This document shows, one piece after another, positions 1-64,000 of a stretch of 64,000 bases of DNA. The notes under the pieces were generated by a model. It ran no database searches. It was not told the origin of the DNA and saw nothing but the letters and a program-made list of their open reading frames with translations. The position numbers were made by a program, and so were the translations under genes. The stretch comes from Candidatus Culexmicrobium cathedralense. GTDB lineage: Archaea > Thermoproteota > Methanomethylicia > Culexarchaeales > Culexmicrobiaceae. Position 1 is the first letter of the stretch, and each line of letters opens with the position of its first letter. Location of the stretch: NCBI GenBank assembly GCA_025061115.1, contig JANZKC010000001.1, positions 128,001-192,000 of the forward strand, in the 5' to 3' direction.

Positions 1-846
1 TTGAAGGCATTCATATCGGTTGACTTGGAGGGTATGCCCTACATAGTGAGCCCCGAGCACTTAACGTTAAGGCGCGCGCTCTATGATGAAGCTAGGAAAA
101 TTGCAACTAAAATAACGAAGATTGCAGCCGAATCCTTAAAGGAGCGTGGCTTCGATGAAATAATAGTCGCCGACAGTCACGGCCCAATGGTTAATCTGCT
201 TGTTGAAGAACTTCCAGACTACGTTGAAATCGTAAGGGGTTATCCTAGGCCGCTCAGCATGGTTGCATGGATTCAAGAGTGTAATGCAGCCATATTTCTA
301 GGTTATCACGCCAAAGCAGGAACTGCAAAATCAACCTTCGACCACACATACAGTGGAACCACCATTGCAAAAGTTGAAATCAACGGCATTGAAGTAAGCG
401 AATTCCTATTAAACGCATATGTTGCAGGACATTATGATATTCCAGTAATATTGGTTGGAGGCGAAGCAAAGCTACTTGAGGACGACGTAGCTAAGCATGC
501 ACCCTGGGCTGAAAGAGTAGTCTTTAAGCGATCTGCAAGCAGATACGCGGCAATAAGCCCCAGCATGGCCAAAATAAAGAAGGCTTTAAGGGATGCAGTT
601 AGCAAAGCAGTATTGAAGTTTAATAAGGGAGAGGCTAAGCCGCTAAAAACTAATTATCCTGTTAATGTAGCTATAACATTTCTCAAGAGCAGCTTTGCAG
701 ATGCAGCTGAGCTGCTTCCAGGAGTAAAGCGCATTGGCGGATTAACGGCCAAGTACGAGGCTAATGACATACTCGAAGCATATAAGGTTTTTGAACTACT
801 AGTACTAGCTGCATCGGCAGTTAATGTGATGACTCAGCCAAAGTAG
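1..846 (+). CDS. dppA: M55 family D-aminopeptidase (DppA)
   Basis: N-terminal SVDLEG, DSHG, LGYHAKAG and FDHTYS motifs typical of M55/DppA. Confidence 0.92.
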   Translation: MKAFISVDLEGMPYIVSPEHLTLRRALYDEARKIATKITKIAAESLKERGFDEIIVADSHGPMVNLLVEELPDYVEIVRGYPRPLSMVAWIQECNAAIFLGYHAKAGTAKSTFDHTYSGTTIAKVEINGIEVSEFLLNAYVAGHYDIPVILVGGEAKLLEDDVAKHAPWAERVVFKRSASRYAAISPSMAKIKKALRDAVSKAVLKFNKGEAKPLKTNYPVNVAITFLKSSFADAAELLPGVKRIGGLTAKYEANDILEAYKVFELLVLAASAVNVMTQPK

Positions 847-849
847 TTG

Positions 850-1833
850 CTATAGCGAAATCTCTTTACCCACACCCTTTTTCAAAGCCAATCGGTAGGC
901 TTTTAAGGCTGTTGAAGCATCTTGAATTGCTAGGCCAACTGACTTAAAGATGGTTATCTCTTTATCATTTACTCTACCAGGCTTTGCTCCCGTAACTAGT
1001 TCACTAAGCTCAGCATATATGTGATCTCTACCTATAACGCCTTCATTAATCGGAATTATTATGTCTCCAGCCTCTCTAAAACAGGCTTCAATAGAATCTA
1101 CAACAACCTTCGCCCGCATAATTATGTTTGAATCCAACTCTCTACTCGTTGGAGTATGAGAGCCAATGCCATTAATGTGCGTTCCATCCTCAACCCACTC
1201 TCCCCTAAAAACTGGGGTCTTTGAAGTTGTCGCCGTCACTATTATGTCGCAGCCCTTAACAGCTTCAACCGGATTTTCAACCGGCCTTACGTCGATTCCA
1301 AGCTGCTTCGACATTTCATCAGCATATTTCTTGGAAGCGCTATAAATAACATCGTAAACTCTAGCTTCTTCAATTGGTCTAACTTCGCATAAAGCCATTA
1401 ATTGAGTTCTAGCTTGAACTCCAGCACCAAAAATGCCGACTATTCTTGAATCACTTCTAGCAAGATATTTACTTGCAACTCCACTTACAGCTCCAGTTCT
1501 CATTGCAGTTATAAAGGCACCCTCCATTATGGCTAGTAAGTCGCCAGTTCTCGGATCGTTTAGAAGAACGGTACCTAGAGTTGTTGGCAAAGCGTACTTC
1601 TTGGGATTGTCTGGGTAAACTGAAACAATTTTGACTGCAAGCGCATCCATATCAGCTATGTAGGCCGGCATATATAGAATTAGCCCATTGTAACCTTCAA
1701 CTTTTATGACGGGTCTTGGAGGCATCGAAGCTTTCCCCAAGCCGTAGCACTTAAAGGCTTCTTCAACGGCATCAATCACATCCTTCATAGTTAAAATGGA
1801 CTTCAAATCATCTCTACTTAGGACTAACACCAT
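850..1833 (-). CDS. Ornithine cyclodeaminase/mu-crystallin family protein (archaeal alanine dehydrogenase-like)
   Basis: MPAY, KIVSVYPDN, ITAMRTGA, GAGVQA Rossmann motif, FKSVGLAIQD. Confidence 0.9.
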   Translation of the reverse strand: MVLVLSRDDLKSILTMKDVIDAVEEAFKCYGLGKASMPPRPVIKVEGYNGLILYMPAYIADMDALAVKIVSVYPDNPKKYALPTTLGTVLLNDPRTGDLLAIMEGAFITAMRTGAVSGVASKYLARSDSRIVGIFGAGVQARTQLMALCEVRPIEEARVYDVIYSASKKYADEMSKQLGIDVRPVENPVEAVKGCDIIVTATTSKTPVFRGEWVEDGTHINGIGSHTPTSRELDSNIIMRAKVVVDSIEACFREAGDIIIPINEGVIGRDHIYAELSELVTGAKPGRVNDKEITIFKSVGLAIQDASTALKAYRLALKKGVGKEISL

Positions 1834-1897
1834 AATTCCACCAAAGAAATATATTGAAATTTAACTATGATAAAAACATCGGTTGAGCGGCGTTGGT

Positions 1898-2071
1898 CTA
1901 CTCCTTCTTCTCATGATGTTCGCACTTGAAGTCCGAGTAATCTTTATTAACTCGGTAGAAGCGCCATCGGCCATCATTCTTGTACGGGCACCTAATGAAT
2001 TTCACGTCAGGATTTATTTCACTTGAATTTATTTCGGCGTGCTTACATGACAAACACGGCAATTGCCCCAT
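1898..2071 (-). CDS. 57-aa Cys-rich microprotein (CxxCxH...C...CxHH), absent from the ORF track
   Basis: Manual translation MGQLPCLSCKHAEINSSEINPDVKFIRCPYKNDGRWRFYRVNKDYSDFKCEHHEKKE*; GAGGTG RBS before the ATG and a TATA-like element further upstream. Confidence 0.65.
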   Translation of the reverse strand: MGQLPCLSCKHAEINSSEINPDVKFIRCPYKNDGRWRFYRVNKDYSDFKCEHHEKKE

Positions 2072-2181
2072 TTATTTCACCTCTACGTTTTATATACTTA
2101 TGTCTAAGCTATATTAAGTGTTTCGACAAACATATAGCGTAATAATAAAATGCATTTATAGAAGTGTTGTTGACATTAGTG

Positions 2182-3126
2182 CTAGCTGTGTCTTTTAATC
2201 ACTGGATTTTTAATTGAGCCGATTTTTTCTATGTAAACTTCAACTACATCTCCATGCTTAAGGAATTTTGGAGGCTTCTTCGCAAAGCCTATGCCGCTTG
2301 GAGTCCCAGTCAAAAGTATATCCCCTGGAATGAGAGTAATTCCACTCGAAATGTAGCTAATTAGTTTGCTAACATTGAACATCATATTTTTAGTGTTTGA
2401 ATCCTGAACAACTTCACCATTAACTTTGCAAGTTATCCTTAAATTATTTGGATTACCAACGTCTTCGTGCAATACTATGCCAGGACCAATTGGGCAGAAA
2501 GTGTCCAGCGACTTGCTCCAGAAAAGTCTAATTGGATTTTTAAATTCAAGATCTCTAGCCGTGACATCATTTGCCGCCATATAACCTAAAACGAAATTCA
2601 ATGCATCATTCTCAGCTACATCCTTACATTTAGCACCGATTACAACTGCCAACTCAGCCTCGTAATCTACTTGATTTGAAATTTTTGGTAGAATTATTGG
2701 ATCGTATGGGCCTATGATTGAGCTTGGAGCTTTGGCAAAAACAACTGGTTCCTCCGGCGGCTTTCCTCCGGTTTCAGCTATGTGATCTAGGTAATTTAAG
2801 CCTATGCAGATTATTTTGCTTGGACTTGGAATCGGAGCTTTAAGCTCAACTTCGCTGATGGGATATGCCACACCCTCTAACTCTATCAAATCTTCAATGT
2901 GGCTCCTCACAACATTGACAACATCAATAACTTTTAATCCGCGTTTAATCAATTTTTGAGGGTTAATTGGGGCTTCCCTACCAGCTTTTGCTCTAGCTTC
3001 AAGCTTTGTAAAACCAAAGCTCACGAGTAAGTGGTAGTACGCGCAGTTGAGATTTACTGCAACATCTTCAATTAAAATTCCGCTAAAAATTTTCCTTAAA
3101 CCCTTGGGCTTAAATGCTATGATCAA
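2182..3126 (-). CDS. Fumarylacetoacetate hydrolase family protein
   Basis: CIGLNYxxH, DYEAEL, NDVTARD, SKSLDTFCPIGP and TGTPSG motifs. Confidence 0.92.
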   Translation of the reverse strand: MIIAFKPKGLRKIFSGILIEDVAVNLNCAYYHLLVSFGFTKLEARAKAGREAPINPQKLIKRGLKVIDVVNVVRSHIEDLIELEGVAYPISEVELKAPIPSPSKIICIGLNYLDHIAETGGKPPEEPVVFAKAPSSIIGPYDPIILPKISNQVDYEAELAVVIGAKCKDVAENDALNFVLGYMAANDVTARDLEFKNPIRLFWSKSLDTFCPIGPGIVLHEDVGNPNNLRITCKVNGEVVQDSNTKNMMFNVSKLISYISSGITLIPGDILLTGTPSGIGFAKKPPKFLKHGDVVEVYIEKIGSIKNPVIKRHS

Positions 3127-3136
3127 GATTTCACCT

Positions 3137-4537
3137 CTAATCCACGGGAACTACTTTTAATTGCTTAATTCTTAGACTTGGTGCAACAGCATAATTACCC
3201 CATTGCCCAGCGACCCTAACATCATTTGCAACTGCATCGACATTGGATAACATTTTTAGTATATTATCCAGAATTCTTGATTTCTTCACGGCATATGCTA
3301 TTTCTCCATGTTCAATTTTGTATAGCCCCATTCTAAGTACAGCAGTATAATCTCCAGTTACAGTATTGCTTATCCTTGCATAGTGCAGGTGCTTTACTAG
3401 AAGGCCGTTCTTGACTTCAGAAATTAAATCATCCAAACTGTCACTTCCACTCCTAATGACCAGCGTTGAGGGCCTTGGAGTTGGTTCAGTAATATAAAGC
3501 TTCCCTGGAAGCCTCGTAAAGCCGGCAGGGCCTGGAGGCCTAAAGCCATTACCAGTGGACTCCTTGCTCTCCATGGCTGCCGTCTTTGAGTCATAGTAAA
3601 AACCTTTAAAAACTCCATTTTCAAGGAGGTATTTAGTTCTAGTTGGAACACCTTCATCATCAATGGAGCACGAATGCGGTCCTTTAGGCATCCTTGGATC
3701 ATCAAGTATAGTTAATTTTTCACTTGCAACAAGCTCTCCCTCCTTACCTAGAAAGAATTGAAGAGTAGTTTTGGCAATAATTGGATTAGAGAACGTTCCA
3801 ACTCTTAAGGCTATATCTGCAGATGCTCTTGGAGCAAAAATTGCAGTGTAAGTTCCTTCAGTCAACCTCTTAGCCTTAAGCCCGTCAACAGCCATCTTAG
3901 CTGATTCGCGGCCTATGAATTCAGGATCAAAGTCCGATAGGTATCTGCACTTCAAGCTTTCATAGCCTTCACTTTCAACTCCATAATCCTTAGCAGTTGT
4001 CGCGATAACGCCCTCAATAAAGGTTCCTCGATCCTCAGCTTCAAGGCCATTTGAATTAACTATCCTCACTTGATACTTAACGATATTGATGGTTCCTGCT
4101 ATGTCAACTATTTTATCGCTATACTCTTCGGCTGAATTAATAGCTTTATGCGCTAATTCAACGGCATGCTCCCTAGTTAAATTGGCAAGTTCACCATCAA
4201 AAGTTCCTTCGACAATACTATACTTTTGAGGTTTAGGCATAGAGTACTTGAATTTCAATTTTCTTTTGGATGCAATTTTAATTGCTCTACTAATAGCCTC
4301 CCTAATTCCTTCCTCATCCAGCTTGCTTGTGGATGAAAATCCCAATCCATTATCTCTCGTTAAAACTCTTACTGCCAACCCCCCATCCACGGCACCCTTG
4401 GCTTCAACAATCTTCCTATTAGCTATCCTGGCTGTAAATACGTCGTTTTTAAGGTAGAATGCTTCTGCCTCAGCTGCTCCAAATTTAATTGCGGTTTCAA
4501 CTACCATTCTAACTTCATCTAAATTCAAATCATTCAC
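3137..4537 (-). CDS. pmbA: TldD/PmbA family protein, PmbA (TldE)-type subunit
   Basis: DDEGVPT and STGNG motifs, no HExxxH; overlaps the tldD stop. Confidence 0.85.
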   Translation of the reverse strand: MNDLNLDEVRMVVETAIKFGAAEAEAFYLKNDVFTARIANRKIVEAKGAVDGGLAVRVLTRDNGLGFSSTSKLDEEGIREAISRAIKIASKRKLKFKYSMPKPQKYSIVEGTFDGELANLTREHAVELAHKAINSAEEYSDKIVDIAGTINIVKYQVRIVNSNGLEAEDRGTFIEGVIATTAKDYGVESEGYESLKCRYLSDFDPEFIGRESAKMAVDGLKAKRLTEGTYTAIFAPRASADIALRVGTFSNPIIAKTTLQFFLGKEGELVASEKLTILDDPRMPKGPHSCSIDDEGVPTRTKYLLENGVFKGFYYDSKTAAMESKESTGNGFRPPGPAGFTRLPGKLYITEPTPRPSTLVIRSGSDSLDDLISEVKNGLLVKHLHYARISNTVTGDYTAVLRMGLYKIEHGEIAYAVKKSRILDNILKMLSNVDAVANDVRVAGQWGNYAVAPSLRIKQLKVVPVD

Positions 4538-5949
4538 CTCCCAACAATATTAGCTACTCCCCTTATGTGAGGGCCACCATTACCAACATAGAGTAGCTGG
4601 TAAGGCTCGCCCTTGCCACATCCTGGAATAGGTCTAATGGTCAAGTCATTTGCAACAGCATCAATGCTCTTAAAGAAACTTGGAGCAGTGCCCATAACCC
4701 AGATATTCTTTAAGTGCTTCGTCAATTCGCCATTTTCAATTAGCCAACCCTCCTTGGCTGAAATAGTCCAGTTAAACCTCTTATCGTCGATGCTAGGGGT
4801 ATTTCTTCCACAAACATAAATACCAAACTTGGTTTCCTCAATTATTTCATTAGACTTCCAATCTCCAGGCGCGATGAAAGTATTGCTCATCCTTATAAGC
4901 GGAAAGTATTCATAAGTTATTGCCCTCATACCAGCATTAGCTTCAGCATTAAATATTGCTGCGGTCTCCCTACTGTGCATATGATCTTTCAACACTCCTC
5001 TTTCAATTAGAACTTTCCTCTTAGCTGGCGTTCCCTCATCATCATATAGGTAGAAACCAAGGCCTCCGGGAATTGTAGGGTCGTCATAGGCAGTTAGGAG
5101 ATCTGAGCCTATTTTCTCGCCTAGCTTGCCAGCCCACCACGTAGTTCCAGCCCATGCAGCTTCACGCCTCAAAACCCTATCTGCTTCACTTGGATGCCCG
5201 ATAATTTCATGGGTTAATAGGGAGACGAAATCTGGATCCATAACAACTGGGACATTCCTCATGGACTTAGCCGGCTCAGCATCCAAAAGTTCAATTGCTT
5301 TTTCAGCCACCTTTCTAGCGGAATTTAATAGCACTTCCCCGCTTACAAGCTCGTAGCCCCCGCTTCCACCCTCAACCCACCTGTACCTCGACCTGCATGC
5401 TCCACGCTTAGCATTAGCTGTAACCCTCGACCAAGTCACGGTATTCTTAAAACTTATCCTTGCACCCTCGCTGCTTGCAAAGAACTTTTCCATCTTAATT
5501 CCAGTATAGGAGAGGCTTCTTGAGGATATCTCCTTGTAGGAAGCTAGAAGCTTATCAGCTTCAATTAAATCATCGATTTTACTTTCTATTGGGATATTCT
5601 CTATGTCAAATTTAACTTCAGCAACAACTTTGTCCTTGCATACCTTGATTGGAGCAAGCTTAACTGGCTCTTTAATTCTCATGCTAGACGCCCTAGCAGC
5701 TTTAACTGCAAGTTCAACAGCATTCTTAGCTTCAACCATAGAGATTTTTGGCGAAGCCTGAAAGCCCCATGCACCCTCAACAATAACTCTAACCGAAAAT
5801 CCCGATTTACTTAATGTTAATGCTGAGATCACTTCCCCATTAATCATTGATATGCTTTCATTATAATAGGATTCAATCCTCACATCAGCATATGAAGCTC
5901 CGAGCCTGCGCGCATAATCAACGATGAACTCAGCCAAATCCTCCCTCAA
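4534..5949 (-). CDS. tldD: TldD metalloprotease subunit
   Basis: HEIIGHPSEADR zinc motif, YDDEG, RMSNT, C-terminal CGKG. Confidence 0.92.
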   Translation of the reverse strand: MREDLAEFIVDYARRLGASYADVRIESYYNESISMINGEVISALTLSKSGFSVRVIVEGAWGFQASPKISMVEAKNAVELAVKAARASSMRIKEPVKLAPIKVCKDKVVAEVKFDIENIPIESKIDDLIEADKLLASYKEISSRSLSYTGIKMEKFFASSEGARISFKNTVTWSRVTANAKRGACRSRYRWVEGGSGGYELVSGEVLLNSARKVAEKAIELLDAEPAKSMRNVPVVMDPDFVSLLTHEIIGHPSEADRVLRREAAWAGTTWWAGKLGEKIGSDLLTAYDDPTIPGGLGFYLYDDEGTPAKRKVLIERGVLKDHMHSRETAAIFNAEANAGMRAITYEYFPLIRMSNTFIAPGDWKSNEIIEETKFGIYVCGRNTPSIDDKRFNWTISAKEGWLIENGELTKHLKNIWVMGTAPSFFKSIDAVANDLTIRPIPGCGKGEPYQLLYVGNGGPHIRGVANIVGR

Positions 5950-6067
5950 TCATGACACCAAAATAATTATATTTTGAGTGAAATTTAATGCTTTTCAACA
6001 TCCAATAATTGCTTATAACATAGTTAATCTTAATTAAACAAGCTCACCTAATTAGATTACGAGAACC

Positions 6068-6802
6068 ATGCTGATCAAACATTTAAGAGAGAAATGGTGG
6101 AAAAGAGTTTTAAATGCAGGACTCGAAGGCGAGGAGGTAATTGTAAAAGCTAGCCCCTTAACTCCCATCGAAGCAATTGGCAATCCAACAAAGTGGACAT
6201 TCCCATTGATGACAGGTCGTGAAGTTATGATTGAAGCAGTAATTGGAGAAGCTAAAGGTCAAGCATATACGGATAAGCCCTCCAACTTTGAAGGCAGTTT
6301 AAGGGATGTGAAAAACTTAGAATTGAACACCAATGCTAGCAGAGCAATATTCATTGCAACCGTAAATGCAACCTACAGATTACTTGGATTAGTGGAAGGC
6401 ACGAGACACTGCAAAAATGATGGTCCGGAAAAATGCGCTTCAAAAATAGCCTCATGGATTTACGAGAAACATGGAAGTGCAAGAATTGGCTTAATAGGAT
6501 ATCAACCCGCCATTCTCCACCATCTAGCTCTAAAGTTCAATCATGTTAGAGCAACAGACATGAACCCAGAAAATATAGGAAAAAATATTGATGGACAAGT
6601 TGTTATCGAGCCGCACACCAACAATTACGACGTAATCAATTGGAGCGACGTAATTCTAGCTACAGGCACAATCATAGTCAATAATACGATTGATAAGATT
6701 ATTGAAGCAGCTAAAGGTAAAAACCTCTACTTTTATGGAGTAACCATTGCAGCTGCTGCAAAAGAGTTTAATTTAAAGAGATTATGCTTCGAGTCAAATT
6801 GA
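6068..6802 (+). CDS. DUF364/Rossmann-like putative metal-chelation domain protein
   Basis: GQAYTD, RAIFIATVNA, ATGTIIVNNT pattern of this family. Confidence 0.65.
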   Translation: MLIKHLREKWWKRVLNAGLEGEEVIVKASPLTPIEAIGNPTKWTFPLMTGREVMIEAVIGEAKGQAYTDKPSNFEGSLRDVKNLELNTNASRAIFIATVNATYRLLGLVEGTRHCKNDGPEKCASKIASWIYEKHGSARIGLIGYQPAILHHLALKFNHVRATDMNPENIGKNIDGQVVIEPHTNNYDVINWSDVILATGTIIVNNTIDKIIEAAKGKNLYFYGVTIAAAAKEFNLKRLCFESN

Positions 6803-7185
6803 AGCTCAAACCATTAAGCATTAATTCCTAAAGGAACTGAAAATCATAGTATAATGATTATTTTAACTGACACAATTAAATTCAGCAAACATCCACTCAC
6901 CATAATTGGCTGCGGCGCGGACCAAATCGAAGAAGAACAGCTCGTACAGCTAGGTAAATGCTTGAAAGTTGATAAGGAGGAAACATTAAGGATGTTTAGG
7001 GACTAGCTAAGGAATTGGCTTACCAAGGCTATGAAAATATGTAAAGCTCAGCCTTTAAAAATCAGGTAGAAATGGGAAGTCATCTTTTAAATTTATCTAA
7101 TATGAAGTTAAATGAGTAAAACTTATTTATTTTTTACAAGTTTTATGAATTGTAACGTGGAATAACTAAAACTGGAGGAAAAGCA

Positions 7186-8142
7186 TTGAACAGTGCTGTA
7201 GCAATAAGAGAGCTCACGAAGCACTATGGAAGAACAAAAGCCGTCGACTCACTAACGCTGAACATCAAGAGGGGAGAAATCTTCGGGCTACTTGGACCAA
7301 ATGGAGCTGGGAAAACTACTACCATTTTGATTACCGTCACAGTTCTCAAGCCAACTAAAGGCACAGTAATAGTTGAAGGATTTGACGTGATTAGGGAGCC
7401 CGATAAAGTTAGAAAGCTAACTGGACTTGCATTTCAAGAGCCGAAGGCTCTACACGTGGATAAAGTCTACGACATATTGATGTGGCATGGAAAAGTATGC
7501 GGACTAAGGGGAAATGAACTGAAAAGAAGAGTTAGGGAAGTTATGGATAGACTTGGACTTTGGGAGCATAGGAACAAGCTTTTCATGGAGCTGAGCGGCG
7601 GATTTAGAAAGAGAGTTGAAGTTGCCAAAGTTCTAATTCAAAAGCCAAAAATAGCTATTTTCGATGAACCTACAGCCCAAATAGATGTTATTGGAAGGCA
7701 TGAAATTTGGAATGCCATCAGAGAGCTGAGAAGCGAGGGATCAACCATAATTGTCGCCACCAACAACATGAGCGAAGCAGAAGCCCTATGCGACAGAGTC
7801 GCCATAATACATAAGGGGAAGCTTGTAACTGTTGGCTCCATTTCAGAGCTAAAAGATCAAGTACCTGGAGGAGACATAGTTGAGATAATAACAAACAAAC
7901 CAGTTCCGAGCGATTTAATTCGACAAGTGTCTTCACAGGTAGATGCTTCTTCATTTAAATGTGAAAGAAACTTAATAGTTTTCTACCTCAACAAGGGGGA
8001 AACTGCAATACCCCAAATAGTTAAAATGCTGAGCAGTAAAGGATATGAAGTTAAGCAGGTGAGAATGAAGGAGCCAACCCTCGATGATGTTTTCTTCTAC
8101 TTTACAGGAGCAACTTTACTGGGAAGGCGAGCGGAGGTGTAG
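7186..8142 (+). CDS. ABC exporter ATP-binding subunit (DrrA-like)
   Basis: Walker A GPNGAGKTT, signature LSGG, Walker B IFDEPT, C-terminal PTLDDVF. Confidence 0.93.
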   Translation: MNSAVAIRELTKHYGRTKAVDSLTLNIKRGEIFGLLGPNGAGKTTTILITVTVLKPTKGTVIVEGFDVIREPDKVRKLTGLAFQEPKALHVDKVYDILMWHGKVCGLRGNELKRRVREVMDRLGLWEHRNKLFMELSGGFRKRVEVAKVLIQKPKIAIFDEPTAQIDVIGRHEIWNAIRELRSEGSTIIVATNNMSEAEALCDRVAIIHKGKLVTVGSISELKDQVPGGDIVEIITNKPVPSDLIRQVSSQVDASSFKCERNLIVFYLNKGETAIPQIVKMLSSKGYEVKQVRMKEPTLDDVFFYFTGATLLGRRAEV

Positions 8143-8905
8143 CATCATCACTTCAAGAGGCATAATTGCCATAATTGAAAGGGACATCAAAAAAATGAGC
8201 AGGTACAAGTTCTTCCTAGCGATGAGAACAATTTCATTCATAGTACATGTATTAATATTTGGAGTAACAGCTTCAGCAATAGTGAATTACCCTAACTTCT
8301 ACAAGTTCTACCTCCTAGGAGTTTACTCCTCAATCCTATTTTCAATGTCCACCTACATGGGGTATGATGTCATTGATGAAGCTCAGGACGGCTTATTCGA
8401 CTACTACCTTTCACTTCCAATCTCCAGAAGAGAGCTAATTATAGGTAAGACCATTGGAAGCGGATTGACAGCACTATCGTACTCCCTGCCAATGCTCATA
8501 ATAATATCATTATTAATAGGAATTAATTCCCCATATAGAGTGCTTTTAGCAGTATTTTCAGCTTCCCTCTTCGCCTTAGGAGTTAGTGGCTTCATGATAT
8601 CGATAACATTAGCCATTAAGTCTGCAGACATAGCAGACATAGCTTTTGGCGTCGTGAGCACTCTTCTAATTAGGCTCAGCACGATCTATTATCCACTAGC
8701 TGTGATGCCAACTTATTATAGGGTTCTAGCCGAATTCAATCCAATAACGCACTTAGCTGACTTCTTAAGATTCGTAATTTTAGGTGAGGGTTACTCCATC
8801 CCACCTGAAGGCTCATTAATAGCTTTAATTGGTTTAGCAGCAGGTTCCATTTCAGTAGCAGTAATCCTCATTGAAAAGGCCATTGAAGGAGGAAGGTGGC
8901 GATGA
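8084..8905 (+). CDS. ABC-2 type permease (true start uncertain, possibly near 8144)
   Basis: About 6 hydrophobic segments, YYP...NPITH ABC-2 motif, operon with the ATPase. Confidence 0.88.
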   Translation: MMFSSTLQEQLYWEGERRCSIITSRGIIAIIERDIKKMSRYKFFLAMRTISFIVHVLIFGVTASAIVNYPNFYKFYLLGVYSSILFSMSTYMGYDVIDEAQDGLFDYYLSLPISRRELIIGKTIGSGLTALSYSLPMLIIISLLIGINSPYRVLLAVFSASLFALGVSGFMISITLAIKSADIADIAFGVVSTLLIRLSTIYYPLAVMPTYYRVLAEFNPITHLADFLRFVILGEGYSIPPEGSLIALIGLAAGSISVAVILIEKAIEGGRWR

Positions 8906-9669
8906 GCATAGTAGCTCTAGTAGAAAGAGACCTCAATAGATTTTGGAAGTATAAGTGGTGGCTTGCAGGCATTATAGCCATAAATTTAGGCGACCTGCTC
9001 ATCATGGCACTAGTATTCGGCAACCTAGTTAGAAGAGAATACATTCCAAATTACATGCAGTTCGCAGCTCCAGGCATAGCTATAATGGCATTATTCATAT
9101 CAGCATTCTCAATTGGAAGAGAAACTGCCCAGGAATTTAGGAGAGGATATAATCAGTACCTTCTATCACTACCATTCAGCGATTGGCAATTAGCAGTTGG
9201 CAAAATGTTAGCTGGAACAGTTAGGGGACTAATTTACGTAACTCCATTTCTTATGCTAGTAGCAATATTGGTGGGGCTGCCACCTCAACTAGACTTAATT
9301 TCAATAATCCTTGCAGTTACTCTAACATCAGCTTCGATGTCTAGCTTGGGATTAGCACTAGCTCCACTAGTTAGAAAGCTCAGCATATACGTAACATTGA
9401 GAAGCCTAATATACTTCATAGTATTCTACTTCAGCACCATATTCTACCCGGAAGAAGCACTAAAACAACTTGCCCAAGCAAATAGCGCATACAGCATGGT
9501 ATACTATATAGCTAAGGTTAATCCAGCTTCAATAGCAGTTGAAATAATCAGAACTGCATTTAAAGTGCCTCAAAGCGCAGAGCCAAATATACCAGCATTC
9601 ATAATAGGAAATCTAACACTTACAATTTTGGGAGCAATAGTGTACGTTAAAGCTCTAAGGCGTGGATAA
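8896..9669 (+). CDS. ABC-2 type permease
   Basis: FAAPGI, STIFYP and VNP motifs; multiple TM helices; overlaps the previous gene. Confidence 0.88.
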   Translation: MAMSIVALVERDLNRFWKYKWWLAGIIAINLGDLLIMALVFGNLVRREYIPNYMQFAAPGIAIMALFISAFSIGRETAQEFRRGYNQYLLSLPFSDWQLAVGKMLAGTVRGLIYVTPFLMLVAILVGLPPQLDLISIILAVTLTSASMSSLGLALAPLVRKLSIYVTLRSLIYFIVFYFSTIFYPEEALKQLAQANSAYSMVYYIAKVNPASIAVEIIRTAFKVPQSAEPNIPAFIIGNLTLTILGAIVYVKALRRG

Positions 9670-9711
9670 CCCGATAAGGCATGCGCATAAATTTCGATGC
9701 AATAAATCAGC

Positions 9712-11574
9712 CTACATCCATGGAGACTCTATTTCGCTAATCTTGCTATAATGCAATTTTGTGTACCATTCCTTCACATAATCTGGAAGTAGTTCTAAGT
9801 AGCCCAAATAACGATCATCTGCAAGAACGAGAACAGCTTTATCATCAATGCTTCTAATAGCTCTTCCAAGAGCCTGGGAAGCCCGCCTCAAAGCCGGAAG
9901 AATATATGCATAGAGCTTTCCTTTATCCTCACCGTAAAGGCTTTTGTAGTAATCTATGTACAATTTAGTTCTAGTCGTAGGCTTTTCAAAAGGAATGCCT
10001 ACGAGAAATATTGCTTCAAGCTCCTCTCCAGGAAAGTCGGCTCCCTCAGCGAACCTACCTCCAATAGGAGCGACCAGAACACTCAACTCAGATTTACCTA
10101 ATTCCTTAAACTTCATTAATGTGCTTCTACTTTCAGGCCCGCTCATTCCTCTCCTTTCAATAAACATCTTATAACCTATACCTTCTACCTTCTCCTTCAA
10201 ACCTCTATTAAGCAATTTACTCTGAACTCTATAGCTCGCAGTAAATATGGCAGAATTAACTTTAATTTTTTGAAGGAAAATGCTTATCGCATTAACATAC
10301 CTATCCGCCATCTCATCGCTTAGCTCTTCACCTCTAGTTGTAACTCCAGTTAAAATGTAAACTTTGACGTTCTCCTCATGGTAAATGTTTGGAACTTTAA
10401 TTTTCACATAATTGCCCAAACCTACAGTTTCAGCAAAAGCATCAATCGGTTCAAGTGTTCCGGAGCAAAATATGCATCTATGAAATAGAAGCCATCTATC
10501 CGCTAAAATTTCAGAAGCCCTCATATCCCATATGTTAAGCTTCAGATTGTCACCATTCCTCTCAGCTATAAAGGATATTCCATCAATGCCCTCCAAGCTT
10601 AATGCTGATAGCATAAATTCAGCAAAGTGATGTAGGGATGATCTGGGGCGCAATCCACGCTCAAGCCTACTTCTCCTCACAAGCTCTCCAATATGCACGG
10701 CATCTTCAAGTAGATAGTAACTTCCATGTGGAATTAAATCTTCAGGATTAAACGAGGCATCTTCTTCATCCTTGAGTTTCGAATGAATCTCAAGAGCTTT
10801 ATCCTCAGCATGATGCAACATGGAAACTAAATCTTTAGCTTTAAATTCCTCAGCTTCCCTAATAGCTCTACGAATAATGCCTAGAGTTATAGTATCAGAG
10901 TTTAGCTCCAAGCTTTGAAGGTTATGAGCTTCATCAACAACTAGAATTGACTTGCCAAACGGTATAAGAGGCCTAATGCTCCACTCCAATCTTTGGTCAA
11001 CGACGTAATTGTAGCTTAAGGATATCACGCTAGCATATTTTGCAAGTGCCCGTTGAATATAGTATGGACATGCCTTCAACTGTCTTCCAATACTATAAAC
11101 TTCACTGTAGGTTAATGGCCCATGGGCGAGGTAGCTTTGAGGCCTAAATTTTCTCTTAAAATTCTTATAGAACATGCACTTATCCTTATAGGAGCTACAC
11201 ATGTATGAAACATCAGAGTAGTCGAGGTCCCCACCATAGCTTTCAGCTAAAAGACACATATCCCTCTTACCTCTATATGAAATTCCGAAAATAGGTAAGC
11301 CAAGCTTATTAACCATCATTTTAAGCTCATCGATGGGTCGATCCGTTTCATTGCCAGTTCTTACAGCCCAGATGACTCTTAAACCCCTTAAAATGCGAGG
11401 AATTAGTGTAGATAGAATCACCACCGTCTTTCCAAAACCTGTTGGAGCGTGTAGGCAGACATGCCTAAAGTTCAAGTTCGCCCTAATTTTGCCAATAACT
11501 TCCTCCTGATAAGGCCTTGGAGTATATGGAAAGTATGTCAGCACATCTGGACGTCGAGGCATTGCAGCTCCCAA
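9712..11574 (-). CDS. xpd: XPD/Rad3 family Fe-S DNA helicase
   Basis: Q motif PRPYQ, APTGFGKT, four Fe-S cysteines including CPYY, DEAH, SGTL, QALGRAIR. Confidence 0.92.
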   Translation of the reverse strand: MGAAMPRRPDVLTYFPYTPRPYQEEVIGKIRANLNFRHVCLHAPTGFGKTVVILSTLIPRILRGLRVIWAVRTGNETDRPIDELKMMVNKLGLPIFGISYRGKRDMCLLAESYGGDLDYSDVSYMCSSYKDKCMFYKNFKRKFRPQSYLAHGPLTYSEVYSIGRQLKACPYYIQRALAKYASVISLSYNYVVDQRLEWSIRPLIPFGKSILVVDEAHNLQSLELNSDTITLGIIRRAIREAEEFKAKDLVSMLHHAEDKALEIHSKLKDEEDASFNPEDLIPHGSYYLLEDAVHIGELVRRSRLERGLRPRSSLHHFAEFMLSALSLEGIDGISFIAERNGDNLKLNIWDMRASEILADRWLLFHRCIFCSGTLEPIDAFAETVGLGNYVKIKVPNIYHEENVKVYILTGVTTRGEELSDEMADRYVNAISIFLQKIKVNSAIFTASYRVQSKLLNRGLKEKVEGIGYKMFIERRGMSGPESRSTLMKFKELGKSELSVLVAPIGGRFAEGADFPGEELEAIFLVGIPFEKPTTRTKLYIDYYKSLYGEDKGKLYAYILPALRRASQALGRAIRSIDDKAVLVLADDRYLGYLELLPDYVKEWYTKLHYSKISEIESPWM

Positions 11575-11613
11575 TCCCCTTCATTAAATAAATCACAAAA
11601 CAATGCTTAGTAA

Positions 11614-11802
11614 CTAATTTCTCAAGTCCCCTAAGCCGCTCTCCTTCTCCTTAACTCCAGGAACTTCATATAAAACTCCATCTTCCGAAAGGACAAGAAC
11701 ACTTCCGCAATCTAAACACCTAAAGTACTTATTAACTCCACTTTCACTCCTCTCTATACCTAAAAATTCAATTCTAGCATGCTTACATTCACTTTTACTC
11801 AA
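11614..11802 (-). CDS. Small zinc-ribbon protein (CxH...CxxC), 62 aa from a TTG start
   Basis: MSKSECKH...YFRCLDCGS; GGGGA RBS before the TTG at 11802. Confidence 0.6.
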   Translation of the reverse strand: MSKSECKHARIEFLGIERSESGVNKYFRCLDCGSVLVLSEDGVLYEVPGVKEKESGLGDLRN

Positions 11803-11926
11803 ATACGATCCCCATCGATACTTCCGCAACCATAAACATTAACTTTTTCACAACAACATGCTGAAGTAAATTTGCAATAAGCTTTTAAAAAATTAAAATA
11901 AGTATTAGGTTGAAGGTGAGTTTAAT

Positions 11927-12205
11927 TTGGAGGAAATTAAGGAGAGAAAACTTGTAGAAGTTGGGAGAGTTACGCACTACTATTCAAGAATTGGAGTTGC
12001 AGTCATTGAGTTGAAGGCGCCATTGGCAATTGGAGATAAAATTCTAATTAGGGGCAGCACAACAAACTTTGAGCAGACGGTTGAATCCATGCAAATTCAA
12101 CACAAAAATATTGAAAGAGCTGAAGCCGGCCAAGCAGTTGGACTAAAAGTTTTGGAGAGAGTTAGACCTAAAGACATTGTATATAAGGTAGTTGAAAATA
12201 ATTAG
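11927..12205 (+). CDS. Translation elongation factor-like small beta-barrel protein
   Basis: VGRVTHYYSRIGVA...FEQTVESMQI...GQAVGLKV pattern; GGTG RBS. Confidence 0.8.
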   Translation: MEEIKERKLVEVGRVTHYYSRIGVAVIELKAPLAIGDKILIRGSTTNFEQTVESMQIQHKNIERAEAGQAVGLKVLERVRPKDIVYKVVENN

Positions 12206-12287
12206 CTTGATTCAGAATACCTCCAGCAGCACTATACCATAACCATTAAAATAGTATGGGATGACTCTGAGACGTTATGGAGAACTG

Positions 12288-12509
12288 TTAGCCGCCACTT
12301 ATAGTTGGCATTAAAGTAACTTTATCGCCGCTTTTAACCAATGCATCAAGTGTTGCAGGTTTTCCATTAACAAGCACTATTACTCTCGATTCAAAGTTTT
12401 GGGGAAGAGATATTAGTTCTCTTATTTTCACTGGCTTTTCACTTTGAATTTCGAATTCTCTTCCACCTATTGCCTCCGCAATGTACCCTATTGCTCTTAT
12501 TTTTATCAT
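12288..12509 (-). CDS. MoaD/ThiS family ubiquitin-like sulfur carrier
   Basis: C-terminal GG, VLVNG motif; directly downstream of the tungsten oxidoreductase; likely ATG at 12509. Confidence 0.85.
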   Translation of the reverse strand: MIKIRAIGYIAEAIGGREFEIQSEKPVKIRELISLPQNFESRVIVLVNGKPATLDALVKSGDKVTLMPTISGG

Positions 12510-12519
12510 GGCTTCGACT

Positions 12520-14352
12520 TCACTCTGACAGCTTAACGTATTTTTCCAGTTCATTTATCACGTAATTTAATCCGAGCTCTCGGAGCGTTGACTTCCTAGG
12601 AACACCCCTTTCATCCCATCCTCTCTCCTCATAGTACCAGTCGAGAAGCTTATTCCAGTTTTCTCGATCCAACTTTGAACCTGCAAGCGGCCCTTTAGTT
12701 ATTGGTTCTTCAAACCACCTTGCAGGAGGAGTATCCATTTCTCTACTCCAATTTCCGCCAAACTCCCTGACCCAAAAGGCCCTTATTAAAGTGTAAATTC
12801 TATCTCCAACTTTAAATAGCTCATCAAGAGCCAATTTAACTCCTGTCGCAGCTTCAAGGAACCTGGCATACCATTCGAGGCTGAAGCCCAGCTCTATCCA
12901 TGGAAGTCTGCAAGTTACCAGTGCTTCAAACATGCCTCCCCTAATTCTCTGAAACTCAATTACCTTATCTACTTTTGATTTAACATAATCGAATCTTCCA
13001 ACTTTCATTTCCCACGCAATTACCCATGCATCCTTATGATGAGCCCCAATTGGAGAGGTGCCAAAAGCAAGTGCCATTGCTGGAGCTGCGTGGCAGTCAT
13101 ACGCAGATATTTCAAGACCTTTAATATGCATTGCCCACTTGTAAGATTCACCGCCAATTTTCTCGGAAATCCTTTTAACACCTTCAGCCAACAAGTCTCC
13201 AAGTCCACGCCTATATGCCATGTCATAAAGTAGCTGCTTTGCCTTATCGTAATCTCCCCATTCAACTTTATCTTCAATTAGCTTTTTCTCCGAAGCCTCC
13301 ATTATAAAGCCTAGGACGTTCCCAGCTGAAATGGTGTCTAATCCAAGTTCATCGCAGACCCTATTTAGGACAGCCACCTTCTTTAAGTCTCCAACTCCAA
13401 TGTTTGACCCTAACATTGCCACGTTTTCATAGTCCAATTCAGACTCCCTACCTTCAGCGTCGGTTATAACGTTGCCGCACTGCATATTGCAGAATGGGCA
13501 TCCTCTCCGTTTAACCTTGTACTTCTCCATGGTGTAGCCGTCGATCTCCTTAGCGTAATCAAATACGCCTTCCCTGTAATTGTAAGTTGGTAGCGTGCTG
13601 TTCTCCTGGCACCACTCTATGGTCATCATTGTCCCCTGCCTAATCCAGAAGTCATAGCCGCTTGCACTTCTAATCTCTTCATACCCTTTCATTCCAAGAT
13701 CCTTAAGCTCACTTGGGTTAGCCACTGGAATCTCTTCAGTTCCCCTAAATACCACTGCTTTAACCTTTTTTGACCCTAATACTGCTCCCATGCCAGGTCT
13801 GCCACCAGCTCTACCTTCTTGAGACACCACTGTAGCAAATTTAACCAAATTCTCCCCAGCAGGACCAATGAGAACTAATCCTACATCTTTACCATGAATT
13901 TCTTTGAGCTTTCTCTCAGCTTCAAATGAATCTAAACCCCAAATGTCACTTGCATCCTTAATCTCGACGCTATCATTTTCAACGTAAATGTAAACTGGCT
14001 TTTCAGATGCACCCTCCAATACCACTGCATCATATCCAGCTCTCCTAAGGTGGAGAGAAGCTAAAGTTCCAACATTTCCATCGCCATAACCATACGTAAG
14101 CGGGCTTTTTGCTGCAATAACCATTTTACCGCTACTAGCTATAGGTAGGCCTGTTAGCGGGCCGGCAGCCAAAATTAACTTGTTAGCGGGAGATAGTGGG
14201 TCAACTCCAGGCTTAAGCTCATCCCACAAAATCTTGATTGCAAAGCCTCTTCCACCAATGAAGTTCAGCGCAAGATCGGCACCATACTCTTGAATAGACC
14301 ACTTCCCTTTCGATAAGTCTATTCTCAAAATTTTGCCATTCCAGCCATGCAT
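12520..14352 (-). CDS. for: Tungsten-dependent aldehyde:ferredoxin oxidoreductase, formaldehyde FOR-like
   Basis: [17 protein letters not shown], [16 protein letters not shown], [12 protein letters not shown], CxxCxxx[10 protein letters not shown]. Confidence 0.9.
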
Positions 14353-14548
14353 GCAATCACCACTTTAAAAGAATAATAATTCGCTTAAAGCATTTACGAA
14401 TAACATCCACATATTTGCTAATTCGCATTTCATCGTCACATAACATGGGAAATAAGAATACATCCACTAAATTTATGAGTAAAATCCGCATCCGATCAGC
14501 AACAATTTAAAATTCTTAAACCTAAAATACTTCTGTTCAAATTGCGAG

Positions 14549-15856
14549 GTGCTTAAAGTGAGCGAAAATAGATGCTTAACCTTAGCTGCAACTGGAGATT
14601 CATTCATAGCAACTAGACTCTCAGTTTACAATGAGCCCGAATTCATGGAGCTAATTGAAATAATTAGAAGCGCTCATGTAAGATTTACAAACCTTGAAGT
14701 TCTAATTAACGACTTTAAAGGTTATCCGGCAGCTCAAAGTGGAGGAACATATGCTTCAGCCGAAAGCTACGTCGCTGACGAACTTAAGTGGATGGGATTC
14801 AACATCGTTAGCAGAGCAAACAACCATGCAATGGACTATAGGCTTGAGGGCATGCTAGAAACTACAAAAAATCTGAATAGAGTTGGAATTATCCACGCTG
14901 GAGTAGGAATGAATCTAGGTGAAGCAAGATCTCCATCATACCTAGATACTAGCGTTGGAAGAGTTGCCTTGATATCAGCTGCATCAACATTCCCAAGGGA
15001 GGCTTTAGCTGGAAATGCGAGGCCAGACCTTCAAGGAAGGCCGGGAGTAAATCCGCTGAGATACAGCGCACAGTACACTATTACCAAGGAGGCATTTAAG
15101 GACCTGGTTGAAATTGCAAAGCTACTTGGCTATAAGCTTAAGGAGCCAATTGAAAAATTAAGGTTATTTGGAGCGACAATTATTGCTGGAGATAAAGTTG
15201 AAGTTGAATTTAAAATCAATAAGCAGGATGAAGAGGGAAATCTGCGCGCAATCAAAGATGCCAAGAGGATGGCTGACTTCGTAATATTTTCACTCCACGC
15301 TCATGAAAGATTTCAAAGCATCGAGAAGCCAGCTCCATTCATAGAATATTTTGCCAGGAAATGCATAGATGCAGGCGCAGACATATTCATCGGACATGGC
15401 CCGCACGTGCTTAGAGGAATTGAAATCTACAAAGGGAAGCCAATATTCTACAGCCTTGGAAACTTCATATTTCAAAACGACTTAATTAAGAAACAGCCAG
15501 CAGACCTATATGAGCGATATAAACTTGACTGGAGAGCTACCCCAGCAGACCTGTACGACGCTAGAGAAAAAGGACTACCAGAATACATATCAATGGGCTT
15601 CAAATGGTTCACAAGCGACTCCAAGTACTGGGAAACAGTATTAGCATACTGCACATACGTCGATTGCAAATTAGTGGAAGTAAGACTGTATCCAGTTGAT
15701 TTAGGCTTCGGAAAAAGTAGGTGGGAAAGGGGAAGGCCAATGCTGGCTAAAGGAGCGAAGGCAGAGAAGATAATTAGAAGAGTTAAGGAGCTATCCAAAG
15801 TCTACGGCACCGAAATAAAGTTTAAAGATGGAATTGGCATTATAGAGCTCAACTAG
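14549..15856 (+). CDS. CapA/PGA_cap family metallophosphoesterase-fold protein
   Basis: TGD, NLE, ANNHAMD, HAH, GHGPH and YSLGNF motifs. Confidence 0.88.
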   Translation: MLKVSENRCLTLAATGDSFIATRLSVYNEPEFMELIEIIRSAHVRFTNLEVLINDFKGYPAAQSGGTYASAESYVADELKWMGFNIVSRANNHAMDYRLEGMLETTKNLNRVGIIHAGVGMNLGEARSPSYLDTSVGRVALISAASTFPREALAGNARPDLQGRPGVNPLRYSAQYTITKEAFKDLVEIAKLLGYKLKEPIEKLRLFGATIIAGDKVEVEFKINKQDEEGNLRAIKDAKRMADFVIFSLHAHERFQSIEKPAPFIEYFARKCIDAGADIFIGHGPHVLRGIEIYKGKPIFYSLGNFIFQNDLIKKQPADLYERYKLDWRATPADLYDAREKGLPEYISMGFKWFTSDSKYWETVLAYCTYVDCKLVEVRLYPVDLGFGKSRWERGRPMLAKGAKAEKIIRRVKELSKVYGTEIKFKDGIGIIELN

Positions 15857-17211
15857 CCAATCTTGACTTTAAACTCGCTAATTAAATCATCAACCATTTT
15901 ACTCCACTTTGGAAAGTCGGTTGGACTTGAAGGGTATTGCAAGTAAAGTTTCTTGACCTTATCCATGTAATCTCTAACTAGCTTAAGCTTATATAGCAAT
16001 GTTGGGCGGGAAATGAGTCTTAGTGCTCTAAAGACCTTCTCCTCAACGCTCAACTTCAATTCCCCAACCATTCCAATGAAATGCACTTCATCTCCAGTGA
16101 TAACCTTCTTCCTAAAGGCAAAGTTCAGGTCCTCATCGGTCAATCTCTGCAAGAACATTCTGAAAATGTCAAGTTTAGCTTGTTTAGCGCCATAATTCTC
16201 AATGTATTTTATTGGATAGCTCCAAAGGGATTCCATAGATGCTGAGCCGTAATTCTCAAGTGCATCAATAATGGCTTCAGCTGCACACTTAGCGCTAACC
16301 ATCGATGAACCAATGCCTCCACCATGAATTGGATTGCAAGTAAACGCAGCATCACCAATAGTTAAAATTCCATTGCCAACTGGGCAGTGAATAAACCTTC
16401 TTGTTGGAACAACGCCTCCGCCGGCATGGTGCACCTTCGCGCTTTTAAGCTCCTCCCTAACCTTAATAAAGCGGTTAAACTGGCTAATTGGGTTCGGCGC
16501 CTCCTTACCAGGCTGAACACCTAAGCCGACATTTACCAAGTTCTTCCTTTTAGGGAAAAGCCACCAATAACCTCCAGGGGCAATTCTTCTTGACAAGTAA
16601 ATCACTGCATATCGATCATCAAATTCAAATCGAGTCTCAAGTATTTCGCGATAACAAACATTTGTATCTTCATGCTTTAGCTTTTCACTAATCCACCAGT
16701 CACTCGGCAATTTAGTTCTAATTGCCCCACCAACACCTGAAGCATCAATTGTAACTTTACCTCTAAACTCATGCTTGGATTTTCTAGCAAGGTCCACAGC
16801 CCTAACTCCTACAACTTTTCCATCCTCAATAATTGGAGATGTCGCGTGGTGTTGAGCATAAAGCTCAGCGCCACCATCAACTGCCATTTTCAATAGCCTT
16901 CTACCAAATTTGTAGCGATTAACTGCAAAGCCCTCACCCTTAACTATGATGAAGTGCTTCTCATCTGGGGAGTAAATGACTACGCCATTAAAGACTCCAT
17001 CAAGCTCGTCTCCACTTGGATAGCTCAAGCCCAAATTGTCGAAGTGATGCTTGCCAATTGCGTCACCGCACACTTTATCTCCAATTTTAGCTTCACTCTT
17101 CCTGTCGAGCAACGCCACTTTCAATCCATGTTTAGCTAGTAAGTAAGCAGCATAAGCTCCAGCAGTTCCAGCACCCACAATTACAACATCGAATCTAGGT
17201 AAAGTCAACAT
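15853..17211 (-). CDS. Geranylgeranyl reductase family (archaeal lipid saturation)
   Basis: GAGTAG FAD motif, CGDA, PGGYWWLFP, GDAA...NPIHGGG. Confidence 0.9.
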   Translation of the reverse strand: MLTLPRFDVVIVGAGTAGAYAAYLLAKHGLKVALLDRKSEAKIGDKVCGDAIGKHHFDNLGLSYPSGDELDGVFNGVVIYSPDEKHFIIVKGEGFAVNRYKFGRRLLKMAVDGGAELYAQHHATSPIIEDGKVVGVRAVDLARKSKHEFRGKVTIDASGVGGAIRTKLPSDWWISEKLKHEDTNVCYREILETRFEFDDRYAVIYLSRRIAPGGYWWLFPKRKNLVNVGLGVQPGKEAPNPISQFNRFIKVREELKSAKVHHAGGGVVPTRRFIHCPVGNGILTIGDAAFTCNPIHGGGIGSSMVSAKCAAEAIIDALENYGSASMESLWSYPIKYIENYGAKQAKLDIFRMFLQRLTDEDLNFAFRKKVITGDEVHFIGMVGELKLSVEEKVFRALRLISRPTLLYKLKLVRDYMDKVKKLYLQYPSSPTDFPKWSKMVDDLISEFKVKIG

Positions 17212-17442
17212 TCCTCCTCCGCGCTGGCTACATTATTTGAAAGCAGCTGCAATTATATTAGCTTAATTCTCATAAGTTTAATCCTCCACTGCCAACATGA
17301 CTGTATGGCTGTGCCCACGCTAAGCATTGAGTTAGAGCTGTGATTCTCCATTGAAAACTTAAGCGCCAAAGCTCAGCCCAAAACTAAGCTAACGTTAGAA
17401 TTATTAATCGAGTGAAGTCTAAACTATGCTTGAGGTGTCTTC

Positions 17443-18597
17443 ATGAAGGCTGTTAAGGCAGATTTCCTCTATACTGGAAAGCCAGATGAAGTCGTAAAAA
17501 ACGTATATGTAATTTTTGAAAACGAAAAAATCATAGACGTAACATCCGAAAAACCCAAGGGCGCCGAGATCATCGAAGTTGAAGGTGCAGTGGTTACGCC
17601 AGCATTTATAGATGCGCACTGCCACATTGGAATGGCTAGACACGGAGAGCCTTCAGCTGAAGATGAAGCCAACGAGAAATTTGACACAGTACTACCGCTA
17701 GCTGATGCACTATACTCAATATACCTAGACGATAAGGCATTTAAGGAGTCCATAGAGCATGGAGTACTATACTCATGCGTACTGCCTGGAAGCGGAAATA
17801 TTATTGGCGGAAAAGGAGTTCTAATTAGAAACTACGGCGAAGACATTGAAGAAGCCTTCATCAAGTACGCTGGAGTTAAAGCAGCATTAGGGTACAATCC
17901 AAGAAGCACCACGGAGTGGAAGGGAACGAGACCCTTCACGAGAATGGGTGCAATAGCCATTTTAAGGAAGTGGCTTGAAAAAGCCAAAGACACCTTAACC
18001 CTCATTGAAAAGGGCAAAAAGACAATAGAGGAGATTGAACCTGAAATAAAATACCTATTCCCAATAATAAAGGGAGAGGAAATACTGCGAGTGCACGTCC
18101 ACAAGGTAGATGACGTGGCAGGACTCCTACTATTGAAGAAGGAATTCAAATTCAAAGCAACCGTAGAGCACCTATGCGACGTAAACACTAAGCTGACATT
18201 TGAAAAGCTAAAGAAAGAGAAAGTTCCAATAATTTACGGACCAGTAGATGCATTCGCATATAAAACAGAGCTGAAACACGAAGACTGGAGAAACGTAAAA
18301 TACCTAGTTGAAGTGAAGCCTCTATTCGGATTAATGTCAGATCACCCAGTAACCCTCCAAAGGAACATCTACCTACAGCTAAGGTACTTTAGGAGATTTG
18401 GAATGAGCAAAACAGAGTGCATATCAATATTAACTCAAAACAACGCGAAAATCCTTGGAATAGACGACAAGCTTGGAACAATAGAGAAGGGCAAGTGGGC
18501 ATCAATGGTCATTTGGAGCGGTGACCCATTCAACCTAGACTCATACCCAGTGATCGTTATAGGTGAAGGAAAGGTACTCCACGAGGAAAAAGCATAA
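17443..18597 (+). CDS. Amidohydrolase superfamily protein
   Basis: PAFIDAHCH, PGSGNIIGG, SDHPV, LGTIEKGKWA. Confidence 0.88.
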   Translation: MKAVKADFLYTGKPDEVVKNVYVIFENEKIIDVTSEKPKGAEIIEVEGAVVTPAFIDAHCHIGMARHGEPSAEDEANEKFDTVLPLADALYSIYLDDKAFKESIEHGVLYSCVLPGSGNIIGGKGVLIRNYGEDIEEAFIKYAGVKAALGYNPRSTTEWKGTRPFTRMGAIAILRKWLEKAKDTLTLIEKGKKTIEEIEPEIKYLFPIIKGEEILRVHVHKVDDVAGLLLLKKEFKFKATVEHLCDVNTKLTFEKLKKEKVPIIYGPVDAFAYKTELKHEDWRNVKYLVEVKPLFGLMSDHPVTLQRNIYLQLRYFRRFGMSKTECISILTQNNAKILGIDDKLGTIEKGKWASMVIWSGDPFNLDSYPVIVIGEGKVLHEEKA

Positions 18598-18624
18598 ACC
18601 CAAACCCCCATTATTTTAATTACA

Positions 18625-19503
18625 ATGCCCAAGAAGTTGATAACGTACAAATACAAGTATAATTCCAAGCCCTTAGCCACGAAATTCACTGCCAAAAGAA
18701 TTTTAGAAGCTAAAGAACTTGGAGCTAAGAGCGTAATTGTCAGCTTAGACCTAGGCTTTACAGAAAGTAGAGTTGAAATTCTAAATGATGAAGTAAGTAT
18801 AAGCGCCAACAAGCTACCATTAAGTGCCTTAAAGAAAATAGTTGATGATGATGGAGTATTTATCATTGAAGCCAATCAACTAGTGAAAATAGCATTTTCA
18901 TCTTGCGGCAAATACTACAAGCTAAAATGCATAGCTGAAAATGCTGCTCCAACAATTGAAATCAGCGGAATACACATGCACAGAATTAAAGAGGTAACTC
19001 CATGGCAGGACGCTTTAATGAAGGTTAAAGCTGCTAGAATTCGACCAGGATTAAAGGTTTTAGACATATGTACAGGCCTGGGCTACACCAGCATAGCTTC
19101 CATACTTAGAGGAGCAAAAAGCGTACTAACAATCGAAAAAGATGAAAATGTATTAAAAATAGCGTCGTATAATCCATGGTCTAAAAAGCTTCAAAATGAG
19201 AAAATCAAAATAATTTTGGGAGATGCATTTGAAGTCATACGTGAATTAAATAGTGAATACTTCGACAGAATAATACACGACCCACCCAGATTCTCACTTG
19301 CAGGCAATCTCTACAGTAGAGAATTTTACAGCGAAATTTATAGAGTATTAAGGTCTGGAGGAATTCTCTACCACTACACGGGACAGCCTGGAGTTAGACG
19401 CAGAGTTAGCATTATCCAAGGAGTTTCAAGAAGACTAAGAGAAGTTGGATTCAGCGTGAAAATTAGTCGCAAAACCCTTGGAATAATAGCTTTCAAAGAT
19501 TAA
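18625..19503 (+). CDS. Archaeal class I SAM-dependent methyltransferase (COG2521-like)
   Basis: PTIEISGIHMH, LDICTGLGY, IIHDPPRFS. Confidence 0.85.
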   Translation: MPKKLITYKYKYNSKPLATKFTAKRILEAKELGAKSVIVSLDLGFTESRVEILNDEVSISANKLPLSALKKIVDDDGVFIIEANQLVKIAFSSCGKYYKLKCIAENAAPTIEISGIHMHRIKEVTPWQDALMKVKAARIRPGLKVLDICTGLGYTSIASILRGAKSVLTIEKDENVLKIASYNPWSKKLQNEKIKIILGDAFEVIRELNSEYFDRIIHDPPRFSLAGNLYSREFYSEIYRVLRSGGILYHYTGQPGVRRRVSIIQGVSRRLREVGFSVKISRKTLGIIAFKD

Positions 19504-19504
19504 A

Positions 19505-20317
19505 TTAAGCAGCCAATGCTATGCAACATGCATTACTAGTCGCAGCATCAACCTCATCAAAAGTATAAACCCTATCTCCACCCCAATCAACTTTAAAGAA
19601 ATTCAATGGCTTAAATCCACATTCAACTAAATAATGTGACAATTCAGTAATTGTAAAGACTCTCAGAAGGTGATTTTCAGTAAAATGATCTATAACCCTA
19701 TAACCCTTAATCACATAGCACTCAATCTCAAGTTTCAATAAGCTCTTAGATATTATGAACTCACCCTTCATCAACCTTATGATCGTAATGTCATTCTTGA
19801 CAACTTTCCTAGGCGTATACCATCTTTGTCGCGTAACGTAGGAGGTTGTAGGCCAAAAGTCAAAAATGAATATTCCACCATCAACTAGATGATCTCTAAT
19901 ACTTTTCAATGCTTGAAGTAAATCCCAATCGGTTATCATGTAGCCTATGCTTCCAAAGAGGCATAAGGCAGCATCAAACCTCCTATTTAACTTTATTTTC
20001 CGCATATCCTGAACATGGAAGATAGCTTGCAAACGCATGTTCTCAGCTTTCTTCCTAGCTTGCTCTATCATCACCTTGGAAATATCGATTCCAGTGACAT
20101 GATAGCCTTTCTTAGCAAAGATTAAAGCGTGACCACCAGTGCCACATGCAACATCAAGAATGCTTTTAGGCTTAATTTTGCAGAATTCTTTGAAGTAATC
20201 TTCAATGTTACTACATTCGATCTCATAATTTTTATCATGATAAATTAAGTCATAGTATTCGCCATACTTAGCGTATATGTTCACCAAGCACGTGCACCTT
20301 TTAAATTTAATTCCCAA
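19505..20317 (-). CDS. Class I SAM-dependent methyltransferase
   Basis: YYDLIY, LDVACGTG, DMR, GGIFIFD. Confidence 0.88.
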   Translation of the reverse strand: MGIKFKRCTCLVNIYAKYGEYYDLIYHDKNYEIECSNIEDYFKEFCKIKPKSILDVACGTGGHALIFAKKGYHVTGIDISKVMIEQARKKAENMRLQAIFHVQDMRKIKLNRRFDAALCLFGSIGYMITDWDLLQALKSIRDHLVDGGIFIFDFWPTTSYVTRQRWYTPRKVVKNDITIIRLMKGEFIISKSLLKLEIECYVIKGYRVIDHFTENHLLRVFTITELSHYLVECGFKPLNFFKVDWGGDRVYTFDEVDAATSNACCIALAA

Positions 20318-20334
20318 ACAAACTAAAAACTTAC

Positions 20335-21861
20335 TTATGATTTTAGGCCTTTAATTAGCATAAGCGCATCAGCCAAGTATGGCTCTAAGAATATTAGAAT
20401 GATAAGCCTCACAACATCCGATACCATTCCAACTTTGAACATGCTCCACAGCCTAACATATCCAGACCCGTAAACTATGGCCATTGGCGGAGTTGTGCTT
20501 GGAAGAGCACTAGATATCGATGAGGCCAATGCAGCTGAAATTATTGCTGGCATAGGATTTAGTCCAGCTCCCTTAGCTAGGGCAGCAGCTAATGGACAAG
20601 CTATCAGCGAAGACGCAGTGTTCGAAGCTGGATAAGTTATTAGAAAGCCGAGAAAAGCGCTTATAGCCGAAATTGCCCAGGGGTTTTTAGCCCACTCTCC
20701 ACCGATGTGGGTAACTATCAAAGCTAACCACTCGGAGAAGCCGCTATTTTGAAGGGCAGCCCCCATCACTATTCCACCGCCAAAGAGGAATATCACGTTC
20801 CAGTCAATGCTGGTCTCAATTTCATCCCAAGTCAATAGAGGGCGATCGCCAACTCTAATGAAGCCTAAAAGAAAAATTGCAAGAACAGCTGGAAGAACCT
20901 CAGGAATATAAGTTTTAGCAAGATTTGCCAAAGGCTCATATTCAGACCAAATGTTTGAAAACACCAATAAAAGGCCTGGAAGCATCCAAAGCAATAATGT
21001 TAAGATAAATATCATTGTAACCAGCTTCTCTTCAAGCTTCATGGATCCCAGAGACCTCATCTTCTCCTTAATAAGAGACTCATCTATATCTATCTCCTTA
21101 ACCTCAATTTTGATTAAAGTGAAAGTTGCAATCCAAGTAATAATAAGGCCAATAAATGCATGCAAACTTCCAACAATAAACCAGTCAAAAAAAGTTAAGT
21201 TTACGCCAGGCAAATATTCTTCAACAACTCTTTTGGCAATCAAGTTTGGAGGAGTGCTTATTAGCAAGAACATTGCGCCGGCAGTTGCAGCTTGACCTAA
21301 TGCGAGCATGGTGGCTTCAGCGAATCTGCTGTCCCGACTGAAACCCATTGTTGATAGGTATGCAAGCACAATTGGATACATAAGCGAAGTCGATGCAGTT
21401 ATTGAGCCTGTAATAGTTAAGGCGAAAACTGGGAGGCAAGCTATGAAGAAGGCGCTAAGCATTGGATTTCCACCCTTATAAATGGTTGAAAGCTTAAAGG
21501 CAATTCTTTTATCCAACCCCCACGCTTGAAAAGCCCTAGCTAAAACGAATCCACCCATGAAAATCCATATAATTGGATCCATAAATGATCGAAGAGCAGA
21601 CTTCCAAGAAATAAGGTTAAGCGAGGAAAAAAGCATTGGAGCTATAAGCGCTGAAAGGCCTAAAGGGATAACCTCGGTAACCCACCAATATGCAATCCAA
21701 AGAAGAACTCCAAGCGCAACTTGAGGAGCATTACTAAAAGGTGCATCAGCAAGGACTGCAGCTTCCCTCACATATGGTAGGGGAGGCAGTAGCAGTAAAG
21801 CTATGAATATGACTGGACCTAAAGCCAGCTTGACTGCGTTTTTGAGCGCACCGCTCAACAT
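20335..21861 (-). CDS. DASS/SLC13 sodium:anion (di/tricarboxylate or sulfate) symporter
   Basis: WWVTEVIP, TPPN, LFGGG, SNTAS and TPPMAIVYG motifs; many TM helices. Confidence 0.88.
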   Translation of the reverse strand: MLSGALKNAVKLALGPVIFIALLLLPPLPYVREAAVLADAPFSNAPQVALGVLLWIAYWWVTEVIPLGLSALIAPMLFSSLNLISWKSALRSFMDPIIWIFMGGFVLARAFQAWGLDKRIAFKLSTIYKGGNPMLSAFFIACLPVFALTITGSITASTSLMYPIVLAYLSTMGFSRDSRFAEATMLALGQAATAGAMFLLISTPPNLIAKRVVEEYLPGVNLTFFDWFIVGSLHAFIGLIITWIATFTLIKIEVKEIDIDESLIKEKMRSLGSMKLEEKLVTMIFILTLLLWMLPGLLLVFSNIWSEYEPLANLAKTYIPEVLPAVLAIFLLGFIRVGDRPLLTWDEIETSIDWNVIFLFGGGIVMGAALQNSGFSEWLALIVTHIGGEWAKNPWAISAISAFLGFLITYPASNTASSLIACPLAAALAKGAGLNPMPAIISAALASSISSALPSTTPPMAIVYGSGYVRLWSMFKVGMVSDVVRLIILIFLEPYLADALMLIKGLKS

Positions 21862-22089
21862 TATGCCGCCTCACCACTTTTTACAAATGTAAAGGAATAT
21901 AAAAAGATGACCCACAAAGGCTCTCTCAAATCATCACAAATAAGACCTCTTAAAATTTATTCAATAAATTTAAATTTTCATAGATATTAATTTATAAATG
22001 AAATTATTGTAATATAAAATTATTTTAATAAAACATTTCTAGCAAAATATTTATATATTTGATTTAATAAATTAATTATAGGTGTTTTT

Positions 22090-22350
22090 ATGATAAAAGT
22101 TGTAAAGAGAAATGGTAGAGTAGAAGAATTCGCCAGGGAGAAAATCACGGTTTCATGCTTAAAAGCTGGAGCTGACATTGAAACTGCTAGAGAAATAGCT
22201 AGAAGAATTGAAGAAGAATTAATTAAGAAGGAAAGAATAAGCACAAATGAATTGCGATCCAAAGTCTTGGAAATGCTAAAAGAGAAGAACCCAAAGTGGC
22301 ATGAAAATTGGTTAGTGTATGATAGAGCTGTTAAAAAAAGGACAACCTAA
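22090..22350 (+). CDS. Stand-alone ATP-cone domain protein
   Basis: VVKRNGRVEEF..EKI ATP-cone signature, 86 aa. Confidence 0.85.
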   Translation: MIKVVKRNGRVEEFAREKITVSCLKAGADIETAREIARRIEEELIKKERISTNELRSKVLEMLKEKNPKWHENWLVYDRAVKKRTT

Positions 22351-22502
22351 ACCCCCATTTTTATCAAGCAGTTTACCTTCACCATGAACCCAATACAATA
22401 TTCGAAATCACTTCCACTTTAATCAAAACAACCCATTAAAGTTGAAGCTCAACAATCAATGTTATAAGGCAATTGGCATGCAATTTATGTCGGTGACAAA
22501 TT

Positions 22503-23633
22503 ATGAACTTTGAAATGTACAGAGAGGAATTTCCAATAGTGAATGAATACATCTATTTAAATCATGCAGCCCACTCACCAGCCTCAAAAAGGGTAGTTGA
22601 AGCAATTAAAGAATGCTTGGAAACACTAAAAAGCAAGGGAGAATACTCCATAAACGCTAGAGAAACTAAAAGAGCATTTGCAAAATTAATAAATGCAAGT
22701 AACGATGAAATAGCACTCATCACAAACACGTCTCAAGGACTAAATATTATAGCCAACATGCTTAATTTCGCTCCAGGCACAAATGTAGTGATAAACGACA
22801 TGGAATACCCTTCAAACACATATCCATGGATCAAGCTTAAAACCAAAGGCGTTGAAGTTAGGTTTGTTAAAAATGAAAATGGCATTATACCACTAGAAGC
22901 TTATGAAAAGGCAATTGACGATAAAACTGTAGCCGTAGCTGTAAGCCATGTAAAGTGGATAAATGGATTCAAGCACAACTTAAAGGAACTTGCGGAAATA
23001 GCGCACAACCACGGAGCCTACTTGGTTGTTGACGCAGTTCAATCAGCTGGAGCAATGAAAATCGACGTGAAGAAAATGGATATAGATTTCCTAGCTTGCG
23101 GATGCTATAAATGGCTTTTAGGTCCAACTGGAGCAGGGTACCTATACATTAAAAGCGACCTAATAGGCGAGTTTACTCCACCATTCGTTGGCTGGGCAAG
23201 CGTGAAATACCAAGAAGACCCGCTGACATTCAACATACACGAAATCCACTGGAGGGAAAATGCTAGCAAATTTGAAATTGGATCAATGAGCCACCTCAGC
23301 TACGCTGGAGCTCAAGCAGCCATAGAGCTAATTCTCGAAGTAGGAATTGAAAATATTGAAAAAAGAATTTTGCAACTAACCAAGCACCTAATTGACAGAT
23401 TAATGGAAGCTGGATATGAAGTTCAAAGCCCACTAGAAGATGAATATAGATCGGGAATAGTAAACTTCAAAGTTGAAAATGGATATGAAGTGCAAAAGAA
23501 GCTCGCAGAAAGCAAGATAATAACCTCCTTTAGAGGTGGAGGAATTAGAGTGTCACCGCACTTCTACAACACTAGGAACGAAATTGACATGCTTTTAGAA
23601 AAAGTTAATGAAATCTCTAAGATCAAAAAGTAA
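22503..23633 (+). CDS. Class V PLP-dependent enzyme (cysteine desulfurase fold, no catalytic Cys loop)
   Basis: YLNHAA, DAVQSAG, YKWLLGP (PLP Lys), IRVSPHFYNT. Confidence 0.88.
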   Translation: MNFEMYREEFPIVNEYIYLNHAAHSPASKRVVEAIKECLETLKSKGEYSINARETKRAFAKLINASNDEIALITNTSQGLNIIANMLNFAPGTNVVINDMEYPSNTYPWIKLKTKGVEVRFVKNENGIIPLEAYEKAIDDKTVAVAVSHVKWINGFKHNLKELAEIAHNHGAYLVVDAVQSAGAMKIDVKKMDIDFLACGCYKWLLGPTGAGYLYIKSDLIGEFTPPFVGWASVKYQEDPLTFNIHEIHWRENASKFEIGSMSHLSYAGAQAAIELILEVGIENIEKRILQLTKHLIDRLMEAGYEVQSPLEDEYRSGIVNFKVENGYEVQKKLAESKIITSFRGGGIRVSPHFYNTRNEIDMLLEKVNEISKIKK

Positions 23634-23764
23634 GTCAACATCGTCAAAGGACGTTGGATTTAAATTAACCCATCCTTTTTAATGTAATCTAAATGAATAA
23701 TGGTGAGCATCAACTTTATTTACAAAAAATTACACATACTAAATAATTCACGGGAGGATTTATT

Positions 23765-25207
23765 ATGGAAGATCTAGCTCGAAAAGCCATTGAAACGGCA
23801 CTTTCTGCTGGAGCCACCTACGCAGACATAAGAATTGTAGAGCAGAAATGGGAAAACATCACAACAAGAAACGCTAAAGTCAGAGTAGTAGATGCGGGCA
23901 GCAGCATGGGATTTGGAGTGAGAGCCATAGCAGATGGAGCTTGGGGATTTGCAAGCCACTACGAACTAACGCCAACAGAAGTGGTTAAGGTGGCTCTAAA
24001 AGCCGTTGAAATTGCAAGGGCAAGCGCTAAGGTAAAGAAGAAGGATGTCAAGCTAGCTCCAGTTAAGCCTGTAAGGGACACGTATAAAACGCCCATAATT
24101 AAAGATCCGTTCAAAGTGCCCCTTGAAGATAAAATTGAACTTCTAACTGAAAGCGACAAGAGAATTCTATCAAAGGGAGAACTAATTAAAGTTGCAACTT
24201 CAAGCATGAGAATATACAGGGAAAATAAGATTTTCTCAAGCAGTGAAGGAGCATTCATAACACAAGAAATAACATGGTGCGGAGTAACAACGAGAGCAGT
24301 AGCTGTGGGCTATGGAGAAGTTCAGGATAGATCATATGATGGAAGAAACTTCAACACTGGAGGATACGAGATAATAGAAGAGGTTAACCTGCCTGAAAAG
24401 GCGGAGAAAAGCGGTGAAGAAGCAATAGCTTTGTTGACGGCTAAGAACTGCCCAACCATGATAACCGACCTGATAATTGGAGGAAGTCAACTGGCCCTCC
24501 AAATTCACGAATCATGCGGACACCCAACAGAGCTTGACAGAGTACTAGGTACAGAGGCAAGCTATGCTGGCACAAGCTTCCTAACCCCCGAAAAGCTCGG
24601 GAAATTTAGGTATGGCAGCGATAAAGTTACTATTGTAGCCGATGCAACTGCGCCTAGAGGATTAGGGACATTTGGATACGACGATGAAGGAGTTCCAGCC
24701 CAAAAAGTCTACTTAGTTAAAGAAGGAATATTCGTCGGCTACTTGACGGATAGAGCGTCTGCAGCTGAGCTCGGATTACCATCAAGCACGGGAGCAGCCA
24801 GAGCATCAAGCTGGAACAGAATACCCCTAGTAAGAATGACTAACATAAATTTAGAGCCAGGAGACTGGGACTTCGAAGAGCTAATTCAAGAAACAAAGAA
24901 AGGAGTATATGTTGAAACAAATAGGAGCTGGAGCATAGACGACAAAAGATTAAACTTCCAATTCGGAACTCAAATAGCATATTTAATTGAAAATGGAGAG
25001 TTTAAGGAACTTCTCAAAAACGCAATTTACACTGGAATAACGCCTGAATTCTGGCGTTCATGCGATGCAGTTTGCAATGAAAAATACTGGACAATGTGGG
25101 GGACGCCAGGCTGCGGCAAGGGTGAGCCAGGACAAGTAATGTATGTGGGCCACGGAACAGCTCCAGCAAGATTTAAGAATATTAGGGTAGGTGTTGGGAA
25201 ATGGTGA
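23765..25207 (+). CDS. tldD: TldD metalloprotease subunit
   Basis: HESCGHPTELDR, YDDEG, RMTN, CGKG. Confidence 0.92.
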   Translation: MEDLARKAIETALSAGATYADIRIVEQKWENITTRNAKVRVVDAGSSMGFGVRAIADGAWGFASHYELTPTEVVKVALKAVEIARASAKVKKKDVKLAPVKPVRDTYKTPIIKDPFKVPLEDKIELLTESDKRILSKGELIKVATSSMRIYRENKIFSSSEGAFITQEITWCGVTTRAVAVGYGEVQDRSYDGRNFNTGGYEIIEEVNLPEKAEKSGEEAIALLTAKNCPTMITDLIIGGSQLALQIHESCGHPTELDRVLGTEASYAGTSFLTPEKLGKFRYGSDKVTIVADATAPRGLGTFGYDDEGVPAQKVYLVKEGIFVGYLTDRASAAELGLPSSTGAARASSWNRIPLVRMTNINLEPGDWDFEELIQETKKGVYVETNRSWSIDDKRLNFQFGTQIAYLIENGEFKELLKNAIYTGITPEFWRSCDAVCNEKYWTMWGTPGCGKGEPGQVMYVGHGTAPARFKNIRVGVGKW

Positions 25208-26574
25208 TGGGTAAAGAAACATGCTTAGAAATAGCCAATAGAATTATAAATGAAGCATTAAAGCTCGGTGCAACCCAAGCTGAAGCAAGAGTGATGAGCT
25301 TCACGAGCTACTTAACTCGATTCGCAAATTCAATTATACATCAAAACGTTGGAGAAACCAACGTAACCCTCACATTAAGATTCATTCTCGGAAAGAGAAT
25401 AAGCGTAGTAAGTTCAAATGAAACTGGGCTGGAAGCAATAAGGAAGCTTGCCGAAAAAGGATTTAAAACAGCTAAAGTTCAAGAAGAAAATCCAGAATTC
25501 GTAAGCTTGCCAGAGCCCGAGCCGATCCCAGAGCTACCAGGACTATACATTAAGGAAACAGCCGAATGCACGCCGCTCATGAGAGCCGAAATGGTAAAAG
25601 AGCTAATAGACGAAGCACACTCCCTATCACCAAAAGTCGATAGCGTGGCAGGAGCACTATCAACAGCATCATATGAATTGGCAGTAGCTAACTCTCTAGG
25701 AATAAGCGCATACACGATGTCAACAGTCGCATCACTGAATACAAACGTAATCTCAAAGGACAATGGAGTTGAAGGATTCGGATATGCAGCAGACGTCTCA
25801 AGAAACGTCAAAGAAATAAATCCAAGAGAGGTAGGTAAAGAAGCAGCTGAAAGATCGGTGAAAAGCCTATGGGCCAAAAAGGCAGAGCCAGGAGAATACG
25901 AAGTAATCTTAGAGCCATATGCAGTTTCAACAGCACTACTATACACCGGCTATGTAGGCTTAAATGCCCAAGCAGTACAGGATGGAACAAGCTTCATGCT
26001 AGACCTAATGAACAAAGAAGCATTCAACAGACAATTAACAATATGGGATGACGGAAGAGACCTAAATGGATTAGCATTCCCATTCGATTTCGAGGGAGTG
26101 CCAAAGAAAAAGGTGGTTATGATTGAAAATGGAGTGCCAAAGGCAGTAGTTTACGACTCATACACGGCCCATAAAGAAGGAAAGAAGTCAACCGGACATG
26201 CAGGAAGATTCGGACCAATACCAGCCCACATGTTCATGAAGCCAGGAGACGCAACCAAAGACGAAATGATTAAAGAAACTAAGCGAGGACTATTAGTAAC
26301 AAGATTCCACTACGTGAGAACAGTTCACCCAAGAAAACTCGTCCTAACAGGAATGACTAGAGATGGAACATGGCTAATAGAAAATGGAGAAATAAAATAT
26401 CCAGTTAAAAATCTAAGATTCACCGAAAGCATGCTCAGAACATACGCCAACATAGAAATGATAGGTAAAACGGTGAAAAGAACAAGGATTGGAAGGTGGT
26501 TTGGCCAAGGAAGCATAGTAGTACCAGCATTAAAAATAAGCAAATTTACATTCACAGGAACAACAGAATACTAA
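25201..26574 (+). CDS. pmbA: PmbA (TldE)-type subunit
   Basis: TRFANSIIHQN, FDFEGVP, STGHA, TGMTRDG; overlaps tldD. Confidence 0.9.
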   Translation: MVMGKETCLEIANRIINEALKLGATQAEARVMSFTSYLTRFANSIIHQNVGETNVTLTLRFILGKRISVVSSNETGLEAIRKLAEKGFKTAKVQEENPEFVSLPEPEPIPELPGLYIKETAECTPLMRAEMVKELIDEAHSLSPKVDSVAGALSTASYELAVANSLGISAYTMSTVASLNTNVISKDNGVEGFGYAADVSRNVKEINPREVGKEAAERSVKSLWAKKAEPGEYEVILEPYAVSTALLYTGYVGLNAQAVQDGTSFMLDLMNKEAFNRQLTIWDDGRDLNGLAFPFDFEGVPKKKVVMIENGVPKAVVYDSYTAHKEGKKSTGHAGRFGPIPAHMFMKPGDATKDEMIKETKRGLLVTRFHYVRTVHPRKLVLTGMTRDGTWLIENGEIKYPVKNLRFTESMLRTYANIEMIGKTVKRTRIGRWFGQGSIVVPALKISKFTFTGTTEY

Positions 26575-26639
26575 AACTCATTCCATTTTATTTATTATTT
26601 TAAATGTAAATTGAATTTAAAGTCTAAATAATAATTCAA

Positions 26640-27431
26640 TTAGCGCTGAGAAAACGCAGGTTTTAAGCGGAACTCGCAGCAATCATCTCCTCTAGCAATA
26701 CATGAAACCTCATTAGCCATAAGATGTAAGCCATAAACCTTCGAAATAAATCCTGAAAGTAATCCGCGCATAAATTGGCTGTTCTGCTTTTCGCGCTTAA
26801 CATATCTACACTCAACTAGGTCAAATAGCCTAATTGTAATTTGCTTGGCATTCCAATCAAAATCAGAAAGTTCCCAATCCCTCCACCAGCCATAGCTTCT
26901 ACCTAAAATCAAACCAAATTTAATCAATTCCAAACCTCTCAGCTTCGAACACTTACTAAGTATTTCATATGATTCATATCCAGCCATTTCACCAATATAA
27001 TAAAGCACAACTTCTCCAGCCGAACCCCACTTATCCTTTAATGAATTAAGTATATTCGAAAAGTGAAGGGCCCTAAGAATAACCACCTGAACTTTACCCA
27101 TCATTGGAGGATAAACGCCTGAATATATCCCCAATCCTCTAAACGGAGACTTATAAATTTCAAAATTTAAAATATCTTGGCTATCAGCGATATTTTTAAT
27201 TAAAGTATTAATAGAAATGGCACTCATGGAAGTATCGATTAAGCCTCTGACATCTATATAACTACCACCCTTAACATCAACATCCATATGAATTATTCTG
27301 CAACCGAGCGCCTCAGCTTTCCTAATAAAATCATCTAAAATCCTCATGCACTTAACTTTAATGTAAAACTCCCAAAAAACACTACCATCAGATCGCATTA
27401 AAGGCAATATTTTCACTGGCCTCAAGCGCAT
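26640..27431 (-). CDS. V4R (4-vinyl reductase) domain protein with an ACT-like N-terminal region
   Basis: C-terminal RGLLSG...EVSCIARGDDCCEF V4R signature. Confidence 0.8.
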   Translation of the reverse strand: MRLRPVKILPLMRSDGSVFWEFYIKVKCMRILDDFIRKAEALGCRIIHMDVDVKGGSYIDVRGLIDTSMSAISINTLIKNIADSQDILNFEIYKSPFRGLGIYSGVYPPMMGKVQVVILRALHFSNILNSLKDKWGSAGEVVLYYIGEMAGYESYEILSKCSKLRGLELIKFGLILGRSYGWWRDWELSDFDWNAKQITIRLFDLVECRYVKREKQNSQFMRGLLSGFISKVYGLHLMANEVSCIARGDDCCEFRLKPAFSQR

Positions 27432-27465
27432 AGCTTAGCAACTCCTATTGCGTACGAAAAGTATA

Positions 27466-27525
27466 TATTTATATCAAAAATTAGATAATAAATTCAATAT
27501 TTAAATTTTATCGCTGATATAAATA
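27466..27525. promoter_or_regulatory. Divergent promoter pair with mirrored TATA elements
   Basis: TATTTATATCA (27466-27476) is the exact reverse complement of TGATATAAATA (27515-27525); each lies about 30-35 nt upstream of one of the two divergent ORFs. Confidence 0.55.
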
Positions 27526-27556
27526 CTTATTTCAATTTTAGAAAAAATAGTAAAAT

Positions 27557-27877
27557 GTGGGGAGCTTGAAGCTGAACATATTTCAGCTTCTAGCATTAAA
27601 GGGAACGACAAAAATCATATTGGCATTATCAAGAGGAAGCGAATTAACTTATTCACAACTAGTATCGCTGGTTGGACAACCAGCAACGACAAGTAGAGCG
27701 CTCAAATTATTGACAGACCTAAATCTTGTTAAGAGAAGAGTAGTAGATGCAAAGTATAGGCCGGTAATGTATTCGCTAACAGATATAGGCATAGAACTTG
27801 CAGACTTAATTGAAAAACTAATAACTTTTGAGGAAGAGAACTTAAAGAATCGAAACAAATACACCAACCGCAATTAA
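27557..27877 (+). CDS. HxlR/MarR-like winged-helix transcriptional regulator
   Basis: SRALKLL...LVKRRV....PVMYSLTDIG wing motif, 106 aa. Confidence 0.85.
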   Translation: MGSLKLNIFQLLALKGTTKIILALSRGSELTYSQLVSLVGQPATTSRALKLLTDLNLVKRRVVDAKYRPVMYSLTDIGIELADLIEKLITFEEENLKNRNKYTNRN

Positions 27878-27909
27878 ATCACTACAGACAACGCAAAAAC
27901 TCAAAATAA

Positions 27910-30888
27910 TTACAACCTATTTAAATCTAACTCTAAAATTAGGCTTCTAACCAGCTTTGCAGCATCATCGGCATGCTTCTCAGGCTTCAATCCGTAAGCT
28001 CTCACTCTTAGCAGAGCAATGCACCTATCATCCTCAACCTTAACTTCAAGAAAACACCTTGCAACATGCCTTGACATTCCAGCTCCAGCATCATATATAA
28101 AGACAAGCCTGTTAATTTTAGCCTCCTCACTCCCCAATACTTCAAGCGAAACAACTCTAACACGGATTTCCTGCAATTTAGGATAATGTTCAAGCTTAAC
28201 TTTAATTGATTCAATGAATCTACGAGCTAAATTAGGACTTAACTTCACCGGTAAGAAGTAAACCCACTCAAAAACATCCTTCGAAGGTTCAACATCCGGT
28301 TTTATCCTCCAGATTTTCGATGGAACAACTATTAAAGCTGACCTTAAAGTTACAGCGGAACCAATGAAAATACTTAGAAATCCAAGTAGAAGTGATAGAA
28401 TGGTCCACATAAAAGATATTTTAGGCCTAACATCTACTGGATTTAATATTAGTAGTTTATAAAATCCTAGGCCAACAACATATCCAATTGCGCCTCCAAT
28501 CATGCCAAGAATTGCTGCCTCCAGAACAAATATTTTGAATAAATTTAAGGGCGATGCACCTATAGCGGATAGCGTGAGTGTTTCACGCCTCCTCTCATGA
28601 AGTGCAGTCATCGAAGTTATAATTGAATTTAGGACTATCAATCCAATGGCAATATATGTTTCAAATCCTTTAGCTTCAACTAACTCCATCAAAATGAAAT
28701 TGCAGGCTTTACCCATATCCACAGCTGTCGAAATATACCCTTCACGTTGAACGGCGATCCCCCTAGCATAGGCTTGAAGCTCATCCCATGAACAATTCAT
28801 ATAGACGAAAACTCTCGTAGGCTTAATGCCGAATTTATCAATATCTCTCCATGAAATCAGAATAACGCTCAAAGGCTTGCAAACCTTACTTTCATAAATA
28901 ATTAGCCCAGTCTCCTTTTCAATTATTTTAACCCTTAAACAGTAAGGCAGAAAAGGCCTGCCACTAATTTCACGCATATTTTGAATACGTTCATCGTCAA
29001 GTATTCCAACAACTTTCAACTCTAAAATCTGATATGGACTTTGAAATCTAACATTATCGCCAACCCAGACATCAAGGGATTCAGAGGCACTGAGACTAAT
29101 TGCAACTTCACCTTCACCAAACGGAAGCCTACCAGCAATTAAGCATGAATTCAATCTAATGGCCATAGGATCAATTGGACTTGAAAAACTTATAACATTC
29201 ATAACTGGAATTAGGCCCTTAAAGCCAACTGTCGATAAGATAAATCCAATTGAATGCAATCGAGCAACATCCTCAGCCCTATAAGTAATGTAGCTAACCT
29301 CACCAGTCAAATTTAAAACGCTTAAAATTGAAAGATCAACTGGAAGTCCATGAGAAACTTCATCAAAAGCATACCTCTCAAAACTGATTCCACGCACTTT
29401 AAAATCACAATAATATTCACCGACAGAAATTTTCCGCTCAATAGCAAAGGATGTAAAGGCAATTGACGCCGCAACAAACAGAACGACTGAAAGCAACATA
29501 GCAGAAGAACGTAATCTCCGCCTCCTCAAATTCCTCTTAGCAAGGGAAGTAATCTCACCAAAATTCTCCATCACTCTAAACGAAAATACATTGTATTTCA
29601 AGAATATATTGTAGGTTAAATAGAGCAAAAAAGCAAGCATGGAAATGGCGTAAGTCAATATCGGATTAACCGAGATAAATCCTGGAGAGAACATTAATAG
29701 AATGAAGTAAAAGAAATGAACGAAAATACAGGAGAGAAGCACCTTTAACTTAAAATTTTCAGTGACAAAATAACTTAAAGCAATTGAACTTAATGAAATG
29801 AAAATAGAAAGTAACAACGAAGACCTATAAGCCTCAAACCTAGCCCACCTCAAGTAGCCAAGAACGTTTATTAAGTAAAGCTTAGCCTCCTTGAGCAAAC
29901 TATAACACGAAGCATAATCTCCAACATTTAAAGCTGAAGAAGCATCATTCAATATCAATTCAACCTTATCTATTTCCTTCTCAAGAAAAGCCACATAGAA
30001 ATTTTCAAATCTAGCTCTAGCAACATCCCTACGAACAGGGTCAACTAAGCTAGAGACATAAATTAATGAAGTTTTAAGAGAAGCCTCAGTTAATGAAACA
30101 TTGAAAACTTCACCAAACCCAAATGAAGTAGGTTCATCAAAAAGATATATTGAAACAACATTTTGCTTACCTAAATAAAACCTATAAAATCTAATCAGAA
30201 AGTACGCATCAACCAAAATATTAATTTCAACGTCCGCAGGAACAACAATGACGTTGCTACTTATATTAAACATGCTAAACACAAATTTAAGCGTAGGATC
30301 CAACGTACCTCCATAAACACATATAGAGCCATTATGTTCAAACCTCAAGCCATTAGAATCAACCACAGTAAACCTTACAGCATGAGCAGGCTCACTAAAA
30401 TTCACATGTAGAAAAATGCCTGAACAAACAATTGTTGCAGCCCTATTAAGTAAAAAAGAAACAGTATACGAGCGCTGGGAATTTTCACTATTAATAATAA
30501 GAGGATACTTGGATGGAACGTAATCTACGCAAGGTGAAGATGAATTATCATAATATGCATAAAGCTCTATCAGCTCAAATGGCTTAGAAAATCTGACACT
30601 GAAATTCAATGCATATTCACCACCAGGACCAGTCCAGCACTCAGCTAGAAGCGTGGAACCATAAACCGCAAAAACTCTAGCTCCACTAATGCCAAATAAT
30701 TCATCTGCATCCAAAACCTTTCCGGAAACAAAGATATTAACCTCCTCAGCTGCAAAGCAAATAGCATTCGAAGTAAAAAGTAAAAATGAAAATGCGAGGA
30801 TGCAGCCAAACAAGATTAAACTTTTATTTTTAATCATCATTCTAAAAATACTTACATAAAAATCAGTATTATAAATTTTAACTTCCAA
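27910..30888 (-). CDS. Large MacB/FtsX-type ABC permease with extracellular N-terminal domain
   Basis: Signal-like N-terminus, LAKRNLRRRRLRS, AGRLP, ERRRETLTLSAIGA, EAAILG FtsX motifs. Confidence 0.8.
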   Translation of the reverse strand: MEVKIYNTDFYVSIFRMMIKNKSLILFGCILAFSFLLFTSNAICFAAEEVNIFVSGKVLDADELFGISGARVFAVYGSTLLAECWTGPGGEYALNFSVRFSKPFELIELYAYYDNSSSPCVDYVPSKYPLIINSENSQRSYTVSFLLNRAATIVCSGIFLHVNFSEPAHAVRFTVVDSNGLRFEHNGSICVYGGTLDPTLKFVFSMFNISSNVIVVPADVEINILVDAYFLIRFYRFYLGKQNVVSIYLFDEPTSFGFGEVFNVSLTEASLKTSLIYVSSLVDPVRRDVARARFENFYVAFLEKEIDKVELILNDASSALNVGDYASCYSLLKEAKLYLINVLGYLRWARFEAYRSSLLLSIFISLSSIALSYFVTENFKLKVLLSCIFVHFFYFILLMFSPGFISVNPILTYAISMLAFLLYLTYNIFLKYNVFSFRVMENFGEITSLAKRNLRRRRLRSSAMLLSVVLFVAASIAFTSFAIERKISVGEYYCDFKVRGISFERYAFDEVSHGLPVDLSILSVLNLTGEVSYITYRAEDVARLHSIGFILSTVGFKGLIPVMNVISFSSPIDPMAIRLNSCLIAGRLPFGEGEVAISLSASESLDVWVGDNVRFQSPYQILELKVVGILDDERIQNMREISGRPFLPYCLRVKIIEKETGLIIYESKVCKPLSVILISWRDIDKFGIKPTRVFVYMNCSWDELQAYARGIAVQREGYISTAVDMGKACNFILMELVEAKGFETYIAIGLIVLNSIITSMTALHERRRETLTLSAIGASPLNLFKIFVLEAAILGMIGGAIGYVVGLGFYKLLILNPVDVRPKISFMWTILSLLLGFLSIFIGSAVTLRSALIVVPSKIWRIKPDVEPSKDVFEWVYFLPVKLSPNLARRFIESIKVKLEHYPKLQEIRVRVVSLEVLGSEEAKINRLVFIYDAGAGMSRHVARCFLEVKVEDDRCIALLRVRAYGLKPEKHADDAAKLVRSLILELDLNRL

Positions 30889-31470
30889 TCACTTTCTCCT
30901 GGATATTAGAATTACCGCCACCATAACCACTACAATTGTTGAAACATAAGAATAAATGTTAATTGATGCTATCGGCTTAACTTCAAATTCAACGATCATG
31001 CTACTGACAGTTAACGAGCCAGAAATTACAGGTCTAGTTTCTAACGAAATGACGTATGTAGATCTAAGACCTGCAGGAGGTATACGAAAATAAGTAGCAT
31101 TAATTGGAATATTTATCCTTGTAAATTCCAAGTACGCACCAACAGGAGGAATAGATTTGAGTCTTAAATATGACTCGGGAGTGCGGACGATATTGTACCT
31201 ACTAATGAAGTCAATAGTCATCAAGCTGCATAAACCAATACCTGGCTTAACATCAAAATAGCTTTCATTAATTTATCATAAGTAAAATCATTAAATAAGC
31301 AGGAGTAATAATGGGACTCTTATTTCTTCCCAGTAAGAAGGACTGATAAACGTGGCAGTTTCACTCTTAAGATCCGTATGCGTGGCATTAAAAAGTAATG
31401 ATAATCCTTCAACAATTTTTCAACACAATATTTTGAGTCATCAAACGAAATGAAATTAACATCATAAGAG
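30889..31470 (-). pseudogene. Degraded third paralogue of the 37357/41808 membrane-anchored protein family
   Basis: Segments in shifting frames (LTGKK*...FNDFTYDK; INESYFDVKPGIGLCSLMTIDFISRY; YVISLE...SSMIVEFEV...YSYVSTIVVV) align with the paralogues; has an internal deletion and a missing 5' end. Confidence 0.6.
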
Positions 31471-31520
31471 CTGAAAATAGGCTTAAATTATCGCTATATT
31501 AAAATTTTGATATAGAGGTG

Positions 31521-32483
31521 ATGAATATTGACTAGAAAGCGCGCCATATTCTTCTAATTGTAATTATTTTCTCATGCTTATCTATTTTCATGTTCGAGTC
31601 CTTTATACCAAGAATCGAAGTTCAAGTTGAAAGTTATGTGGATGGTGAAGTCATTTTAAATAATGGCGGATTAGAGAATGGTACTATTGGCTTTGAGTCG
31701 GTTCGCGGCATAATTTTTGAGGGCGAAGCATTTGAAGAGTCTAAGTCATTGTTAATGATTGATGGTGGAGGACTTGTATGTAGCTTTGTTAGACCAATTC
31801 CTGCAAAGGGTTGCACAGTGATGTTTGCCTTCAAATTAGTGAATTTAACTGCTGATATGTGGATGTGCATAGTTTCCGCATGCTTAACGACAAAAATCGG
31901 GGCAACAAATTATACTATCAAGCTTGGCTATAGCGTTGGTCCATATGAATATGAAGCGTCAAGCAGTGAATATCCGAAGTGAATTTCACGTAGGGTTGGG
32001 GAAAGCTATGAAGTGTATGGTGGATGGCGTATTGTTATTTTTAGTGAAGATAGAGCTTTTCACGAGGCATTGAGTGATCCGATAGTGCGAGCTAAACTTG
32101 GATTGGGTTACGCGATGCAATTAAAACTTGAGAATTTCAGTATTACACGTATAGAAGTTGGAGCTACGCCTATTAGTATTGAGAAACCTCGGAAAGGATG
32201 CTTTCTTTTGGATGCAATATCCATTTACTCAAGTGAAATAAATCAGTCTAAGTTAGTGCTGAAAGTTCAGTCTAAAAACATAGTACCTTATACTATTGCA
32301 GTTGCCGGTGGTGGAAGTATAAACTCTTGCACTCTTAAGCCGTTTGAAACAACTAGAATGTCACTTATAGTTAACTGTAAGCCCAATGAATTGAAAATTT
32401 ATTTAAAACCACTAATAATTCCAATTGCTCATTATTATGAGTTGAATATCAGCGGAGCGCATGCATACTCGTATAACGAATAA
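31521..32483 (+). pseudogene. Secreted/membrane-anchored hypothetical protein with two in-frame stops
   Basis: GAGGTG RBS plus ATG at 31521; one frame through TAG 31533 and TGA 31980 joins a hydrophobic N-terminus to ORFs 31590-31982 and 32013-32483. Confidence 0.6.
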
Positions 32484-32645
32484 TTTTACCTTTGAACTAT
32501 TCTATAAAATATATTAATTAACTAATTATTTTGATTTAAGATTTATTTATCTTGATTTCGCCGGTTTAATTGCGTAATCTTGCTTCCAACTTGTTTTAGC
32601 AACAGTTATAATGATATTGAAGTGAATCATTGCTGGTGATTACAC

Positions 32646-32762
32646 TTGAATGAATATGACATTTTAATTGAAAATGGCTTGATTGTAGACGCCACAGGAA
32701 GCCCAAGGATTAAAGGTTCAGCAACTAATATTTTAACTATTTTAGGGAAAGGTCCTTCATAA
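32646..32762 (+). pseudogene. N-terminal stump of a D-aminoacylase/amidohydrolase
   Basis: MNEYDILIENGLIVDATGSPRIKG resembles the N-terminus of 57305-58969 (FDLIICDGVVVDGTGN); GGTGA RBS; similarity ends near 32720. Confidence 0.55.
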
Positions 32763-32949
32763 ACTGCAAAGTTTCTCTTATCTTCTGGTGGAAACATTGC
32801 AATAGCTTTAAACTTTAACTTGTAAGCAAGTTTTCTTGCAACATGTAAAGACATTGGCTTAGAAAGTTCTTCTGGATAAAGAAGAGCAAACCCAATAATC
32901 CCTTTAGTTTTGTAAAAGAAAAAGGGGAAAATGTGGTCACTTTGATGGA

Positions 32950-32964
32950 GGCTCAGTGTGAGAC
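32950..32964. repeat. 15-bp direct repeat copy 1 (GGCTCAGTGTGAGAC)
   Basis: Exact match at 36849-36863; internal CTCA-gtg-TGAG dyad. Confidence 0.6.
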
Positions 32965-33050
32965 ATGTTCAACTTAGACTTCAGCACTAGTCAATTTTCG
33001 TAAATCTTGTGGATTTTAAATAGCGTCTTATTTAGCGAGATTTAGGGCTT

Positions 33051-33217
33051 ATGAGGGCGGAATATGCGCGGGGATTTGAAGACGCCCTAGAACTAGCCCT
33101 CCTAAAATCAAAAACTTAGAAACAGCCAAGCAGTGCAGAAAAATAGAGTACCTATTAAGCCTAATCAAAGAAAGAAAATACGAATACCTAGAATGGATGC
33201 TAAAAACACTTCATTGA
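33051..33217 (+). pseudogene. Small helical hypothetical protein split by a homopolymer frameshift
   Basis: MRAEYARGFEDALELALLK continues in the -1 frame as KNLETAKQCRKIEYLLSLIKERKYEYLEWMLKTLH*; the break falls at A runs 33104-33114. Confidence 0.5.
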
Positions 33218-33614
33218 ACTTGCAAGGTTTTCTTAAGAAAAGAGTTGATAAACTTACCTCCTTATTTACTTTAAAGGCGTTGTTACATTTATAGGTGAAG
33301 TATATAATATTAAATTTGAAACATTAAACTATTACTACCACTAACAGTAGCACCACTAATCATAATTGGAGTCAAAAAAGCATTAAAAAATAGAAAACAC
33401 AAAAATAAGCTTCATATAAAAGTTAAGAAGAAAAATATGGAAAGAAAGGTTGGGGATAAGAGGAAAATTGAGAAAAAGAAATCCAAGAAACCAAATAGAC
33501 TAGCAGAAGCATTACTAATGACTGAAACTTGAGTTCGTTATTATTATATGTTTATTTGATTTTGTCTCATTTAGTGGTTTTGGTTGTTATTGGCATGTTT
33601 TGTGAAGTGTTAAT

Positions 33615-34223
33615 TTATGGTGGTGATCCATATAGTATTATTGTTAAGAGGGCAAGTATTATTGATGGAATTAATTCAATGATATTTATTCTCTTTCTTA
33701 AAATCACCACTATAACTAATCCAGTTAAAAATAGCATTAAAACTCCTATTCCAGGAATTAAATCGTAATAATTTACTCTTATAGGCCTTGCAATAGAAGT
33801 GTCTTTAGTTAGCAATATGCGTTCAGTTACCAGGTTAGTTGAAAGAGCTATACTTGAAGTCCAGGCAAGTGAAGAAGTTAATGCCAATACTCCACTATAA
33901 TATAAGATCCCCCTATCATTTCTAAGTATCGATAAAATACATAGGGAAATAGATGTAAAATATAAAGTTATTGATATTATGGAGAAAATTAATCCAAATA
34001 CATTCCTTATCATCCAAAAATTAGAGCCACTAAAAGTTAATTGTGGAATTTCCCAGAAATATGCAGCTTTAACTACAATCAACTTCCAATCAAATATTGG
34101 CACATGAACATATACATGACTATACCTACACGTCCAAGGCAAAAACATCGATATCAAAATTAAAATTAATGCAAAAATTTGCGGAACATATTTCATCATG
34201 CTCATTTCCCCACTCATCCACAA
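33615..34223 (-). CDS. Hypothetical integral membrane protein (about 5 TM)
   Basis: Alternating hydrophobic segments, FLPW after TM1; directly downstream of the matrixin gene. Confidence 0.65.
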   Translation of the reverse strand: MWMSGEMSMMKYVPQIFALILILISMFLPWTCRYSHVYVHVPIFDWKLIVVKAAYFWEIPQLTFSGSNFWMIRNVFGLIFSIISITLYFTSISLCILSILRNDRGILYYSGVLALTSSLAWTSSIALSTNLVTERILLTKDTSIARPIRVNYYDLIPGIGVLMLFLTGLVIVVILRKRINIIELIPSIILALLTIILYGSPP

Positions 34224-34256
34224 TATTATAACAGTGGGAAAATAAAAATTTTAAAG

Positions 34257-35585
34257 TTAATCTACAATGGGAGAACTTGTTAAGTATACATAAATTTGAT
34301 CTGGTTCTGATGGTATTTCATATTCATTTAATGCTATTACTCTTATATTGTAGTAAGTTTCGCTTGGTGCTGTTGATGAATCCCAATAACCAATCCATAA
34401 TCTCAGAGATGAATCATAATACATTAATTGCCTACCAGTATCGTAACTTGAATCATAGACTCTATAGCCAACAGAACTTATGGTAACAATTGATGATACA
34501 TCAGCCTGAATTTCTACAATACCATACACAGTATCACCATTTTGCGGATTAAATATGCTTACGACTGGTCTTGACATTATTGGATAAAGATACCTTACAC
34601 CTCTAATATCACCTATTGTAAGAGTTCGTCTAATTTCTCCCTTACTTATATAACCATACATTACATTGTCAGAATTATCACTAGAATATAAATCATCTAA
34701 CCCTAAAAAGTGCCCAACCTCATGAGTTGCTACACTCTGTACATCAAACCATGAGCCATAGCCAATACCCCAATCTTCTGCGTCATCAAATTGAATATCC
34801 ATTTCTAATATTCGGTCAACTCCCCGGTTCATCAATATTGTTCTAGCAACTATACGTCCTGGACCATCAATATCAGGTACCCATCCAACTACATTCACAC
34901 CATCCCTAACACCTGGCTCTCTACTTGTAGTACCCCCATATGCAAAGTCAATGTATGAGTATGAGTCATCTTCCCATGTCTGAAATGCATTAATAATTGC
35001 TTGAAATTCTTCAGTTCCCGAAATGTCTGCTGTTCCTTCCTCATTTATGTAGTAGGTAACAGGTAAATCTACCCATATTACATTTTGCCATGTTGCAAAT
35101 CCCAGGTCATCTTCCTCATATATGTAATCCGGATCAGTTGACTCGCTTACAGTGCTTTTCTCTAAAACAATTAATTTATTAATATAAAGCAATCCGTTCT
35201 CCATTAACTCAGCATAAATTTTAACTTTATCACCAATTCTATATCTTTCTACTCCAAATGGCCATACATAAAGACAACGTTCGCTTATGGTCACATTTCC
35301 TATCCTAACATAACCTCCAAAATGATAAACCACTATCTTAGAAAGCTCTACAACCTTTTTATGCCACTTATGAATTGTTAAGTTTAAGTAAGTTATCACC
35401 CCCTTACCTTCAATAAAAACCGGTGATTTATTAATGATAGTTGCTGTAAATATATGTGTAGAGCACTTTTGAAGTACATGTTCTTCATTTACATCTAATG
35501 TCTCTCCTCTAGATATTGTAGCATTTACTATCAACATAGGCAAAATCATTAAAATTATTAGTAATAATACAGTTCTTATTTTCAT
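34257..35585 (-). CDS. Secreted matrixin-like (M10/metzincin) metalloprotease with C-terminal Ig-like domain
   Basis: Signal peptide, HEVGHFLGLDD zinc motif, NVMY Met-turn, P.VSIFNPQNGDTV.G Ig-like start. Confidence 0.82.
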   Translation of the reverse strand: MKIRTVLLLIILMILPMLIVNATISRGETLDVNEEHVLQKCSTHIFTATIINKSPVFIEGKGVITYLNLTIHKWHKKVVELSKIVVYHFGGYVRIGNVTISERCLYVWPFGVERYRIGDKVKIYAELMENGLLYINKLIVLEKSTVSESTDPDYIYEEDDLGFATWQNVIWVDLPVTYYINEEGTADISGTEEFQAIINAFQTWEDDSYSYIDFAYGGTTSREPGVRDGVNVVGWVPDIDGPGRIVARTILMNRGVDRILEMDIQFDDAEDWGIGYGSWFDVQSVATHEVGHFLGLDDLYSSDNSDNVMYGYISKGEIRRTLTIGDIRGVRYLYPIMSRPVVSIFNPQNGDTVYGIVEIQADVSSIVTISSVGYRVYDSSYDTGRQLMYYDSSLRLWIGYWDSSTAPSETYYNIRVIALNEYEIPSEPDQIYVYLTSSPIVD

Positions 35586-35696
35586 ATTTGACCTCCTAAT
35601 ATAGAAATTATAAAATCAATCATATAAATGTAACGTTACTTATCAAGTTAGCTAACTCTAAACTATATATTACCCAGGTTATCATAAAATGCTTAG

Positions 35697-36681
35697 GTGT
35701 TGTATTTCTTGAAGGAAGAAATCCAAATAGCCTTAAAGAAATACATGACTAACTATGCTAGAAACCTTATTAGGTCGCGAAAAGATAGGATAGACGAGTT
35801 CGCTGAAAAAGCATTACGAAAATATCCCTTTCATATAATATTTTTCCCGTTCAACTACATTGTAATCTCTGAAGTTGAAAGAAGTATAACTGCGGGTGTA
35901 GGGCTTACCTTCTACACTAAAATAGCTGAAATTATTGCACAGGAAAATTATGGTTATGTCAAGAAGAACTATACTTTCACATTCGAGATCGATGAGGGCT
36001 GGGTGAGGCGTGTCGATGACATACTAGAAGAGCTTGACCGAAAAAGAAGAGCGCCAAATGTTTATGTGGAAAAAGAGAGATAATGAGCACTAGTCAAGGC
36101 AGGCTTGTGAAGTTCGATGTTACGGCAGACTTTTACATAGGTGACTACATGTACAAGGGGTTAAAGGTACCTGTCCTCATAGAGTTCAAAACCCCTGGCC
36201 TAAAAAAGAGGACTGCGTCAGATCGAAGAGGAGGATGTTATTGTTCAAGGCTGCTTGGGAGGGACCAGGATACTACTACCACAGAGGCGGCGACTACTTT
36301 GTTAAGTTTTCTCGTGATCGTGATCTTGCTAGGGGCGGCACTATTGGTCGTGGTAGGTGGAGGCACACTTTTGATCCAGTAATTCAGGTTGCTAAGAGGC
36401 TTACTGAGGAGGCTGTTAGGGCTGCTGAGGTTGTTTCTAGGAGAGTTGAGGAGAAGGTTGGTAGGCCTGTTAGGGCTGAGGTGGTTCTTAAGGCTGCATT
36501 TCCAAGGCGGCCCAGGCTTCCGAGAGAGGTTAAGAGGATGGCTGACTTTGTTTGGGATGAGCTTTCACCTTCAGTTAAGCGGGCCGGCAACTGGACTTAC
36601 ATCACAGTGCTAAACATTATCAGGATGCTTTACGATTATGCTAAGAGTCAGGGCCTCACATGCAGGAGTTCGACTTGCTAA
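35697..36681 (+). pseudogene. Fragmented TdeIII-family-like type II restriction endonuclease
   Basis: PFH...ERSITAGVG, P....E, ADFY...IEFKTP, PKKEDCVRSKRRMLL spread over three frames; frameshifts near 36070 and 36192; atypical 3' part. Confidence 0.6.
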
Positions 36682-36848
36682 TCAGGCTGAGCGAAAGAAA
36701 AGGCATATTATTTGAAGAGCTGATCAAAAATAGGCTGAGCAAAGTGTTCGGTGATGAACTCGTGCAGATACCCGCTAAAAACGGGTTCATGTAAACGGCT
36801 TTCTCCGGGCTTTTCTCACCATAAATTATATGGTTAAAAATGTTTTTT

Positions 36849-36863
36849 GGCTCAGTGTGAGAC
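36849..36863. repeat. 15-bp direct repeat copy 2 (GGCTCAGTGTGAGAC)
   Basis: Exact match at 32950-32964. Confidence 0.6.
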
Positions 36864-37356
36864 GAGGTCATCATTTCTCAGTCTGCGTCTCTACATCACA
36901 GCCACTATAACTACTGTCGGGGTTAAAGTTAGTTTTTTCGTTCAAATCATATGGAGCGACAAACTAAATCTACATAAAATGTTGAATTATTCAAATGTGT
37001 GATGGGAGAGTTAAGACATGATTGACAGTTCAACCCATTTGAGTTTAGAATTGTGACACGGTTTAACTAAGCTCTACTTTTCCGATCCATCTACTCATGC
37101 ATACTTCATTTATGATTTAATTTACGAACTTGACAAGACTAATGTAAGGTATGCAGCAAGTCTTTAACTCCAATATCCCACTTTATTCTCCAAATTTAAG
37201 TCAAATATACAATTCTGTATTGTTACCAATAGTTGGGTATTTTATATGCCGGTTGTTGCGACTGAAAAAGCACAATTAATAATGCAGCTAATGACAATCT
37301 TTTTATATTTAAAGCATAACAAAATACATATGTGTGAAAATATAAAATTTTATTGA

Positions 37357-38469
37357 ATGTTAGAATATTGCAAATTTAATCAAAAAATAACACATAATGG
37401 TAATCTAATAATAATATTATATTCAATATTAGTAATAACTAACTATGTTAACAACCATGTATTTGTTGGAAAAGATATATGGTTCGAAGCTGAGCATTGG
37501 ATTGGTGAGCAAATAGTACTTACAGTTCATCCTAATGGGAGCATAACTGTTATAATTTGCACATATTCAGACAAGCTTTTTATAGATTTATCTGATATAA
37601 ATGCTAAATTTGGTTTTTCTATAATTTGTTTGTATGAAAAAGAAATTTATTTAAACATTAGGTTTGACTTATCTTCTATTAGTTTGGAGGAGGCGGAATT
37701 GAAGTCTTATAATATTGTTAGCAGATTGCAGGATATTCTTGGAATGAATTTCGTATTGGCAAGTGAAGATAGGGTTGATTACGTTACTTCCGCAGGTATA
37801 AGAAGCTTTGTTACTTTTATTTATAAACCTACAGAATATAATTTTGAGAAAATTATAGATCTGTTCCTTCAAGTTAAACCTGATAGTGGTTTTTCACTAT
37901 TAATAAATAAGGATATCATTTCAAAGAATTCATATCTAAAAATAAATATATATTATGCTTACCAAACTAGAGAAATTAGAGTTAACTTAATTTTTAAAAA
38001 GATCTTTAACGCATATTTTAAATTTAAGGAAGGAGAAAAATATGTTCTAGATGTATTTAAATTATTTAATTTTACGGGCAACATAGTTTCACATCGATCT
38101 TTAGATACATTATTTTGGATATATTTCGATTATGCTTATGGTATCGATTTCAAGTTTTTGGATATCCGCATTCCATGTTACTATAGCGTGCATAGGAGTA
38201 GTGGTGCTAGGGAATATATTATCACGAATGAGCCTTGGTACATTCCTAGCGGTACAAATATAGATGGAATGGTTATTAAGTTTATGGTTATTGAGAAGGG
38301 GTTTAGACTTACGCCTTATTCAATTAGAATTTTAGGCTATGTTATTTTGCTGTTGTTGGTGTTTGTTGTTTGTTTTCTATTTTATCGTTTAAAGTTATTT
38401 GAGATGATATTTAAAAAATATATTGCTTCATTGTATAATGTTATTTGGAGGGGCTGTTGTGAAAGCTAG
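37357..38469 (+). CDS. Hypothetical secreted protein with C-terminal membrane anchor (paralogue of 41808-42878)
   Basis: Hydrophobic N-terminus, C-terminal TM, shared blocks KIIDLF.VKP and KFKEGEKYVLDVF. Confidence 0.7.
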   Translation: MLEYCKFNQKITHNGNLIIILYSILVITNYVNNHVFVGKDIWFEAEHWIGEQIVLTVHPNGSITVIICTYSDKLFIDLSDINAKFGFSIICLYEKEIYLNIRFDLSSISLEEAELKSYNIVSRLQDILGMNFVLASEDRVDYVTSAGIRSFVTFIYKPTEYNFEKIIDLFLQVKPDSGFSLLINKDIISKNSYLKINIYYAYQTREIRVNLIFKKIFNAYFKFKEGEKYVLDVFKLFNFTGNIVSHRSLDTLFWIYFDYAYGIDFKFLDIRIPCYYSVHRSSGAREYIITNEPWYIPSGTNIDGMVIKFMVIEKGFRLTPYSIRILGYVILLLLVFVVCFLFYRLKLFEMIFKKYIASLYNVIWRGCCES

Positions 38470-39978
38470 ATTTATAGTTTCTTCATTGATTATTGTGGTT
38501 TTATGCGTTCATCTTGCTGGTTTTGTTTATTGTAATCCTGGTATTGTTGATGTTAATTTGTGGTGTTCTTCTCCTAGTAGGGTTGGTTTTGCAGGTGAAT
38601 CTTTTACGTATATTTTTGATGTGAGTTATGTTGGGGTTTATTCATTTATAGATTTGAGCCTTTATGTTGAGGGGGTGCCATCTAGTTGGTCTTATAAGTT
38701 TATTTATAATGGATTTGAAGTTGACATGATTCGCTTACTTAATGAGACGCGTGTAAATTTGCAGCTTATTGTTGATGTTCCTTCTTCGGCTTCACCTGGT
38801 GAATATAGCTTTAAAATTGTAGTTGAGTACGTTCATTATCCGTATAGGAGTTATTTGAATTGTAGGGCTATTGTTAAGCCTACTGTTAGGGATTTGGATG
38901 TTTTTTGCATGTTTCCAGCTAAGGCTGTTTGGGCTGGTTCCAGCGTGGAGTTTGAATTGAATTTGCACTATTTTGGTCCTGAGGATACGTTTAACTTCAC
39001 AGTTATGAATTTACCTTCGGGCTGGAGCGTTTACTTCATTCATGGCTCCGATGAAATTCTTCTTTTATCATTGAATGATGGAGATACTGCTTCAATTAAG
39101 GCTGTTTTTGAAATTCCTGCTGATGCTGAAATTGGAGATTACAACTTAACTTTAATCATATTTTCCAAATTTATTAGTAGAAAGGTGAATTTGATTGTCA
39201 GAGTTAAGCCTCCATCCACCTTCAACAGGGGTTTGAGGCTTTCCGTGGACTATCCCATCATTGACATTGAGGCAGGTAGATTTGCATATTTCACTTTAAC
39301 CGTAAATAACGTTGGAGCTGTTGATGAAATTGTTTACTTAAGCGTTTCTGAAAAACCCTCTGGATGGGAAGTTTCGTTCATAGTATCTGGCAAGAAGATT
39401 CACGGCCTATCAGTTCCTGCGAGAAGCTTCTCCAATGTCATTGTTGAGGCGAAGCCTCCGCCATATGTTGAATTGGGTGAGCATAAGTTCATCATTACAG
39501 CCGAATCTGAGGATGGAGCTATATCGGCTAACATCACCCTAATTGTCAATATTTATGGCAAATATAGCTTGAGCCTACATTTCCCAGAATTCCCATCACC
39601 CTACTTCAGCATGAAATCCGGCGAAACTAAACGATTTGAAGTTGAAGTTAAAAATAATGGTGTTTTAAACGTCACAAACATTTACCTTACACTTGAAGTT
39701 CCATCAATCGATTGGGAAGTGAACATTGAACCCAAAAAATCATGCTTCTACAACCAGGCGAATCCGTGACCTTCCAAGTAGAAATGTACGTATCAACCAT
39801 AATTTCAGCAGGGGACTACTTCATCACAGTTAAAGCAGTTTCAGATCAAGCTTCAGCATCAAAAGATCTAAGAATTTCAATTACTAAGCCAACTGAGTGG
39901 GGCTACATTGGAGCAGCACTAGCTGTAATAGCAATTGTAATCGTAGTAATTATCTTCAAGAGGACTGGAAGGCGATGA
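38423..39978 (+). pseudogene. NEW3/COG1470-like Ig-repeat membrane-anchored protein, frameshifted at A6 run 39734-39739
   Basis: Repeated P.GW...VP..A..GEY Ig units; adding one A joins 38423-39769 to 39742-39978 (EPKKIMLLQPGES...TM anchor). Confidence 0.7.
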
Positions 39979-40919
39979 ATGGTAAAGCGATAATTGAAAC
40001 CAAAAATTTAACGAAAATATATCACGTTGATGGACGGGAGATTCGAGCTGTCGACAATCTAAATCTAACTGTCTATGAAGGCGAATTATTCGGTTATCTA
40101 GGTCCAAACGGCTCAGGCAAAACTACCACAATCCTAATGCTTCTAGGACTAATTCAACCCACAAGCGGCGAAGGAAAAGTCGCAGGATACGATATAATTA
40201 GGGAATCCAAAATGATTAGAAGAGTTGCTGGATACATTCCTGAAAGATATAGCTTCTACGAAGACTTGTCAGCATACGAGAACCTAGAATACTTTGCTAA
40301 GCTAAATAACATTCCTAAAAATGAAGTTGAAGAGAGAATAAAATGGGCTCTAGAAATAGTTGAGTTAAGCAAGTGGATTAATGCACCAGTAAAAACTTTT
40401 TCAAGAGGCATGAAGCAGAGGTTAGCTCTAGCCAACGTGCTAATAAGAAAGCCTAAAATAATATTTCTAGATGAGCCCACAGCAGGATTAGATCCACATG
40501 CAACAGCGAAGTTCAGATCCTTAATAAAGAAGCTTAACAATGAATTTAACATCACAATATTCCTATCAAGCCACATGCTCCACGAAGTAAGGCAAATATG
40601 CAATAAAATCGGATTCCTAAAAGATGGAAGGCTAATAGCCATAGACACCATCGACGGCTTCATGAACAAGATGGGAATTAAAGTCATATTGGAAGCAACA
40701 AACATCAACCATAAAATCATCAAGTCAATAGAGAACTTAAATGACGTAAATAAAGTATTGAAAGTAAATGATAAACTAGTCATTTATGCTAGAAACGACG
40801 TTAGATTAGATATTTCAAAAATAGTTACAGGCTTAGGAGAATACATTTTAACTCTAAAAATAGAGCCTCCAACTCTTGAAGAAGTTTTCTTCATAGTCTA
40901 TGGAGAGAAAGGAGGATGA
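39975..40919 (+). CDS. ABC exporter ATP-binding subunit
   Basis: GPNGSGKTT, FSRGMKQR, FLDEPT, SSH; likely ATG at 39975. Confidence 0.92.
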   Translation: MNGKAIIETKNLTKIYHVDGREIRAVDNLNLTVYEGELFGYLGPNGSGKTTTILMLLGLIQPTSGEGKVAGYDIIRESKMIRRVAGYIPERYSFYEDLSAYENLEYFAKLNNIPKNEVEERIKWALEIVELSKWINAPVKTFSRGMKQRLALANVLIRKPKIIFLDEPTAGLDPHATAKFRSLIKKLNNEFNITIFLSSHMLHEVRQICNKIGFLKDGRLIAIDTIDGFMNKMGIKVILEATNINHKIIKSIENLNDVNKVLKVNDKLVIYARNDVRLDISKIVTGLGEYILTLKIEPPTLEEVFFIVYGEKGG

Positions 40920-41803
40920 GCATGAGCACCATCATAATTGCATTAAAAGAATTCTCAGACCATGTAACAAGCCGAAGATTCCTAATTCTATTCACGCTCC
41001 TAAGCGTACTTTCAGTTCTATCAGCCTTCTCATCAATAAGCAGAGCATTTATAGGCGAAGTTAAAATGTTTTCAGACATATTAACTCTAGGCCGCCTATC
41101 AATAATATACCTAATAGGAGAACTAGGACCTCTAATCGGAATAGCCTTGGGATTCGATTCGATCAGCAAGGAAATTGAAAGCGGTTCAATGCTACTATTA
41201 CTATCCTGCCCAATATATCGGGACACAATATTAAATGGAAAAATTCTAGGAGGACTACTAACAATAATTCTAGCTCTAGGCACATCCACAATTCTACTAA
41301 CCGGATTCACCCTAGCTCAAATAGGAATTGCCCCAACAAGTGAAGAAATAATAAGATTAATCCTCTACTTCCTAGCATCAATAATTTACATTTTAAGCTA
41401 CATGGCTCTAAGCATGCTAACATCAATAATCTCAAAAAGAACTTCAATATCACTGCTAACTTCAATTTCAATATGGATCTTCTTCACATTCATAATGCCC
41501 ATGGTCGCAAGCTCACTAGCAACAATCCTACCAGAAGAGGATATAGAAGGAAAAATAAGAATAATGACCATAACGCTGCTACTAACGCCAGTTCAACACT
41601 ACTACACGCTTAGCAGAAACATCATAAGCCCAAAATTCTCAATAGATCCATTTAGCATATTCCCAAGAAGATCAATAGTAAAGCCATTAACCCTAATTGA
41701 AAGTTTAAACCTAACGTGGCCAAACCTAGCAATAATAACATCACTACTAGTAATATTCGTAGCAGCATCCTACATCAAATTCCTAAAAGAAGAAATAAGA
41801 TAA
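40916..41803 (+). CDS. ABC-2 (NosY-like) permease
   Basis: IIALKEF, ALGFDSISKEIESG...PIYR.TILNGK motif. Confidence 0.88.
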   Translation: MSMSTIIIALKEFSDHVTSRRFLILFTLLSVLSVLSAFSSISRAFIGEVKMFSDILTLGRLSIIYLIGELGPLIGIALGFDSISKEIESGSMLLLLSCPIYRDTILNGKILGGLLTIILALGTSTILLTGFTLAQIGIAPTSEEIIRLILYFLASIIYILSYMALSMLTSIISKRTSISLLTSISIWIFFTFIMPMVASSLATILPEEDIEGKIRIMTITLLLTPVQHYYTLSRNIISPKFSIDPFSIFPRRSIVKPLTLIESLNLTWPNLAIITSLLVIFVAASYIKFLKEEIR

Positions 41804-41807
41804 CAAG

Positions 41808-42878
41808 CTACTTCAACTTAAATCCACGTTTTCTAGCATAAATAATCATCAAGGCCACAACAATTAAAACAACAACTATTGAAACATAACCCAAAATCTG
41901 CGTTAAAGGTAAACTAGGAATCTTAAATCCCTTTTCAACAACTTTAAATTTGATCCGTATACCATCAATCAACTTGCCTGGAATGTTATAATACGGCTTA
42001 TCTATAATAGCATCATTGGTAATCGCATAAGAAACAATCACCCCCTCCATTCTTCCTCTTCCAATAACATAATCAATAGATGAGAAGTAAATGTCTTCAA
42101 AAACGTAGTCAAGATTACCTGGCCTTTGAAATTCAATATAAATAACTGATTTAAAAGACTTTTTACTAGCAGTGAAAGGTTCAGTTATATTCAAAATTTC
42201 AAACAAATCAAAAACATAAGTTTTACCAGCTTTAAAACTATAATAATTATCAAATTTTTTCTTAATTTCAATTTTGTAACTCCAATAACCTAAAGATTTA
42301 TCATAAGTCATTATAAATGACAATAAAGTTCCATTAGTCATAAAGCATTTACTCTTTATGAAAGAAAGAAAACCATCTTCAGGCCTTACTTCAAAAAATA
42401 AATCTATAATTTTATTGACATCAATATCAAACACTTTGTATATTAAATATAATATCCTAACTTTAGTTCCAGTCCATGGATTTGTCACATCAACAGGCTT
42501 CTTCTCGGCCAATTCACAATATGCCCCAAAATATGTACTCACTATTTTTTGAGCAGTTATCTGTCCAATCTCCTCAGCCTCTTCAAAGCTAAAGTCCATG
42601 CAATTATAGCGTAAGCACAAATTTGTATGAACTCCAATTAAAGTAGAGATTGAAAAAGACTCCAACTTATCAATATGCGGTATGTTTAATATGTTTAAGT
42701 TAAATATATCTAAAAATGGCTTTTCAAGTTTAGATTCAAGAAATATTATGATGGAACCATCTTTGTTTATTATTACTCTTATTTCTTCATGAGGCTCCAA
42801 AATTACCTGAGAACTCAAGAAATTATGTAGCATCAAGAGGATTAAGATAGGCATTATCCTACTTTTCATCAAAATCAC
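41808..42878 (-). CDS. Hypothetical secreted protein with C-terminal membrane anchor (paralogue of 37357-38469)
   Basis: Signal peptide, C-terminal TM plus basic tail, shared blocks KIIDLFFEVRP, FKAGKTYVFDLF, IDGIRIKFKVVEKGFK. Confidence 0.75.
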   Translation of the reverse strand: MILMKSRIMPILILLMLHNFLSSQVILEPHEEIRVIINKDGSIIIFLESKLEKPFLDIFNLNILNIPHIDKLESFSISTLIGVHTNLCLRYNCMDFSFEEAEEIGQITAQKIVSTYFGAYCELAEKKPVDVTNPWTGTKVRILYLIYKVFDIDVNKIIDLFFEVRPEDGFLSFIKSKCFMTNGTLLSFIMTYDKSLGYWSYKIEIKKKFDNYYSFKAGKTYVFDLFEILNITEPFTASKKSFKSVIYIEFQRPGNLDYVFEDIYFSSIDYVIGRGRMEGVIVSYAITNDAIIDKPYYNIPGKLIDGIRIKFKVVEKGFKIPSLPLTQILGYVSIVVVLIVVALMIIYARKRGFKLK

Positions 42879-42936
42879 ATAAATAATTTAAGAAAAATAT
42901 ATATAAGTTTTTTCAAAGAAAGAGTGGTGCTTTAAC

Positions 42937-43359
42937 GTGAAGACATCTATAATTACCTTTGTATTGCTAGGCATTCTGTCCATCATCCCTCAAGCACTTG
43001 CAATAAACATAATACAGCCGTGCTGATATGTTGATATCCATGGATTTTTAAATTATGTAGAAGATTTTGACCAGTACTTTCACTGGGGATCATGTTATGA
43101 TGTAGTGACATTTTATGTCATTGATCCGCCGCCTAATGAGGGAGTCTACTTAAAAATTGAAGGTTTAGACATTGATGGTAAAGTTGTAGATGCGGAGTGC
43201 ATAGCGCCAAGTTCATTTGTCTGGCAAGTAGAATTGGTACCGGAAAACGGTACTTCAATATGGTATGTCAAAATAACATATTTATGGTGGTCCGGAGATT
43301 CTCCAGCTCCGGTTGTTGAATATTATGGTGACATATATTATACTGGCGGTCCAGTATAA
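42937..43359 (+). pseudogene. Small secreted protein (140 codons) with one in-frame TGA
   Basis: GGTG RBS plus GTG at 42937, signal peptide MKTSIITFVLLGILSIIPQALA, TGA at 43024, then in frame with ORF 43105-43359. Confidence 0.6.
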
Positions 43360-43367
43360 ATTCAATT

Positions 43368-44273
43368 TTATATTATTAAATTTGTTTCCCATTTTAATTG
43401 TTTGTGATAAGTTTTGTGTGGTTTGAACTCAGCTTTTAATTTTTCGGGGTTTTCTCCTTTCCATGGTATTTTGGTTGGATTTATTTCGCCATATCCCCAT
43501 TTGTGTAGGTAGTGGAGGTAGCCTATGTCTTGTGGGTTGAAGCCCATCATGTAGGCGGTTAGCGAGTCGAGGTGCAGTGGATTTGTTGATGCTAGGAATG
43601 CTCCCCACTTTATGGGTTCGCCGTGCACTGGGCCGTTTCCTTGCATTCCTTCTAGGCCGTCGATGACTCCTAGGTCTGGCATTACTTTTGCTGCTACTTT
43701 TGCTATGTTTAGGTTGATGTAGTGGTATCCTTGATGCATTAATGGTTTTTCTCTGCGTGGAATTACTCCCATGGACATGTTTTTGATTGTTAAGGTGACT
43801 ATTACTGTGTCGTGAGTTTTTGGTCTGCAGATTGATATTTTGAAGAGATTCTCGTTTAGGGCTATTTTTGCTAGTCTTATGTTGAATTTTTCTCCTTTGC
43901 TGTTAAAGACTTCTATTGTTTCAAATTCATCTTCGTCGAGATATATGAATTCTATTGGGTATTTTTCTTTAAGCTTTATGTAATCGTAATTTTTTAATGC
44001 GTCCCAAAGCGTTCCGTCCGCCGGCGACTCGGCCATAATTACTTCACTTGGACTGAAGTTTTCGTATAGGTAGCTTAGTAGTACATCTACAGCTTCTACT
44101 GGTGTTGCTGAAAGCATAACTTTAACTGACACGAAGTTTGGCTTGACCAGTATTTTCTTTCGATTGCGCATCTTAACTTCTATTTCATTTCTTATTAATT
44201 CAAGAGCGTTCCAAATTCCTTCTTGCCTTGAATCTGCCTTCACTATTGAAACTGAGCCCTTCATCGTATTCAC
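43368..44273 (-). CDS. DUF362 domain protein
   Basis: ILVKPNFV, PKTHD...TLTIKN, IDGLEGMQGNGP. Confidence 0.85.
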   Translation of the reverse strand: MNTMKGSVSIVKADSRQEGIWNALELIRNEIEVKMRNRKKILVKPNFVSVKVMLSATPVEAVDVLLSYLYENFSPSEVIMAESPADGTLWDALKNYDYIKLKEKYPIEFIYLDEDEFETIEVFNSKGEKFNIRLAKIALNENLFKISICRPKTHDTVIVTLTIKNMSMGVIPRREKPLMHQGYHYINLNIAKVAAKVMPDLGVIDGLEGMQGNGPVHGEPIKWGAFLASTNPLHLDSLTAYMMGFNPQDIGYLHYLHKWGYGEINPTKIPWKGENPEKLKAEFKPHKTYHKQLKWETNLII

Positions 44274-44400
44274 TCATTATTTTCATAGGCATCTACTGCT
44301 TTTGAATCTTTACTAATATTCTTAAGTATCATGCCTATGAACGCTAATTAAATGCAGGGTTATGACATAAATGCGAAAATTGTATGTTAAGCTTTAAAAT

Positions 44401-44960
44401 TTAATTTTTTACCAACAGTATGAAGATGAGCTCTTTTATATTCTCAATGCACTTTATTTTCAAATTTCTCTTCTTTAATTCAAATATTATTATTGTTAGT
44501 AAGCTCAGCATGAAGATTACTTGCATTATCATTGAAGCCAATATCCAGTCGCCAAGTAGAATTAAAGCGTCGATGCTTTCACTTGTTATTGGCCAGAAAA
44601 GTGGATTGTAGGGGTGATGCAGCGAATCTGTTATTAAGTGAATTTCGGATGACAGCTGCACTGAGAAGGCATAGTTGACTGTGCTGTGTTCATGTTTGAA
44701 CTTTTTACTCAATATTTTTCGATAAACATTCTGTAAAGTGGAAGTAGGATTAAGCCGATGATCCATGATAAAGCTAGCGAACCGATTAGGCTATGTAAAA
44801 CTAATCTGTTGAATGGTGGATATAAGCCAATTAGGAAGAGTATTGGAGTTTCTATATCCGGAATAGCGGATCCAATTACTAACCCTGGCAGACTTAATTT
44901 TCTTCTACTAATTTTATGAATAGCATATGCATGAACGTAGTGGAGGGGAGTTAAAACCAT
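44401..44960 (-). pseudogene. DUF4184-like membrane metal-dependent hydrolase split by a frameshift
   Basis: TPLH...GLVIGSAIPD...HSLIG then HLITDSLHHPYNPLFWP in the next frame; one extra A in the A5 run (44715-44719) restores EKILSKK. Confidence 0.7.
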
Positions 44961-44995
44961 AATGTAGCATCTCTTAACAACTTATTTCATTAATG

Positions 44996-46972
44996 CTAAG
45001 TTTTGTCGATTAGTTTTTGAACTTTCACTAGAGTTGAATTGAATATTGGGCCTCCGCCTATTACTTGCGTTTCACATGGTACGAGAGTGTTTTGAGCTTC
45101 TTGATTTAACCCTATTAGCTGTCTTGGAGCCCACATGGCGCCTCTGGAAACTTTCTCTGTCACTATTGCCCTAACCTCTACTACACCAAGTTCATTATAA
45201 AGCTCGACGATGTCTCCATCTTTAATGTTTAGATTTTTAGCGTCATCAATGTTTATCCATACAATTTGTGGGATATCTCCATATACTTCTCGGAATTGAG
45301 TGTGGGTGTATTTTGAAGTTGAGCTGTTTAATAGGATCATGTATCCCTCCTTCATCTTAAGCTGATGCTGTTTCGGCAGTGGATTTAAACCCAGTTTTTC
45401 AGCTTTCTTCGAGGAAAACTCTATTTTGCCTGTTATGGTTTGATATCTGCTTTTTTGCTTTACTTTAAGTTTTAATGTTGCGCCATTAATTAAGTCTTCA
45501 AATGAGCCATTTTCTATAGCATCTTTAAGTGCTATGCGAAGTGCATGCAATGGATCTTCATAGATCCACTCATCCTTCAATCCAAGCCTAACGGCTAATT
45601 CCCTCATAATCCAAATCTCATCTTTGCTTTCACCCAAAGGCTCCACCGCTTTATTTGAAATTCTAATGTATCTGTGACTGTATGGAATGACTACATCGAC
45701 TTTTTCTAGGTAGGTTGGAGCTGGCAATACAATATCAGCATATTTTGCTGTTTCAGTCCAGTGGGTATCGTGAACTACCACAAAAACATCACTTCTATTT
45801 AATCCTCTTCTAACTGCATTTTGATCTGGCAGGGTAACTGCTGGATTCATATTATAAATATATATGAATTTGAATTCTCCTCTTTCAAGTAGCTTGCCAA
45901 GCGCTACTTGACTTACTATTGATGGCTTCCTTGCTGTTAGGCTTTCGCCTGTCAAGTATGAAATATCGATACTCCATCCTTTACTATTGGTGTAGTAGAA
46001 GCCTCTATTCAATCCTAACAGTGCAGGGATGAGTACAATTGCTCTAACTGACTCGGCGCCGTACTTGCTCTTTTGTAGTCCTATTCCTATCATGGTTGCG
46101 CTTGGCTTTAAATTACCGTAGAATTCCCCTAGCTCTTCAATTAAACTCCACTTGATGCCAGTTACTTCTTCCACTTTTTCAGGCGTCCACTTCATTGCTT
46201 CCTCTTTAAATTTCTCATACCCATAGGTCCACTTCTCAATGAAATCTAAGTCTACGTAATTATGGTCTATAAGATATCTTGCAACTCCATATGCTAATGC
46301 GACATCGCTTCCAGGTTTAGGTTGAAGCCACTTGTCTGCCTTTTCTGCGGATTCACTCCTTCTAGGATCAATTACTACTAGTTGAGCTCCGCGCTTTTTA
46401 GCTTCGAGAGATAAGGCCCACAAGTGAGGAGCACTAACTGCAGCATTAAATCCCCAAAATACTATAAGTTTCATTTCAGGAAGTTCGTCAGGCTGAATTC
46501 CATAGGTTAATCCGTAGTGCATGGAGATAGCTTCATGACCAGATTTACTGCAAATACTGTAATCTGTTCTAGTTGCTCCAATTGCGTACCACAACCTCTG
46601 CGAGAAATATTGAGTGAGCAAGCCCATGTTTCCACTGTACTCTAGGTGCAGAATTGCTTGAGGACCATAATTCTCCAAAACCTCTTTAAGCCTACTAGCG
46701 ATCATGTCTAAAGCTTCAGTCCATGAAACTTTCACGAATACTCCACTATTCTTACAACCTATCCTAATATGTGGGTAGAGGATTCTATTGCTGCTGTAAA
46801 CTCTTTCAGGATCTTTTGCAGCTCTAGGGCAGGTGAAGCCTCTAGTAATTGGGTGACCTACTTCACCTTCAACGCGAATTAACTTGCCATTTTCAACCAA
46901 AGCTACTAGGAAACATGTGTCATAGCAATCTCTAGCACAAACGGTTTTAATTCGCTTCATAGCAAACTCCAC
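44996..46972 (-). CDS. Molybdopterin (bis-MGD) oxidoreductase catalytic subunit
   Basis: CxxDCxDxC...TCP Fe-S motif, IDPRRS, PGSDVALA, TETAKYADIVLPA, C-terminal molydop-binding domain. Confidence 0.9.
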   Translation of the reverse strand: MEFAMKRIKTVCARDCYDTCFLVALVENGKLIRVEGEVGHPITRGFTCPRAAKDPERVYSSNRILYPHIRIGCKNSGVFVKVSWTEALDMIASRLKEVLENYGPQAILHLEYSGNMGLLTQYFSQRLWYAIGATRTDYSICSKSGHEAISMHYGLTYGIQPDELPEMKLIVFWGFNAAVSAPHLWALSLEAKKRGAQLVVIDPRRSESAEKADKWLQPKPGSDVALAYGVARYLIDHNYVDLDFIEKWTYGYEKFKEEAMKWTPEKVEEVTGIKWSLIEELGEFYGNLKPSATMIGIGLQKSKYGAESVRAIVLIPALLGLNRGFYYTNSKGWSIDISYLTGESLTARKPSIVSQVALGKLLERGEFKFIYIYNMNPAVTLPDQNAVRRGLNRSDVFVVVHDTHWTETAKYADIVLPAPTYLEKVDVVIPYSHRYIRISNKAVEPLGESKDEIWIMRELAVRLGLKDEWIYEDPLHALRIALKDAIENGSFEDLINGATLKLKVKQKSRYQTITGKIEFSSKKAEKLGLNPLPKQHQLKMKEGYMILLNSSTSKYTHTQFREVYGDIPQIVWINIDDAKNLNIKDGDIVELYNELGVVEVRAIVTEKVSRGAMWAPRQLIGLNQEAQNTLVPCETQVIGGGPIFNSTLVKVQKLIDKT

Positions 46973-47116
46973 GCCGATGGAAATTACAAACTACATTGCA
47001 CAATTACACAATTATCCCTTTTACTTTCTTATCTAGCAAAGCTAAATTAAAGCTCCTCAGCTACAACTTCAATTACTCACCATCTTTATATTTCTCACTT
47101 CACTTTGAAATGATGG

Positions 47117-48493
47117 ATGGTGCTTGAAATGTCCTTTAGAGATGAGGGTAAAGAGCTCAGCATGATTTTAGAGAGAGGTAAATGCGCTTGGGGTAGATGC
47201 TACTTCTGCGGTTGGGGTAAAAAGGAAGTTAAAGTTAGCATTAATAAATTGAAACGGAGATTAGAGGGGTTCTTAAAGAAGCACTCTAAGGCTGGGAAAA
47301 TTGGGAAGCTAAAGATTTTCTCGTCTGGAAGCTTTCTAGATGAAAAGCAGTTTCCAAGTGAATTCGTCAAGTTTGTTGTTGAAGCCGCTGAAAAATATGG
47401 TGTTGAGGAGCTTGTGGTTGAGTCTAGGCCGGAGTTCATAACTGATAATAGACTTAAGCTCTTAAAGAGCAGTAAAGTTAAGGTTACTGTTGCTATGGGC
47501 TTAGAAATTGCTGATAACGACATTCTAACGAATTTCTATAGAAAGGGTTTTAGAGTTGAAGATTACTTGAATGCTGTTGAAACATTGCGTAGAAATGGGT
47601 TTGGAGTTAGAGCTTATGTTCTAGTTAATGGTCACCCAATTTTATATGAGAATCCTGATTTGCAGAGGAAACTCCTTGACAAAACTATGGAGTTGGCTTT
47701 GAAAATTGCCGATACAATTGTTATAATTAATGCTTACCCCCATGTTAAGGCTGATTTATGGAATGACTGGATTGAGGGCAGGTGGAAACCACTTGACGAG
47801 AAACAGTTTTACGATTTAGTAGGAAAATGGCGTGACAACCCTAAAGTTGAGCTTGACTTCAACAATTACTACTTCATTCCAAAATTTCCTAGAGAAAAGA
47901 AGGTGTTATTGAAGGGAGTTGGACATGACTTTTTAGTTCACCCATACTATGAGGTTTGGCAGGACTACTTCGTCCGCTTCTACAAGCCTCCTAAAGGCAA
48001 AGATTACGTCTTATTCCTTCCATGCGCATATAGGAAGCCCTATACGAGGTCTAGGACTTGGAAAGCAATTTTAGGAGCTATTTCAGGCTATCCATTCTTT
48101 AAGAAGCTACATTTAATTGCAGTTAGCAGCCCAGGCGTAATACCGTATGAATTTATAAATTACTATCCATTCAACGCCTATGACTGGCCTGAATGGCTTG
48201 AAACTCAGGAAATTAAGAGAGAGTACATTGAAGTCACGAAGGAGAGAGTAAAGAATTATGTGAAAGCTCATGAAAAATGCTACAAACTCTACTTCGCATA
48301 CTTCAAGCCTGACGCAGAAACAATGAGGGCAATTAAACTCGCATTTGAAGAGATGAAGTTAATTGAAAAGCTCGTAGTTATAATTGATGAAGAGACGTAC
48401 GCTAAAATTGTTGAAGAGAAGTTTAAGCCCCCAGTTGCACATCCACTTGCACTGGAAAAGCTTAGAAAAATATTGAGGCAGTTTTTAGCTTAA
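47117..48493 (+). CDS. Fusion: RaSEA-like radical SAM domain + ArcS-type (DUF5591) domain, putative archaeosine biosynthesis protein
   Basis: CxxxxCxxC, KIFSSGSFLD, VESRPEFI, AMGLE; C-terminal LPCAYRKPYTRS...SSPGVIPYE...YDWP. Confidence 0.8.
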   Translation: MVLEMSFRDEGKELSMILERGKCAWGRCYFCGWGKKEVKVSINKLKRRLEGFLKKHSKAGKIGKLKIFSSGSFLDEKQFPSEFVKFVVEAAEKYGVEELVVESRPEFITDNRLKLLKSSKVKVTVAMGLEIADNDILTNFYRKGFRVEDYLNAVETLRRNGFGVRAYVLVNGHPILYENPDLQRKLLDKTMELALKIADTIVIINAYPHVKADLWNDWIEGRWKPLDEKQFYDLVGKWRDNPKVELDFNNYYFIPKFPREKKVLLKGVGHDFLVHPYYEVWQDYFVRFYKPPKGKDYVLFLPCAYRKPYTRSRTWKAILGAISGYPFFKKLHLIAVSSPGVIPYEFINYYPFNAYDWPEWLETQEIKREYIEVTKERVKNYVKAHEKCYKLYFAYFKPDAETMRAIKLAFEEMKLIEKLVVIIDEETYAKIVEEKFKPPVAHPLALEKLRKILRQFLA

Positions 48494-48504
48494 AATAGCC
48501 GTAA

Positions 48505-49248
48505 TTACTTTAATTTAAATACTCGTAAAGCATTTTCGCCCAGTACTAACTCTAATTCACGCCTGCTAAGGCCGGAAACTCTCACCTTCTCTAATTCAAA
48601 TGCTGGATGGCCGAAAGGCATGTCAGAGCCATAAAGTATTCTTTCAGGTCCTAACACTTCAGCTGCCTCCTTAATTTTACTGTGCATTGGCATTCCAGAG
48701 GTCTCGAGCATTATGTTTTCATGCTTCTTCGCAATTTCAATTGCACCATTAATGTAAACTATGTGTCCATGCCCCATGTGACCAAGGATTATGGTTACAT
48801 CCGGAAACCTATCTGCTAATGGCGAGAAATGCCATGGAAGCGACCACGGCGGATGACCGCAGTGGAATAGTACTGGAATGCCATGTTTTCGAGCCCTTTC
48901 CATTATTGGATCAACTATTTCTTGATCAGGCAAGTAGGAGTCTAATAGTGGATGCAGCTTAATTCCCTTGAAATTCCACTCAATTACTGCTTTATCAATT
49001 AACTTTATCGCCTCATCACCGCGATGAGGATTAACCCAAACTAAGCCCGCCAACCTCTCTGGATACTTCTGTACAGCCTTTAAAGTTAATTCATTTGGAA
49101 GTGAAAAGACAATCGACTTTTCAATGTTATATTCATCCATCAATTTTATCATGGAATCGGCATCTAATCTGACATTGAAAAGAGGAAAATCGCCTAAATG
49201 GGTATGCGAATCCACGATCACAGACATGCGAATCACCTCAAACAACAT
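48505..49248 (-). CDS. Amidohydrolase_2 family metal-dependent hydrolase
   Basis: DSHTH, KGIKLHP, LFHCG, ILGHMG, YGSDMP. Confidence 0.88.
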   Translation of the reverse strand: MLFEVIRMSVIVDSHTHLGDFPLFNVRLDADSMIKLMDEYNIEKSIVFSLPNELTLKAVQKYPERLAGLVWVNPHRGDEAIKLIDKAVIEWNFKGIKLHPLLDSYLPDQEIVDPIMERARKHGIPVLFHCGHPPWSLPWHFSPLADRFPDVTIILGHMGHGHIVYINGAIEIAKKHENIMLETSGMPMHSKIKEAAEVLGPERILYGSDMPFGHPAFELEKVRVSGLSRRELELVLGENALRVFKLK

Positions 49249-49756
49249 ACTCTACTCTCATCGCCTTTCGAATAGCAGCCATTAATGGAATTGTAACTAT
49301 TATGTCAACAGCGCTAAGCGGGAAGAATGTTATTAGGTCTAGGTAAGCTACTGGACCTAAAAGCCAATAATCATATAGGAAGTATGCAGTGTTTTTCCAT
49401 ATGTGGCTAATGATCATTGCCAACAGCTCTGATGTCCTGGGCTTATTGCTAATAATTCTCCTCATTTTACCTAAAATAAATCCCATAATTCCACGTATAA
49501 CTATAGTTGCTGGAGCCCACTGAATAAAAGCACTCTGATACATTGGATTCCAAACGTCGAATAAAGCTGCTCCAACACCACATGCAAAAGCACCAATCTT
49601 CGGTCCAAACATTATTGCAGCGATAAAGGAAGCCACATCACCCAAATGCCAAACACCCAAAGGTTTCGGCATTGGAACAGCAATACAAGTCATAACGTAC
49701 ACTAGTGCAGTCATAGCAGCAGTATAAGCAATAACCTTCGCTCCACTTGTACTCAT
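49238..49756 (-). CDS. ECF transporter S-component
   Basis: AAMTALVYV...P.P.G..HLGD...FGP..GA...GVGAALFD, WAPAT.VIRG. Confidence 0.85.
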   Translation of the reverse strand: MSTSGAKVIAYTAAMTALVYVMTCIAVPMPKPLGVWHLGDVASFIAAIMFGPKIGAFACGVGAALFDVWNPMYQSAFIQWAPATIVIRGIMGFILGKMRRIISNKPRTSELLAMIISHIWKNTAYFLYDYWLLGPVAYLDLITFFPLSAVDIIVTIPLMAAIRKAMRVEYVV

Positions 49757-49939
49757 GATTGAGCCCTCATCAACATAATGATGATAAACTTATATGCTGA
49801 TACTAATGCCGCAATAATAATGATATAATATTGAAGATTTAATATTAAAAATTTTAATTAATTTATGTAGTGCATTGAAGTCGAGGAGGTCATTATGGAA
49901 CTCAAGGAGATTCATTAAATATAAAGATTAGACTTAAAT

Positions 49940-51409
49940 ATGAAAAATATATCTTTAATAATGATGTCGTATTTAAGTCTAATAAAGTGCACAAGATGTC
50001 AAGCCGAATATGATGCAAACACCATTCTAAGCCGTTGCAATAAGTGCAACGGACCCCTGGAAGTCATTTACAATTATGATGAACTACGCAACTGGATATC
50101 CAGAGGAGAATTCGAGAAGAGAGTTGATGGAATTTGGAAGTATGTCGAATTACTTCCATGCCCTTCAAGCTCTGCAATTACCCTAGGCGAAGGCAATACG
50201 CTGCTAATCAAGTGCGAAAAGCTTGGCAGAAAGCTTGGATTAAGAAAGCTTTACATAAAGGATGAAACCAAGAATCCAACTGGCTCATTTATGGATCGCG
50301 GATCATCAGTTTTAATTACAAAGCTTTGCGAAGCGAAATTTAGCGGAGTTTACGGAGTTTTTAAGGGGAATCTAGGAGCATCCCTAGCTGCATACTCAGC
50401 TAAAGCCGGTATAAAATGCACAGTTTTCATTTCGGATAGAATTGATGCAAGCAAGATATATCAAATGATAGCATTCGGAGCCACCATATACCCAAGGAAC
50501 AAGATGAGTGAAGTTAAGTTCGGCGATAAACATTACTTTGCCGATAATGCAGATCCATTTCTACTGGAAGGTGAAAAAACTATAGGATTTGAAATTATTG
50601 AAAACTTAGACTGGCATCTCCCCGACTTCATTATAGCTCCAATGGGAACTGGCGGATTAATATCAGCCATTTGGAAGGCAATTAGAGAATTTGAGTATCT
50701 CGATCTGATGAGCGAATCTAAATCCAAATTGATTGGAGTTCAATCTGAAAAGTGCTCCCCCATTGTAGATGAATTCTTGTTAGGAGAAGCCAGGGAAGTT
50801 GATGCTGGAAGTACAATTGCCGTTGACATTGCATTTGAAAAGCCAAGTAGAGATTTAGAGGCTATAAGAGCTCTTAAGGAAAGCAGCGGCCATGCATTCA
50901 AAGTTTCAGATGAAGAAATGCTGCTTGCCTCAATGATGCTAGCTAAAATGGAGGGAGTTTTCGCTGAGCCGGCTGCAGCATCTACAATAGCTTGCGTAAA
51001 AAGGATGATAGACGAAGGAATTTTAGATTCATCAGACACGGTAATATGCATCATAACTGGCTCAGGATTAAAAGACCCAGTAGCAGCAGTAAAAGAACTT
51101 GAGAAGAACCTTACTTTAGAAAAATTCATCAAATTAAAGGTTAGAATGAAGCCGAGACTTGGAATTGGAAGCACTAAGATAAAAATTTTAAAAATATTAA
51201 CTAGCGAAAAACTCCATGGATATGAAATTTGGAAGAAGCTTCACGAAATTGGATTGGAAATTTCAATTCCAGCAGTATATCAACACCTTAAAGAACTGGA
51301 GCAAATGGGACTAATATCAAGGGGCAAAAGCGAAGTTGTTGAAGGTAGAATAAGGACATACTACGCAATAACAAGTAGAGGTATAGAGCTTCTTAAAGCA
51401 TTAACATAA
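49940..51409 (+). CDS. Threonine-synthase-fold protein lacking the PLP lysine, fused to a C-terminal PadR-like winged HTH
   Basis: CxxC zinc knuckles, LGEGNT, NPTGSF-M-DRG, EGKTxxxE-like, PMGTGG, EPAAA, ITGSGLKD; C-terminal LHGYEIWK...AVYQHLKELE..GLI...RTYYAIT. Confidence 0.85.
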   Translation: MKNISLIMMSYLSLIKCTRCQAEYDANTILSRCNKCNGPLEVIYNYDELRNWISRGEFEKRVDGIWKYVELLPCPSSSAITLGEGNTLLIKCEKLGRKLGLRKLYIKDETKNPTGSFMDRGSSVLITKLCEAKFSGVYGVFKGNLGASLAAYSAKAGIKCTVFISDRIDASKIYQMIAFGATIYPRNKMSEVKFGDKHYFADNADPFLLEGEKTIGFEIIENLDWHLPDFIIAPMGTGGLISAIWKAIREFEYLDLMSESKSKLIGVQSEKCSPIVDEFLLGEAREVDAGSTIAVDIAFEKPSRDLEAIRALKESSGHAFKVSDEEMLLASMMLAKMEGVFAEPAAASTIACVKRMIDEGILDSSDTVICIITGSGLKDPVAAVKELEKNLTLEKFIKLKVRMKPRLGIGSTKIKILKILTSEKLHGYEIWKKLHEIGLEISIPAVYQHLKELEQMGLISRGKSEVVEGRIRTYYAITSRGIELLKALT

Positions 51410-51532
51410 CAAAAATAAGCTATTCGCATCACTAAGATGTGAAGCAAAGCTCAAAGCAGAAATCTAATACCATCCAATTAAGCTAAATTGAAGTGAATTC
51501 TCTCCACTTTCAATAGATCCGTAATAAAAGAT

Positions 51533-52810
51533 TCAATCCTCCTTCTTTTCTGGTTCTTCAATGTATAATAGCATTAAAATGGTTATTGGAATAATGAAAG
51601 CATATTGAATGAAAAACGGAAGTTTATGCGATAATTTATCATACAAAATTCCACCTATCAATTGACCTGCCGAGCCGGCGATAAGCAGAAAGAAGTTTCT
51701 CGAACCTGCTACCTTTCCACGCTGAGGTCTCGGTATAAAATCAGTAAATAAAGCCGAAGTCGCCGCATAAGACAGTATATTTGAAAGACCCACCAATGGC
51801 ACTCCAAAAAGTAGTAGGGTGAAATTGCCATAAATGATTAATGGCAAGACAAATGCCACCAATATTCTTGAAATAATCAATGGCACCTTCTTTCCAATCT
51901 TGTCAATCATCTTACCGCAAGGAATCGAAAGAATGATTACTGAAATTGAGAAAGCAGTGAGAATGTATGACCACTGAACCGGATCAACATTTAGATCCTC
52001 AACGATGTAAAGCAAAATTATGGGATCAATCATTGCAGACGAAAATCTCAATCCAACTTCACTAAAGAATAAAACTAGTGCAGATATATGAACATGCCTC
52101 CACACCCTAAGAGACTCCGCAATGGCCTTCGGATATAAATCAATTAATTCCCGCGCACTTATCCGCTCGGAATTCACTATCGTTTCCTTCAATTTAAGCC
52201 TCAATAAACCCGCAATAGTTAAGGCTAGAAATACAAGCATAAAGCCCAGCCTTACACTTGGAACTAACCCCAACTTCTCATATAGGTAAGCGGCAATCAA
52301 CGGCGAGGGAGTTGTGGAAACACTCGTAATTAAATTAATAATTGAAAAGCCCATCCCCCTTCTCTCAGGCGGAAGGGAATCCATCGTTATTGCCTGAAGA
52401 GCGGGACTATATATGCTACATAGACCTGAAATTACGGCTGCAACCATAATAGTTTGCCAGTTAGGGGCAATGGCATATAGAATCTGGGAAAGCGCCATAA
52501 TGAAAGTCATTCTAGTTATAAGGCGCTTCCTACCATACTTATCAGCTAAATATCCTCCTGGAATTTGCACCAAGGCACTTGTAACCATGAAAACAGAGCC
52601 AATCAGTCCAAGAGCTATTGCTGATCCACCCAAAGCCTTAACGTAGAGAGGATAGTACGTTCTAGACATCTCATCAAAGAAGTCGATAATAATCCAACTA
52701 GTTATCAGTAGTAGGAAGTTCCCCCGAATAAAAGAAAACTCCAAAATAACCTTTGAAATAACCTCTCTAAGCTTTCTGCCAGCACTGAACATCGCCTTAA
52801 ACCTCTTCAA
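51533..52810 (-). CDS. MFS transporter
   Basis: GYLADKYGRK motif A, about 12 TM, PPERRG. Confidence 0.9.
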   Translation of the reverse strand: MKRFKAMFSAGRKLREVISKVILEFSFIRGNFLLLITSWIIIDFFDEMSRTYYPLYVKALGGSAIALGLIGSVFMVTSALVQIPGGYLADKYGRKRLITRMTFIMALSQILYAIAPNWQTIMVAAVISGLCSIYSPALQAITMDSLPPERRGMGFSIINLITSVSTTPSPLIAAYLYEKLGLVPSVRLGFMLVFLALTIAGLLRLKLKETIVNSERISARELIDLYPKAIAESLRVWRHVHISALVLFFSEVGLRFSSAMIDPIILLYIVEDLNVDPVQWSYILTAFSISVIILSIPCGKMIDKIGKKVPLIISRILVAFVLPLIIYGNFTLLLFGVPLVGLSNILSYAATSALFTDFIPRPQRGKVAGSRNFFLLIAGSAGQLIGGILYDKLSHKLPFFIQYAFIIPITILMLLYIEEPEKKED

Positions 52811-53052
52811 CCTTGTTTGCCCGCTGGAGACCGAATTGAAGCATAACTAGGATTTTAACCACTATTTTAAATGAATTACTTATAAGGTTAATTCTAATCA
52901 ATCACCTATTTAATCTTAATCAATTCCATAATTTTACCTCAAGTTTCATCACGAATTAAGAGGCATTAAACTTTGATGTTATCAATTAGCAATTAAATCA
53001 TTTCACCGCATAATTTAATTAGCAATAACTACTTTGATTATGGGGTGAAGAA

Positions 53053-54969
53053 TTGTTGTATCGTGGGCTTATGGCACCAGCGGGCAGTACAGTTCTTCTC
53101 TTAGGAAACGAAGCCATCGCTAGAGGAGCTATCGAAGCTGGAGTGGGCTTTGCAGCAGCATATCCAGGAACTCCTTCAACTGAAATCATCGAGTCTCTTG
53201 CAAGAGTCGCGAGAGATCTTGGAATACATGTTGAATGGAGTACTAATGAGAAAGTGGCTTTTGAAGCGGCCTATGGAGCAGCAATATCCGGTGTTAGATC
53301 ACTGGTTGCTTTGAAGCATGTTGGATTAAATGTAGCTGCAGATCCTCTAATGAGCAGCGCCTACACCGGCGCGGAAGCAGGCTTCGTAATTGTAACTGCA
53401 GACGACCCAAACATGTGGAGCAGCCAAAATGAGCAGGACAATCGCTTTTACGGATTGCACGCATTCATCCCAATATTCGAATCCTACTGCCCCGCGGAAG
53501 TTAAGAACCTCACTAAATATGCATTTGATTTCAGCGAGAAAATGAAGCACCCAGTAATCTTGAGAACCACAACAAGGTTGAGTCACGCTAGAGGCCCAGT
53601 AACCTTAAATGAAATCCCAAAAATAAAGATTAAAGGCAAATTCTCTAAGAACCCTTCAAGATGGACTTTAATTCCAGCCCATGCAAGGAAGCTCAGATCA
53701 CACCTCCTAGAAAAATGGAATGCAATTAAGGAAGCCGTGAATGAAGTTCCATTTAATTGGCTTGAAAGCCATGATTCAAATTTGCTCATAATAGCTTCCG
53801 GCATTGCATATGGATATGTGAAGGACTCGTTGAAAATGCTTCACTTAAACGAGAAAATTGACGTATTAAAGATTTCAACTCCAGTCCCACTGCCCGAAAA
53901 ATTAACTTTGAAAGCTTTGAAGTCTGCAAATAAGGTGCTTGTTGTTGAAGAGCTTGAGCCAATAGTTGAATTAGAAGTTAAGAAATTGGCTTTTGAAAAT
54001 AAATTGGAAATTGAAATTTATGGCAAAAACCTAATCCCACAAATAGGGGAGCTCACCATTGATAGGGTTGCAGAGGGAATAGCGAAAATCGCTGGAGTAA
54101 GCTTAACTCCCCTCACTGAACCGAAAATAGAAATTGAAATACCATCAAGACCACCAACATTTTGCCCAGGATGTCCACATAGAGCATCATTCATGGAATT
54201 GAAAAAAGCATTAGCCCAATTAAAAATTAAAGATGCAATATTCTGTGGAGATATCGGCTGCTATAGCCTAGGCGTATTTCAACCATTCGAAGCTCAAGAC
54301 ATAATTATAGAAATGGGAGGAAGCATAGGCGTAGCCAATGGACTAACACACACTACAAATCAAATACCAATAGCAATCATGGGCGACTCTACATTCTACC
54401 ACGCATGCATACCAGGACTAATAAATGCAATCTACAATAACTCGCCAATGCTAGTATTGGTCTTGGACAATAGAATAACGGCTATGACCGGTCATCAACC
54501 GCATCCAGGAACTGGATTAACAGCTAGCGGAGAAAAAGCCGTCAAAATCCTACCAGAGGACATAGCTAAGGGATTAGGAGTTGAATATGTTGAAATTGCA
54601 GACCCATACGAAGTTAATGAAACCATAAATAAAATCAAGAGAGCATTAAAGTACGTAAGGGATGAAAGAAAAGTAGCATTCATAGTAATGAGAAGAGCAT
54701 GCTCGCTATTAATGGGAATGATAGCTAGGCGAAAAGGCATTGAGAGTCCAAAGTACAAAGTGAATGAGGAGAAGTGTAAAGCATGCGGCATATGCTACGA
54801 CCAATTCGGATGCCCAGCAATAACTCCAACAGCAAACGGGAAAGCCGAAATAATCGGGCAACTATGCATTGGATGCAGCGTATGCGCGCAGCTATGCCCG
54901 TTTAACGCCATAGAAATAGCGAAAAAGGCGAGCAAGAAATGGGAAGACCTCTCTCGCGAGGTGAGATAA
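53053..54969 (+). CDS. iorA: Indolepyruvate:ferredoxin oxidoreductase alpha subunit
   Basis: LLGNEAIARG, YPGTPSTE, KHVGLNVAADP, CPGCPH, GDIGC, C-terminal 2x[4Fe-4S] ferredoxin. Confidence 0.95.
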   Translation: MLYRGLMAPAGSTVLLLGNEAIARGAIEAGVGFAAAYPGTPSTEIIESLARVARDLGIHVEWSTNEKVAFEAAYGAAISGVRSLVALKHVGLNVAADPLMSSAYTGAEAGFVIVTADDPNMWSSQNEQDNRFYGLHAFIPIFESYCPAEVKNLTKYAFDFSEKMKHPVILRTTTRLSHARGPVTLNEIPKIKIKGKFSKNPSRWTLIPAHARKLRSHLLEKWNAIKEAVNEVPFNWLESHDSNLLIIASGIAYGYVKDSLKMLHLNEKIDVLKISTPVPLPEKLTLKALKSANKVLVVEELEPIVELEVKKLAFENKLEIEIYGKNLIPQIGELTIDRVAEGIAKIAGVSLTPLTEPKIEIEIPSRPPTFCPGCPHRASFMELKKALAQLKIKDAIFCGDIGCYSLGVFQPFEAQDIIIEMGGSIGVANGLTHTTNQIPIAIMGDSTFYHACIPGLINAIYNNSPMLVLVLDNRITAMTGHQPHPGTGLTASGEKAVKILPEDIAKGLGVEYVEIADPYEVNETINKIKRALKYVRDERKVAFIVMRRACSLLMGMIARRKGIESPKYKVNEEKCKACGICYDQFGCPAITPTANGKAEIIGQLCIGCSVCAQLCPFNAIEIAKKASKKWEDLSREVR

Positions 54970-54971
54970 AC

Positions 54972-55571
54972 ATGAAGACATTTAACCTTATATTATGCGG
55001 AGTTGGAGGTCAAGGCCTCATAACTCTTGGAAGAATAATTGGAAATGCAGCCATAATTCATGGAACTGGAGTATCAATATCCGAAGTTCACGGAATGGCT
55101 CAGAGAGGAGGAAGCGTAATAGTTCACGTAAGAATAGGAGAACCTGAATCCCCGCTAATCCCGAGAGGAATGGCAGATGCAATGTTATCATTAGAAATAC
55201 TAGAAGCATGCAGAAACCTAACCTACACCAACAATAAAACAGCAATATTCGTAAATAGAAGAATCATTCGCCCCTCAATTCCAGGCATAAAGTTGCCGAC
55301 AATCAATGAAATTCTACACAATCTAAAAAAGATAGGATTGAAAGTTGAAGTTGTGGACGCCCAGAAACTAGCATTAAAAGCCGGAGCACCACTAAGCGAA
55401 AACGTAGTAATGCTTGGAGCACTACTCAGCACGAACATATTAAAGGAGTACATAAGTATTGAAGACGTGGAAAAAGCAATACTAAACTTATTCCCAAAAA
55501 GAATTGCTGAAATAAACCTTAAAGCACTTAACTTAGGCTTAAATTACAAGCACCACCAAACATTAGCTTAG
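54972..55571 (+). CDS. iorB: Indolepyruvate:ferredoxin oxidoreductase beta subunit
   Basis: CGVGGQG, EVHGMAQRGGSV, NVVMLGA; ATG at 54972. Confidence 0.95.
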   Translation: MKTFNLILCGVGGQGLITLGRIIGNAAIIHGTGVSISEVHGMAQRGGSVIVHVRIGEPESPLIPRGMADAMLSLEILEACRNLTYTNNKTAIFVNRRIIRPSIPGIKLPTINEILHNLKKIGLKVEVVDAQKLALKAGAPLSENVVMLGALLSTNILKEYISIEDVEKAILNLFPKRIAEINLKALNLGLNYKHHQTLA

Positions 55572-55655
55572 GGCCAACAAGCATTAAATCTAACGTAAAA
55601 AATGAAAAATCAATTTATTTACTACTTAATATTAATCAATTATTAGGGGATTATA

Positions 55656-56207
55656 ATGGGTAAAGCTGCAGTTATCGTTATTGATATGCTTAAAGACTTC
55701 GTTTACGGAGCCTTAAAGTGCGAGAGAGCATTCAGCATAATACCCAACATTCAAAAGCTCCTTGAAAACGCTAGGAGAAAAGGCATACCAGTAATATACG
55801 CCAATGACGCGCACCTACCTGAAGTAGACTTGGAATTCAAAAAATGGGGTCCACACGCCATTAAAGGAACTGAAGGAGCGGAAGTAATAGATGAGCTAAA
55901 ACCAAAAGACGGAGACTTCATAATAGAGAAGCGAAGATACAGCTCATTCTACGAAACTGGACTCGACATGCTTTTGAGAGAACTTAAAGTTGACACCTTG
56001 ATACTAACTGGCCTGCACACAAACATATGCGTTAAACATACAGCTGCAGATGCATTCTACAGAGGATACAAGATAATCATTCCAGAGGACTGCGTAACCA
56101 CATTTAACGAGGAAGATCATAGGTGGGGATTAAAGTACGCAAAGGAAATTTATGGAGCAGAAATCACAACATCCCAAGAAATAATTAAGAGGTGGAGCGA
56201 AGAATAG
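55656..56207 (+). CDS. Isochorismatase/nicotinamidase-family cysteine hydrolase
   Basis: IDMLKDF, KRRYSSF, GLHTNICV catalytic triad motifs. Confidence 0.9.
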   Translation: MGKAAVIVIDMLKDFVYGALKCERAFSIIPNIQKLLENARRKGIPVIYANDAHLPEVDLEFKKWGPHAIKGTEGAEVIDELKPKDGDFIIEKRRYSSFYETGLDMLLRELKVDTLILTGLHTNICVKHTAADAFYRGYKIIIPEDCVTTFNEEDHRWGLKYAKEIYGAEITTSQEIIKRWSEE

Positions 56208-56307
56208 GGATGGCATTGCGTCAGCTAGCCAGCAATAATTAAAACACATATTATTTAAATCATCAAAACTTAAATTGAGCATGAAATAAGTCGGTCTGGT
56301 GCTTTAA

Positions 56308-57315
56308 ATGAACGGGCAAGCTGAAGATGCATTAGCTGAAGTTAGAATTCTGAAATCAGCTAAACTAATAATTGAAAAACTACTGAGCGTCAAAAGCGGC
56401 GAAAATGTGCTAATAATTAGCGACGACACCTCAGAAATGAAGATGGTAAATGCACTATTCAAATCTGCACTTGAAATAGGCGGAGAACCAGTAATAACAA
56501 TCATGCCAAGCAAATGGCCGTCACATACAACTCTACCAAAAACAATTCATGGAGCATTACAACACGCTCAAGTAGTCATTGGAATCACTAAGAGCACCGG
56601 CGCCCCTTCATACGACTCCGTAGTTGCCAAGTTGCTAAGAGAAAAAAGAATAAGATACATGTCCATGGTTTTAAGGCCACTCGAAAATTGGATAAGTGGC
56701 GCTGCACTCGCAAATTACGATGAAGTCTACTCAACCGCACTAAAGTTGGCTAAAGAATTTGAAGGTAAAAGTGAAATCAAGGTAACTACAAAGTTAGGAA
56801 CTAACATTACAGCATCGATAGATGGAGCAAGAGTAATCATTGAAGCAGGATATGCAACAAGACCAGGAGAATCTGCTGCATTTTCAGATGGAGAAGTTTC
56901 ATTCACCCCAGTTGAAGGCACGGCTAATGGCATGGTAGTTGTTGACGGTCCAATAGCACTTATAGGAAAACCAGAAAAGCCAATAAAAATCGTTGTGAAG
57001 AATGGCAAGGTAACTGAAGTCATTGGCGGCGAAGAAGCAAATAAATTGAAAAAACTAATTGAACAAGTCAAGAATTTAAATAATTTCGCTGAATTCGGCT
57101 TTGGAGTAAACCCAAATGCAAGGCTTGATGGATTCTGGCAGGAAGAGAAAAAGGCTATGGGAACAATGCATATAGCACTTGGAGACAATATATATTATGG
57201 CGGTAAAGTTAAGTGCGAAATTCACATGGATATGGTAGTCTATAAACCAACAGTAGTTGTTGACGGAAAAGTAGTAATAGATGAGGGCAAATTTAAATTA
57301 AGCACTACACTTTAA
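56308..57315 (+). CDS. M29-like (aminopeptidase T/NicX-like) metalloenzyme
   Basis: GEV..TP.EGTANG..VVDG, AEFGFGVNP.A, EEK..GTMHIALG, HMD. Confidence 0.8.
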   Translation: MNGQAEDALAEVRILKSAKLIIEKLLSVKSGENVLIISDDTSEMKMVNALFKSALEIGGEPVITIMPSKWPSHTTLPKTIHGALQHAQVVIGITKSTGAPSYDSVVAKLLREKRIRYMSMVLRPLENWISGAALANYDEVYSTALKLAKEFEGKSEIKVTTKLGTNITASIDGARVIIEAGYATRPGESAAFSDGEVSFTPVEGTANGMVVVDGPIALIGKPEKPIKIVVKNGKVTEVIGGEEANKLKKLIEQVKNLNNFAEFGFGVNPNARLDGFWQEEKKAMGTMHIALGDNIYYGGKVKCEIHMDMVVYKPTVVVDGKVVIDEGKFKLSTTL

Positions 57316-58969
57316 CTTCCAACGTCAGTTGATGGCGAAGAACTCTTCCAGCCATCTTACCAGTATGCTCCCCCTCTTTAATCACTAGTTCACCATTAAC
57401 TAACACATACTTGATACCTACTGGATATTGATATGGATTTAAGTAGGTTGCAGTGTCTGAAATCTCCTTTAAATTGAAAATCACTATGTCAGCCCAGAAG
57501 CCAGGCCTAATAATTCCCCTATCCAATAAGCCAAATTTCTGAGCTGGCAGTGAAGTCATCTTCTTAATTGCTTCCTCAATTGAAATTATACTACTGCCTT
57601 CATCATTCATTAACTCGCTTCTCGAAACGCCCTTAACATACTTCCTAATTACCATTGGAAATGTTCCATAACTTCTTGGATGCATCCTCCCCTCACCAAG
57701 TACGCCGTATGGCGCTAGTGCATAGCCGTCTGAGCCAATCATGGAGGCAGAGTGAAGAAGAACACGCCTAATATCATCCTCATTATAGTAGAAGCCCAAT
57801 ACGTATCCTGAGCCTTTCTCCTCAATAAGAAGATTAAAGTACGCTGTAAATGGGTCCACGCCCATTCGCTTAGCAATCTCAGCAAAGGATAGTCCAACTA
57901 AATCTCTATTCCTCTTACAATAAACTAGGAAAAGCCTGTCCCACATACCCCTCTTAACCAATCCGCATGGGCCGGGTCCAGGCACTGGCTCTTCAATCAT
58001 ATCCCTAATGATCCTCTCCCTAATTTGTGGATCCATAAGCCTCTCAATGATTTTAGAAGCCCCACCCTCTTGAGCCCATGGCGGAAGCAAGGAGCTCAAA
58101 CCAGTGCTACCTGCAATGTAAGGATGCAAATCACATGTAACATCAACACCTCTACTTCTAGCTTCATCAATCAACTTTAAAGTATCCCTCGACCTACCCC
58201 AACCACCAATCTTAGCTGGATGATGAGAAATTTGAACCGAAACACCAGATTCTTCACCAATTCTAATGGCTTCCAAAACTGCTTCAACAATGGTCTCTCT
58301 TTCACCTCTAATATGACTAGCATAAACACCCCTATAACTTGCAACCACCCTGCACAACTCAATTATCTCCTCGGTCTTAGCATACCTCCCCGGAGGGTAA
58401 ACTAGTCCAGTTGACATACCAAAAGCTCCATCCTCCATAGCTTCAGCTATTAAACGCTTCATCTCGGAAAGCTCATCGCTTGATGGTTCACGAGCATCGA
58501 AATTCATAACGCAAATTCTAACTGTGCTATGACCGACAAGCGAAGCAACATTAATAGATAACCCAAGTTTATCTAAGTAATCCAAGTAATCTCCAAATGT
58601 TCTCCAAGTAGGCTTCAAATTAAATTTAGCTAATCTCTTGGAAGCCCAATTCAATGCATATTCGCTTGTAAGCGGAGCAGCTGAAAAGCCACAATTCCCT
58701 ATAATTTCAGTTGTAACTCCCTGCCTAACTTTACTCTCAGCTCTAGGATTAACTAGCAAAGTGAAGTCCGAGTGACTATGAACATCAATAAATCCAGGGC
58801 AAACAATAAGCCCACTAGCATCAATAACTTCATCAGCAACACTTCTCTTCAATTTTCCAACTGAAACTATTTTACCATTTTTAATTCCAATATCAGCTTT
58901 AAACCATAGATTACCAGTTCCATCAACAACTACACCATCGCAAATAATTAAGTCAAAATCTGCACTCAT
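57305..58969 (-). CDS. N-acyl-D-amino-acid deacylase (D-aminoacylase)
   Basis: PGFIDVHSHSD, QGVTTEIIGNCG, STGLVYPPG, SHIRGE, GSDG, HPRSYGTFP; likely ATG at 58969 (ORF track extends to 59011). Confidence 0.9.
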   Translation of the reverse strand: MSADFDLIICDGVVVDGTGNLWFKADIGIKNGKIVSVGKLKRSVADEVIDASGLIVCPGFIDVHSHSDFTLLVNPRAESKVRQGVTTEIIGNCGFSAAPLTSEYALNWASKRLAKFNLKPTWRTFGDYLDYLDKLGLSINVASLVGHSTVRICVMNFDAREPSSDELSEMKRLIAEAMEDGAFGMSTGLVYPPGRYAKTEEIIELCRVVASYRGVYASHIRGERETIVEAVLEAIRIGEESGVSVQISHHPAKIGGWGRSRDTLKLIDEARSRGVDVTCDLHPYIAGSTGLSSLLPPWAQEGGASKIIERLMDPQIRERIIRDMIEEPVPGPGPCGLVKRGMWDRLFLVYCKRNRDLVGLSFAEIAKRMGVDPFTAYFNLLIEEKGSGYVLGFYYNEDDIRRVLLHSASMIGSDGYALAPYGVLGEGRMHPRSYGTFPMVIRKYVKGVSRSELMNDEGSSIISIEEAIKKMTSLPAQKFGLLDRGIIRPGFWADIVIFNLKEISDTATYLNPYQYPVGIKYVLVNGELVIKEGEHTGKMAGRVLRHQLTLEVKV

Positions 58970-59245
58970 CACAGCATAACTATCTAACGATATTAGCTTA
59001 AAGTTTTTCAAACATCATCAGCAAAAACTACCATAAAACCACTACATGAAATATGCAATTTAAACAACTTGAATACAAATGCAAAAAATCATTCGCAAAC
59101 AATAATAAATCAATTAAACCAATAAACATAAATTTCTTAACTAAAATGGTGAACGCTTAATAAAGTACTTAAAACATCAATAGAAAATATTTATGATTAT
59201 TGAAGCTTAAGGTCATACCTTGATTTATAATTAAATTTCTAAAGG

Positions 59246-59392
59246 TTATTTTTTCCACGGATTCTTATCAGTTTTAATTCCACATTTCTTACATTCCCAG
59301 TAATATTCAAGCCTAATAATCCTACCCTTCTTATCGGTAATATACTTGGGTCTCCTAATCCATTCATGAGAACACTTCTTGGACTTCGACAT
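59246..59392 (-). CDS. 48-aa basic zinc-ribbon microprotein (CxH...CxxC)
   Basis: MSKSKKCSHEW...YWECKKCG; GGAGG RBS before the ATG at 59392. Confidence 0.6.
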   Translation of the reverse strand: MSKSKKCSHEWIRRPKYITDKKGRIIRLEYYWECKKCGIKTDKNPWKK

Positions 59393-59817
59393 ATCGCATC
59401 CTCCGATTCGGCTCAAAAATGGTAAAATGTCCTTAAAATATTTTTTCATTCGAAAAGCCCAAGAAATTAAGTCATAATCCTTTCATTCAAGCATCTTAAA
59501 GGATAGCACAACACCTAATGTGAATATGAGAACATCAATTGGAAACTCCACCTAATCAAGCATTAAATGGAAAATAATTGAGGAACTCCAATAAGCCATT
59601 TTCAAACTTAATTAAAGGCAACGTCTCCAGAATACAGAAAGCCTAACATGATGAAAGCAAAACGTAAGATGAGAAGTTCATTTCATATTTATTTTTGAGA
59701 AACTCCTCCGTAAGATTTAATGTTCAAATTTTTAAAATGAAACTTCAGATCAAATAATTCTAATGTTTAATTTCATTGTACATCATAAAGTATTAGCGTT
59801 TACACTCCATTTTAAGA

Positions 59818-60492
59818 GTGGAGATGAAAATGAGGAGAATTCATTCTACCTCTATTGCCTTATTAGCAGTATGCACGGTATTAAACTTGATAAACTTCCT
59901 AAATATTTCAGCCAATCAAATATCTAATCGAAAATTAGGCATGCAAGAGGCTTACATTAGCACCAATGAGCGCAAAATCATAAGTACAGGTTTTAGTACT
60001 GTAAAAAGTTTTGATGTACATTCACTAAATGACCTAATATCGAATTCTGAGCCGGAGTTAAACGAGTTAAAACTTTGGACAGACAAAAATGAGTACAATA
60101 TTGGTGAAAAAGTGGTCATAATACTTGAAAATAGAGGTAATGCCACAATATATTTGCCTAATTCAGCCCCATGGATAATCATGGACGATGACGGTAAGAT
60201 CATATACGCGCCTATAGCTATCCAAGTGATAACTCCAGTTAAACCAAAGTCTGCGAAATACTGGTCTTGGGATCAAATAGATAATAAAGGCAAACAAATA
60301 AAGCCTGGAACATACACGGTATTTCTTAAAACAATAGATGGGCGAATTTTAACTGCAAAAATAGGCGTCGTAAGTGATCAAGGAAAGTATGAAGAAACAT
60401 TAAGTCCCCAGCAAAGTGCAATCATAATGATTCTAATTGTAGTGACTACGATTGGAATTGCCAACATAATTCACAGTATTAAGCAAACATAA
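59818..60492 (+). CDS. Secreted, membrane-anchored Ig-like (BsuPI/FlgD-like) protein
   Basis: Signal peptide, TDK.EY..GE.V.I.LEN, WDQ.DNKG....PGTY, C-terminal TM. Confidence 0.7.
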   Translation: MEMKMRRIHSTSIALLAVCTVLNLINFLNISANQISNRKLGMQEAYISTNERKIISTGFSTVKSFDVHSLNDLISNSEPELNELKLWTDKNEYNIGEKVVIILENRGNATIYLPNSAPWIIMDDDGKIIYAPIAIQVITPVKPKSAKYWSWDQIDNKGKQIKPGTYTVFLKTIDGRILTAKIGVVSDQGKYEETLSPQQSAIIMILIVVTTIGIANIIHSIKQT

Positions 60493-61061
60493 TTTATTGA
60501 TTTAAGCAGCGCCAAGGAAGTTAAAGTACAAGTAAAGCCTATAACTGCACCACCTGCAACCTGAGCTACGCTATGTGCTTTAACTTTCATTCTAGCCCAA
60601 CCAACCAGAATTAATAGTGGAGAGAAAATCAATACTTCTAGATAACCTAACAATGGGAAAAATGTTATAGGTATTGCAATTGATGCAGTATGAATACTTA
60701 TCTTCCAGCCCATAGTTATAATTGCGAGCACAATGCTAGTTAACATGCACACGAATTCCAGGGAGGCAATCTCAAACAACTTATAGCTGTAAAAGAGATA
60801 AAACGCCAAGAAGTAAGCAAGTATGCCTGGAATAAATAGAATTGGCCTATGAGACCTATTAGAAACGAAGTAGTCTCCCCTCTCAATTAATCTTCCATAA
60901 ATAATCGGAGCAACTATCGGCGCAAAACTATGCAAGAAAACCCCTAAAGCTAATAGTAGTGAATCAACACTATTCACATAGCATAAGAATAAGATTTCGG
61001 CAAATCCAATTAAGGGATACGATAAAATTATGGAAATTGCATTTGCAAGCTTAACGGTCAA
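60471..61061 (-). CDS. PAP2-like membrane protein
   Basis: WKISIH and WAR....AHS..QV..G motifs, about 6 TM. Confidence 0.7.
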   Translation of the reverse strand: MTVKLANAISIILSYPLIGFAEILFLCYVNSVDSLLLALGVFLHSFAPIVAPIIYGRLIERGDYFVSNRSHRPILFIPGILAYFLAFYLFYSYKLFEIASLEFVCMLTSIVLAIITMGWKISIHTASIAIPITFFPLLGYLEVLIFSPLLILVGWARMKVKAHSVAQVAGGAVIGFTCTLTSLALLKSINYVCLIL

Positions 61062-61071
61062 ATCAAGTCAC

Positions 61072-61437
61072 CTACATGGACTTGAAAGTCACGCATTGCC
61101 CTTCAATCAATTTAGCTTCAACTCGACCATCCTTAACTTTACCGTAAACTACGACTTTTTCTCCTTTGCAAATGGCTGCTACACCCTTAAAATAAACTTC
61201 AACGCCAGATACTTTTAGAATAGTCCTATGGCCATGATCCTCCTCAACAAGTCTACTACTAATAGACCATGGCCAGCCCGCTGCATAATAAATAACTGTA
61301 GGCTTAGCATCAACTACACCTTCAAACTTGACATTATATCCATTTAAATTAGCTACATCATTAGGCTTAACTAGGTAGTACCTTTCGCCATCAAGCTCTT
61401 CTTCAGGGTAATTGAGCTTTTTCCACTTCCACAGCAT
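61072..61437 (-). CDS. Hypothetical protein, probable OB-fold
   Basis: V..EG.V...GEKVVVYGKV beta-rich pattern; GGGG RBS. Confidence 0.55.
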   Translation of the reverse strand: MLWKWKKLNYPEEELDGERYYLVKPNDVANLNGYNVKFEGVVDAKPTVIYYAAGWPWSISSRLVEEDHGHRTILKVSGVEVYFKGVAAICKGEKVVVYGKVKDGRVEAKLIEGQCVTFKSM

Positions 61438-61492
61438 TTACAAACCCCATTCACATTTTGATATCTGAAAATTAAGATTATCGATTAAAATC

Positions 61493-62308
61493 TTAATAGC
61501 AAAATTCTAAATCTAAATTTAATTTACGGGCTAAGTTAATAATTTTAAATTTTAAATTTTCATAGTAATCACAATATTTATCGTCATTTAAAATGATTTC
61601 TTCAACTTTATCCTTTAAAGTTGGAAAGTGGATTCTTAGCGCCCGATCGATGTATGGCCAATTTCCAGCTTTAACATTCAATTTATCAACGATTATGTAG
61701 TCTACATTAATATGGGATAACTTGGTGATTAGCCTTTCAATATTAGATTCGCAGATTAGTGGAATTAGCGGTCCAAGAAAGGCATAGGTGCGAATTCCAC
61801 ATTCCCTCAACCTCTGCAATGCATGTAATCGCCTAGCTATTGATGGTGCTCTGGGCTCGAAAGCTCTCCTAACATTTTCATTAATAGTTATTATTGTTAA
61901 TCCAGCATCAACCTCACTAAATCTACTAAGTAAATCCACATCTCTTATCACCAAGTCAGACTTAGTTAAAATTACAACCGGAAAATCTCTAGAGGCTAAA
62001 ATGCTGAGAATCCGCCTAGTCAACATGAATTTCGCTTCCAACATTTGATATGGGTCGGTAACGCTACTTAGAAGAACTCTTCCACGCCTAGTTTTCCTCA
62101 ATTCTTTAATTAGAATTGTTGGAGCATTAATTTTGGCGTGAACGAACTCTCCCCAATCCAAGTTTGATGGAAAATTTCTGAGCATGTACCTAGCATAGCA
62201 GTACGTACAGCCATGCAAGCATCCAAAATAAGGATTTATCGAGTAATCTACACCATAGATATTGCTTTTACTTAAAATTGATTTGCAGTAAACTTCCTGT
62301 ATCTGCAA
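61493..62308 (-). CDS. Radical SAM protein, spore-photoproduct-lyase-like/Rv2578c family
   Basis: INPYFGCxHGCxYCYA, SSVTDPYQ, LTKS, FEPRAP. Confidence 0.88.
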   Translation of the reverse strand: MQIQEVYCKSILSKSNIYGVDYSINPYFGCLHGCTYCYARYMLRNFPSNLDWGEFVHAKINAPTILIKELRKTRRGRVLLSSVTDPYQMLEAKFMLTRRILSILASRDFPVVILTKSDLVIRDVDLLSRFSEVDAGLTIITINENVRRAFEPRAPSIARRLHALQRLRECGIRTYAFLGPLIPLICESNIERLITKLSHINVDYIIVDKLNVKAGNWPYIDRALRIHFPTLKDKVEEIILNDDKYCDYYENLKFKIINLARKLNLDLEFCY

Positions 62309-62384
62309 TCATCTTGCACCCACTAGCATGAGGAGTTAATCATAATAAATTTATTTTCCCAAGTTGATGATTAATTGAAGCGTA

Positions 62385-63761
62385 ATGCCAATGAGCAAGA
62401 GCAGAAAGTTCGTTAAGATAGTTAAGAAGAAGATTCCATGGATTCAGCACGTTTTAGATAATGTTAGAGATGCGCTTGACTTAAATTTACTTGAAAATGA
62501 GTTGAAAATTAAAGTTCCTAGGAAAAGTATGTGCATATACTGTCGTGGAACTAAGAATCTATGCGGCAAATCAAGGTGCCCAGTAATTATAAAGATGTAC
62601 TCTTACATTAAAATCAAGCCCTTAATTGAAGACTTACAGCTCGAGGGCTCCTCACCACCAGCAGTCTTTATTGGAAGATATGGCTACCCCCGAGTCTATG
62701 CCGGCCCACTTGTCCCCCCACTTCTAGGGGATACTGGAATTTACGACTATCCAGAAAAATGGCTTAACATGAATATCGACCAAATAGTTGATATGAGATT
62801 GAAGCTAATTAGAGGCAAATTCCTCGTTAATGTGAAAAAATTTGAAGATGCTGGAAAACTCATGGACTTAACTTTGGAGCTAGCATTGTCTGCAAATTCA
62901 GTTGAAACGGATGTGCAATTCAAGAAAAAGCCATCGAAAGCCATAGTACTTGATGATCAAGTACAGCCAATGGGTCCCTCCGCGCCACTCAAGAAACTTG
63001 AAATTTCAAATTCAAAGTGGGATAAAAGGCTTGAGAAAGCATTCTACGACTATGACTTAAAAGCTTCCGAGGCAATTTTAGAGCTTCACAAGCATGGAGT
63101 GCCAGTGTCGAGAATTCAAAGAGCATTTAGCGTTGGAGCATTTGGATTAAGAAGGCTGAGACGCCTGGTACCCACAAGATGGAGCATAACTGCAGTTGAT
63201 AGCATAATTTCAAGGGAAATTCGAGATGAAATAGTCAAGAGATGTCCACCAATAAATGAATATAGAGTTTATGAAGCTGAATTTCTTGGCAATAAGTTCA
63301 TCGTCATGATGATGCCTGAAGCTTGGAGCTACGAGTTAATTGAAGCTTGGTATCCAGGATCAGCTTGGAACCCAAGTAGAAGGTACATTTCAATTGGAGG
63401 AGATTGGGAAGGATATGCAGGCCGCACAACCTACGCCAAAATTGGAGGATGCTACTATGCTGCTAGACTAGCAGTTACAGAGTACTTATCAAGAGAGAGA
63501 AGACAAGCAGCTGTAATAGTTTTAAGAGAAGCTTACCCAGATTACATACTCCCACTGGGAGTTTGGAGTGTTAGAGAGAGCGTGAGAAGCGCTTTAAGAA
63601 GTAAGCCAATTAAATTCGACACTCTTGAAGAAGCCCTCAGACACATATCTGCTCGGCTTAAAATAAGAATGAGGCATTGGATCGAAACCAGCGAGTTGCT
63701 GAAAAGAGCACTATTACAGAAGAAGATCACCAGATACTTAACTAAAGGAAATACGTTTTAA
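62385..63761 (+). CDS. nre: Nre family archaeal DNA repair protein
   Basis: CxxC...LCG..RCP, GSSPPAVFIGRYGYP, LVPTRWSITAVD, GGCYYAARL, C-terminal PIP box QKKITRYL. Confidence 0.92.
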   Translation: MPMSKSRKFVKIVKKKIPWIQHVLDNVRDALDLNLLENELKIKVPRKSMCIYCRGTKNLCGKSRCPVIIKMYSYIKIKPLIEDLQLEGSSPPAVFIGRYGYPRVYAGPLVPPLLGDTGIYDYPEKWLNMNIDQIVDMRLKLIRGKFLVNVKKFEDAGKLMDLTLELALSANSVETDVQFKKKPSKAIVLDDQVQPMGPSAPLKKLEISNSKWDKRLEKAFYDYDLKASEAILELHKHGVPVSRIQRAFSVGAFGLRRLRRLVPTRWSITAVDSIISREIRDEIVKRCPPINEYRVYEAEFLGNKFIVMMMPEAWSYELIEAWYPGSAWNPSRRYISIGGDWEGYAGRTTYAKIGGCYYAARLAVTEYLSRERRQAAVIVLREAYPDYILPLGVWSVRESVRSALRSKPIKFDTLEEALRHISARLKIRMRHWIETSELLKRALLQKKITRYLTKGNTF

Positions 63762-63780
63762 ATATGTAGGATGTGGGAAA

Positions 63781-64000
63781 GTGGAGTTCACATCAATTAG
63801 GGAGAAAATAATGCAATTGATTAAAGTTTCTAACGAACCGCTAACAGTTAATGATATAATTACAATTTTGGATTTAAACCCATCAAGGAGAAGTGAAATT
63901 TACGAACACTTAATGCATATAGCAAAGACTATTAGAGCTAGATCACGCGGAGAAGAGCAGCTGGTGATGATCCCTCCAAGATGCAAGAATTGCGGCTACA
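63781..64000 (+). CDS. HTH + zinc-ribbon transcriptional regulator (COG3357-like), truncated by the window end
   Basis: Manual translation MEFTSIREKIMQLI...IYEHLMHIAKTI...MIPPRCKNCGY. Confidence 0.8.
   Translation, partial: MEFTSIREKIMQLIKVSNEPLTVNDIITILDLNPSRRSEIYEHLMHIAKTIRARSRGEEQLVMIPPRCKNCGY

Follow-up and report, generated by a model that had tools for sequence, protein, structure and literature searches.

A radical-SAM–DUF5591 fusion protein of Candidatus Culexmicrobium cathedralense belongs to a widespread archaeal family and is a candidate single-chain archaeosine synthase

The window that we analyzed, a 64,000-nucleotide stretch of DNA from the archaeon Candidatus Culexmicrobium cathedralense, encodes a protein in which a radical-SAM domain is followed by a DUF5591 domain. 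The translation of 47117..48493 (+) contains no internal stop codons, and every motif quoted in a first-pass annotation of this DNA (the cysteine motif, KIFSSGSFLD, VESRPEFI, AMGLE, SSPGVIPYE, YDWP, and others) is present in it. This motif content is judged to be far beyond chance. The features of the locus are as follows:

47086..47092, + strand: TATA-like TTTATAT, ~25–40 nt upstream of the candidate starts (sequence read directly; resemblance to the consensus only)
47117..48493, + strand: radical-SAM/DUF5591 fusion gene, 458 aa, stop codon included (ORF list and translation)
47129, + strand: alternative start M5, versus M1 at 47117
47144..47881, + strand: radical-SAM domain, RaSEA-like, residues ~10–255 (TIGR01210, Pfam Radical_SAM, structure match, BLASTP)
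47183..47209, + strand: [4Fe-4S] cluster motif C23-x4-C28-x2-C31 (CAWGRCYFC; translation, invariant Cys in alignment A1)
47882..47923, + strand: short interdomain linker, residues ~256–269, between the radical-SAM structural matches (to 252–260) and the canonical ArcS alignment (from 271)
47924..48490, + strand: DUF5591/ArcS C1-type core, residues ~270–458 (Pfam, NF040592, phmmer and Foldseek to 2q07/AF0587)
48020..48061, + strand: ArcS signature P302-C-x3-KPY-x2-S-x2-W315 (PCAYRKPYTRSRTW; translation, alignment to AF0587)

The TTTATAT sequence lies in the 144-bp gap between the fusion gene and a divergent molybdopterin oxidoreductase gene. Scanning the window against Rfam and for tRNA genes returned no match. 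The database copy of the protein (P0002) has 454 aa. In an AlphaFold2 model, the 458-aa chain is compact and has two domains (mean pLDDT 94.4, pTM 0.89); residues 1–8 have pLDDT below 50, and the linker has pLDDT of at least 87. A two-copy prediction (homodimer, alignment A1) gave a score of 0.00 (mark 0.42), which counts neither for nor against a dimer.

By sequence, RaSEA is the radical-SAM family nearest to the N-terminal half. In an NCBIfam search, the RaSEA profile TIGR01210 came out on top with 111.2 bits, the next radical-SAM family (MnmL/YtqA) scoring 30.6, while Pfam Radical_SAM matched residues 26–172 with 38.9 bits (cut-off 29.5). BLASTP aligned residues 12–241 to the canonical RaSEA P0172, with 30% identity (E 6e-25, 91.7 bits). 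The TIGR01210 match covers profile positions 13–178 of 313 and lies below the curated cut-off of 212.15, with canonical RaSEA representatives scoring 212–358 bits over positions ~2–308. The cluster motif is near the N terminus and has x4 spacing, where canonical representatives have x4, x7, or x9; it is followed by KIFSSGSFLD (residues 66–75), VESRPEFI (101–108), and AMGLE (126–130). In a FastTree phylogeny of the radical-SAM domain, fusion-type sequences form their own clade (97), adjacent to the canonical RaSEA clade (98) and not nested within it. We know of no RaSEA structure for comparison. When the N-domain model (range 10..252) was compared to solved structures using VIA-align, the nearest was queuine lyase (6p78; Z 18.5, rmsd 3.0, 211 residues), which also aligns to this half by sequence with 29.9 bits (PDB sequences). 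Viperin ties with it (Z 18.3), so Z is non-discriminating for this domain. Queuine lyase, a radical-SAM enzyme of queuosine salvage that also acts on 7-deazaguanine, shares with the fusion the Cx4Cx2C spacing and the SGSF motif, but it is bacterial and has no DUF5591 domain.

The C-terminal half resembles the catalytic core of ArcS. Pfam DUF5591 (PF17884) matches residues 281–387 with 54.2 bits, over its gathering threshold of 26, and the ArcS profile NF040592 aligns through ArcS positions 279–415 with 48.1 bits (below its cut-off of 440); a canonical ArcS (P0256) aligns from residue 271 onward. The best solved relative of this half is AF0587 from Archaeoglobus fulgidus (PDB 2q07, a structural-genomics entry deposited as "uncharacterized protein"), which matches the motif column for column (PCAYRKPYTRSRTW versus PCTARKPYLTSRTH), with a phmmer E of 2.5e-6 and a Foldseek E of 1.2e-6 over 172 columns. 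The motif of the ArcS C1 domain is worded PC-x3-KPY-x2-S-x2-H in PMC5699537 and PMC10516641. In the fusion, where residues 301–315 read LPCAYRKPYTRSRTW, all fixed positions are matched but the last, at which W315 replaces His. SSPGVIPYE (residues 337–345) and YDWP (355–358) lie further downstream. Pfam detects no TGT, TGT_C2, or PUA domain in the fusion, which does not have the four-domain Nt(TGT-like)-C1-C2-PUA layout of ArcS. The first-pass annotation had attributed the first set of motifs to RaSEA and the second to ArcS, and had seen in them the cores of two steps within one 458-aa chain devoid of TGT-like and PUA domains. Both attributions are borne out by the HMM searches, in which each half matches its named family and no unrelated families, and the chain is indeed a single intact ORF. 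Partnership with an ArcS core here takes the form of covalent joining of the RaSEA-like domain to the DUF5591/ArcS-motif domain.

PF17884 and PF04055 are found together well beyond this genome. We identified an unnamed family of radical-SAM-then-DUF5591 fusions, comprising 408 clusters in at least 158 species genomes, which spans Methanomethylicia, other Thermoproteota, Asgard, and DPANN archaea. The best 120 matches are 405–488 aa long and align end to end, over 88–100% of the query. Precomputed annotation assigns PF17884 to all 120 and PF04055 also to 111, and public annotation of family members goes no further than "DUF5591 domain-containing" or "radical SAM protein." Of 121 family sequences, 120 carry Cx4Cx2C and the exception is N-terminally truncated; the strict ArcS motif occurs in 118, the other three differing at the first Pro alone. 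C23, C28, and C31 as well as C303, K307, P308, Y309, and S312 are invariant (alignment A1) and are among the 55 columns at least 97% conserved in 120 members. On this sequence evidence, the fusion architecture is widespread, neither rare nor specific to this genome.

The substitution at the last motif position, which had also been pointed out in the first-pass annotation, is real and is shared by many relatives: position 315 is His in 91, Trp in 28, and Tyr in 1 of the 120 members. All 5 fusion carriers in our phylum sample are of the Trp type, and the three residues interchange at least four times on the family tree. Apart from position 315, the sole column covarying between the W and H groups is A335 versus V, other conserved residues being identical, and we found no compensating residue and no new His in the W group across these 120 members. 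The same position varies in other DUF5591 proteins (H, I, V, G, F, and Y), and dG+ is still made by a phage ArcS whose motif is degenerate (PMC10516641). The His-to-Trp change is a recurrent, conserved lineage variant and no defect peculiar to this gene.

Genome context links the family to arcTGT. Unbiased clustering of the ORFs within 6 kb of the fusion at 80 loci returned arcTGT as the commonest neighbor (21 loci), and tblastn at the 80 loci placed it at ≤10 kb in 22, ≤2 kb in 13, and <300 bp in 7. Adjacent arcTGT genes come in two arrangements, either on the same strand 11–23 bp downstream or divergent at 52–62 bp. For co-occurrence, we examined 50 fusion genomes out of the 80. arcTGT was detected in 46 of these (45 over the cut-off), the remaining 4 being MAGs, while canonical RaSEA, ArcS at E ≤ 1e-65, and the QueF family were found in none of the 50 and a Gat-QueC–like ORF in only 2. 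The QueF model picks up QueF-like genes in 25 of 251 sampled genomes of the phylum, including none of the 5 fusion carriers. QueC is present in 9 of the 50 fusion genomes and was not found in 41; G118 and G177, closed one-contig genomes from one genus, each have both the fusion and QueC.

The genome of Ca. Culexmicrobium cathedralense itself encodes an arcTGT with 536 bits to TIGR00432 (cut-off 350), as the pathway put forward in the first-pass annotation entails. It is on a different contig from the fusion, and there is therefore no local linkage in this genome. A separate C2-PUA protein and QueT are also encoded, and nucleotide 15 is G in 33 of the 35 predicted tRNAs. Searches of this genome found no QueC, QueD, QueF-like, canonical ArcS, or canonical RaSEA; QueC matches are weak PP-loop hits only (≤27.6 bits), hence no Gat-QueC, and no other complete archaeosine route was found among these enzymes. 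There is a second DUF5591 paralogue, of 229 aa, next to QueT, which we considered as the real G+ synthase; nothing ties it to arcTGT, and it is the less likely candidate. Its own family, distinct and small (70 clusters), has the motif PCSFYKPYxPPxDE, without the Ser and His; the paralogue scores 24.4 against Pfam DUF5591 (threshold 26) and is found near the fusion in 0 of 80 loci. A DpdA fused to DUF6884 (269.9 bits to NF041059, cut-off 200) is encoded ~21 kb from this paralogue, on another contig than the fusion. The presence of this paralogue, QueT, and DpdA, a DNA transglycosylase, indicates that other 7-deazaguanine chemistry takes place in this organism.

We propose that the fusion is probably a single-chain archaeosine synthase, whose substrate would be preQ0 that has been scavenged and inserted into tRNA. 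In this scheme, arcTGT encoded elsewhere in the genome would replace G15 of tRNA by preQ0, which must be scavenged because the organism has QueT but neither QueC nor QueD. The ArcS-type core, with Cys303 and its KPY-S motif, would then join lysine or a related amine, through its amino group, to the preQ0-15 nitrile, giving an amidine adduct, from which the RaSEA-like domain, using SAM and a [4Fe-4S] cluster on C23/C28/C31, would remove the carbon skeleton to leave the formamidine of archaeosine (G+). Homology to the ArcS-RaSEA complex of Thermococcus kodakarensis is our ground for the inferred reactions and amine donor; tRNA would be the substrate, and the intermediate may pass from one active site to the other. 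The domain architecture, motif conservation, family-wide arcTGT linkage, and absence of other known G+ synthases are direct observations. A core without PUA is plausible because T. kodakarensis ArcS accepts preQ0 nucleoside as a minimal substrate, as reported in PMC11298593.

In weighing this reading, we counted in its favor homology, conservation, the model, the arcTGT neighborhood, co-occurrence, the organism's own genome, independent joins of the same two activities, and the literature. These joins are a DUF5591-C2-PUA-radical-SAM protein (P0182), a DUF5591-then-radical-SAM protein (P0147), and overlapping two-gene pairs in 3 further genomes. Counted against it were the scores of both halves, below equivalog cut-offs, with the alignment to the RaSEA profile confined to its first half; the Trp at the motif His and the lack of an RNA-binding domain in Pfam; the location of arcTGT on another contig and the presence of the DUF5591 paralogue, QueT, and DpdA in the genome; the Gat-QueC–like ORF in 2 of 50 and undetected arcTGT in 4 of 50 fusion genomes; the N-domain's best structural match being queuine lyase, though tied with viperin; and the separation of the fusion-type radical-SAM clade from canonical RaSEA.

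We also considered that the fusion might serve in salvage, with a free 7-deazaguanine base or nucleoside as its substrate in place of tRNA, which we regard as rather unlikely. Such an enzyme would use a queuine-lyase–like radical-SAM domain to convert scavenged archaeosine or preQ0 nucleosides to a base that arcTGT can insert, or would make the G+ base before insertion. This would fit with the lack of a tRNA-binding domain (Pfam), the top structural match to queuine lyase, and the acceptance of nucleoside substrates by T. kodakarensis ArcS (PMC11298593). It would also fit with QueC missing from 41 of 50 fusion genomes and from this one, in which precursors must therefore be scavenged. However, similarity to RaSEA is far stronger (111 bits by profile and 91.7 by BLASTP, versus 29.9 for queuine lyase), and the tie with viperin deprives the structural match of discriminating power. 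Moreover, QueC in 9 of 50 fusion genomes and in the closed G118 and G177 indicates that the fusion is retained by de novo producers as well, and if it were a salvage enzyme these genomes would have no enzyme for the preQ0-to-G+ step.

A different chemistry on the same two-step scaffold, where a Trp-type core would use another amine donor or give a non-G+ 7-deazaguanine product and the radical-SAM domain might act on some other adduct, seems quite improbable to us. The Trp-type motif, the sub-threshold equivalog scores of both halves, and the separate clade of the fused radical-SAM domain are in keeping with it, and for the ArcS of M. jannaschii the reported donors are NH4+, Asn, or Gln, not Lys, so donors already vary (PMC11298593). 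Against this, the H and W groups share all other conserved residues except A335/V, the residue has switched repeatedly on the tree, the position is variable across DUF5591 proteins, and the degenerate phage motif still supports dG+ formation (PMC10516641). Conversion of DpdA-inserted dPreQ0 to dG+ in DNA, as by viral ArcS2, is highly improbable, even though this genome encodes DpdA and viral ArcS2 is also a bare DUF5591 core (PMC10516641). A DpdA-like gene is within 10 kb of the fusion in 0 of 80 loci, compared to 22 of 80 for arcTGT, a search of 5 further carrier genomes, 4 having the fusion and 1 the split pair, found DpdA in none, and the DpdA of this genome lies ~21 kb from the other DUF5591 paralogue, on another contig than the fusion.

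How does the putative single-chain synthase compare with known systems? In Euryarchaeota, ArcS and RaSEA are separate proteins in a complex, as had been stated in the first-pass annotation and is confirmed by PMC11298593, and free ArcS is inactive without RaSEA. The T. kodakarensis complex (alpha, lysine transferase; beta, radical-SAM lyase; NF040592 and TIGR01210) has the same two catalytic modules as the fusion, the same type of cluster motif, and the ArcS PC-x3-KPY-x2-S signature; it is an obligate partnership acting after arcTGT in the pathway. The fusion differs in being one chain, not two, in having no TGT-like N-domain, C2, or PUA, in a RaSEA part whose alignment is confined to the first ~180 positions of the 313-position profile, in scoring below cut-off in both halves, in ending its motif with Trp instead of His, and in its separate radical-SAM clade. 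AF0587, a stand-alone protein of 306 aa with the motif His and no radical-SAM domain, would be the C-terminal part of a split ArcS. The viral or stand-alone ArcS2 proteins (such as those of Vibrio phage nt-1 and Sulfolobus virus STSV-2, acting with DpdA on DNA) are likewise reduced to the C1/DUF5591 core (PMC10516641) but have no radical-SAM partner domain and are linked to DpdA, whereas the fusion family is linked to arcTGT. In Crenarchaeota, QueF-like and Gat-QueC carry out the same pathway step in archaea without ArcS (PMC5485725). The former was never found together with the fusion in the genomes searched, and both have folds and mechanisms unrelated to those of the fusion. QueF-like is a T-fold thioimide enzyme that uses NH4+, Gat-QueC is a GATase-QueC fusion, and neither is homologous to it.

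Archaeosine at position 15 of tRNA is near-universal in archaea, and to our knowledge its last step has been assigned solely in lineages with ArcS and RaSEA, QueF-like, or Gat-QueC. If our proposal is true, the fused family would fill this gap in a large number of DPANN, Asgard, and TACK genomes; among the 50 carriers, the ArcS+RaSEA and QueF-like routes were not found and Gat-QueC is possible in 2 only. As a natural "Rosetta stone," the fusion also supports the partnership of ArcS and RaSEA, and it would offer a minimal 420–490-aa construct with which to study the structure and mechanism of two-step amidine synthesis, including the lysine site and the route of the adduct to the radical-SAM site. 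Both modules were already known separately, as ArcS and RaSEA. For their occurrence in a single chain, and for the family, we found no description in the literature open to our search; a DPANN paper (PMC8204110) mentions archaeosine in passing only.

More speculatively, the single-chain form might be the main, perhaps ancestral, archaeosine synthase outside Euryarchaeota (in DPANN, Asgard, Methanomethylicia, and parts of Thermoprotei), an extension of our proposal that we hold to be doubtful. The enzyme would receive preQ0-tRNA straight from arcTGT and so would need no tRNA-binding domain of its own, the euryarchaeal ArcS and RaSEA would be a later split that gained the TGT-like, C2, and PUA domains, and the Trp subgroup would be evidence that the final residue of the motif acts as an aromatic platform for the deazapurine, not as an acid/base catalyst.

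The gene of the fusion is a single open frame that stands alone, and the protein falls into two domains:

47117-48493, plus strand: fusion gene, 458 codons
47086-47092: TATA-like TTTATAT (sequence resemblance)
144 bp upstream of the fusion gene, divergent: molybdopterin oxidoreductase gene
11 bp downstream of the fusion gene, convergent: amidohydrolase gene
residues about 10-255: radical-SAM domain (sequence and structure alignments)
residues 26-172: Pfam Radical_SAM, 38.9 bits
residues about 256-269: linker
residues about 270-458: ArcS core
residues 281-387: Pfam DUF5591, 54.2 bits

All the motifs that the first-pass annotation had quoted are present, at residues 23-31, 66-75, 101-108, 126-130, 301-315, 337-345, and 355-358, and the translation confirms the Trp that it had read in place of the His of the ArcS motif. 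It had also described a protein without TGT-like or PUA domains, which is borne out by a Pfam search with no match to TGT, TGT_C2, or PUA. In the HMM search that it had proposed, DUF5591 is found by Pfam and RaSEA is the top radical-SAM family in NCBIfam: TIGR01210 is the best match, with 111.2 bits (runner-up radical-SAM family, 30.6). The score falls short of the curated 212.15, and the match is confined to profile positions 13-178 of 313. The ArcS model NF040592 matches in its C1 region (48.1 bits, profile positions 279-415). A canonical RaSEA representative (357.7 bits to TIGR01210) aligns with residues 12-241 at 30% identity (E 6e-25), and the alignment with a canonical ArcS-type protein (DUF5591 plus PUA, 621 aa) starts at residue 271, with 42% identity over 90 residues. 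When the PDB was searched by sequence, the N-half matched queuine lyase 6p78, and the C-half matched AF0587/2q07, with PCAYRKPYTRSRTW aligned with PCTARKPYLTSRTH.

An AlphaFold2 model based on 53 sequences of the family predicts one body with confidence (mean pLDDT 94.4, pTM 0.89). Foldseek searches with this model retrieved 2q07 with the C-domain (E 1.2e-6, 172 columns) and radical-SAM enzymes with the N-domain. In VIA-align, queuine lyase ranks top for model residues 10..252 (Z 18.5, rmsd 3.0, 211 residues), tied with viperin (Z 18.3). This ranking is uninformative on N-domain function because, to our knowledge, no structure of RaSEA exists for comparison.

How widespread is this architecture? 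A word-indexed search returned 408 clusters of relatives, and the best 120 of these are all 405-488 aa long with 88-100% query coverage, the precomputed domain column listing PF17884 in 120/120 and also PF04055 in 111/120. They come from Methanomethylicota, Culexarchaeum, Thermoproteota, Desulfurococcales, Asgard, Micr-, Aenigmat-, Nano-, and Altiarchaeota, and databases label them just "DUF5591 domain-containing protein," "radical SAM protein," or "hypothetical," apart from a single JGI "archaeosine synthase." An exhaustive representative search gave 879 matches, many covering one half only and full-length in about a dozen 50%-identity clusters. The family alignment has 55 columns conserved at 97% or more. 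Of 121 sequences, 120 contain Cx4Cx2C (the sole exception is N-terminally truncated) and 118 the strict ArcS motif, the remaining three deviating at the first Pro only. The three cluster ligands and C303 are the only conserved cysteines, which argues for one predicted [4Fe-4S] cluster and one catalytic Cys. Full-text literature searches found no description of a RaSEA-ArcS fusion; an earlier mention is possible. The family is real and conserved, a predicted variant of a known two-enzyme system.

The Trp at position 315 is shared by many members (H 91, W 28, Y 1; n = 120). It is fixed in the 21 closest relatives and occurs in all four other full-length carriers of the phylum sample; a FastTree tree implies at least four changes of state at this position. 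Comparing the W and H groups among the 120 members, we saw no substitute His, and A335/V is the only other column following the split. Outside the fusion, the 27 "C1-only" DUF5591 rows matching the search pattern have H 12, I 5, V 4, G 3, F 2, and Y 1 at this position, whereas C, KPY, and S are retained. PMC10516641 reports that dG+ is still formed by a phage ArcS whose motif is "slightly degenerated." We conclude that W315 is a tolerated lineage variant, not a sign of decay; the residue might act as an aromatic platform.

The two domains are also found joined otherwise or apart. P0182 is DUF5591-TGT_C2-PUA-Radical_SAM, P0147 has DUF5591 then Radical_SAM, and P0128 is a longer radical-SAM-then-DUF5591 form. 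Four genomes of the phylum sample have no fusion and encode a separate ~230-aa DUF5591 protein, with a His-type motif, and a ~240-250-aa Cx4Cx2C radical-SAM protein; in three of these four Thermoproteota genomes (loci L102-L104), the two genes share 4-40 nt, and both gene orders occur. A radical-SAM FastTree was computed from 126 rows, comprising 38 fusion N-domains (every fourth of P0001-P0121 plus 7 representatives), the 4 split forms, and 84 single-domain matches of 200-420 aa; rows that carried an ArcS motif or fell outside this size range were excluded. In the tree, the fusion type groups in one set (97*) together with 8 short "solo" rows that are possibly fragments. Canonical RaSEA is another clade (71 rows, 98*), and the split forms lie on a long separate branch. 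The fusion may have had a single origin. The tree is unrooted and quick, so no direction of change is drawn.

We then turned to the source genome (1.98 Mb, 25 contigs, 99.99% complete, 7.65% contamination), in which the following 7-deazaguanine genes lie outside the window:

contig C4, locus L002, 1369-2985, minus strand: arcTGT, 538 aa
contig C4, locus L003, 1135-2324, minus strand: QueT and a 229-aa DUF5591 paralogue
contig C4, locus L006, 199-2082, minus strand: DpdA-DUF6884 fusion, 627 aa
contig C2, locus L012, 1474-1974, plus strand: TGT_C2 + PUA protein, 166 aa

Of the genes that the first-pass annotation had proposed to look for, arcTGT is thus present (TIGR00432, 536 bits), and neither a canonical ArcS nor a canonical RaSEA was found. 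There is likewise no sign of a queF-like or gat-queC route, with no QueF, no true QueC (weak PP-loop matches only, 27.6 bits or less), and no PTPS/QueD in this genome. The arcTGT is "short," with a TGT domain and a C-terminal part that scores as DUF5591 without the PC...KPY motif. The gene for the separate C2-PUA module, which could serve arcTGT or the fusion, sits directly after an AAA-ATPase gene. QueT (168 aa; PF06177, 95 bits) is encoded by a gene overlapping by 7 nt that of the 229-aa paralogue, whose family (70 clusters, mostly ~220 aa) is marked by PCSFYKPYxPPxDE, a motif that lacks the Ser and His of ArcS, and which may be a salvage enzyme for imported 7-deazaguanine. Thirty-three of the 35 predicted tRNAs have G at nucleotide 15, and the other two presumably carry an extra 5' base. 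From this gene content, the organism appears to import a 7-deazaguanine precursor and insert it via arcTGT, with the fusion as the only evident candidate for the last step.

Among species genomes, 158 stretches encode a relative of the fusion, and the best 80 of these were taken as loci. Whole-genome searches of 50 of the 80 carriers, favouring longer contigs, revealed arcTGT in 46 (45 over cut-off), and RaSEA over cut-off, ArcS at E<=1e-65, and the QueF family in none. Each of the 50 has exactly one sub-threshold RaSEA-family match (82-138 bits, open frames of 381-645 aa), taken to be the fusion itself. True QueC (E<=1e-20) is found in only nine, being not found in 41. Two of the nine also carry a 431-438-aa ORF that ends in QueC and is compatible with Gat-QueC, one with a weak, below-threshold GATase_6 match (22 bits), so that complementarity with the known archaeosine routes, though strong, has exceptions. 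The QueF model was checked with a positive control: 25 of the 251 genomes sampled in the phylum have over-cut-off QueF-like ORFs of ~110-130 aa, and these 25 include none of the five fusion carriers. Five related genomes, of which four carry the fusion and one a split pair, all have arcTGT (three over cut-off), no QueF over cut-off, and no DpdA, and three have single-domain QueC. As a rule, carriers seem to scavenge the precursor.

When all 884 ORFs lying up to 6 kb from the fusion were clustered across the 80 loci, the largest neighbour cluster was arcTGT (representative with TGT, TGT_C1, TGT_C2, and PUA), in 21 loci, followed by housekeeping clusters (a Toprim protein in 15, M24 peptidase in 14, and M29 peptidase in 12). 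By tblastn with the source organism's arcTGT, a TGT gene lies within 10 kb in 22/80 loci, within 2 kb in 13, and at less than 300 bp in 7. Of the 38 loci flanked by at least 5 kb on each side, 14 have it. It is 11-23 bp downstream on the same strand in two Thermoproteota MAGs and head-to-head at 52-62 bp in DPANN. These loci are related to one another and not independent; by our estimate, finding arcTGT at 10 kb or less in over a quarter of them is far more than chance would give for 1-2 Mb genomes. No DpdA-like gene, QueT, or 229-aa paralogue was found in any of the 80.

As described in PMC11298593, Thermococcus kodakarensis ArcS transfers lysine to preQ0-15 and RaSEA turns the adduct into archaeosine, ArcS is active in complex only, and the tRNA body is non-essential, the D-arm accelerating the reaction. 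Such complex dependence and a dispensable tRNA body make a fused, PUA-less enzyme plausible as well as advantageous, which favours a single-chain archaeosine synthase, and we regard this as the probable function. That the protein is instead a salvage enzyme for the free base or nucleoside is unlikely, and that the same scaffold uses a different donor or yields a different product is, if anything, less likely again. DNA modification together with DpdA has in its favour that the source genome encodes DpdA (NF041059, 269.9 bits; cut-off 200), ~21 kb from the QueT-DUF5591 pair, which suggests 7-deazaguanine modification of DNA in this archaeon. The absence of DpdA from the fusion loci and the five related genomes speaks against it, and we consider such a role for the fusion highly improbable.

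Several other features of the window are worth recording. An ECF-type S-component gene (PF07155, 78.7 bits) overlaps the Amidohydro_2 gene by 11 nt, and this pair (48505-49756, minus strand) converges on the fusion gene; across the 80 loci it shows no link to 7-deazaguanines. At 49940-51409 (plus strand), a PLP-dependent enzyme (PALP, threonine-synthase-like) with a C-terminal PadR-type winged-helix DNA-binding domain may be an enzyme-regulator fusion. From ~26000 to 46000, G+C is 0.33-0.37 vs. 0.39-0.43 elsewhere, several ORFs are without Pfam match, and a 128-aa ORF (35697-36080, plus strand) matches the TdeIII restriction endonuclease profile in its first half alone (2-114 of 242); the stretch is a possible acquired island containing a truncated gene. 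Finally, PmbA/TldD-type metallopeptidase genes form two separate tandem pairs less than 25 kb apart, at 3140-5949 (minus strand) and 23765-26571 (plus strand).
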